64,000 bases of DNA. It comes from Bugula neritina (taxonomy: Eukaryota; Animalia; Bryozoa). Every line of letters begins with the position of its first letter. Within the stretch, counting starts at the first letter, position 1. The DNA lies in the NCBI GenBank assembly GCA_964035545.1, contig OZ037771.1, forward strand, positions 5,179,190-5,243,189. The letters are read 5' to 3'. A program made the position numbers and the translations under genes. Shown here piece after piece: positions 1 through 64,000 of this stretch. Under the pieces are notes generated by a model. It did not search any database. It was not told the DNA's origin and worked only from the letters and a program-made list of their open reading frames with translations.

Positions 1-128
1 AAATACGGAGTAAATACAAAACAAATAACCTAAACGTTTTAAGTTGCTATATCTTCTACACTTTCTTCAATAGTAGAATTATTATGCACTGTATTTATGC
101 TAGTAGAATTATTGTTCACACAGGACTA

Positions 129-3100
129 ATGGCAGAGGCTAGACCTGTGTCTATATTCGACAGCCCCATGTCATCAAGGCACAGTAACGATGAGAGTGCG
201 GCAGCAGCAGTAGACTACTGTCAGCAGACTGCACCAGATATGTATTCTGTGTATAACACGACAACCCTGTTTAGCACTACACAAGTGAGTTTATACTGGC
301 TATAAGAATATAAGCATTTACCTATCTGCTGTATTATTCTGTGATATATGCATTATATTAATATTTAATATTAAAGTGATATATTCCCCTAAATATTACA
401 TTATTATTCTATGATATATACATTATATTAATATGTAATATTCAAGTGATACATTCCCCTAAATATTACATTATTATTCTATGATATATACATTATATTA
501 ATATGTAATATTAAAGTGATATATTCCCCTAAATATTACATTATTATTCTATGATATATACATTATATTAATATGTAATATTCAAGTGATACATTCCCCT
601 ATATGTTATATTATTATTCTATGATTTATACATTATATTAATATGTAATATTCAAGTGTTATTGGCTGTAATATCGTAAGTTTTAAAAAAGATAAAGAGG
701 GGACAGTTTGTAAACATAGCTCGGGAAATAGTCTGGGAAGTTTAAGACAAGAATGATTATAAGCAGTAAAGCTAGCAGTAGGCATGATCTGGCAAGTGAA
801 TCTTGATTATTCATTCAAAGGTAGTGTTCATTGACATGAAGTCGGTGAGTCCATAAGCACTGTTCTACATGACAGTGTGTGCATGTTTGACCAGCAAGTA
901 TTTAGTTATTTGGTAATTATTGAAAAGGAGCTTTTATTTAGTATCAAGAGACCGAATTCCTAGATAAAAGGGCAGGGTAATTGGGTTACATAAATTACAT
1001 GACATTAAGTAAATGTCATCATTACATGCTGATGGGATCTTGCTTAGCAAATGCAGCAAGTGTGGAAACAGCCAAGTTGTGGAGCAGGTGTGACAAGTAC
1101 AGCAAGTGTGACAAGTACAGCAAGTGTGACAAGTACAGCAAGTGTGACAAGTACAACAAGTGTGACAAGTACAGCAGGTGTGACAAGTACAGCAAGTGTG
1201 ACAGTACAGCAAGTGTGACAAGTGCATAAGTGTTGCAGTACAGTTGTACTACTAGTTGATAGGCTTGTCTAAGCAAACATTGTGACTTGATTCCTGCCCT
1301 ACAAACTGGTTGGCTCAACAATGCTAGTGCAGACCAATAAGAGACAGTGTATCATTGTTCAACCCTCCCATGCTTTAGTCAGAATTAGAATAAATGTTAT
1401 GCAATAAACTCCAAAGTTTGTTTGAATACTCAGCACTCTGGTACTACTCAACAATAAAAAACAGAGCGATGCCGTCTCCAGTATAATAAGATAAACAGGG
1501 TGTCATGGATTTTCAAGTTATTTGGACAAGGAGGGATAACTCCAACATTGGGTTTACAGATCATCCGAGTTATACTATCAGAAGTCCAGCCGATGTAAAT
1601 AGGGTGAAATAAACTAACTGTAGCTCAGCATGTAGTTGCCTCGTTATTTCTAAATGACTTAATGCAGTCTTAATCATAATATTGTCATATTTCAGCTGAA
1701 CAGATTTTGGCATGAGAAGGTGATTCCCAACAAACTGTCACTGCAACAATGTGCAGAAGAAGTGGCAGTAATAGTTCAAAATATTCTACGGCATGTGCAA
1801 ATAGAAGAGCCTAGATTTGCCTGCACACTAAACAAAACAGCAAGCGGCAAATATGATGGTAAGTAAAACTTTTGCATACATCTTTAGTGGTGAAGTTTAC
1901 CAAACAAAATGCAGGTGACCAATGTTATAAACTGAGAATTTGGTGCTTAAAATTTAGCAGCTAATAATGGCATTCTCAGAGGCTATATTACACACAGCAT
2001 CACTAACATAGTTTTTCCAACACAACAGTATATGTTCTATAGGCATGACGATAGAATCACCAACTATATTCAGCATTCTACTCTATCTCAATCACATGGC
2101 AGTGTTCAACTTCATAGATGAACGAAATTTACCAGGTTGTGCTGCGTTAAAACTTTGCGATGGGCGAAAAAGAAGCATGTCACTTTGGGTCGAATTCATT
2201 ACTGCTTCAGGTGATTATTGAAATGTGATAGTAATATAATAGTAAATTACCCGCAGGCCTTCAACAAGCTGCGATGGCCGAGTGGTTAAGGCGTTGGACT
2301 TGAAATCCAATGGGATCTTCCCGCGTAGGTTCGAACCCTACTCGCAGCGAATATTTTTTTAATTATTTACACATTTTTATGCATCAAAATTATGGACTTT
2401 TTTTATTGGCACTGTATATTACAGTTTAATTAAACGGTTTAATTTACATTATCAATATCAATATTTTAGGCTATCTATCAGCAAAGAAAATACGCTCTAA
2501 ATTTCATTCTTTGGTTGCCAATGTGATCGAGAAACACAAATACAGTGGAGTGAGATTGTCTGATAACCCAAATGAAGTCATAATAATAATCAAGGAAGCT
2601 TTCCAAGTCCATGTTTCTCCAGCATTTACATGGAAAGGTAAAAAATTCTCAACCCCCAACATGCCTATTTTTTAATTTTATTCAATTTCATTCTTTCTTG
2701 AAAACAGCATGTTATTGAAAATATGTGTCCTTTCTAAGGTGCGTGGCCAGCGAGTGTTGGAAATTGGGTGGCAGCACATCAACTTCCATGGCCCAGTGTG
2801 CAGGAAGCAAACGATGCTATGCAAGAGGGGATAACACTGGTGTCCAGAGAAAGCGCATATATAAAAAATAAACCGACATCCTCAGAAGGAGATGCTTGGG
2901 TAATAGATTTTCCAGGTAACGTAGCAATAATTGAAAATGTTCCGAAGTAATTTCATAAAAGAACATAGTAGTAGATGTAAATAGTTTTTATTTATTCATT
3001 CCATAATGACAAAACCTAATGCCATCGTTGGAGCAAAAACTTCTTTTATTATTATTACCAACCGCAATATTTGTGAAAGTTAGAGTTATTTTTCCAGTAG

Positions 3101-3774
3101 CAGTTGAAGAGTTGATTACAAAACTCACTGAGAAGGCTTCAGTCACTTGGAACAATGAGATGAGAAAATTTTTGTCATGTTATTTTCACAGATGCTGAGG
3201 AAAGATTGATATACGGCTATGGTAATGGCAAGAAGAGAATATTGAGTATATTGAAGTGTCTACGGGATAGGCAACTCCAACAAGAAGGTGGCGTAATGAT
3301 AACAAACTACCACCTGAAAACACTGGTTCTATTCGAAGGAGAAAAACATTATCATGAAAGGTTTGCGTTGAAGATAAATCCTCTAGAAAATTCCCTAATG
3401 CTCATGATTTCTCAAATGTTTATGGCATAGAATGTACAACATAATTGACCTGATATTGCTAATTTACTAAAATATCCATCACTTAAAGCACCAATCCCTC
3501 TATATGTGCGAGTTATCAACAGCTTATCCCAAATATCATATTTAATATTTACTTTTGCAGTGAATGGCAAGAGAATTGTTACGTGGACAGAATAAACAGT
3601 ATTTTAATGCAGCTCATAGCCTGTCTACAGTCCCATCAATGTGTCCACTACCTACAGTCAAGTGTAGACCTATTCAAAGACATAAATAAGAGAGCCATGG
3701 GCATAACTGCTAAGGCTGCATGGTCAGTGGTGAGAGCTATTGCAATGGACGAGTGTTGCTGGGAGGACTTTTAA
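129..3774 (+). CDS. mab-21: Mab-21-like protein (Mab21/cGAS-like fold), 7 exons: 129-284, 1696-1858, 2043-2210, 2470-2637, 2739-2915, 3192-3360, 3561-3774
   Basis: Spliced translation gives EEPRF, YLNHMAVFNFIDERNLPGCAALKLCDGRKRSMSLWVEFITASGYLSAKKIRSKF, EGDAWVIDF, LSILKCLRDR, NYHLKTL and DRINSILMQLIACLQ, all Mab-21 hallmarks. All junctions are GT-AG with consistent phases. Exon 1 and the start codon are the least certain. Confidence 0.92.
332..660. repeat. AT-rich minisatellite, 70-bp unit, ~4.7 copies
   Basis: ttattattctatgat recurs at 401, 471, 541 and 611. Confidence 0.9.
1087..1225. repeat. 18-bp tandem repeat (gtgtgacaagtacagcaa)n
   Basis: Direct repeats visible; they explain the periodic ORFs on both strands. 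Confidence 0.9.
2268..2349 (+). tRNA. tRNA-Ser(TGA)
   Basis: GCTGCGA...TCGCAGC acceptor stem, A-box TGGCCGAGTGG, anticodon arm TTGGA-CTTGAAA-TCCAA, long variable arm, GGTTCGAACC T-loop, and a T-run Pol III terminator just downstream. Confidence 0.96.
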
Positions 3775-4956
3775 ATATAGTTTATTTACTCATAGATGTT
3801 TATTTTATTTTTCTGATTCAGCATATTGGAAATTTATATTATGCAGTAATTATTGTCCACTGGTCATAATTTGTATACATTATGAGGTATGTGATGTGAT
3901 ATGTACTGAAAGGAAATGCAATTAATTCATATTTACGTGTTAAGTGAAATATTATCAGAAGATAAGGACACATTTTAGCCAAGATTCTTTATATTTTTAA
4001 ATTTAGAGTTTCATCCTCAGATAAAATGTCTACTAATTCAACAGCGAAGGTTTCGAAAAATAATGAATCCCACTCAAAAGGTGTCTTAGTTTTCATTTTT
4101 CTTATACTTCCAGCAATGGAAATGTAACCATAGCATTGCATATAACATTTCGAGTTTGCACCTACCATTATATATTTTTTGAGTCTAGTCAAGTGCAGAA
4201 ACCAGCTAGTATACACTACACAATATTTGAAGCTGTTCAACTTCAGTTTGTAAAATGGTAAAAGTACTACTATACATAAATAAAATATAACATACATACA
4301 TGATATATACAATACATAGATACTATATACAATACATACGTAATATATACAATACATACATAGTATATACAATACAATGCAATATTTTAAAAAGCTATTG
4401 AAATATCCTACTGAACATAGTAATAATAATGTACGTAGTACAACGATATACGGGAGAGAAAGTTTATAAGTTGGAGGTGTTTGTTCAACACAGTCACAGT
4501 AATTAAGTGAACAACTCTAGCAACCTCTAGAAGTTGCCTGTTATTAGTTCTAATTATTTTCAGATGATACAACACAAAGACGGTAAACAAAGTGTACCAG
4601 ACCAGTGACAGCTTATGTTTTCATTTTATCAAATTTGAAAAAAAAGGTTTTCCTGGTTTCAGTTAAAGACATTAAGAGCTTTACCATGTATATGTATATA
4701 TTCATATACATATATGCGTAGGAGCATATATATATGCTCCTATTTATATAAAACTACATGGTAAAGTTTGCAAACAGAAGCTATAAAAAGATATCCTCTA
4801 AGAACACAACAGTGAAAAAAAGTCAACCAGGTCTGCTAAAAAGATATATACTGCTCTTTTATTTTTTTCTGGAATTTTTGGTGCTGCTTTTACCTAACAA
4901 TTGACAAATAAAGGATAGAACTGGTCACAGATCTGCTACTTGTTTTAAAATCATAC

Positions 4957-7900
4957 CTTTGGGTCTAACTTCTTGTTATCGGAGTTTTCCTCGTCCCATT
5001 CAAAGAACACTTCATATTTTGTGATAGAGAGAGTTCCTGCTACAGCGAGACCATACACTATGAGACTACACTGAGTGCTCAGTGACACAGGGCCTACAAA
5101 ATATAGTTTAGTATAGTTAGTAATGGAGAGTGAGCACCTGCTATAGCCAGTCCAATGTCCATACACTAGGAGATGACACAGGGCCTGCAAGACATAGTAT
5201 AGTACAATTATTAATGGAGAGAGCACCTGCTATAGCTAGTCATACATTATGAGATGACACTGAGTGCTCAGTGACACAGGGCCTGCAAGGCATAGTATAG
5301 TTTAGTTAGTGATGGAGAGAAAGCACCTGCCACAGCTAGTCATACACTATGAAATGACACTTAGTGCTCAGTGACACAGGGCCTACAACACATAGTATAG
5401 TTAAGTTAGTGATAGAGAGAGAGCACCTGCCACAGCTAGTCATACATTATGAGATGACACATGCAGTAAATACCAACCAGTCATCTCCAGCTCAGAATCC
5501 ATACCCTCCATTTCATCATCAATGAGAACATCAGACTCTGATTTCTGTCTCCTTAGTTTGAGCATTTCATGGAACTCTTCTCTTGCCTGTATTGTAAGAG
5601 TATGTCAGATATGTATGGTATAGTGCACACTATTACTATCAGTACCACTCCTTACTACTGCTACTGCTACTACTACTACCACCACCACAACAGCTACCAT
5701 ATCCACTACCACTACTATTACCACTCCCACTATCACAACTACTATCATTACCACTAATACGGTTACTACAACTAGTACCACTACCACTACAAGTTACTAG
5801 TTACTACTACTACCATCACTTCCTGATGCCACCAGTAACTATTAGCAGTGTTTATAAGCAGTATTAATACCTGACTAATGGCATCTTCATTATCTCCATG
5901 TTCAATTGCTGCCCTCAGAGCGGCTTCAGGATGAGTGCTGCCAATAGGATTTGGAACCATCCGCCTTCTTCGTCTGGCATCATCTTCCCATGTATCCAGC
6001 TTCCAGAACTTACTGGCATTGAATAGATCATACGATATGTTATAATAATATAGAACAAGAGATTATAAATGCAGCAAATGGAAAATGCAAAAAACATGAT
6101 GAAAGAACACATAGCTGGCTGAAGAGAATGCACACAAACACAGCCTGAGGCTAACTAATCATCACCGTGTTTAATACTGCAAATGTCGACTACTTGATGT
6201 GTGGAACTGACCTAGATGGAGCTGAATCGCTAGCCCAAGGCCCTTGCTCACTCTTCACAATGTTCAACACTTTGTCCACCAGTTTACTGGCTACGGAGAG
6301 TTCTCGCCTGCGGGCAGATGTTATCAGTCTGTCACATGTCAACTCTTCCTCCCTCGTGTTCAAATCTGCTTCAGCGCAGATAATCTACAAGAAACCATCA
6401 GACATGAGATCCATTTTACTTCAACACCGCAGGGTTTTAAACCGTAAAGAGTTTCTATAACCAACTATGAGTAAAAGTGCATTGATATTTTCACGATTTC
6501 AATTTGGCCAAGTTGAAAATTTCAACCAGTTGCATTGCATTGCAAAACCCACTCGTCAAATTTTTTTTTCGTGTGACACTCAATCGGTCGAATTTAGAAT
6601 AATAATCACAGCGGGTGATAATTCCTGGTAGATACCAATATTTAATTATCACTTTGGCGACTAGATGACTTATTTAAAAGGTGTTAAGTAAAGCTTCAGT
6701 GATTCAAGTAAAAGTTTCATTTTTATAATTCTATTAGTTATCCTTTTCAATTATCACCTTCATGCTGTCGACTTAACTGATTCACTACGTTTTCAAAGGA
6801 GATCGAATAGCGATTAAGCAAATCATATTTTACAACCATTTTCAGTATAACTATAAAAGAGTACTCAGATGAGTGATATTAACTGAAACTCAGTAATTTT
6901 TTGGAAAAATATGAACAAACATTAAATCAACAAAAGATAACAGCAGGAACAAAAGAACAGCAAACAAATAAACGGCATGTACATACTGTTCTAAGTTCTA
7001 GTGATACGTACATGGAATGCTTCATGTCTCTGTGCGTCTTCAGCTCTGAGTTTATTGAGGATATGTTCAGCCTCATTGGCCACTTTCACCATGTGATCCC
7101 GAGTGGAATGAGAAAGCAGACGCCCCTCATTAACCAACTCTATGAAAGCTAAACCTGCATGTTTCTGCAGAGAGATCTGCCACTCCTGACTACAGAGCAA
7201 CATGACGAGCGAGATGGCGGAGGTACCCATCTTGATGGCAGTCAACCCTGAAACCGGGAATAACAACTAGCCCATCAGGATGCAAGTATTCAATCTAATT
7301 TACACCCTACTTACTACTTCACTGTACACTCTACTTTTTAGCACTACACACCCTAGTTACTCCAGCACAGTACATTTCACTTACTCCATCACTATACACA
7401 CTCTCTGCTTTACTTACCAAAGCACTGTATACACTCTACTCACCACAGCACTATATACACTCTACTCACCACAGCACTGTATACACTCTACTCACCACAG
7501 CACTGCATACACTCTACTCACCACAGCACTGTATACACTCTACTTACCACAGCACTATATACACTCTACTTACCACAGCACTGTATACACTCTACTTACC
7601 ACAGCACTATTTACACTCCACTTACCACAGCACTGTATACACTCTACTCACCACAGCACTGCATACACTCTACTTACCACAGCACTGTATACACTCTACT
7701 TACCACAGCACTGTATACACTCTACTCACCACAGCACTGTATACACTCTACTCACCACAGCACTGCATACACTCTACTTACCACAGCACTATTTACACTC
7801 TACTTACCACAGCACTGCATACACTCTACTTACCACAGCACTATTTACACTCTACTCACCACAGCACTGTGTACACTCTAATTACTCTAGTATTACACAC

Positions 7901-10900
7901 TCAAGAAGCTACCCACCACTGCTGAGAAGCTCCTGCCCTTTGGTTCCCAGGAGAGTCTTGGTGAGATATGGAGAGAAGTCTATGAATATTTCACGAAGGA
8001 GAGGTGCACTTGTGCCCAGGGCCCGCTCCAGTCTCTCACTCAGGTTTGCCTGCAGTTCCTGGTAGTCTAAACAACACAGGCCAGTAAACTCCATAACTAG
8101 TAGTATACACTAATAGCTTGCTTTATAAGTCAAATGATCACAAAGAATAAACACAATACATACTTTTTCGAGTCATAGAAAAATACCAATGTAGAGCTGT
8201 TTGAATTAACAAGTTTGGGGGCTCATACTCAGCTAAAAGCTCACAGTTGAGCTAGTATAAGCTGCAAAAATTTGGCAAGTTTTACTTTGAAAATTACAGA
8301 TTAGAGAATATTTTAATTTATTTGGCCCACAAACACTGAATGATTGAACATAGAACCGCAGCATTTTAGAATTTAATAATCGTCAGTTGACTATTCCTCG
8401 ACATGTACATGCCCACATTTATAACGAAGTTGTCTTACCAGTATTAATTTTGAGAGTACGGGGCATAGACTGAGGTGTAGTCTGTAAGGTAGAGCTATGT
8501 GAGAGAGAGGATACACCTGATTCTTCCACAGATATGGCTGAGACCTGCTTGTTTGCAGCCTCATTTTCATCAGCCTCGTTGTCATCGCCGGACTACAAAA
8601 CAGAACTCACTCTCTTTCCTATCCATAGTCAGCTTTCTACATTTCTGAGACTTCAATATGTATATTTTAAAACTTGCAATACACTCTTTTTTAAATATAG
8701 CATAGCATAGTTTTAATCATTTAAAACTAAATATTAAATTCAAAAATACCCTTGAAGTTAAATCAGTCTTAGGGTAAAACTAGTTGATGGGTGTTACAAA
8801 CCGGTTCTGCGTGTTGATGGGGCTCAGACTGACTGGGTGAATCAGCTTCCTTCAGGTTAGTCGCACCGTCTTGCTCATCTCCGGTTTCGCCTGCTACTTC
8901 TTCCTGTGTTCTGGAACTTTCAACTGACTGCTCAACATTTTCCCCACTTTGACTGGATGCTTCTTCCAGAGGGGCTTCTGTCATTGAAACATCAGCTGCT
9001 GGCAGTTCAACTGCATTGCCTTCTGGAGAGGTTGCATCAGCTTTTTCAACAATGGCGCTTGACCCTGCTGAATCACTCAAGTTTCTAGAAGGGCTTTCTT
9101 CATCTGTCTGATTTGTGTCTTCTGTTAGACTTGAGTCGTCTGCTTTACTAGAATCTTCTGTTAGACTTGAGTCGTCTACTTTACTAGTGTCTTCTGTTAG
9201 ACTTGTATCTTCTGCTTTACTAGAATCTTCTGCTTTACTAGAATCTTCTGCTTGACTCGTGTCTTCTGCTGCACTCGTGTCTTCTGCTGCACTCGTGTCT
9301 TCTGCTTTACTGGTATCTTCTGCTTGACTTGTATCTTCTGCTGTGCTCGTATCTTCTGTTTGAGAATTCTCTGTTAGCTCTTCATCTGGAACTGTTTCTA
9401 GTTGGTCAACACTTACCTGTATTAAAGATTATATATACGAGTTAATAACTCTTATTATTCATGAAGAGACAACCACAATTTCAAAAATCGTAAGGTTAAA
9501 AATTCAATAAAAACAAAACCTTCAAATAGCCTCATATACAATATGCATATCACTCGGTGTTTTATTGAAATCATGCTTAGACCAGATTCTAAAACATTAC
9601 CTGAGAAGTTTGGGCATCAGAAGACAAGGTTTTTTCTAAAACAGAGAACCAAAATGTTTAAAATAGCCACCATCAAATAGCTTTTACTGTAGTTGAATAT
9701 TTACACAGTGCTTTGAAAATTCAAGAGTATGAACTATGGAATGGTATTACTCCTCACCATCAGAGACAGTTTTAGGAGCACTGGTATGAACCGCAGGTAT
9801 ATGCACGTCTGCAACAACGCTTTGTGTGGTAGCAGCAGGCTCGTCGTCTTCACTCTCCGATCCTTTATACGGACTAACACTTCTGTTAGATCTTTTGCTA
9901 GGCGATGGTGAAGTTGAGCCTGCAACATGCACGGTTGAGCCTAAATCATAGGTAGCTTATTGGCAAACTTCACTATAGGATAATTCAATTGGTAGAGGGG
10001 CTAGTTGAAAGTTAAACTGCTCACAAATCATGTGGCACATTCTAACATAGCCTGTATTCACAATGTTGCACAACTAGTCACGTCTACTTTATATAACAAT
10101 ATTTAGAAACATTTAAACTTTTTTGGCAGAATAAAGATATATGATTATAAAACCCTGACAGTCTGGGAATAAGCAGTAAAAGTCTTCATTTCAGAAGTAA
10201 ACTTATAGCTGTTACCATCTCGCTGCAGGGGACTACAGCTACATTATCCTTACACACGCGCGTACACACGTATGCACATGCATGCGCGATTTGAGGAAAA
10301 CCTTATTTGTTAGCTGGCAACTCGTTAATTTAAACTCATCCATGTGTTGAAACTAATTATTATAAGCATTGAATAAGCAGCTGCCTTTCCTATGCTACAT
10401 ACTTTTAGTTTCATGAGGTTCTTTTAGTTGACCAGCAGCAGCTTCTTGAGGCTGACTTTCCTCTGCTAGGTCAGCTGAGACATCTTGTGATTGGTCAGCT
10501 GAGACATCCTGTGATTGGCCAGCTGAGACGGCCTGTGATTGGTCAGCTGAGATGGCCTGTGATTGGTCTTCTTCTGACGCAGGTGGGAATATTGGTGTGT
10601 TGGCAGAGCTATCTGGTGTAGTCACCGGCTCTAGTATATCTCTAGAAATTATTATCAAGTGTTCACGTTAACTAAAGCACGTTTAGGTAGATTTATTATC
10701 AATAAGAATATATAAACCTAATAATTTGAGTCTAATGTTCTCTGTTAGAGGCGGAATATGCAAGCACCAGTTCACAGCATGTTAAATGACAGATTAATAA
10801 AGTAGATACATTCTGCTATAATAACAGTACCTCTACTAGTAAAAGTGTACCAATGAGAGTGTAAGCAACATTACTAGTGAAAGTGTAACTACTATGTACT

Positions 10901-13900
10901 ACTAAAAATGTAAGTAACATGTACTAGAGAGAGAGTGTAAGTAGCATGTACTAGAGAGGGTGTAAGTAAACTATACTAGTGAAAGTGTAAGTAACATGTA
11001 ATAGAGAGGGTGTAAGTAGCATGTACTAGAGAGAGAGTGTAAGTAGCATGTACTAGAGAGAGAGTGTAAGTAACCTATACTAGTGAAAGTGTAAGTAGCA
11101 TGTATTAGAGAGGGTGTAAGTAGCATGTATTAGAAAGAGGGTAAGTAGCATGTAATAGAGAGGGTGTAAGTAACATATACTAGTGAAAGTGTAAGTAGCA
11201 TGTAATAGAGAGGGTGTAAGTAGCATGTATTAGAGAGAGAGTGTAAGTAGCATGTACTAGAGAGAGGGTAAGTAACATATACTAGTGAAAGTGTAAGTAG
11301 CATGTAATAGAGAGGGTGTAAGTAGCATGTATTAGAGAGAGAGTGTAAGTAGCATGTACTAGAGAGGGTGTAAGTAACCTATACTAGTGAAAGTGTAAGT
11401 AACATGTACTAGAGAGAGAGTGTAAGTAGCATGTACTAGAGAGAGAGTGTAAGTAACCTATACTAGTGAAAGTGTAAGTAGCATGTATTAGAGAGGGTGT
11501 AAGTAGCATGTATTAGAGAGAGAGGGTAAGTAGCATGTAATAGAGAGAGTGTAAGTAACATGTATTAGAGAGAGGGTAAGTAATATGTACTAGTGAAAGT
11601 GTAAGTAGCAAGTATTAGAGAGGGTGTAAGTAACATGTATTAGAGAGGGTAAGTAGCATGTAATAGAGAGGGTGTAAGTAGCATGTACTAGAGAGAGAGG
11701 GTAAGTAGCATGTAATAGAGATGGTGTAAGTAGCATGTAATAGAGAGGGTGTAATTTACCTGTATTTAGACACCATGAGCACAGAGACAAAGTAAATGAT
11801 GGACATGGCGATCCACTCAGCCTGTTTTATGTCATCAGCCTCTCTGTACAATACAGCCCTTAGTCTGGCCACATCTGACTCTTGCAGCAGGTGCTCTTTG
11901 TTGGCTATGGGATCTGTGAGACCGATACGCGCAGACTCCGCCTCCTAAAGCGAACAGTCTCTTTATACTAACACCACAATGCAGTCCCTGCATTCAATGC
12001 AGATACAGCCCATTACTTTTATTGAGTGCAACTTTGTTTTTGAAAAAGAGTGATTTGTGTTTAACTCTATTGTTAAATGAAAAAAATATATATTCATTTG
12101 GGAGAAATCAAATATTTTAAATCTTAGGTAGGCATGATAATATAAAGAGTTCACTGATGTCTAGTATTTCTTAATATAATTATTTCCAATGTATTCCTTC
12201 CTCTATCAAACAACTTGAGGCAGTTATGAGGCATTAAACAGACCACCACTGTTGTTTGCTATTGTTGATAGTAAAGTACCTCGAGATTAGATCGCGTGCC
12301 TTCCACTAGGGCCTTCAATGGATTTCCGCTTCTGTCACCACCATTTCTTGCAGAAAGATGTTGCCTTGTGGGAGAGAGAGTGCCTGCTTGATACCGGCAG
12401 TCTAGAGTGTTCCTGACAGACATGGTGAGAACTACAACAGAGAACTGGTGTATAGAGTATAACACTTATAAGAGGCAGTATCTTATTTATACTGTAGTTA
12501 TACATAAAGCGAGTAGTTTAATTATACTGTAGTGCTATATACCGAGTTAGTAGTTTATTTATACTGTATTTATATATAGAGTAAGTAGCACACCAATACT
12601 ATTGCTGTGTATATAGTAAGCATAGCGCAGGTAACTCACCTATACGAAGACATTGTCTAACCATTGTGCCAGGAGTCATGTTCTTCTCAGTTTCAAGTTC
12701 AGAAACAGAAAAGCCGCTAGTAATAACCATCATGTCCGCCAAGTTTAGAACTCTTTGCAGTAGAGACACTGACTTTTCTATGGACAGGCCATACCCTGGC
12801 TCCAGGACATCAACTTCTCCCTAAACACCAGGTGCAGTAGAGAGAAACTGTGAACAGTCTATGTTAGCTGACAGACTAGTATGCAATAGAGAGAAACTGT
12901 GAACAGTGTGTGTCAGCTGACACAACAGCACCACCTCTTAGAATGGAAGTCTGACTGAGTATTTGTAAATTTTAAATCGGTAAAACTTACGGAAGAAGTG
13001 GTAGCAGCAGAGAGAAGCGGCAGAAGCCCCCCAACTGCAGTTATCAGCACATCGGAAAGATTTGAGACTAGATTCACAGTGTTCATTACAAAAGTGGCAT
13101 TCTCAGAGGAATTGACTGCGTCCATCAGTTTCTGCTCATCTCCACTATAACACAAACTCCATTTACAACACTTGTCCACATGCATCTATATGCTACCACT
13201 AGTACGAGACAACTACGGTATGCCTACCTCCTCCACTCTGCCAGCTCTTCCTCTATACTGAAGAGAACGTCAGCCACCAGTCTCTGGTGAAGGTGCGACC
13301 ATCTGAACTCTGGGATACGGAATGCTGGGAACTTGGGCATTGCTCCAGCTGGTTTCTGGGATCCTGGCGAAGAGATAGATAAGTATATATAAAACAGACT
13401 GGCCTGGCGCCTGCTAAGTTGGTAATTACAATTTTTCTTTGTTTACAAGTAGTGCAAAATTCGGGCTGACAAATATGAGCCGAGTTTCCTTTGTAGCCGG
13501 TATTTGGACGTAAACTTGTTCCACAAACTTTCAAGATTTCATAAAATTATAGAAAAAGTCACCAAATCGCTCGCATATGAGCTGTAGAGTTAAAGCAGCA
13601 CAGGAAAGCATGTGCAGACACAGATACTCTATGTATGTAAGGACTACACATTGTAGATTACCATGTTGAGTGAGTTGAGACCCTGAAGCGGCTGTAACCT
13701 GAGTACTTTCAGTGTACTCTCGGTAAGCTTTCCTCATCTGAATGTTGAAGTCTTCATAAGTTACCTGCAAGAATAATGGTAACATTCACCTGCAACAGTT
13801 GCAGAGAGATTCACTTTCATTAGCATGACTACCACGCCATGATCATGTCTAATACCAGAGCAGATGTTTATCCGTTATATAGTGTGCCAAACTATAGACA

Positions 13901-16900
13901 TAGCACTCAGGCTCCTTTAACAGAGAAATAATTTCATGGAGGTTAGAAATATTCTTAAGTTATTGAAACTTTAAATTTTCCACTAAAAGTTCCACTACAG
14001 TACAAAGTTTTTCACTAACCCGAGTATGGAGTATAGAAAGAGTGTCTATCCAGACTCTCCAGCCACCAAACTCCAATCGAATAGCATGATACAAAAGAAT
14101 TCGAAACAGTTCCATCACATCAGCACTTATCTGTGTGTTGATTGGTGTCTGTGGGTACACTTCGGCCAATGAGAACAGCCAGTCTTGCCAAACTGACATT
14201 TGCAAGATTGTTCTAGAACAAGAGGATTGAAAGATGAATGTTTCTGTATAAAAGTTGAATAAAACTTTGCAGAAGTATTTCTCACAGCTGAGCTACTTTC
14301 TATTACAGAGCAAGTGCTTGTTCTACATAAAGGTTATGAACAATTGAATAAGTTATGCTTAGGCCACTATAAAATACGAACTCATCCGGGATGAGTTTTC
14401 ATTTGTAAACAACACTTTTGGAATAAAATTCGTGCCCCCTTATAAATAATTGCAAATAAAAGGCAGCCCCAAAATAGACCTCCTATTCAAACCACTTTTT
14501 AATGACTTCAAGACAAAACGCTCAGCAAAGTTTCAATAAAAATGAAGTTCACATAAACTGTGTACCGGCGGTTGTCTTCATTATCTTCACAGAGTGCGAT
14601 GAGGTCATCCAGGAAGAGTTTCCTGACATCATCAAGTTCATCGCATGGTTTAGATTGACAGATGATCTTGGCTATCACCTTCAGTATTCCTGTCAGACAC
14701 AAACACATATACATGTATTGACAGTAACTACTGGAAGATATAATACCTGGCAGAACCTGTGTATTAGGGCCAAGGGTATAGACAGAAGTGCTAACAAAGA
14801 ATCATAACACAAGTATTATAGATTATATCTAATTTCTAATCACATGCTGCAATTTAGTCAACAAAAGAGTTGTGTGCTCCTGGTTTACACAAGATATGTT
14901 TGAATAGTGTGTCACTCATGGACAAAGTATTTCAATATGAAGGTTATTTATCAGAATTTCTCGCGTATTAACTTGAGTATAGGTCGTAGAAAAATGCATT
15001 AATTTCAAACACAGAAAACACCGTAAAGTGAGATCCAGGAAGAACCCGAATGCTGGTGCGCGGTGAGCACAGTTAATACGAGTATGAGAGACATAGCAGC
15101 GGGTCGTAGCAGACTAGCAGACACTAACCAGGGTTCTGAATGATATGCTCCTCAGATCTGAAGGGCGGGTGGGGTTCAGTGACAATCTGATTGGCCATGC
15201 GCTCCACCAGTATCTCAGACAGTACATTGTATATGTTCATAGAGAGGTGCGTGTCACTGGCTATCAGCTTCACTCCCAGCAGAGAAAAGAGGTTTGATTT
15301 GTCCATACATTCAGCCTTACGCCTGCAGAATAGTATGCTAGTATAATAGATACAACTATACATACTGTACATACAATATATACAACTACACATACCGTAT
15401 ATATAATACATATAACTATATATGCTGTACATGTATATAATATATACAACTATACATACTATACATATAATATATACAACTATATCTACTCTTGTACTGA
15501 TTTACACAAACTTACACATAGTTATGTAAACATATAGACAAACCTAGATGTACTTCTAGAAAGGAAATGTCCCAGTAGCTTTAGAGCTTGTATCCGAATA
15601 GCCTCTGTACCAGACTCTAGCAACTTGAACACTACTCGTAGGCCATTCTTAGCATCAAATAACGGCACCATTGAAGAGGGCAGATGAATCATGAACAGGA
15701 CGAGTAAATGAAGCACATCGTACAGGTTCTCAGCCTACAAATAGATCACACCAATAGAGAAAGTAGATAAATAGATAGTAGATAAAAAAAGTAAGCAGGG
15801 CATTGGTTTAAAGCATACAGCAAGTAAGCAAGCATCGTTCAATAGCTTTATGGGTAAAACAAGAAACATGTTCGCTTTTCCTTTTATGTCAATATACACT
15901 GTCCACCTAAACTTTTCAACAATGTGCAAAAATGTCCATTTCTAAATTAAACTAAAAGTAAGCAATTTTCAGAATGATAGACTGAACATTTGCTAATCTT
16001 CATTATGTAACCAGCCGTTTGAATACACTGTAAAATATTCCAGTCAAATATGAAAACTCCTTTAAAACCATATTTATAATTATTACATTAGTAACTTTCC
16101 AAAATTGAGTTACATTGAAATACAATGTAGATGCGACATAAATTAACAAAATTGTACAATTGAGGAGAATTTTGTTGAAAATAAGTAACACATTATAAAC
16201 TAGTACATGCGATGACTGTATTACCTCACTAACTGTTGAGGCAAAGTTTAGCAGACATTGGAGCTCATCTTCCAGGATTTCCTTAGAAGAGGAGATGACC
16301 CTATCAATGAAAGCTAATAACAACCCACGGATCTGTATTATCTCTTCTTCACTGGGCCTGGCTTTGACTGTGTTTAACAAACATTACATCATCTTTATTA
16401 TAATAATACATCATCAAGTAAATAAATGAAATGAATCAACTATCAGTGGCCATCAAACATGAATAATTCTTAAACAAAATAAACTGTTATAAAATAAACT
16501 TAACATCAAAAGTTTTACGTAGCAACAAGTGGTAAAGTTATTCTAAAAGTAGCCTTACTGCCTTGTTTCACAGACCTCTACAGTGAAAAAAAGTTCTGAG
16601 TCTGTACGTAGCTGACTAACCTGTGCCGCGAGGTTTGATACCGCTGAGAGGCTGCGGGTTGACCACCCAGTAGTAATGCTTTATGGAATGAACGATTTGG
16701 AGCACTGTACTGACTCTTCGCAGTGGGTTAGTCTGGAAGGGTATGAGGACCAGGTACTCTGAGGCTAAGTATTCATACAGCATCATCTGCACCTGTAGTT
16801 ATATACAATGCAGGGGGTTTAGATATTCATGAAATACATGCTACTGGCACTGGTATTGTGAGCTGAACCCGACTACCCCCCCCCCCCGAATAATGTTACA

Positions 16901-19900
16901 TACGAGTGTGAACACAGCTAAGTGTAATGCTGAGCAGAAGATGATACTAGCCTGGGGGTCAGCGTGTATCCACAGAGACGGGTTGAAGAGCAGATGATCA
17001 CTGATGTGTCTGATAAGAGCTCCAGCAGAGGGCAGCATAGTGAAGTGTTTAATCAGTCCGATAATACAGCCTACTGTGTGAGCAGTGAGGTGCTGGGGAG
17101 AAGCCTGTAATGTGCAATGCAATGTACACTGTAAGTATAATGTACAATGTAAGTATAATGCAACGTACAGTGTAAGTATAAAATAGAGATGAAGTGAGTT
17201 TTACTATGAAAATATACAAGTATCGGTTCTAGGCATGTGCAGTTTACAACAGCAATAACATATTTGTCATTATCAATTATAGCAGCATTCAATGATAAAT
17301 CAACGAAATGATTTGACATTTTACTGACAGAATTTTCTTGAACCATGCTGAAACTTGTTACATAGTATTAGGTTGACATATTATTTCACTGTTTATACTT
17401 GTATATAGAGCTAAATATTGGTCAAGAAGTGTGGAGTGTGTATTACAAACTATACAGTAGTTTACACTCACTTTACAGACATTTTTAGTCTAAAATTTTA
17501 ATAAGCTGATTATTCTTAAGAAAACACAATATACCTAACATAAGCAATGTGGTAACATGGCATTGTGCAACATGTCTCACAAAAGGCAGTTGCTCTGGTG
17601 ACTGTTTCATACTGCTTTGTATAATATGCTTATTAATAATCCTAAGCAATTACATGTTTGACTGAATGACTGCTGGGAACTAACATTACAGTTGATTATG
17701 TTACATACTAGATGCATGAAACAATCTTTTCTCCAAATTCTAACATTTGTAACAACTCTTTAATGCAATTTCATGTTTTTATGAAAAAATAATACAACTC
17801 CAAAATAATTAGAAGTTGTCAATTTCTAAAGCACAATCACTCCAACTCAAGAAAACAACCCAACACACACTAAAAAGTTATACGACAAATAAATCTCCTA
17901 TTAAGTCACAAAAACTTTTTAAAGTTATAACACCGTAGTTTTAACAAAAGGATGAGCACAATTCAAAATGAAAATGTTTGAAAGCCATGCGGAGTGGAGG
18001 CTGCGGATGTTTCAGCCATTCATGATTGATAGAAAGAAAAAAAGTACTGTTGCAACACTAAGACACATGATACATGATCGTACATCCATTTTCTATCTTT
18101 AAACAATAACTGAAGGCCTCATCATATCTCATGCAACGGGCACATAGAAAGCAGAGTATTGACTGGCTAGTAATAGTATTAGTAGTATGACTAGTAAATT
18201 AGTACAACAGAGATAGCAACGGTTACCAATGTCAAAAGGCATTCCAAGGTCTATGAAACTTATGCCAGAATCCCAGTATAGATCAGTGTGATTGTCTTCA
18301 CCTGAGAATCGCTAACAAAACAAGGTCTGTTGAGCTGTGATTGAAATGTGAAAGTGAAATAAAAGTTGTTCGTCATAAATTGAATATCCGGACTGTGTTT
18401 TGACAGCTGTCAGTAATAGCAATGTTAAAAATTTTATATTTGTGATAAAATAAAAATGATATTTTCACATAATTATACTGGACTAGCATAAGTTTCAGAG
18501 CCTTTCAGGTTTGCAGTATGGTATATAAAGGCATACGAGTCTGATACTACAAAGCCAGACTGTACTGGACTGCAGTATCACTACTGGGCAATGCATCACT
18601 CTTCTGTCTACTCACTCTTTTATGCCGACCCTGTCGAGGATTTGCTGTCTGTGAAGACATGAGTAATGGATATCACAAATCAGAGAAATGTTTACAAATA
18701 CCTAACCAATCATTTTGTAGAATAGAAATGACCACCCATAGCCCTATTGACTAATTAAAAACTTGTTCTCAATATGATCAATGAGTCATATGTTCCCAAT
18801 GTGACCAATGAATAGCATGTTCACTTATTGCCTTTCCATTTCCTAAATTCCAATCATAATTGTATTAGCAAATGTATAAAACTTAGGCGGCAAGACCTAA
18901 AATAGCTTTAATACATAAACTTCAAAAGTTGATTCTAAAAATATGGTTCAAATGGTGACAATTTACAATGTGGGTCAGGGCCAGGTTCAACTGCGCATTT
19001 CTAACTTCATTAAATTATTTTCAAAATTTACAAATTTGAGTAGGCAAAGTGTATTATGCATTGCAAAGGTCTGAGGCCTATCTCTGCCTTTAGTTAGTGG
19101 AACATCCATTGAGAACAAAATTAATTCTCAAGTAGAAAGTGAACAATCAATTAGTGAGTCAGTTAAAATGACGAGTAGAATTAAATTGTGTGTAGTGATG
19201 ACATTATTTTTAAAATAAAATTAATGATTGAATGTAAAATTATTGTAGCTTTAATGCATAATTGAACCCAGCCCTGGTTGGAACCTGCCAACATAACTCA
19301 AGTGCAGCAAATAAAATAGATGTTTATAGCCACTACATAATTAACAGAAATACGGTGCACTAAACAAGTAAGCATGTAAGAAAAGTGAGTGATGGCAATA
19401 TTGCATGCCATTGTAAGCAGAATAAATTCTGAAGTTTACACAAACATAACTTGTAGATAAAAGTCAAGTCACTTTGCTGCCCAGCAATTACCACAAAGTG
19501 ATGTACGAAATTACCACTCCATCAGCTACTGCTCTACTCAACCATCTATTTGGTGAAAATTATATTTCTGAAACAGCTATACACTAACTCAGTCAGACTG
19601 GTAATTCTACAAACACTAAACTAGAGATAATATTTTATACACCAGTAATAATCAAATTAAATTAAACCAACTAAAATAATTATATTGAATATAATTATAA
19701 TTATAACCTTGATCAAAAATAAATATACTAGTGATAATTAATTGATAATAAATTATAAAAAAATTTGTTTCGAATTCTGTTCATAATATTCTAGAAAATT
19801 TTTAGCTAAGCGCTGTGGTGAAATAAGCATAATGTAACAAGTACTACTCCTAGTATTATATAAGTATATATTACCTCCTCCAAAAGGTGGCTGATGACCA

Positions 19901-22900
19901 GAAACCCTCGAGACTGTATCATCTGCTGCTGCAGAGTATCTGAGTTCTTGAGGAGGTCACATAGAAGGTCAAACAGAGTTGTGCTACAATATATATTATA
20001 CTGCGTCGATATATATTATACTGTATCATTATATACTACAATATATATTATACTTTATTAACATATATTACAATATCATCATTGTAATATATCAACATAA
20101 TATATCAACATGTACTATGTAAATATATCAACATAATATACTATAATATATCAACATAATATATCAACATAATATACTATAATATATCAACATAATATAC
20201 TATAATATATCAACATAATATATCAAAATAATATACTATAATATATCAACATATACTACAATAAAGGACCCAGTACCATCATGCTAAATGTTAACACAGT
20301 GAAATAACACATAGTAAACTGGGAATAGGTAGAAGGTGGCAAGACACAACTGAAAGACAGGTAAGAAATTCACTCATAGATATGAATACTGACCAGACAC
20401 TTCTATCATCTTCCACAGTCTCCTCCTTGGCACAATCCAGCTGGTGGAACAGCGGAAACAGCATCTTCAAGACACAACACAGGCATTCAACTACATAGTT
20501 TATTCATTAGATGAACTCCCAGCAGTGAGAGACAGTGCTGTATATTCAACTATCTCTATACTGAATGTAACACAAGATGCATGGTGTGTTATTATATTGA
20601 AAAGAGGTTTTCTTACACTAGATATGAAGACAAATATACTGTTAAGTAGAAGATCACTTACTCATCTACATTGAAAGACATGTTTTTACATCTTATTAGT
20701 AGTTTATTTATAAAATAAATAAAACACTAATAAAAGAAGACAGCAACAAAACACAAACTACTAAGTAGTAAGGAAAGATCAATCAGCAAAACAAGTTTCA
20801 TATCAAGTAAAAGATGCTATATTCATTTAATTATGAAGTGTTAGCAGCTTCATAATGATATTGCTTAAAATATGCATTTTTATAGAGGGCTGCCAGCCAT
20901 ATAACTACAATTTGCAATAGCGAATAAATACACATATTTGGTCACCATACATACACGCACTACACAGTGTCACAAATGCATCATTTCCATACCAAATAAA
21001 GGCCAACGCACCTGAATTCCTCCCAGGGAGTGAAGAGTGCTGTGTATAGAGTGAGTAACAACGGCCTTGACATCTGACATCATAACGGCGTGCGGTGAGT
21101 GCATGAACAGAGTCTGATTGTTGGTGGGAGTGGAGTCTAGACAGACATGAGTATCACATGCTACCGGAGTGTACATGAGAATGATGGAGTTGGTGAGCTT
21201 GCCGTCATATATTATCTGTACAGAAGAAATTTTATATTAAATGCTTTATGTCTAAATACTTATATTTATGTTCTATAAAAACGAGTAAAACCAATAGCCT
21301 TACCAGGCTAGAAAATGCAGACAACACAATATTACAATTAATATATTTCCCATTCAGGCCAGAGTAGAGTTGTCTACTCGATACACCGGATAGCATCACA
21401 GCTGAAGTAGTGGCTTTAATGTGAAATCGGACTTAGCAATGAAGGCGTGTAGAATTTAATAATGCCAAATAAAACTCAAGACACCTGGTAGCATCTACTA
21501 GAACTGTCTCAATTTAGAATGGCAGTATCGAACATTTTAGCTGAAATACTTACTAGAAGGAAATGGTGAAATTGTGATATAGCAAAATTCTATATAAATT
21601 TCAAAACACCATAAAATTCAAGCCAATAGTAAATGAAACAATCAATAAGTAATAATATTCAGTAACTTTAAAAAATAATACTCACTCTTTTTGTGACTTC
21701 ATTCACATGAGCCGGACTCTCGTTTCCATATATAAACTGACCCTATAATACCAATATATCAGCATGACATCACAACTACAGTATATACTTATGTAACTAC
21801 ATAACTACAGTATACACATGTAACTACATAACTACATCATACACTTGTGTAACTACATAACTACAGTATACACTTGTGTAACTACATAACTACAGTATAT
21901 ACTTGTGTAACTACATAACTACAGTATACATTTGTGTAACTACATAACTACAGAATACATTTGTGCAACTAGTATATACCATCACACACCTTGTAGGCTG
22001 GTCCCAGTTGGTAAAGGGCCTCTACTGTCACGGTTGATAGCGCCTCATTAAACATGTATATAGAAGACATCTCCCCACAGAACGCATTAACAGCCTGAAG
22101 ACCTGGCGCTGCGCCAATATAGCACTTGTCAAAGTTCTGTAAACATATATAACATTCCTCAATACTACCATGCCTGTAATTACTACATATTAATAGTATA
22201 TATAACTATATTACTACTGTATATAGCTACTAAGAACTAGTACTATGTACTTAAAGGAGTGACAAGTCTAAAGAACGTATCCAAGCGACTCCTTAAATTT
22301 GACACTTGGTGGTTTCAGAGGGTTTCAGGCTCAACCAACACGTCTAACTTAAACTTATCTTCCCCATACAAACAAGGTTTGGAGTTATGTGACCTATACA
22401 AATGAAGCTGGGGAAACTGTTAGGAACCACAGAAAACTTTCCTGAGGCTACTAAAGTTTGAGTAAATAGTAAACTTTTTAAGGATAACAAAAAGCATCAC
22501 CAGAACTGTAGCACCTGCACAGACTGTCAGTGTGTACATCAATGAGAAGTGTTACTATGATGACTAACCTCTGAGGTAGAGACAAACCAAGGCATGTCTA
22601 TTGTACTGATGAGCGCACCATTGACATAGCACCTGATGAGACTAGTCTTCCATCTGTTATATACGTATGCCAGACACACGTGGTACCACTGCAACAGGAA
22701 ATACTGTTAGTAATGTGTACATCTAAACAAATAGACTCAAATACTGATTTACGTGGTCATATGTTATGGCATCACGTTGCGAGTTTTTGTCACCAACTAT
22801 TTATAAATTAAAATATCTGAGCTTCAATTTAAATTATAAAAAACATATTTATATAAAAAAGTTTCAAGTGAATTTATATGAAAGAGTAAATCTTGCCTTT

Positions 22901-25878
22901 CTGGGTTCGAAGTTGAAATTCAATGAGCCCTGAAATCCCTTTCCTGGCCCCCTATTGGATGTGATGACAAGAATACTGCCCATAAAATGTGCCGAGTAGC
23001 CCATGCCACTTTTAGTCTGAAAGCTGCAAGAGTCATTGCATACAACAATTATGTGTATACAACGATTATAATATATGAAACGATTAAATATATGAAATGG
23101 TTATATGTATAAAACTGGTACCAGGATTGTTTGCTGCAAATACAACTATTATTATATAATTATAGACTAAAGCCCTTGAGTGTACTAGAGTATTTACCAG
23201 AATATCTACCAGAATACTAGAGTATCTAGAATACTAGAGTATCTACCAGAGCTGCTACCAGACCAATAGAGAACTACCTACCAGAACACAAAGGGTTTTT
23301 CCTGTTCAATAGACACGCCTGCAAATGGATCCAAACACAGCCATAAGGAGAATGACCAGCCTAGCTGATAAGGCCACTTCTGGGGACACATGGGAGGCAG
23401 TGCAATGGCTGCCTGCTCACTACCAGGGAAACTGAAAAACTCGTCTGGTCCATGTCTTGCTGGCATTTGTTGTAAAACCTAAAATATTATACAGTCTATT
23501 ATTCTCCCTCAAAACTCATCAAGAATGATGTACATAATACAACGATATATTGTAAAAAGAATGGATAATATAATATTCTGTGAGAAGGGTGAATATAGTT
23601 GGTAATATCCGGCAAGAACAGTGTATATAACAAAATAATATGTGAGGGGAATGCAATAATAAAACATTTTAAGCTAGAGGTGTATATAGTATAAGACCCT
23701 GTGAGAAGGGTGTATGTAATGTGTAATATCTGCTAAAATAAGATCCTGCCGGAAGATGTGTAAACAAGTAGAGAGGTGAGCCAACCTTGAGAAGCTTAGG
23801 GGCACACTGGGGCCACTCGTTGTCAACAGCCTTGAGTTTGGTGAAGAGCAGTTGAAGTTCGTGTACAGTAATGCTGTACCCTGCTAGCACTGTCATCATA
23901 TCCATTAGTAAATCTACAAGTACACAGAAAAGGAAAGACTCAGATATGCCATAGATTACGGCTGCATCATGCTAACAATGACTAGAGGAGTATGTTTTGT
24001 GAACAAAGGAGATGGTGAGTTGCGTGTCTACCACTCACTACAATTATGAGTGTATTATCAGATAGGAACTGCTGATAGAAAAATTAAATGGTATTTCTCC
24101 TAGTGGGTGCTGTTAGAAACATTATGCAGCACACTTTAACTCAGAGTCTATACAGACAGCATATAGTCTGACTATCTACTAGGTTCCTTAGAGGCTACTG
24201 GGGGTGTCTACTAATCCTGGCCAACCTTTATCAAGAAACTAGACTATACAAACAGCTAGTATCAAACATTATCAACTATAACATAAAAATTCAATTATTG
24301 TATCAGAAAATTTACAGGGAAAACATAAATCCAATGTTTGCTCAAATCTAGGAACTTGAAATAAAGCAAACCTACAGACAGGATGTGCTGACCTATAATA
24401 ACAGAATGTTTACCTCCAATCATGGGACTGCAGCTGTCTATTCTCTCCAGGATATACTGAATAAAATGAGCCTCGGTGAATGCCAACAGATTTCTTCTAC
24501 TTTTTCTCAATATACCACTGAGCATGCTCCAGATTTCCGCCTATACAACAAATCACCATGCTTAAACTAATTCTCGCAAAAAACAGGTTAATTTAGCATA
24601 TCTTCCAAGCAAAATTTCCTCTAAGAATAAGGATGTTATTTAATAGTTTGTTACAATATGATTGATAAATAAAATGTCACTCCAAAAACATTTTAGAAAC
24701 TTTTAAATCTTGCGATCTCGGATTCTTACCTCTGCACTAGGCTAGCTAATCAGCTGACAGCACATTGCATTATTTTCGAGTTTCATTTAAAACAGCAAAC
24801 ATTTACATAGTGCTATCAAAGTCATATGCTGAAAAACTAGATAAAGGGAACTTTCTAAATTTAATGCAACACACCTGCAACTTTTCAGAGCAGTGATTCA
24901 TAAATTTGAGCAAATGTCTAACATTCACGGAGCTCCTCACAAGGAAATTGCTTTCCAAATCAAACTTCTCACCAACAAGCTGCAATGAATGAATAACAAA
25001 GAAATATATATCGCTGCTGAAAAGAGAACATAATTCTAGTCAACACATATTACGGAGGAGAAAAGCCTTGAGACACGTCTGTGAAACATCAGAAACAAAT
25101 CTTAGAACAAATCTTTGTTGAAACAAATCATCAAAAACTAACAGGCACATTAAGGCAACGAGGTTGTCAACATGAAGATTTCTTAGCTAGAAAAAGTTTA
25201 TGTATCCAATAGAGAATATTTAATAGGAAAATGCTTTTGTGGCGCTTTTCAAATTACTTTTTGTGAGTCGTGTGAAGAAATGTGTGTTTGAAAGTAGGTA
25301 CATAATCCTACTCAGAAAACGGGTTTTGAAGAACATCTGATTAGGGTATTTTAACATATTAGCTGGAAGTGCGACTGACAATTGAAATTTGATAATAATG
25401 TAAAAGGTTTTGCTTTCCATGAAAACAGCTCATAGCTTGGCATTAAAATATTGCTTCAAGTACACGTGTCTATAGGGTTGGTAGAATATATATATATCAA
25501 CACTATACAAGCAGAGAAACTAGTTATATAAACTGGTTATTAAGTAAGACTCTCTACTAGAAGCTTTGACGTTACCGCATTGAGAACTGCATCTACAACA
25601 TCCCTGTCAGTAACACTCTCTCTCTCATCCGCCATCAGTATTTCAAGATATGCCAGCTGTTTGAGAGTATCTCCGGGAGAGTGACCCATGATACGGTCTA
25701 CGATTGATGAACTTCTTTCCAGTTTATCGCCACTAGGTACGCCATTGTCAGGTAACTGACTAGCCTTTGGGGCAGCATTGCTGTCAGCAGAATCTCCTTT
25801 TCCGTTCGGAACATTTGGAGTAGTGTCCGAGTCATCCACATCTAGTGGAATATCCTGCAGATCTGCTTCACTAGCCAT
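4957..25878 (-). CDS. NBEA: Neurobeachin/LRBA-family protein, multi-exon, partial (BEACH/WD40 exons expected beyond the left edge)
   Basis: Exons encode [34 protein letters not shown]...[89 protein letters not shown] and the PH-domain start GPVSLST...GTLSIT...KKLDPK. ATG at 25878; last visible donor at 4956. Confidence 0.93.
5052..5460. repeat. ~100-bp tandem repeat duplicating the acceptor and first codons of the NBEA PH exon
   Basis: gacacagggcct recurs four times (ctgagtgctcagtgacacagggcct in most copies); the real exon is 4957-5093. Confidence 0.8.
5630..5820. repeat. Degenerate (ACT/ACC)n microsatellite in an NBEA intron
   Basis: Low-complexity trinucleotide run. Confidence 0.8.
7400..7880. 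repeat. 26-bp minisatellite (caccacagcactgtatacactctact)n in an NBEA intron
   Basis: Well over a dozen near-identical tandem copies; source of the 261-aa periodic ORF. Confidence 0.92.
10830..11755. repeat. ~25-27-bp minisatellite (gtgtaagtagcatgtantagagagg)n in an NBEA intron
   Basis: Direct tandem array with variant units. Confidence 0.9.
21772..21975. repeat. ~30-bp minisatellite (gtaactacataactacagtatacactt) in an NBEA intron
   Basis: Direct tandem copies. Confidence 0.8.
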
Positions 25879-28800
25879 GACTGCTCATGAGCAATCTCTA
25901 TTCCTAAAACTTACCACCAAAAACTGTTTAGGAAAACAGTTCCAGGTAAAAGCTGTACATTTAACACTTAAAAGTCAGTCATAATTTAGATACCAGTCTT
26001 TCAATTACGTAAAACCCACACCATTTGTTTCTGCATTAATAGCTCAGCATATATATATATATCCAAGTCCAATTTTAAAACTCAAATTTTTAATTACTAA
26101 CTCAATAAAAATAATGGTAATAAATAAGTTTCTAATTGTATATCAATTCAATAAACACTATTCTACTAATGATGGTAATGAGCATCCATAGACTATAGAT
26201 AAGGTATAGCCCCTGTCATTATTATAGTGGCCATGACTGTAATCAGTGTGACTTTTACTCAACAAATATGACGTCAACATTATCACTCAATAGTATACAG
26301 TAACCTAACAAAATAATTATCTATATTGGTCCACTATAATGGCAAGACTCCAACATTTACTATATTATAGTAGTTCTCAGCGAACTGTTAGCAATAGTTT
26401 AGTAATATTCATAGTGTGTTACCAGCAGCATTGTTAAAGCAGTTAACTTTAACTTTAACAGGCAAACTATCAAATAGCATTGCAGTAATAGTTGACTAAA
26501 GCTATCAGTATAAGCCTGGTGAAGTTATGTCACTATTTTAGTTTAATTATAAATGTATTGTAAATACAATACTTATTACAATAACCAATTATAATAACTA
26601 TAAGTATGAGTATTCTAATTATTATAGTATGAGCATCAGTATGAATATTGTTGTACGCCTTAAATCTAATAGCAACTTTAGGAACAAGCATTATTGTAAG
26701 TAAGTAAATTAGTATGTGCAAAAAGGGCAACAAGAAGCAATTACTTGTACTGATAGTTATTTACTATAGATGGTTCAGAGCAATATTAACATATATTTAT
26801 TACTACTAGTTAGTAACTAGTATAGTACAGTTACAAAAGAATGAGATTTAGTAGGGTTATTAGTATTACTATAGTTATAACTATAGTAGTCATACAGTTA
26901 GGTATCAAATACCAAAACTGAATTTATGATTACTGATGTCCATACTGAGACTATACAATTTTAGCGCTTTTAGATTTAAATTTTATAATTAAAATTTATT
27001 CAGTTGATTCACTCAGTTTGCCTTATGGATTACTCATAGTTTTAGTTATATTTATTAGTAGCATTGCCTCTGTGACAATGGGCATAGCATATTTAATCAA
27101 AATATAACATTTTAATTCTTATGCTTGTAGTAAGTATAATATTAATTTACTTTTATTTTTAGCAGTTGGCAGTCATTACATTTACTGATTACAGATTGCT
27201 AATCTAAGACTAATGACTCATACTCAGTCTCGTACTCATTATAATGAATATCATCATGATAATTTATAGAATGATACAACATAGTTATCATTATAATCAA
27301 TAACTTTTACTTATAGACTTATCACTTAGATTATAAGTATAACTTATTACTTCCATTTTTATTTTACTACATTTAATCATTACTGATTAATTTTAGTTTT
27401 ACTTTTACTTTTAGACTTGCCCTTAGTCTTACTCTTAGCCATAAATCATGATAATAACAAATTTGAAATATTAAGCCTAGCAATCATAGTGATACTAATA
27501 CTTATATTGATAGACTAGTCAAAGTCAATGGATTTATTTTTATTTTAAAATCAAGATGTCAACTCATAAGTTATATTATTATTGATTAATTATTATTTTT
27601 AATATTTCAATGATGATACTTATACTCAGAGTCAGAGTGATTCTCATACTTGATACTGATACCTATACTTATAGCTATACTGATCACATTTAATAACTTA
27701 GGTTTACGGATTAGACTAATACAGTTTAGGCCTTAGAGTTTATACTTATTTTAATTTTGACTTCAACTTCAAACTTAAGACAAGTTTATTGAAGTTAGTC
27801 ATTTTTACAACTTTACAACTTACAGTTACACTATACTAAATCTAAAATATTAGACAATTGCACGCTTTACATTAATTCTGCAAAATATTATTATATAGTA
27901 CGCGTCATTTGCAATTTCCTGATTATGAGGCAATCTTAAAAATTGGACCGGTAATTTTATCCAAAAAATCTGTGTAGATCTTAAACTGAAAGTAAAAAAA
28001 AATTGTTAACCGGAAGTTTTACAGCGCATATAGCCACACAGATTTAGAACAATATGCCACATGTTTTCATCGTAATATGAATGACCTATTAATAAAAATT
28101 ACCGAAGTTAATTAATGAGTTTGAATTCTTGATGTGACTTATACTTTTTGAAAAGACAACTTCATATTACTGTGCTAATTTTTTAATAAGCTTATTAATT
28201 ATTAAGTAGTCTAGAAGTAACCTCCAATTATCTTTCACTCATTACACTTCAAGGGGTGGCCACGCAATTTTTGTAGAAATAAAAAGTTTGAAGGGTCCTA
28301 ATTAATCTGTGAAAACTCTAGACTGTTCTGTGCACCCAGTTAGCCACAAAAGCTCTTCAAACTTTTAAAATTAATCAGGAGTTGTTTTCTCTTAACGTTT
28401 TTGTGAATCGGCTAAATATTTTGGAATTATTCAAGCTAATTTATTTTAAATAAGCAATATAAATTTACTGATAATTATAGATACTTTTTTCACTTTTCTT
28501 TTATAAACACTCTAAATTTTTCTGTTTACCCGGTTAGTCACAAAAACTCTTTAAAATGTTACAGGAGTTGTTTTTCCACAACTTTGTCCAAATCCATTAA
28601 ATATTATTATCTTGAAATTATTGAAGCTAGTTTATTATATATACAAGCAAAAACTTTTGCAGATAATCATAGATGTGTTTTTCACTTCTCTGAGTTTATT
28701 TCTAGTGATTTTCTTGTGAAAAAATCTGAAAAAAGTGGATTATATATGGACGAAAACAAGCAAAGGAATGGGTTTATTAGTTATAAGGCAAACATTATTA

Positions 28801-30826
28801 TTGATCGGCTATAAAAAAGGCGAATTATAAGTAAAGCTGTGTCTGATTAAAATTTTCTTCACCATTTTTATTATAATAACTACTTTTACAAAAAAAGTAT
28901 TGAGAAGCATGAGCTGGTTGATCTGGACTCCGGAAGATAATATTTTAAATGAGCTTTGCCAATAAATTTAGGCTGAACTATATATACATAAGCGATTTGG
29001 TTTTTAAAACAATGCTATTGGTTAAAATGCATATTTTTATACTATTTTTATAGTATCTTGATATAATGACTATAGAGCCAATTTATCTCAGTTATAGTTA
29101 CAGAAGAAATACCCTGAAGCTTTCCTATAATTTTTAATATATATGGTTATATTTAGGCCGCCCATTAAAAAAATGATCTTGGGCTGCCTCATTTAAAGAT
29201 CATAGGCATGTACTTTTTTTATGTGTGCCATTTGTTACAAAAATAATAATTTCTTATCAGCAAATAAAATAAGCTGAGTTTGAGACTAGTGCATTTTTGT
29301 GTGAAACATGGAGTAAAAACATTTTAGAGAACAATATTGTTATTATAGTTGATGCATACCAAAAAAAATTGCGTTCAACTACAATTTTACCAAACATGGT
29401 GGAATTCCTAAGAAAGCACAACTCAAATGCTTACAATTAGATCATAAGGAAGCAGATACACAAACTTTGTTACATGCAAAATATGTTATGAACATCATAA
29501 TCTCACGTGTAATAATCAAATCTCAATCTTTCATCCTAAGTCTCGCTATTTGCAAAACATTACCTTCGTGCGAATTATATTTTTTCACGAGTGTGGTAAT
29601 CATGGTGTCATGCCAGATAGAGGCTAGAATAAATTTCCTACTTAGACGCTAGACATTTATTTTGGTAAAATGTATTTTCATGTGCAACTTATTTTAATAT
29701 TATTGAAGTATATGCATATTTAAATAAACTTGAATCAATTGCTTGTTATTTAGCACATAAATAAATTCTTTTGATTTGCATTAACTTATTAATTTTGTAT
29801 ATTATTTTATACATCTTGTCTGTTGTTTGAAAATATATTTTGCTAATAAGTATCCATTAAATATAGTGTCTATTATTAATGTATTACTATATTAGTATTA
29901 GTATTGGTATTAGTATATGTATTAGCTACATATAGCTATTAGCATATTAGCAATCAATTCATTAGTTATATAGGTAATATTAATATAGTAGTATAGGAAG
30001 CCACTTTTCAACTAGTTTACATCGACGTCTGTAGAATTGTATAGGGCATTTTCAACTAGTTTACATCGCACTTGAGGAGGCATAGCCGTTTAGAAATAGT
30101 TTACAGTCTTTGTTAGATTCATAGCTACCAAGACTGTCTCAGCATTTATTATAATGGTTTGGCACACTTTCTCAGGCCTTATTGATAATTGCATTGATAT
30201 ACTGTAATTTGCATGACATTGAGTTATGTGGTTATGTAAGATGTTTTGTAAATAGTATTATTGTGCTGTTTTCCTTTATGTTATGAATAGACCTTATCTT
30301 TATGGCTTTGCAAGCAACCAGTATGGTTAATGTAATAACCATATTGAATCTTTATAAAGCTATTGTATATATCATCAGTCTTGAAGATGCGTTTGCTGCG
30401 ATTAGTTGAATGTTCTAAATAGATATATACTATTGAACTTCGCATACAATCCGATTACATACACTAATATATTACCCTCACAGAGCGATTATCAAGTGAT
30501 TGCAGAGAGAGTTAAATGAACACCGTATTATTCAGTTGCTCATAACGTTTTTCACTGTGGGATTGATACACTATGCTGGTAAGTACTACTTTCAAATACT
30601 GCAAAAAAATATCATATGAATGATGCGCACTGATACCGTCTGTTGAATGGTTAACATATCTTTATTATAATTATTCACTATGACCAAGTAAAAATAAGAA
30701 TATATACTACAACATTAAGAATTAAATAGTATTAACTACTGTGAAAAAAAAAGAAAGTATTTTTGTGTGACAGTAATGAATAATAGAATTCTAGCTTATA
30801 TAGATGTCAATACAAATATGATAGTG

Positions 30827-31369
30827 TTAAATATTCACTGAAGAAGCAATTTGGTTTAGTAAAAATGGAAAGTCAATAATTTCAAGTTTATCTGTACCAA
30901 CATTCGTATTACTATACTTTTCTCAAATATAATTAAATATCATAGCATCATTAGCTAATCTATCGCCATTATCATTCAACAAGTATGATATTTTTTCTAG
31001 ACTCAAACCCCTTGCAATATGAGTTAAGAAGAATATAACGTATTGACCACACACTGTACTATAAAGGGATTGCAGCGGAATATCATTAAATGTCCATTCA
31101 TTACAGTTATTTAGCACATCTCCAATCTCAGGTAGGTTATACGGTGGTACACCATAACTGTCAAAAAATATTCCTTTTCTATCTTCTGTTTTCACAACTG
31201 CCACCCAATGCTCTCCAGGGTGATAGTGTGGTTTCGTATTTATAACCATACAACATGGAAACCTTTGAGCAGACATTGGTATTAGGTCTATAGGAAAGAC
31301 TCCTAAAAAGTTTAATTCTTCAACAGCTCTATTTGCCTTTAATATCCTGTAGATTTGTTTGCTATCCAT
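30827..31369 (-). pseudogene. Polinton adenain-like cysteine protease, left copy (premature TGA at 30923-30925, 32 codons before the natural stop)
   Basis: GEHWVAV, FFDSYG and LQSLYSTVCGQY catalytic motifs; the right copy has CGA at the TGA position. Confidence 0.88.
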
Positions 31370-32150
31370 TATATGTAAAAGTTTGTCATTACAGCCCTGT
31401 TTTTATCCACTTTGATGGCGGAGTTAAACTCAGCGTACACTATAACATTGACTGGTGTGTTCAAAGGCACGTCAAACTTTAACTCTAATCTAGCATTCCC
31501 CTTTTTTATAAGGTGATAGCAACCATCCTCTTGGAGGTTAGGGGTTAAATCGAAAGCTAATAACGAGTAGCCATTATTATATTCTGATCTATCTATCCCA
31601 ATTCCAGCATCGTTAAATGATTTTCCAGTGCTTTCCAGTAACATAAAATAGTTTCTGAGTGTTGTATTTTTTTCAAAATCACTGACTAGAGGTTTTTGTG
31701 GAATCATTTTTCCATCAATTAATAAGCTACAGTATTTCAGAGTTTTATGTTTAAAGTTGAATGGATTAAGATTGTAGGCACCCTCAAAACTTTGAGCATC
31801 TACCAATCCAATGACTATACGTTTGGGTAGAACTCCATTGAACAAATTTTCTTCATTGCATGATAACGATCCTGTCGCAATACTAAAAGTTTTCATTGCT
31901 ACCCTTCGTATTGGATAGATTGCTGGTTTTAATTGTTTTTCCATCATTTCAATATGTCTCAATTGAATTCCATTGTTCACCTTCACTCTTCTGATGAACA
32001 TAGATGCGTGAGCAATTTTCAACTTATATTGTGAGTTAGCAGCAGCCATCAATACAAGTTTATTTGAGTTTCTCACAAGTTTGAGCTTGACATCAATTCC
32101 ATTTAGTAGATACCGGTTTTGGAAAAATATGTCCGATTGAAGTTTACCCA
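31369..32150 (-). pseudogene. Polinton major capsid protein, 3' fragment (inverted duplicate)
   Basis: GKLQSDIFFQNRYLLNG, LPKRIVIGLV, NPFNF, GYSLLAFDLTP; four amino-acid differences from the right copy over 260 aa; no 5' half. Confidence 0.88.
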
Positions 32151-32151
32151 A

Positions 32152-32750
32152 TACATTTCATTAGTAATCTCAGCATTTTTAGTGAACAATTTTTCTCATA
32201 AGAATAATCAGATTTTTTATTTACATTGAACAGTTATTTCATTTGTTAGCATTTCTTCATGATAATTGAGAAGAGCACATTAGTTTGTGTTACATTTCAT
32301 TAGTAATCTCAGCATTTTTAGTGAACAATTTTTCTCATAAGAATAATCAGATTTTTTATTTACATTGAACAGTTATTTCATTTGTTAGCATTTCTTTATG
32401 ATAATTGAGAAGAGCACATTAGTTTGTGTTACATTTCATTAGTAATCTCAGCATTTTTAGTGAACAATTTTTCTCATAAGAATAATCAGATTTTTTATTT
32501 ACATTGAACAGTTATTTCATTTGTTAGCATTTCTTCATGATAATTGAGAAGAGCACATTAGTTTGTGTTACATTTCATCAGCAATCTCAACATTTTTAGT
32601 GAATAACTTTTCTCATAAGAATGATTAGTTTTATTTTATTCATATTGAACATATATTTCATTTGTATTATTTGGCAACATTTCTCAATAGTAATTGAGAA
32701 CAGTACATTAGTTTGTGTTACATTTCATTAGTAATCTCAGCATTTTTAAG
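32152..32750. repeat. 139-bp tandem array (~4.3 units) inside the Polinton, with an inverted copy at ~33921-34010
   Basis: tacatttcat unit starts at 32152, 32291, 32430, 32569 and 32719. Confidence 0.9.
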
Positions 32751-33000
32751 TGATTAAACTTTTTAACACAAATATCACTTTTTCCAAAAAAAAAAGTTAA
32801 CAGACAGCAGCGTATTGAGTATACAAAAGTATAGATACAGTATTAGCTTTGTAAACACATGTAAAATGTTAGCTATTATAATGGTTAATGTAACTCATAA
32901 CAATATTGAAAAAATTAAAGGAATTTCAGATTTGGTTTATTGACTTTGAAATACCATTTCTCATTAGGACCAAGATCCTCTAACTGAATTTCGCAGATGT

Positions 33001-33849
33001 TTAAGGCCCAAACATATTCGTTGCCAGACCTTTTATAGGCCCAGACCTTAACACGGCCGTGAGCCTCATGCACATTTTCTCTAGTTCTTCTGCCGGCAAC
33101 AAAACTGGCTTTCCGTTAACTCGAGCATTAACACACGCTTTGTCTTCCATATTTCTAACCACATCTACATAACAGCCCACGAGTGGGCTGTTCTCATTTT
33201 TACCGTGAAACCTAATGTTCTTACCAATAATTTGAGAAGCATGATTTTTCAAATTTTCTAATACCCTACTTTTTTTATATACAAGCATGGGCTGCAGTTT
33301 GGAACTGTCGATTTGTAACATTTGAGTTCACCGATGAACTCCGAAGATCTAACATAAAAATGTTTTTCATGGTTGTATGTCAAAACTATCCTATCCCCCT
33401 CCCTATGGAAAGCCAGTTTTGTTGCCTCAAATGATGTTTCATCTTTTAGGTAATGTTGCTTACCATCATCGATCCTGAAACAAAATAAATAGTCTATCAA
33501 AACATTATTTAGGGAGTAATTTTTACAATACAATAAAATGAAAAGTGTTATATCTGTGCTAATATAATGAAATAATGTAGGTGAAGATATAATACTTACT
33601 TTGCATGGTCTTTTTCATTTTCGTTTTGAGGGTTTCGAGATTGTGCAGTGGTTTCAGTTTCTCTATAATTCAAGATATATAATTTATTATGACTTGAAAA
33701 ATAAGTATTATGAACCAAATGTTAAATTTTGTGGTAGATTTAATGTTGTAAGCAGATACCAAGATTTCTAACAAACTTACTTGTCAGGAAGTGTGTGATC
33801 TTCTGTCACTTTAGGAGCTTTTAGTTTTTCCTTATTACTTTCATCATCG
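33001..33849 (-). pseudogene. Spliced Polinton accessory gene of unknown function (exons 33781-33849, 33600-33662, 33001-33474; frameshift in an A-run at ~33270)
   Basis: Canonical GTAAGT donors and pyrimidine-AG acceptors join three exons in phase 2. First exon not identified. Confidence 0.6.
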
Positions 33850-34237
33850 CTAAAAAAATATTTGTTTATTAGCCAAATAACTATCCCTATATATAAAAAG
33901 TAAAAGGTGTCTATTATCTTAAATCATTCTTATGAGAAAAGTTATTCACTAAAAACGCTGAGATTACTAATGAAATGTAACACAAACTACTGTACTGTTC
34001 TCAATTACTACCAATAAGCTGCTTAAAAAAATTTATTTGCTGAAAATGCTAAGATATCAGGCTAATGAAATGTATTATAAACTAAAGTACTTTAGCTCAC
34101 AATTTACCACTCCTAATGACTGTAAAGAAAAGTTAATAGAAGAAGTAAAAGTTTGTTGTGTATAATAATAATAATATTGAACTACAAGAACACTTTAGTA
34201 TATTATAACAAAATAATTACTTTGAATATAAGTTGTC

Positions 34238-37200
34238 ATGGTTGATGAAAGTAAATTATTTAAATTATGTCTTGTTTCTTTAGAAAGATTTACGTGTTCT
34301 GAATGCAACAAGTCATACGCCCACAGACAAAGTCTTAGTAGACATAGAAACGTACATAAAAGGAGATGTAAACAATGCAAGCAGTTGATCAATGATAAAT
34401 CCCATGAATGTTCTTTGGTAAGACACACCATAAGACATACTCATATTGAATCATGATCATTCTCATGAATGTTTAAAAATGTTGACTAGAGAGACTAAAA
34501 TCTATTAAATAGCAAACTTATTTCAATGGTAGATTTACATTTGGTTAAAAAATATATTGTAGAAACCTGTATCAAGTGAGGTTGTTACAAAGAAACAACT
34601 TGACACTGGAACGACCTTTGTTGATGAAGAAGACTCCCCAATACCATATGATGGTCCTAAAGAAAAAGAAACGAATTCACTATTCATAAAAAACTGGTCG
34701 GCAATAAAAAGCTATGCTTTAGTTCGTAGATACACAAAGATCTACAATATAAGAGTTGAAAACAATAATATATCCGATACTATTGGAGGAAACAACATGA
34801 TAAAACTGTATCAAGATCAAAAAATGAAATTCAAAGTCAATGCTTCTTTAGGTTTTATCCTAATTAACAACACAGAACAAAAGTTGAGATACTACCATGC
34901 ATCAGCTAACAAAGATAGATTGCTAGACAAGCCTGTGCTCATTGAAACACTGGCAGATTTCAGAGAATTCATTGATCAGTTAACGGATAAAGATTTCATT
35001 GAGTATGCTACACAAAACAGACCCGATACTTCATGGTCAATACACATGATCACCAACATAGCTTTTTATGTTTACCCGATATACAACCATCCAATTGGAT
35101 GTCCAGTATTACTCCCAGACTACATCAAAAACAACAAAGCTATTGTATCAGCTGATATAGATACTAATGGAAGGCTTTACACTGATAAACTATGTATCTT
35201 TAGAGCCCTATGCCTGATGAGGAATAAACATTCCTTAGAATCATCCACCAGAGATTATTTTCGGAAATTTGTTGACTCAAAACAGATATCTGAAGATCAA
35301 TTTCAAGGCGTTACAGTAGATGATTTACCAAGCATAGAGAGACTTTTTACAATATCTATTAATGTTTACTGTTTGGAAGAAGTAGCCTGTGAAACCATCG
35401 CAAAACTACATTACAGATCAACTTCAAATTTCAAAGAACACTTAAATTTACATTTGTATGAAAATCATTTCTCTTGGATTAAAAACATCAGACTATATAC
35501 AAAATCATACAGATGCGAATATTGCTCAAAGTTAATGAAATCAGCAAATGCTGTCAAGAGACATTCGTTGTCATGTTCTTCAGCTACAAAGTTTGTTTAT
35601 CCATCCGGTATTGCGACTACTTCAAAGACAATATTTGAAAAGCTGAACGAATACGGAATAACAACTGATGAAAGCAGAAAGCATTATCCATACTTTGCTG
35701 TTTGGGATTGTGAAGCGTACTTTGACAAAACTGACTTACCCAACAACACTAAAACAATTGAATGGACAGCAAAACATCGACTAGCATCAATTAGTATTGC
35801 TAGTAATGTTGCTGGTTTTACGGAACCTGTGTGCTTTGTGAATGAAAGCAATTCAGAGTATGATGTGGTACATCAAATGATGATATACTTGGAGAAATTG
35901 TCAGATTTGTGCTACCAACGTTTGAAGTTGAGATACAAATCAATCTTCACACAGATTGAACAGAAAAGAAATGAACTAATAACACTTGAAGAACAAGCCG
36001 GAGACAATGCTAGCGTTGAACAGCTTGAAAAAACTTTTGATAAACTTGAAGAAGAGCTCAACAGCTACATATCAGATTTGCTTGTTTTTGGATTCAACTC
36101 TGGATCTTATGACATTCCATTGATTAAGAAGCATTTGTTCAAGTATCTTTTAGATCAAGACCATTCTATTGATTTTGGATTAAAAAAAGCTAATTCCTAC
36201 ATGTGCATCAAAACGGAAAGGTTACGCTTTCTGGACATTGTAAATTACCTAGCACCGGGGTTTAGCTACGCTGATTATTTGAAGGCAATGGAGATAGATT
36301 CGAAGAAGTTCTTCTGGATTTATGAAAAGTTTACTTCTATGGAAATGTTGAAGCAAACAGATTTTCCATCCCGTGAAGACTTTTACAGTGAGCTGAAAAA
36401 AGAAACAATAAGCTTAGAAGATTACAACTACTGTAGAAAAATATGGGTTGAAAATAACATGAAAACGTTGAAAAACCTACTCATTTACTACAACAATGCT
36501 GATTGTACAGGTTTTGTGAAAGCTTTACAAAAACAAAATGAGTCTCTCCGAACTAAAAATCTAGATTTTAAAATGGCTTTTTCAATGCCATGTTTGGCAA
36601 TTAAACGATTATTTGACCTCAAGCAAAAGAATGCGCAACTTTTCCTTTATGGGGAAAAAGATAAAGATCTGTATAATCTCGTAAAGCAAAATATTAGAGG
36701 TGGAATGTCAATCATATTCCACAGATACCAACACGCAGAAACTATAAAAATCAAATCAGAATATTATGGAGGAAATGCTAAAACCACAAAGGTTTGTTTA
36801 GGAGTAGACATATCTGGAATGTATTTGTCAAACCTAATGCGTGATATGCCAACTGGAATTTATGTTCGAAGAAAGAGGGAAAATGAATTTAAGCTTGAAA
36901 AAAGATACACCCATGGTCAGCTAGCAACTGAATGGATTAAATGTAAAGAGAAAGAAATGCAAATTGAATTTCAGCACATGTTTAATGGAGTGGAGAAGCG
37001 AGTTGGTGGAAAAAAGATACCAGTAGATGGGTATGTTGATACTCCTAATGGTCCAGTTGTACTCCAGTTCTCCGGTTGTTACTTCCATTCACACATGTGT
37101 GATTATTCACCCAATGGGAGATTTACTGATTGAGTCAAAGATCTTGAAAATCAATTGCGAACTTACAAAAACCTGAAGTATCTAGAAGATATAGAGTGTA

Positions 37201-38673
37201 CAGTACACCATTCATGGGAATGTGAATTTCTTGAGCTGAAATCACGTAATTCTTTGCTAAAGAAATTTTATGAGGAATTGAATTATATGGTTGACAAAAG
37301 ATATAAGCTAACTGAAGATCAAATACTAGCTGAAGTCAAATCTGAAAAACTATTTGGTATGGTTGAATGTGATATAGAAACATCTGATGAACTAAAGAGT
37401 GTATTCGCAGAGTTTCAATCAATTCCAAAACACGCTTATATGCAAAGGAAAGATGTAGGTCATCATATGGAACAATTTGCAGTAGCAAATGGGTTACTCA
37501 AATCTCCACAGAAAACGTTGCTGAACAGCTACTTTGGTCACAAAATGTTATTTGCAACTCCATTGCTTGCATGGTATCTAAACCATGGGCTTAGAGTTAC
37601 TAAAGTTCACCAAGTTATACAATATAATCCAACAAAGTGCTTTGAAGCTTTTGGAATGGAAGTGATGCAGGCAAGACGTGAAGGAGATGTAGATCCCTCG
37701 AAGAAACTCATGTCAGATTCTTCCAAGTTGATGGGTTAGTAAATTTTACACAAATAAAATTCAGTTTTAAATTTATCAAACGAACATCTACTCATATTGT
37801 CAAATATTTTGAGTGTAGTTAAAGAATTGAAAGATATTATTAATTTTGCTTTCAGGGAATAGCGCATATGGTTGAACATTGGTTAATCGTGAGAACCATA
37901 AGGATATCTCATTTCTTCAATCATCTGATGCAGAAATAGCAAATGTAGTGAACAGTAGGAGATTCCATCACTTAGATGAGATAGGAGATGATATTGTGGA
38001 ATACAAAATGAAAAGGCTAGAATTGCTTTGGATGTACCTATTCAAATAGGTTTCTTTGTGCTAGAGTATGCTAAGTTGCTACTGCTTAGATTTTATTATC
38101 ATTTCCTTCTAGAATATATACCATTTGAAAAGTTTGCTCTTATCGAATCTGATACTGACTCGATGTATTTTTCACTTTCTGAACCTAATCTGTTTTTAGC
38201 TGTGTCTGTTGAAAAAAGAGGAGATTTTTTTATGCAGTACGACAAATGGTTCGCTAAGGATTATTGTGACAAGCATAAGAATGATTTTTTTCATTGCATG
38301 TTTAACAATCAAAGTTGGTGCTCTAATGACTGTTGTAAATCGGCGGCTAAATACGACTCAAGAACTGTAGGAAAATTCCACGTGGAATGGAAAGGTGAAG
38401 GAGTAATCGCGTTGTCTAGCAAATGCTATTACTGTATTGGTGAGCAGGCCAAATCAAGTTCTAAAGGTATATCCAAACGTCACAACAAATTAACTGAAAA
38501 AGACTATATGCACGTGTTGATGAATCAGGATATAACTTAAGGTGTAAATAAAGGATTCAGAGTTAGAGGTGATAGCATATTAACGTACACACAAAATAGA
38601 AAAGGGTTGAATTATATGTACGGTAAAAGTTGTTATGAGTGATCATGTGACCACTTTACCTACTCATTTATAA
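34238..38673 (+). pseudogene. Protein-primed family B DNA polymerase (pPolB) with N-terminal C2H2 exon and internal VSR-like nuclease insert; introns 34418-34562 and 37735-37855
   Basis: Exonuclease motifs WDCEA, FGFNSGSYD and YNNADC; IRGGMS; motif A GVDISGMY; motif B KLMG|NSAYG split by an intron; motif C ESDTDSMY; KCYY/SSKGI. Nonsense codons at 37131, ~37873 and 38538; frameshifts at ~38010 and ~38628. Confidence 0.92.
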
Positions 38674-38862
38674 TCTGTTTTCTTTTTACTTTTGTTATAT
38701 GGGCTTGGTAAATAGAGTTATATATTTTATATTTTTTTTTATCTTTTTATAAATAAAGATCTTACTTGTACATCCAAAAAACTTCCCACAGTTGTTTGAA
38801 GTAAATAAATAGAATTCATCAACTTTCTTTGTATATATCAGTCATTCTGTATTTTGAGCTTG

Positions 38863-39522
38863 ATGATGACCTTACAATTAAAGCATCCGTTCTCTGCTAT
38901 AATTACAGGACCATCAATGGCTGGAAAGTCTCAATGGGTAGCAAAGTTGTTGGAGCATAACCAAACGATGGTTTCACCATCTATGGAAAAAATAGTTATT
39001 TGTTACAAGGAATGGCAACCATTATATGATGAGCTAACAAATATTGAATTCCATCAGGGTATTATTGATGTAGATACACTAGATAAAGCAATAAAAAAAC
39101 TAATCATATTTGATGATATGATGGAACAAGTAAGCGAGAAGATAGCTGAAATATTTACCAAACACGCTCATCATAGAAACATAAGTGTAGTTTTTATAAC
39201 TCAAAATTTATTTCACAAAAGTCCACACATAAGAACAATGAATTTAAATGCCTCATATATTGTATTATTTAAAAATTCAAGAGATGTTAACCAAGTGAGT
39301 TATCTTGCTAGACAAATGTATCCAACAGGTCAGAGCAAGTTTTTAGTTAATGCATTTAAAGATGCAACTGCAATACCTTATGGGTATTTGTTTATTGATC
39401 TCAGACAAGACACTCATGATTTAGTTAGAATTCGAACGGGAATATTTCCAGATCAAAAAACCTATATTTACATGCCCAAATGTAGCTCAACATCATTAAC
39501 ACGTTACACTTCAATGAAGTAA
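38863..39522 (+). CDS. A32/FtsK-like genome-packaging ATPase
   Basis: Walker A GPSMAGKS, Walker B IIFDD, HHRNISVVFITQNLF, PYGYLFIDL. Confidence 0.92.
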   Translation: MMTLQLKHPFSAIITGPSMAGKSQWVAKLLEHNQTMVSPSMEKIVICYKEWQPLYDELTNIEFHQGIIDVDTLDKAIKKLIIFDDMMEQVSEKIAEIFTKHAHHRNISVVFITQNLFHKSPHIRTMNLNASYIVLFKNSRDVNQVSYLARQMYPTGQSKFLVNAFKDATAIPYGYLFIDLRQDTHDLVRIRTGIFPDQKTYIYMPKCSSTSLTRYTSMK

Positions 39523-39526
39523 CACT

Positions 39527-39865
39527 ATGAGTAAAAGAGTTAAGAAATACGCACCTACCTTAGAACTTTTAGCTAAATGTGATAAACAGACAGCGAATTC
39601 AGTAATCAAATCAGCTAAACCTGAATTCCTAAACTGTATAGGTGATATATGTTACAATATTTTACAAGGAAGAGTTCCTCTATCACCTAAAGATAAAACA
39701 AAGCTTTCTAAATACAAACAACAGATACGAAAAATTGCTAATAAGAAAACTACACTAAAGTCAAAAAGAGAACTTATTCAAAAGGGTGGATTTTTAGGCG
39801 CTATTTTAGCACCACTTCTCGGGTCATTGATAGTTCCTATAGTTAAATCAATTATTAGAAAATGA
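39527..39865 (+). CDS. Small basic Polinton virion-type protein with GG-FL amphipathic C-terminus
   Basis: ICYNILQGRVPL...QKGGFLGAILAPLLGSL; sits next to the ATPase as in Polintons. Confidence 0.7.
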   Translation: MSKRVKKYAPTLELLAKCDKQTANSVIKSAKPEFLNCIGDICYNILQGRVPLSPKDKTKLSKYKQQIRKIANKKTTLKSKRELIQKGGFLGAILAPLLGSLIVPIVKSIIRK

Positions 39866-40481
39866 GTGAAGATGCAAAGAAATTTTTACTAATAGATGCA
39901 TCAAATATTGATCAACTAATGAAGCATACCAAACAGAATGAGAGGTTAATACCCATAGAAAGAAGAGAGCTGATGAGAATAGATAAATTTATGCTAGATA
40001 TAATTAACAACAGTTTGCTTACCGAAAATGAAAAAGTAATGGAATACAATAAAGTCCTAACTGAATTTCAGAGCTTACCAAATATTCAAAGTGTGAAACC
40101 TAGTCAAACAAAAATTGTTCAGAATGAAAAGCAACAAGTAGTTAAATAACACCCAATTACGATGCTACTGTAGGTGTACAGCAGCGTTATAAAAGTAAAG
40201 CTAATAACGTTATGTCTTCGCTGAAAATGTCAAAACAGCTTAACATTACTAATTCTGGTGAATTAATAGTCAACAATGAAAAGATTAATGGGAGCAATAT
40301 ATCAGACCTTCTAAATAAAGCTATCAATCCTAATCATAATGTCCAAGATATACCTGGATGGGAAGAATTTCAAGAGATTTTAATCAAATCGAATATACCG
40401 AAATCATTACTAGCAACCAAAATTTTGGAACCTATAAAACACGACAAATTGAATCAACAACGAAACACAGCAAAATGTTAA
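39862..40481 (+). pseudogene. Uncharacterised Polinton protein, frameshifted near 40146
   Basis: ORFs 39862-40149 and 40212-40481 join through a one-base shift with open sequence between; GELIV...GSNISDLL...PGWEEF motif. Confidence 0.65.
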
Positions 40482-40496
40482 GAAAATGGAAACCTT

Positions 40497-41606
40497 ATGA
40501 TGCCTAACAAAAGTAGGAGCAATAAACAAAGATTATCAAATAAATTAAAATCCATTTACTTTAACGCAGCTTCACCAGCTGGATTTAGTGGTAAATCAAA
40601 ATTGATATTGAAAGGAAAAGTATCACCACAAGCAATCAATAAATGGTTATCCAGAACAGATACATACACATTACACAAGCCTATAAAAAAGAAATTTAAA
40701 CGAAGAAAATACATAATATCAGGAATAAATGCATTGTGGCAATGCGATCTCACAGAGTTGTTACAATTCGCTAAATATAATAATGGTTACAAATACGTTC
40801 TTTTGAAAATAGATGTATTTAGTAGAAAAGCTAGCGCAATACAACTCAAGACAAAATCAGCGAGTGATGTCACTAATGCATTTGAAGACATACTAAAAAA
40901 TGAGAATGCTTTCCCAGATCAACTACAAACGGATAAAGGGAAAGAATTTTTCAACTCAAAATTTCAATCAATGCTGAGTAGTCACAACATTCACCACTAC
41001 GCTAGTGAAAATCAAGAAATCAAAGCTTCTTTGGTTGAAAGGTTACAAAGAACCTTAAAATCAAGACTATTTAGATATTTCACACACTCTAATTCATATC
41101 AGTGGATTGATGTGCTACAGGATTTTATCGATTCGTATAATAAAACTGTTCATTCAAGCACAGGCATGAAACCCGTTGATATCAACGTGAAAAACCAGGA
41201 AGAAATTTGGCAAAGAGTATATAACCCAGATAATCTTTCATCAGCAAATATAACATTCAAGTTTTCTCCTGGTGATAAAGTACGAATATCAAAGTACTCC
41301 ACTGTTTTTGCAAAAGGTTACATACCTTTATGGAGCGAAGAGATTTTTACGGTCAAAGAAAAGCATTACACAGATCCTCCAGTCTATTCTTTGCAAGATG
41401 AATCTGGTGGTAAGCTTAAGAGTACGTGGTATGAACAGGAACTACAATACGTACAAACTGAAGATGATGTGTACAAAATTGAAGCAATAGTTGGAAAACA
41501 AAAAATAAATGGAAAGATTCAATATTTGGTTCGTTGGAAAGGTTATCCGCCCAGTTTTGATTCCTATGTTGACAAAAAAGACATGATTGGTGATTATAAA
41601 AACTAA
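40497..41606 (+). CDS. Polinton retroviral-like (c-)integrase with C-terminal chromodomain
   Basis: DDE motifs WQCDL, LQTDKGKEF and VERLQRTLK; KGYIPLWSEEIF; chromodomain YKIEAIV...YLVRWKGYPPSFDSYV. Confidence 0.95.
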   Translation: MMPNKSRSNKQRLSNKLKSIYFNAASPAGFSGKSKLILKGKVSPQAINKWLSRTDTYTLHKPIKKKFKRRKYIISGINALWQCDLTELLQFAKYNNGYKYVLLKIDVFSRKASAIQLKTKSASDVTNAFEDILKNENAFPDQLQTDKGKEFFNSKFQSMLSSHNIHHYASENQEIKASLVERLQRTLKSRLFRYFTHSNSYQWIDVLQDFIDSYNKTVHSSTGMKPVDINVKNQEEIWQRVYNPDNLSSANITFKFSPGDKVRISKYSTVFAKGYIPLWSEEIFTVKEKHYTDPPVYSLQDESGGKLKSTWYEQELQYVQTEDDVYKIEAIVGKQKINGKIQYLVRWKGYPPSFDSYVDKKDMIGDYKN

Positions 41607-41643
41607 CTGTTTCAAATTAAATTCTCATTTAGTGAGCGACAAG

Positions 41644-43146
41644 ATGAGAGTAGTGTTACCATCAAATTCGTCTATACAACACTTTCCACATAACTCTTTA
41701 GCAAAGTTCTCAGTTCAGTTACCTCATGCATTGGATTTATCAAAAGGACAATGGGAATTTGGTTTATCAGAAATGCAGTTTCATAAATCGTGGTTTAACG
41801 TGAAAGATGCTAATATGACGGTAAAAAAAGGAGAAGAAATAACACTAGTTTCCTTAAAAGATGGGTTCTACAAAAACCCTGATTTATTACTACAGTATTT
41901 GAATAAAAGTATAGCACAGTTTTGTAATGAAGAAACTGGAAAGTTGTTTTTGTTCAACTTTAATGATATTACGAGAACTTGTCAAATGACCACAGCAATT
42001 AATAAATCTTTAAGCTTTGAATTTAGTACAAATCTAAAACATATTCTCGGATTTACTAACATGGATATCAATGAAGAAGTTGAAAAAATATTAAGGTTTT
42101 CATCAAGAGGTGATGTAGTTCATGACAAAGCTGTCATAATAAATGGACGACAACCAATGGGAGTGGATAGTATTTTCAATTTAATGGTGTATTGCGACTT
42201 GGCTCAAACTAGTTTAGTTGGTGATGTAGAAGCACCACTTTTGAGATCAGTGCCCGTCCCTGGGAAGCAGTGGACAAGCCAATGCTCTACATTTAGTAAA
42301 AATGATAATAAAGAATTAGTTAGCAGAAGAGCGTTTACTGCTGGAAGTAATACTGTTCAACTTATGGGTAAACTTCACTCTGACATATTTTTCCAAAACC
42401 GGTATCTACTAAATGGAATTGATGTCAAGCTCAAACTTGTGAGAAACTCAAATAAACTTGTATTGATGGCTGCTGCTAACTCACAATATAAGTTGAAAAT
42501 TGCTCACGCATCTATGTTCATCAGAAGAGTGAAGGTGAACAATGGAATTCAATTGAGACATATTGAAATAATGGAAAAACAATTAAAACCAGCAATCTAT
42601 CCAATACGAAGGGTAGCAATAAAAACTTTTAGTATTGCGACAGGATCATTATCATGCAATGAAGAAAATTTGTTCAATGGAGTTCTACCCAAACGTATAG
42701 TCATTGGATTGGTAGATGCTCAAAGTTTTGAGGGCGCCTACAATCTTAATCCATTCAACTTTAAACATAAAACTCTGAAATACTGTAGCTTATTAATTGA
42801 TGGAAAAATGATTCCACAAAAACCTCTAGTCAGTGATTTTGAAAAAAATACAACACTCAGAAACTATTTTATGTTACTGGAAAGCACTGGAAAATCATTT
42901 AACGATGCTGGAATTGGGATAGATAGATCAGAATATAATAATGGCTACTCGCTATTAGCTTTCGATTTAACCCCTAACCTCCAAGAGGATGGTTGCTATC
43001 ACCTTATAAAAAAGGGGAATGCTAGATTAGAGTTAAAGTTTGACGTGCCTTTGAACACACCAGTCAATGTTATAGTGTACGCTGAGTTTGACTCCGCCAT
43101 CAAAGTGGATAAAAACAGGGCTGTAATGACAAACTTTTACATATAA
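41644..43146 (+). CDS. In-frame chimera: minor capsid (penton) N-terminal part fused to major capsid C-terminal part
   Basis: Penton motifs LPSNSS...FPHNSL...WEFGLSE and VYCDL...VGDVEAPLLR, then from ~42300 capsid motifs LVSRR...QLMGKLHSDIFFQ to YAEFD. Confidence 0.8.
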   Translation: MRVVLPSNSSIQHFPHNSLAKFSVQLPHALDLSKGQWEFGLSEMQFHKSWFNVKDANMTVKKGEEITLVSLKDGFYKNPDLLLQYLNKSIAQFCNEETGKLFLFNFNDITRTCQMTTAINKSLSFEFSTNLKHILGFTNMDINEEVEKILRFSSRGDVVHDKAVIINGRQPMGVDSIFNLMVYCDLAQTSLVGDVEAPLLRSVPVPGKQWTSQCSTFSKNDNKELVSRRAFTAGSNTVQLMGKLHSDIFFQNRYLLNGIDVKLKLVRNSNKLVLMAAANSQYKLKIAHASMFIRRVKVNNGIQLRHIEIMEKQLKPAIYPIRRVAIKTFSIATGSLSCNEENLFNGVLPKRIVIGLVDAQSFEGAYNLNPFNFKHKTLKYCSLLIDGKMIPQKPLVSDFEKNTTLRNYFMLLESTGKSFNDAGIGIDRSEYNNGYSLLAFDLTPNLQEDGCYHLIKKGNARLELKFDVPLNTPVNVIVYAEFDSAIKVDKNRAVMTNFYI

Positions 43147-43609
43147 TAGATAGCAAACAAATCTACAGGATATTAAAGGCAGATAGAGCTGTTGAAGAAT
43201 TAAACTTTTTAGGAGTCTTTTCTATAGACTTAATACCAATGTCTGCTCAAAGGTTTCCATGTTGTATGGTTATAAATACGAAACCACACGATCACCCTGG
43301 AGAGCATTGGGTGGCAGTTGTGAAAACAGAAGATAGAAAAAGAATATTTTTTGACAGTTATGGTGTACCACCGTATAACCTACCTGAGATTGGAGATGTG
43401 CTAAATAACTGTAATGAATGGACATTTAATGATATTCCGCTGCAATCCCTTTATAGTACAGTGTGTGGTCAACACGTTATATTCTTCTTAACTCATATTG
43501 CAAGGGGTTTGAGTCTAGAAAAAATATCTTACTTGTTGAATGATAATGGCGATAGATTAGCTAATGATGCTATGATATTTAATTATATTCGAGAAAAGTA
43601 TAGTAATAC

Positions 43610-43880
43610 TGTAGTGAGGACGTAATACGCGCGTCCCCCGCATTCCTTCAGCCTATCCAAGTGCGTCACGTGATAGGCCTTAGTTAGTAGTAGTTTTGCA
43701 GTAGAGAGAGTGTGCTAACTAAGCGAGGATGTAATCTCTAATCTGTGTACATGCTGTATCTTTTGTATAATTAGTAGTAAATAAACTTGGAAACTTTTAC
43801 CTAAATACTTTATTGGTGTAAATAAATAGACATAATTACAAGCTAGGAACCCACGCATAGTAGTTACACAAATTACTACA
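43610..43880 (+). repeat. 5' LTR-like segment (271 bp)
   Basis: TGTAGTGAG...CACAAATTACTACA, contains AATAAA, directly followed by the PBS. Confidence 0.85.
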
Positions 43881-43881
43881 G

Positions 43882-43899
43882 TGGTGGCAGCGGTGGGAT
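43882..43899 (+). promoter_or_regulatory. Primer-binding site complementary to the tRNA-Leu 3' end
   Basis: TGGTGGCAGCGGTGGGAT is the reverse complement of ATCCCACCGCTGCCACCA, the 3' end of metazoan tRNA-Leu(AAG/TAG type). Confidence 0.88.
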
Positions 43900-43915
43900 C
43901 TTGCGTATAGCAGTC

Positions 43916-44865
43916 ATGGCAGAAGACGGCACGGAGCTACCCATTCCACTGAATGAAGGTGAGAGAGATAATGTTGATATACCTGCGGAACCAGTGGTGT
44001 TAGATGAAGAAGTGAGAATTCTTAGAGAGCATGGTGAAGATAGATACCGGCTGAAGGCCCCAACTTCACTGGCGAAGAAGCAGTGGAGCAATTCATCCAA
44101 GAATTCCAGGATGTGATGGAGATTGCAGAATGGCCGCCAAGGGTGGCGTTGCTAAAGCTCAGGATGGCGCTGACGGGCAAAGCTAAGCCGTACGGAGCTG
44201 GACCCGACATAGACGGAATCTTTGCTTCCCTGCGGGCCCGTTTTGGCATCTCTCCCATAGATGCGCGGGCCCGTCTACAGAGGATGCGGCGTGATCCTCA
44301 CACGTCATTAGAAGAGCACGCTGCCACGGTGTACCCATTAGCGCAGATCGCATTCCGCGATCTGCCTCCGGTACACCGTGAGAGGTATACCTATGATGCC
44401 TTCGTGCAGTCCATCAACGACTTGGGGCTCCACCATCAACTCCAAGCGAGGGGAGTCACCACAGTCGAAGATGCACTTGCGGTGGGAGAAGCCTATCTCT
44501 TGGCGACTCATATGCACCGCAACCGCGTGGCCTCCCGCCAGGTGACCACGGAGCACTCTACTGCTCACACCGAATTAAATGCGGAACCCTCCGCGGTGGC
44601 TAGTGTGAACCAGATGTCACTAGCGTCAAAAATCTCACAGATGACTGACATGCTAGATAAACTGGTCACCACATTAGCCTCCCCAAGCCAGGTAGATACT
44701 GCCCGTGAGCCTTGCGGGCCGCAGGTACAATCACCAGGCATGGGGCACCACTTCTGCTGGGAATGCGGAAGGCCAGGACATTTCCAGAGAAACTGCCCTC
44801 AACTCCCACCAGGGTTAAACTACCCCGGCCCGCAGATGTTCCCACCTCCTGCAGGCCGTCTGTGA
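43916..44865 (+). CDS. gag: Gag (capsid-like region plus CCHC zinc knuckle); apparent 1-nt deletion near 44062
   Basis: KAP-x-FTGEEAVEQFIQEF joins ORFs 43901-44116 and 44083-44865; knuckle CWECGRPGHFQRNC. Confidence 0.85.
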
Positions 44866-47072
44866 ATCACCCAGGGAGGCCCGCGCGTCTGTCGCCCCGC
44901 TGGGCGCCGCGCGGAGATGCTGTGAAGTGGCGACCCCCGCGGCAAGTAGGCTCGAGCCACTCGCCGCCTGGGTCCTCTACGCCACTCCGGCACCAACACG
45001 GAGCCGGCAGACGGTTGACCACAGAGCCTGCGAGGGAAACGGTACAAGCGCCGCAAGGCGTACCGCCCCAACCTCGGCAGCTGGTCAATAGTCGCCGCCA
45101 ACCGTGGACCCCTCGACCCACAGCGAGGGAGGTGCAACCACGGCACACTCAATTGCAGCCGCACGGAAGTAGCTACTTCCTACCAGGGAAGCTAGCCGGC
45201 AAGCCTGCCAACTTCCTCCTGGACTCCGGCTGCACCACCAACCTCCTTAGCCGTCAGTTCTTTGACACCCTCAGCGCTAAGGTCAAGGACGGGTTGGCAC
45301 CGTATGAGGGGGATCATGGCACCCTGGCAGACGGGTCGTGCATCCCCTTCTACGGCATTATTGAGCTAACTGGTTACGTCCGTAACCAGGCCATCCAAGA
45401 GACGTTTATCGTCGGGCAGCTCAACGAGGATGCTATCCTCGGGATGCCATTCTTACAACGACACGGTTGTCGCATCGATTTCAGTAAATCTGCGATAATC
45501 ATGGGCGACAAGGAGCTCGCTTGTGTCGATAAGTTTGGTCGTCCTCTAGCGGGAGCAGTGCAGGTAGTACGAAGCTGTACTATACCAGGCCACTCCCGGG
45601 CTACCGTCCGCTGCAAGGTAGACGGTGGCCAAACCTCTAAGTTGGGAGTTGTCGAAAGTACGCACTCGAGAGTCCAACTTGCCCGTAGTTTTAGCCGGCT
45701 CACGGGGCAAGGAGAGATCTCAGTGCAGTGTGTCAACCCTTTCTCAGAGACAGTAGACCTACCACCCAGATCCATGCTGGGTCGCTTCCATCCTGTCCAG
45801 GAGGAAGCCATTGGGCCGTCGTCGGGAGCTACGACGGAAGGTCCTCAGCAGAGCCCGTCTCGAGGGCGGAGGACCGTCCCAACCCACGCCTCCCCTCCTC
45901 CAGGGACGCGTGGCTGCACAGGCAACGGGAAGCGCCAGGCTATGGCTAGGTTGCCACATGGTTACAGTGAGGCGTTCAGCCACACAGACCACGGAGCCCG
46001 CCTAAATAGAGCAGGCTGCCGTGAGGTACCACGGGCGGCGAGGACCGCCCCTGCTCAGCCACTCCAACAGAGGGCTGACACGCCCCCGGAGGCTGCCCAG
46101 AGCCTCCGCGCCAAACCTGTATGGGCTGGTAACGTCAGGGAGCTGCCGAAGCTCCAGGAATGCCTTCCTGGGGTGGTAGCCAACGTGTACCGAGCGAAAC
46201 AGGAGGGGCGACGACCCAGTAGTACACAACGGCGACAGGGATGCGCCGAGTTACGGCTGTACTGTCAACGTTGGAGCTCTCTGCGGGTCGGGCCAGATAG
46301 TCTGCTAACCATGACCTTGGCCGCCAACAGCAGACAGCCAGCCAGGAAGAGGGTTGTCTGCCCAGTTGCCATCCGCCGGAAGTTGATACAAGACACCCAC
46401 GAGGAGACTCACGGAGGAGTCCAAGGGGTGGTCACCAAGCTACAACTCCGGTGGTACTGGCCTAACATGGAACGGGATATCCGACGCAGAGTGAGACGGT
46501 GCAAAGTCTGCCAGACCAACAAGCATAGCCGTCTCCCTGGTGAAGTGGGGCGGCAGACGCGTTGTGCGAGAAGGTCTCGGCAGGCGGAGACTGTCAACCT
46601 GGCCGGAAACACCTCCATGACACGTCAGGAAGACTTGGCGAGGCGAGAAAGGCTACTTCCGTCCTTGAAAGTGCGCTCACCGCCCCCAACGTCAAGCCTG
46701 CCATCATCACCACTTCCGGAACCAGAAACAGGTCCGGAAGTGCAAAAACCCCCCGTGGGAGGGGCTCCGCAAGGAGATACCAACATAGGACCAGGACCAC
46801 ACACTAGGCAACTTCCAGCGTGTCTCAGAGACTGTGTACGTGACCGCGGTATAAGCGGCAGTAACAAAAGTCTAGAGAGGCCTTGCATGGGAAAACAGGC
46901 AAAGAGCCGTGGGAGTCGTGATCACCACGAGAATTTCAACTTTTGCCTCGGCGGAATCTCACACGAGATTCATCCGCTGGAAGTAAAAAGCCCTAGTCAC
47001 GTTTCACAACCACGCTGTCCAGTCTTTTCCTATGTTGATGCAGTCGAGAGTAGACGTGCCAGTAAACAGTAA
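44712..47072 (+). CDS. pol: Truncated Pol (-1 frame to gag): aspartic protease plus integrase H2C2 zinc finger, no RT/RNase H/DDE core
   Basis: FLLDSGC...AILGMPFL protease; HEETHGG...WYWPNM...CKVC finger; no YxDD, RNase H or D,D(35)E motifs seen. Confidence 0.85.
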   Translation: MRAAGTITRHGAPLLLGMRKARTFPEKLPSTPTRVKLPRPADVPTSCRPSVNHPGRPARLSPRWAPRGDAVKWRPPRQVGSSHSPPGSSTPLRHQHGAGRRLTTEPARETVQAPQGVPPQPRQLVNSRRQPWTPRPTAREVQPRHTQLQPHGSSYFLPGKLAGKPANFLLDSGCTTNLLSRQFFDTLSAKVKDGLAPYEGDHGTLADGSCIPFYGIIELTGYVRNQAIQETFIVGQLNEDAILGMPFLQRHGCRIDFSKSAIIMGDKELACVDKFGRPLAGAVQVVRSCTIPGHSRATVRCKVDGGQTSKLGVVESTHSRVQLARSFSRLTGQGEISVQCVNPFSETVDLPPRSMLGRFHPVQEEAIGPSSGATTEGPQQSPSRGRRTVPTHASPPPGTRGCTGNGKRQAMARLPHGYSEAFSHTDHGARLNRAGCREVPRAARTAPAQPLQQRADTPPEAAQSLRAKPVWAGNVRELPKLQECLPGVVANVYRAKQEGRRPSSTQRRQGCAELRLYCQRWSSLRVGPDSLLTMTLAANSRQPARKRVVCPVAIRRKLIQDTHEETHGGVQGVVTKLQLRWYWPNMERDIRRRVRRCKVCQTNKHSRLPGEVGRQTRCARRSRQAETVNLAGNTSMTRQEDLARRERLLPSLKVRSPPPTSSLPSSPLPEPETGPEVQKPPVGGAPQGDTNIGPGPHTRQLPACLRDCVRDRGISGSNKSLERPCMGKQAKSRGSRDHHENFNFCLGGISHEIHPLEVKSPSHVSQPRCPVFSYVDAVESRRASKQ

Positions 47073-47434
47073 TCAGTTACCACTCTCATTCCAAAATGTC
47101 TTACTATTCTGGATCGAAGGGTGAGTTAATTATGTTTTTGGTACGATAACTAGACTGCATCAGTCAGCTTAGCTACACTAGCTAGCTGGAGATTCGATAA
47201 TGATAAACAGTGGTGGGAATACACGTCGACTTTGATTTTAAATAATCTGTCATAGCGAGTGTGTTCTCCATCAACTATTCATTAGCCTGAATCTCACGAG
47301 TGTAACTGAACAGAGTACCGGTCAGGCTGTACACGCCGACGGTGCCTCAGTGTATAATCTTTAACACTGCTACTCTTTCAGATCACACTCGAGTGACCAC
47401 CTCCCGGTCACGGGACCAGCCAACCTCTCTGTCT

Positions 47435-48148
47435 ATGGAAGAAGAGCCTGTAATGGAGAATGGCATACCAGTAGTACTCCGCCGACGACACCGTTGGGTG
47501 TCACCCACGACAGAGAGGAGAATTGAAGAAGCCTGGGGACCCAGTGGACCACACCGAACCTGCCAGGTCTGCTTTGAGGAGTGCCCGTCGCACCGCTCCC
47601 TGCGTTTACATGTAGACGCCCATTTCCTACTCCACTTCTGTCCCTGCGGGTTCCACGACGTCTACCCGTATCCCGTGACAGTACATAAGCTAAGCTGCTT
47701 CGCCGGAGAGAACCACACTGTTGATGAAGACAGTTTCCCCCTATACCTGGATGCCATCAAGCCAGTCATCAGGAAGGCTATCACCCTGGCCGCACTAACG
47801 TCAGGGTTTCACGTACTGCTACTATCTGCCCGCCATAAGTCCCCTATGGTTCAGGGCCCACCTCCTACCCCCGTCAACCCTAGCAACACCCCAGAAGTAG
47901 AAGAAACAACCATATCCCGTCTAACGGAGACCCCTACAACCCCACCAAGGCCTAGCCAGCTGGCTAACGTAGAAAAGCGGCTTCTAAGACTGCAAGCCGA
48001 GTTCACACAACTTGCCCCTGACTTGCTGGATACGACGACAGGTCTATACCAGTTGAAGGACTCAGTAGGGCGACTGAAGAGGTGGCTACGGGCCCGACAG
48101 GCTCGACACAGAGCACGGTCGCTACAAGAAGCAGAGTCCAACCAATGA
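47435..48148 (+). CDS. ORF3: zinc-finger plus coiled-coil protein in the env position
   Basis: CQVC-x12-HVDAH followed by CPC...H...C; C-terminal heptad stretch; splice acceptor ctactctttcag at 47370-47381; open frame from 47342. Confidence 0.7.
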   Translation: MEEEPVMENGIPVVLRRRHRWVSPTTERRIEEAWGPSGPHRTCQVCFEECPSHRSLRLHVDAHFLLHFCPCGFHDVYPYPVTVHKLSCFAGENHTVDEDSFPLYLDAIKPVIRKAITLAALTSGFHVLLLSARHKSPMVQGPPPTPVNPSNTPEVEETTISRLTETPTTPPRPSQLANVEKRLLRLQAEFTQLAPDLLDTTTGLYQLKDSVGRLKRWLRARQARHRARSLQEAESNQ

Positions 48149-48428
48149 GAATGCCTGGGGTAGGCACCTTCGTTGAGCTATAGCTCGTTTGGAATGTGAC
48201 GAGCGCTCCGACATTGGCCCGCGTGCTGGTAAGCACCCTCTCTCTTAATAGCTGACTAGATGTGTGTGATCGATCACCCTGTTGTCTTCTAATGTAAACG
48301 TTGTCGTGTTTAACTATTTCTTTTCTTACTCTTTGTGGGTTTACTTATATATGTTTTCTTTTTTGGATTATTGTATGGTTTTTCATTATGTTTTTTTATT
48401 GTGTTATCAGAAAGTAGGGCTTTCTGCT

Positions 48429-48439
48429 GGGGGGGACGG
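48429..48439 (+). promoter_or_regulatory. Polypurine tract
   Basis: GGGGGGGACGG directly before TGTAGTGAG. Confidence 0.8.
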
Positions 48440-48791
48440 TGTAGTGAGTAGTGCAAGTACAAATACAGGAATCGCCCTCTCCCTACTCTTGGAATACTTA
48501 GACTCTTATGTAGCAACCAATTAGCAGCTCCGGAAGATATGCTTCCGATTCACGTGACACTTCCCGGGTTATTAACATTATATCACGTTGTTGTAAGCGG
48601 AGGCTTGTAGTAGTAACATGTGTTAGTAGTTGACTCTTGTATAGGATAATTTGATGTGATGTTTGGTTTATGCTTTATTGTGGATAATAAATATAATTAC
48701 TCGATAGCTACCCTAGTAATTGATAACAGAATAACCAGCTAACTATACGCAAGTAAATAACTCACGCTCAGTAATTGCACAAATTACTACA
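48440..48791 (+). repeat. 3' LTR-like segment (352 bp)
   Basis: TGTAGTGAG...CACAAATTACTACA, preceded by the PPT and followed by TSD ATAC. Confidence 0.85.
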
Positions 48792-49755
48792 ATACGAATG
48801 TTGGTACAGATAAACTTGAAATTATTGACTTTCCATTTTTACTAAACCAAATTGCTTCTTCAGTGAATATTTAACACTATCATATTTGTACTGACATCTA
48901 AATAAGCTAGAATTCTATTATTCATTACTGTCACACAAAAACACTTTATTTTTTTTCACAGTAGTTAATACTATTTAATTCTTAATGTTGTAGTATATAT
49001 TCTTATTTTTACTTGGTCATAGTGAATAATTATAATAAAGATATGTTAACCATTCAACAGACGGTATCAGTGCGCATCATTCATATGATATTTTTTTGCA
49101 GTATTTGAAAGTAGTACTTACCAGCATAGTGTATCAATCCCACAGTGAAAAACGTTATGAGCAACTGAATAATACGGTGTTCATTTAACTCTCTCTGCAA
49201 TCACTTGATAATCGCTATGTGAGGGTAATATATTAGTGTATTTAATCGGATTGTATGCGAAGTTCAATAGTATATATCTATTTAGAACACTCAACTAATC
49301 GCAGCAAACGCATCTTCAAGACTGATGATATATACAATAGCTTTATAAAGATTCAATATGGTTATTACATTAACCATACTGGTTGCTTGCAAATAGCCAT
49401 AAAGATAAGGTCTATTCATAACATAAAGGAAAACAGCACAATAATACTATTTACAAAACATCTTACATAACCACATAACGCAATGTCATGCAAATTACAG
49501 TATATCAATGCAATTATCAATAAGACCTGAGAAAGTGTGCCAAACCGTTATAATAAATGCTGAGACAGTCTTGGTAGCTATGAATCTAACAAAGACTGTA
49601 AACTATTTCTAAACAGCTATGCCTCCTCAAGTGCGATGTAAACTAATTGAAAATGCCCTATACAATTCTACCGACGATGTAAACTAGTTGAAAATGCCTT
49701 ATACAATTCTACCGACGATGTAAACTAGTTGAAAAGTGGCTTCCTAACTTAATAG

Positions 49756-50060
49756 AATTTGCCTCCAACAAAAGATGAATTAAATTTGCATGTAAAAAGA
49801 GCAGATTATCAGGTAGTCATTTGGAGAAGGTAACAACAGCCTATCTTGATGCACCACCCCCAGAACTTTATGAAAAGATTGTTGAGAATCATGGCAACAT
49901 AAATATAAAGTAGATGATTCAAGCTTCCGCACCTGAGCATGTGTATTGCAAAGTTTAAACTGCTCCTGTAAGACTAGCTGCAACATATCAAGATGTGGAT
50001 GTCAGAAATCTCAAATGCTGTGCATGCACTGATGTTTGTCAATGTAAGGATGTCTGAAAA
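49756..50060 (+). pseudogene. Academ-type transposase C-terminal remnant (LPPT...RADYQ..IW plus Cys-rich CXC-like tail)
   Basis: Translates as NLPPTKDELNLHVKRADYQVVIWRR, then after frameshifts CSCKTSCNISRCGCQK...CTDVCQC. Confidence 0.75.
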
Positions 50061-50474
50061 GAAGCTCTATATTGGGGAAGAAGCTGGTGAAACTGATGGC
50101 AGTGACAATGATGGCGAGAATACTTTTTCATAATAAAGCATTATTTTTAGACATTTGTTATATATTTTGCTGCAACCAATTTGATTTTGATAATCTCTCA
50201 TGCTTCTGTTCCTCTAAATAATTTTACAGAATCTTGTTGATTTTTGCAGACGTTTAATGGCTACCGGACAGACTAGCAAATGGTTCACTTGGGCTGAGCT
50301 CAAAAGATTTCAATATTTATTCATTTCAACATTTATTTTGTACTATAATTTTATAAATATAGTTTTTTCACACATCAGCATGACTTCGATTTTATTTTTG
50401 TATAAATAGCTTGGTCAAACATGATTATTCTGCATGCTTATGCCGCATGCAATATGTCGATTCATAACAAACAC

Positions 50475-51187
50475 ATATGTTTATATAAACAACTTGGTTT
50501 TAATTTGAGATAGAGTCTTGCAGTCTTTAAATTCAACATCAGCATAGAATTCTAAATAAGAGGCAATTATTTTTGGTATTTCAGCAAATATTTTTTCTTC
50601 AAGATAGCTTGATAAAAATGGATACTATTTTGCACAATCCACATTTCTTTATATCACCCTTCTAAAACGTCGATTTGTTTTTTGCAATAATTTGAATTTA
50701 GGTAGAGATAGAATTCTAAAGTTTGTAGATTTAAAATCAGCACAAAATTCTGATCTAAAAACAACTTTTTTTGAGTGGCCATTTAGTGAAATGTAATAAG
50801 CCAATTTTTTGAGCACTTTTTGGGAGGTTACTTCTAGACTATATATGTTTATATAAACAACTTGGTTATAATTTGAGATAGCCTCTTGCAGTCTTTAAAT
50901 TCAGTATCAGCATAGAATTCTAAATAAGAGGCAATTATTTTTGGTATTTCAACAAATTTTTTTTTTTCAAGATAGCTTGATAAAATTGGATACTATTTTG
51001 CACAATTCACAGATGCCGATTTGTTTTTTGCAATATCTTGAGTTTGGGTAGAGATAGAATTGTAGAGTTTTTAGATTCAGAATCAGCACAAAATTTTGAT
51101 CTAGAAACAACTTTTTTTGAGTGGCTACCTAGTAAAGTGTAATAAGCCAATTTTTTGAGCACTTTTTGGGAGGTTACTTCTAGACTA
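50475..51187. repeat. Tandem duplication of the Academ right end (50475-50841 and 50843-51187)
   Basis: Both units start atatgtttatataaacaacttgg and end ggaggttacttctagacta. Confidence 0.88.
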
Positions 51188-51280
51188 AAGGCAATGTTTA
51201 TTAGGGAGAGGGGTGAAGCCGTGAAGGGTGTATATATTATGGTCTACACTATACATTCTAGTAGAATGTAAAGTGTAGAC

Positions 51281-51795
51281 CATGGGTGCTCAACCTGTTT
51301 TGGGAAAAGGCCGTAAAAAAGCCTGTGCCACCAAAAAGGCCACTAGAAAATTCAGTGTCAATTTTACTGTCAAAACCCTCCATATAATTATATCATTAAT
51401 TAAAGCCTATTTTCAAATTTATATGTATTTATTTTGTTACGAAAAACAGATCCAGGAGAATAACTTGATTTGTTCATAAAAGTAAGCATTTTTTGTACAG
51501 TTTGATAACTTGGTTTAATATCCGATGCTGATATGTGAAGAATATCGCCCAAATAGGAGTCCGTTAGTCTCAATCTGAATTTACTTTTAGCATACCCCAT
51601 TCAAGAGAATAACTGTTCACATCAATATGTACTAGCAGCCATGATTCATATAGTAAACTTGGGAATTAGTGAAAAGCAAAATTTAGGAAGGATTGAAACT
51701 GAACTAAATTTTTATTTTACAAAGAGACCAAAAGGCCACATTTGCCAGCTCAAAAGGCCGCCAAAAGTCAGAAAGCCGCAGGTTGAGCATGGCTG
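51281..51795. mobile_element. hAT-type non-autonomous element (MITE)
   Basis: Imperfect TIRs CATGGGTGCTCAACCTG / CAGGTTGAGCATGGCTG; perfect 8-bp TSD GTGTAGAC (51273-51280, 51796-51803). Confidence 0.85.
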
Positions 51796-53565
51796 GTGTA
51801 GACCCATAATATATACACCCTTCACCCCTCTCCCTAATAAACATTGCCTTAATAATTAATAAGCATATTAAAAAAAAGTGAAAGAGTGTAGAATGATTCT
51901 ACATTCTTTCACTTTTGTCTATTTAACTGTTTCTGATTTCACACTGAAAACTTAGGTTTTACATGCTAAATAATACAAGAAAAATCTGTATGTAAAGCAA
52001 ATATTATTATTGTATCATAGTTATATAAATAATAAATTGGAAACTGGACTTATGAAGTCATATTTACATGCATTTTGTTCATATATCGGAACCAACATTA
52101 ATCAATTATAATAAACGTTACTGTAACATGTACACATATATAAAGGCACATGTAAAAATATATAGTAATGCACACATGTATATATTGTAAAGCACGCATA
52201 TTATCGCAATGCATGTAGATGTACCATATATGATAATTGGCATTCGGCTGTAAAAGAAGGCAATGCAGGGTATTTTCAATTTAAATATTGTTGTCTAATA
52301 AAGTACCCAACAGCCATAAGTCTTATGATATTGCTCTCAATGTCAAATGTGTGCCCAATGTAAAGGCCATTGCCTTTAACATGATTACAGGAAATTGTAG
52401 TAAATTGTGTTTGTTTATAAAAATCATCAATAAACTTTGAGTGTTTCCAGTGCTTCTGTCAATATTACACAATATGAGGTGTAAGCACAGTATGTTATGT
52501 TTGATTCTTTCAAATTAAAAACTATATAACTTTACGTTGCTTTTTAAGAGTTATGCTCCCTTTATGTGTTGCGCTTTTCATAAATAATTCAAGGTCACTT
52601 TCATAAATATTAAAGAACAATAAAACAAAAGCTTGGTGACACAAGAACATAACACAGTGCAACAGTATATGAACATATTGGTGTGATGCAGTAATTTTGA
52701 CTTGAGAGTTAAAGTTGTACAAAACCCTATCAATAAAATTTATGACAGTTTGTTTTAAATTAATGCAGCATTGAGTTATTGTCAACTATAAAGTTAAAGT
52801 ATTTATACCAACATAGATCAATATGAGTTATATTCAGCGCTTTTACATCCTCACATTAATCAAATAGCGAATAGTTAGTCTACTGCTTTCTTAGCATTGC
52901 ACTTTGGATGTTTATATTTTTGCTTTATGTTTTAAGCATAACCTTTGCCTTTTACTTTTATGCAAAAGAGCAAAATTCCAGAAACCTATTTACAAACAGT
53001 TTTATGTTTAGAAGACTGTCAAAAAAGTTCAAACCTACAGTGTGCTTTACCTACATGGAGATAAACACTTCCGTCGAAAGAAAACAAATTTGTGTAATAG
53101 TAAGAGATTCACTTAAACATATATATCACTTAAACCAATTCAACTCATACATCATAAGCAGAGCAGATAATTATTTTAACAGTTGCGATAAGCAGATATT
53201 GTATTTAAAAATAACTGCATGCCAGCAACAAACAATTGCCAAGCAAGTTTAAAAACTGCCAGTCTACACTAACCAACATCTACCAGGTTTTAATTGCTAC
53301 TTAATTTTTTTGATATGTGCGTCAACTTTTAGAAATACAATACAACACTGATAGGAGAATGAATATTTTATTGACTGGTACAGATAAATAATCTAATCCA
53401 CAAGCAAAGCTCTTTCTGCAGTCTATAATAACCAGCTTAGACAATTTGAAACTCTTACACATTTCTAAAAATCCTACTGATATTAGTTGAACAAGATATC
53501 CCTAGGATATTCAACTTCATCAAAACAATTCATAGTTGAGTGCAACTGTACTCTGGTCTCCCAGT

Positions 53566-63775
<10,210 letters not shown>

Positions 63776-64000
63776 CTAATATAAATATTGCTGTTTTTAC
63801 AGATTAAACAAACTCATAGTTATCATCATCTGAGTTAATGCTCTACACATTTTATTTGTTTGTTAATTTGTATGATGCACTACTGTTATACATATATACT
63901 CGTTCTTGATGGCTTTGCCTTTTTGCAATGGGCCCCATCATCATCTTTAAAATAATGTTTTTTTCTTGTTACACTTTCTTTTGATAATTATTGTCTTTTC

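What the first reader, a model, noticed from the sequence alone, without database searches (positions are those of the whole stretch)
43610..48791. LTR retroelement with a perfect TSD but two unrelated LTRs
Seen: both ends are LTR-shaped. The 5' copy (271 bp) is followed by an 18-nt tRNA-Leu PBS and the 3' copy (352 bp) is preceded by a PPT. They share only the first 9 nt (TGTAGTGAG) and the last ~32 nt (acccacgcatagtagttacacaaattactaca vs actcacgctcagtaattgcacaaattactaca); the interiors do not align by eye. The ATAC TSD is exact, and the uninterrupted target survives in the other Polinton arm, so this was a single integration. Established: normal reverse transcription makes the two LTRs identical at insertion. 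Drift cannot explain the difference, because the host Polinton arms, which are older than the insertion, differ by only a few percent. Inference: (a) a family that replicates with asymmetric termini, (b) an RT-less element now moved as DNA by a trans-acting integrase that needs only the TGTAGT/ACTACA tips, or (c) a two-donor integration or conversion joining LTRs of two related families.
Basis: partly seen in the sequence, partly recalled or inferred. Interest (0 to 1): 0.85.

Follow-up and report, generated by a model that had tools for sequence, protein, structure and literature searches.

The report
Hybrid retrotransposon with two donors' ends
A real single insertion of a defective Gypsy-type jumping gene carries two barely alignable end repeats, likely because it was copied from two sister elements packed in one particle, a rare product of a known copying step; a self-copying asymmetric family is less likely but not excluded.

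Summary
In detail: LTR A (43610-43880, then PBS) and LTR B (48440-48791, after a PPT) share only 9 starting bases and 28 of the last 33. The ATAC duplication is exact and the empty site survives in the other Polinton arm. The interior is a Ty3/Gypsy derivative lacking RT, RNase H and the integrase core, a state shared by 6 of 42 relatives, plus an intron-bearing accessory ORF. No genome was held, so copies could not be paired. In public contigs A also follows the PPT (X1), and a B-like or non-A LTR precedes the PBS side (X4, X3). A and B thus look like two ordinary LTR lineages on nearly identical interiors, and this copy like their hybrid. Best route (inferred): plus-strand transfer between two co-packaged templates, a model published for asymmetric HIV-1 LTRs. 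DNA-only movement is unlikely: PBS, PPT and inner LTR ends are intact, and intron-less copies occur. X1 depths fit both A-A plus B-B subfamilies and an A-B majority, so family-wide asymmetry stays open (about 12%). The scan's earlier notes held nothing alike.

The parts
43606..43609 (+). 5' copy of 4-bp target-site duplication (ATAC)
43610..43880 (+). LTR A, 271 bp, TGTAGT...ACTACA; CACGTG at 43667, AATAAA at 43780 and 43821
43882..43899 (+). primer-binding site, 18 nt starting TGG (tRNA-Leu by recall, not tested)
43916..44865 (+). gag with one CCHC knuckle (about 44755-44802); broken by a frameshift into two overlapping frames in this copy
   Evidence: Pfam zf-CCHC E 4e-5; ORFs; 152 homologues
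44709..47072 (+). pol remnant, one open frame: aspartyl protease (about 45183-45461), relic of the RT N-terminus, in-frame loss of RT and RNase H near 46083, integrase zinc-binding domain (about 46362-46529), no integrase catalytic core
   Evidence: Pfam; blastp to P0033: residues 1-298 and 747-922 match, nothing between or after
47096..47120 (+). predicted first exon of the accessory ORF (ATG plus 8 codons; phase matches exon 2)
   Evidence: phase 1 on both sides
47121..47381 (+). GT..AG intron, 261 nt; missing from an X1 contig of depth 843
47382..48148 (+). accessory ORF3, second exon: Cys/His-rich N-part and long C-terminal helix; no family assigned
   Evidence: 144 homologues, alignment, no Pfam family for the window protein, low-confidence model, no fold match
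48429..48439 (+). polypurine tract
48440..48791 (+). LTR B, 352 bp, TGTAGT...ACTACA; CACGTG at 48551, AATAAA at 48686
48792..48795 (+). 3' copy of target-site duplication (ATAC)
30906..30909 (-). empty target site in the inverted second arm of the host Polinton
   Evidence: empty form also in X1 (joint 43604 to 48791, depth 296)
29987..49746 (.). host Polinton/Maverick-like element: packaging ATPase (38809-39522), rve+chromo integrase (40482-41606), adenain-like protease (43113 onward, insertion at its 3' end); about 2.1 kb of the right end is mirrored at the left end
   Evidence: polymerase-like (34563-38540) and capsid-like (41587-43146) labels are recalled, Pfam gave no fitting hit

Best explanation
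This is one insertion of a non-autonomous Ty3/Gypsy retrotransposon whose 5' and 3' LTRs likely come from two different sister templates, joined during reverse transcription by an inferred plus-strand transfer between molecules. Shown: single TSD with empty site, intact PBS and PPT, RT-less pol, and LTR A behind the PPT in another contig. Likely: B-type LTRs also serve on the PBS side. Inferred: an A-type and a B-type RNA were co-packaged with enzymes from an autonomous relative. [quoted passage not shown] The finished DNA had A on the left, B on the right and normal TG..CA tips, and the helper integrase inserted it once. Under the standard cycle such a copy would not breed true.
For: Single integration: exact ATAC TSD, collinear flanks, empty site. 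A as a 3' LTR: X1 joint from the PPT to 43610, depth 377; the same one-base-shorter PPT allele leads into B at depth 262. That 59:41 split is close to the 56:44 split of two gag length classes. B-like LTR on the PBS side: X4 joint 48733 to 43848, depth 197. RNA passage: intron-less form in X1, depth 843. Helper candidates exist: 16 of 42 pol relatives carry RT motifs, up to 63% identical over the protease region; the closest solved RT to P0013 is Ty3-type. All five diagnostic positions in the last 33 nt differ between A and B up to 14 bp from the end, so a later conversion would have had to resolve in 14 bp or 9 bp of homology. Precedent: Joseph et al. 2022 (PMC9278108, passages) propose this transfer for asymmetric HIV-1 LTRs. 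Pairwise recombination of co-packaged retrotransposon RNAs is documented for Onsen (PMC5668417, passages).
Against: No complete A-A or B-B copy was seen; no genome is held and the collection scans returned no element. In X1 no main-allele PPT-to-A joint and no B-to-PBS joint is listed at 2% share. They may fall under the tool's side cut-off (predicted sides 21 and 16, smallest listed 22), but that is my inference. An A-variant marker (depth 2719) matches several interior markers (2647-2740) one to one, as an A-B majority would predict. This copy's gag belongs to the larger length class (about 3430), which equals half of the A depth (3443). If that class is the A-A subfamily, the switch lies inside the interior rather than at the PBS and needs an extra template switch. 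Contig depths are rough and, by the tool's own note, no copy numbers. The X3 record has depth 2, its unlaid letters were not shown, and X3 is a metagenome. X1 is not on record as DNA or RNA.
Confidence: 0.5

Rival explanations
1. Other two-donor route before or at integration: two finished cDNAs (A-A and B-B) recombined through their shared interior, or the integrase joined one end from each cDNA at one target and repair fused the interiors.
For: Gives one TSD and needs no homology at the LTR tips. Allows a breakpoint inside the interior, which the gag class of this copy may indicate.
Against: No direct evidence. Needs two cDNAs at one place and time. Rests on my recall of retroviral and Ty1 biology, not on a paper read here.
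Confidence: 0.17
2. Post-insertion gene conversion or recombination: an ordinary A-A or B-B copy had one LTR replaced from another copy or cDNA, or two independent insertions at the same ATAC in sister Polintons recombined.
For: Inter-element conversion of LTRs is reported as common in plants (PMC7251063, passages). It keeps the TSD. Two other X1 contigs match A's flank back to 43604, a hint of target preference.
Against: The tract would have to end within the last 14 bp of B or the first 9 bp of A. The insertion looks young (arms 98.5% alike). X1 depth on the Polinton flank is low (about 300-350 against 3000-6000 in the element), so repeated same-site insertion has few targets.
Confidence: 0.12
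3. A family that propagates with fixed asymmetric ends, A at 5' and B at 3', through an RNA route that does not equalise the LTRs.
For: In X1, total A depth (6886) is close to leader and gag depth (6226, 6076) rather than double. The A-variant marker matches interior markers one to one. The only listed PPT-to-A joint is minor (377).
Against: The same numbers fit A-A plus B-B subfamilies. The short-PPT allele goes to A and B about equally. A is absent while B-like LTRs and the interior are present in X2, X3 and X4 (depth 0 at 43602-43802). The standard cycle ends in identical LTRs (PMC6894440, passages), and I can offer no pathway that keeps both interiors.
Confidence: 0.12
4. Assembly artefact: the assembler entered through one subfamily and left through another.
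For: The family is high-copy with near-identical interiors. No X1 piece spans the element, and X1's empty-site contig runs unbroken over the 3' junction.
Against: Both junctions sit on one site with an exact TSD, and B-specific bases run to 14 bp from the 3' flank, so a B-to-flank molecule must have existed. The window has no N and resolves arms 98.5% alike. An X1 contig ends exactly at 43609, as a fork at the 5' junction would cause.
Confidence: 0.05
5. RT-less element now moved as DNA by a trans-acting integrase that needs only the tips, with the LTRs drifting apart.
For: The element lacks RT and sits in a Polinton that encodes an integrase.
Against: PBS, PPT and the two inner LTR ends are preserved while the LTR interiors barely align. 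Intron-less copies exist. RT-less Gypsy derivatives are readily complemented by RT-bearing kin (16 of 42 hits).
Confidence: 0.03

Closest known systems
Non-autonomous Ty3/Gypsy (Metaviridae) LTR retrotransposons of marine invertebrates
   Same: TG..CA LTRs, tRNA PBS, PPT, gag with CCHC knuckle, protease, 4-bp TSD (4 bp is reported for Gypsy-mobilised animal Helenus, PMC10886601, passages); relatives show PR-RT-RH-IN order and a Ty3-like RT.
   Different: The two LTRs are not copies of each other. It keeps a 787-codon open pol frame without RT, RNase H or integrase core, and an intron-containing accessory ORF of no known family. Clade within Gypsy not determined.
HIV-1 proviruses with asymmetric LTRs (Joseph et al. 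2022, PMC9278108; passages read)
   Same: One integration with unequal LTRs, explained by plus-strand strong-stop DNA from one genome annealing to the PBS of the other.
   Different: There the asymmetry is a deletion in one LTR of the same virus. Here two whole, barely alignable LTR lineages are paired, in a germ-line retrotransposon.
Recombinant progeny of co-packaged Onsen/Copia78 RNAs (Sanchez et al. 2017, PMC5668417; passages) and LTR swapping in soybean autonomous/non-autonomous pairs (Du et al. 2010; title only seen in reference lists, paper not held, content recalled)
   Same: Pairwise recombination between family members during reverse transcription; LTR lineages exchanged on shared interiors.
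   Different: The passages read describe mosaic LTRs from the first strand transfer; the standard outcome is two identical LTRs (PMC6894440), not a mismatched pair.
LTR gene conversion (Jedlicka et al. 2020, PMC7251063; passages)
   Same: Can uncouple LTR divergence from insertion age while leaving the TSD.
   Different: Acts between similar LTRs; here a whole LTR differs up to 9-14 bp from the element's edge.

Membership tests
Ty3/Gypsy LTR retrotransposon (lineage) | RT of Ty3/Gypsy type and pol order PR-RT-RH-IN | tested here: met
   Met through close relatives: P0028, P0029, P0033 carry PR, RT, RH, IN domains; P0013, 63% identical to the window's protease region, has Ty3 RT as best solved match. 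The window keeps PR, an RT relic and the IN zinc domain in that order.
Ty3/Gypsy LTR retrotransposon (lineage) | TG..CA termini, PBS, PPT and 4-5 bp TSD | tested here: met
Ty3/Gypsy LTR retrotransposon (lineage) | two LTRs identical at insertion | tested here: not met
   only 9 nt and 28 of 33 nt shared; interiors at the edge of significance
Autonomous LTR retrotransposon | encodes RT, RNase H and integrase catalytic core; unbroken gag | tested here: not met
   P0033 residues 299-746 and those after 922 have no match; gag frameshifted in this copy
Product of intermolecular plus-strand transfer | each LTR type exists at both positions in parental copies | tested here: inconclusive
   A after PPT shown; B before PBS only indirectly (X4 joint, X3 record 17); no whole parental copy seen
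Product of intermolecular plus-strand transfer | breakpoint at the PBS, interior from the 3' LTR donor | not testable with these tools
   needs phased copies; X1 contigs are short and unphased, and depth classes could not be tied to LTR type
Family with fixed asymmetric LTRs | several A-B copies at distinct TSDs, few symmetric copies | tested here: inconclusive
   depth figures fit both models; no genome
Ginger-like DNA transposon derived from a Gypsy integrase (features recalled) | own DDE integrase and terminal inverted repeats of tens of bases | tested here: not met
   no integrase core; terminal inverted match is 6 bp (sequence)

The most novel reading that the evidence does not exclude
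An RT-less Gypsy lineage spreads with a fixed pair of unlike LTRs, A at the 5' end and B at the 3' end, by routine intermolecular plus-strand transfer from a few A-ended donor copies. LTR identity would then not be a necessary outcome of retrotransposition, and such families would be invisible to LTR finders.
Probability: 0.12. Interest if true: 0.85.

Novelty: new variant of a known kind. Interest (0 to 1): 0.4.

Why it matters
LTR dating and every de novo LTR finder assume two near-identical LTRs. A young insertion with an exact TSD, a preserved empty site and LTRs that barely align is a clean natural counter-example, and would be a germ-line record of plus-strand transfer between molecules, so far proposed for HIV-1. 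As a one-off hybrid it is a curiosity with methodological value. If many copies prove to be A-B, it would be a new replication habit. The family itself (long-kept RT-less pol frame, spliced accessory ORF) is a modest extra.

Tried and rejected
No genome for the window. Metagenome scan with an LTR-end pattern: 7 loci, all 7 chance matches without element sequence. Viral-contig scans with ORF3, pol, PBS, PPT and a Polinton protein, and prokaryote-genome scans with ORF3 and P0013: no loci. No RNA holder listed. Cluster look-up of 10 proteins gave no names, so the host animal is not identified. Translated LTR or PBS remnants in 295 stored proteins: 3 carried PBS-like peptides, none told the LTR type. 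ORF3: no Pfam family for the window protein, weak coiled-coil and zinc-finger hints in a few of 42 members, model pLDDT 55.5, no fold match; the Atlas gave no answer. My first reading of X1 depth as showing an A-B majority was withdrawn once the symmetric model fitted equally. Drift rejected (arms 98.5% alike). Crossover between copies at different sites rejected (exact TSD, collinear flanks). Spread as a passenger of the Polinton rejected (flank depth about a tenth or less of element depth in X1). Paper searches for asymmetric, dissimilar, heterologous, non-identical or two different LTRs found no retrotransposon family with fixed unlike LTRs; the library lacks most subscription papers, and Lauermann and Boeke 1997 and Du et al. 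2010 were not held. No supplements were read. Papers opened without bearing: PMC554778, the S. osmophilus preprint, PMC8220671 (passages). Two earlier scan notes (Penelope hairpins) were unrelated.

Full report
Observation. The element runs from 43610 to 48791. LTR A is 271 bp and is followed by one spacer base and an 18-nt PBS; LTR B is 352 bp and follows a G-rich PPT. They share the first 9 nt, the last 14 nt exactly and 28 of the last 33. blastn finds nothing else in common and no further copy in the window. The interiors sit at the edge of significance: above all 500 crude shuffles under one scheme, matched by 132 of 1000 dinucleotide shuffles under a stricter one. Both have CACGTG followed by AATAAA. 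ATAC is duplicated on both sides, and the site is empty in the inverted Polinton arm at 30906-30909; the arms are 98.5% identical over 2153 columns.

Anatomy. Behind the PBS lie gag with a CCHC knuckle, frameshifted in this copy, and a 787-codon pol frame with protease and integrase zinc-binding domain. Against a full-length relative (P0033) the frame matches residues 1-298 and 747-922 only, so RT, RNase H and the integrase core are lost. Of 42 pol hits, 6 show the zinc-domain motif without RT motifs, 16 have RT motifs and 20 show neither. The RT of P0013, 63% identical to the window over the protease region, is closest to Ty3 among solved structures. A third ORF has a 261-nt GT..AG intron and a short in-phase first exon; it has 144 relatives but no family, usable model or fold match. 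The host is Polinton-like, with ATPase, rve-chromo integrase and adenain-like protease.

Other copies. No genome is held. One metagenome scan gave 7 chance loci, and viral and prokaryotic scans gave none. The usable evidence is contigs of four public runs, of the five listed, laid on the locus. X1 holds 61% of the sampled words and is not on record as DNA or RNA; it may or may not be the source individual. In X1 a contig joins the PPT to LTR A (depth 377), so A also serves as a 3' LTR. The same one-base-shorter PPT allele leads into B at depth 262. In X4 a B-like LTR runs into the A-like end on the PBS side (depth 197). LTR A has no cover in X2, X3 or X4, while B-like sequence and the interior do. 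X1 also holds the intron-less form (depth 843) and the empty site (depth 296).

How common is A-B? Contig depths are rough and are not copy numbers. In X1, A totals 6886, the leader 6226 and gag 6076. One reading is an A-B majority: an A-variant marker (2719) matches several interior markers (2647-2740), and no main-allele PPT-to-A or B-to-PBS joint is listed at 2% share. The other reading is two symmetric subfamilies, A-A at about 3430 and B-B at about 2650: half of the A depth is 3443, and the short-PPT allele splits 59:41 between A and B against 56:44 for the two gag classes. The missing joints have predicted sides of 21 and 16 letters, below the smallest side listed (22), so they may be invisible to the tool; this is my inference. 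I first leaned to the A-B majority and withdrew it. The symmetric reading is favoured by the linked PPT marker and by prior biology, but the question is open.

Mechanism. The standard cycle ends in two identical LTRs (PMC6894440, abstract and passages). A mismatched pair with one TSD needs two donors. The simplest route is that an A-type and a B-type RNA were co-packaged with a helper's enzymes, and plus-strand strong-stop DNA from the A-ended template annealed via the common PBS to the minus strand of the B-ended template. Joseph et al. 2022 propose this step for HIV-1 proviruses with asymmetric LTRs (PMC9278108, passages), and co-packaged retrotransposon RNAs recombine pairwise in Onsen (PMC5668417, passages). 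Template switching leaves TSDs intact (PMC4079214, passage). All of this is inferred for this element. Against it: no whole parental copy was seen, and the gag class of this copy may be the A-A class, which would put the switch inside the interior and favour cDNA recombination or two-ended integration with repair.

Rivals. Later gene conversion (PMC7251063, passages) would have to resolve in the last 14 bp of B or first 9 bp of A. Movement as DNA does not explain why PBS, PPT and both inner LTR ends are preserved while the LTR interiors barely align, nor the intron-less copies. An assembly artefact needs a real B-to-flank molecule at this exact site; an X1 contig ends precisely at 43609, but X1 shows no break at the 3' junction, so long reads are still wanted.

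Novelty. The element is a new member of the non-autonomous Gypsy derivatives and fails the identical-LTR criterion. Six paper searches on unlike LTRs found the HIV-1 case but no retrotransposon family with fixed unlike LTRs; most subscription papers are outside the library, two key older papers were not held, and no supplements were read. The scan's earlier notes held nothing alike. Verdict: real, most likely a rare two-donor hybrid, an extreme variant of a known process; interest 0.4. The bold reading, a family spreading with fixed asymmetric ends, keeps about 12% and would deserve 0.85. Counting four junctions in raw reads, or pairing LTRs in a long-read assembly, would settle it.

Noticed in passing
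window 47096-48148: The accessory ORF3 has a GT..AG intron with a short in-phase first exon, and an intron-less form occurs in X1 (depth 843). ORF3 has 144 database relatives but no known family: Cys/His-rich part plus a 60-residue helix.
   Followed up: partly
window 44709-47072: The RT-less pol frame stays open for 787 codons, and the same RT/RNase H loss recurs in 6 of 42 relatives at 52-98% identity, so the deletion lineage is old and the protease plus integrase zinc domain may still be under selection.
   Followed up: partly
window 29987-32150 and 42365-49746: The Polinton's left end is an inverted copy of about 2.1 kb of its right end, including the protease gene and half of the capsid-like gene, much longer than a non-coding terminal repeat. 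The left end starts AGTAGT; the right end lacks the matching tip.
   Followed up: partly
window 51189-51849: A 660-bp element with perfect 30-bp terminal inverted repeats and a TAA duplication; looks like a PIF/Harbinger-type MITE (label recalled).
   Followed up: no
window 55999-60204: Degenerate inverted repeats (81-84% over 31-57 nt, three blocks) about 4.2 kb apart with no ORF of 100 codons between; probably an old non-autonomous DNA transposon.
   Followed up: no
window 43604-43609: Two X1 contigs match the flank of LTR A back to 43604 before diverging, a hint of target-site preference.
   Followed up: no
window 2268-2349: tRNA-Ser(tga) gene called by ARAGORN.
   Followed up: no
window 43878-43913: X2 and X3 show a third kind of LTR end in front of the same PBS, so several LTR lineages share this primer site.
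   Followed up: no
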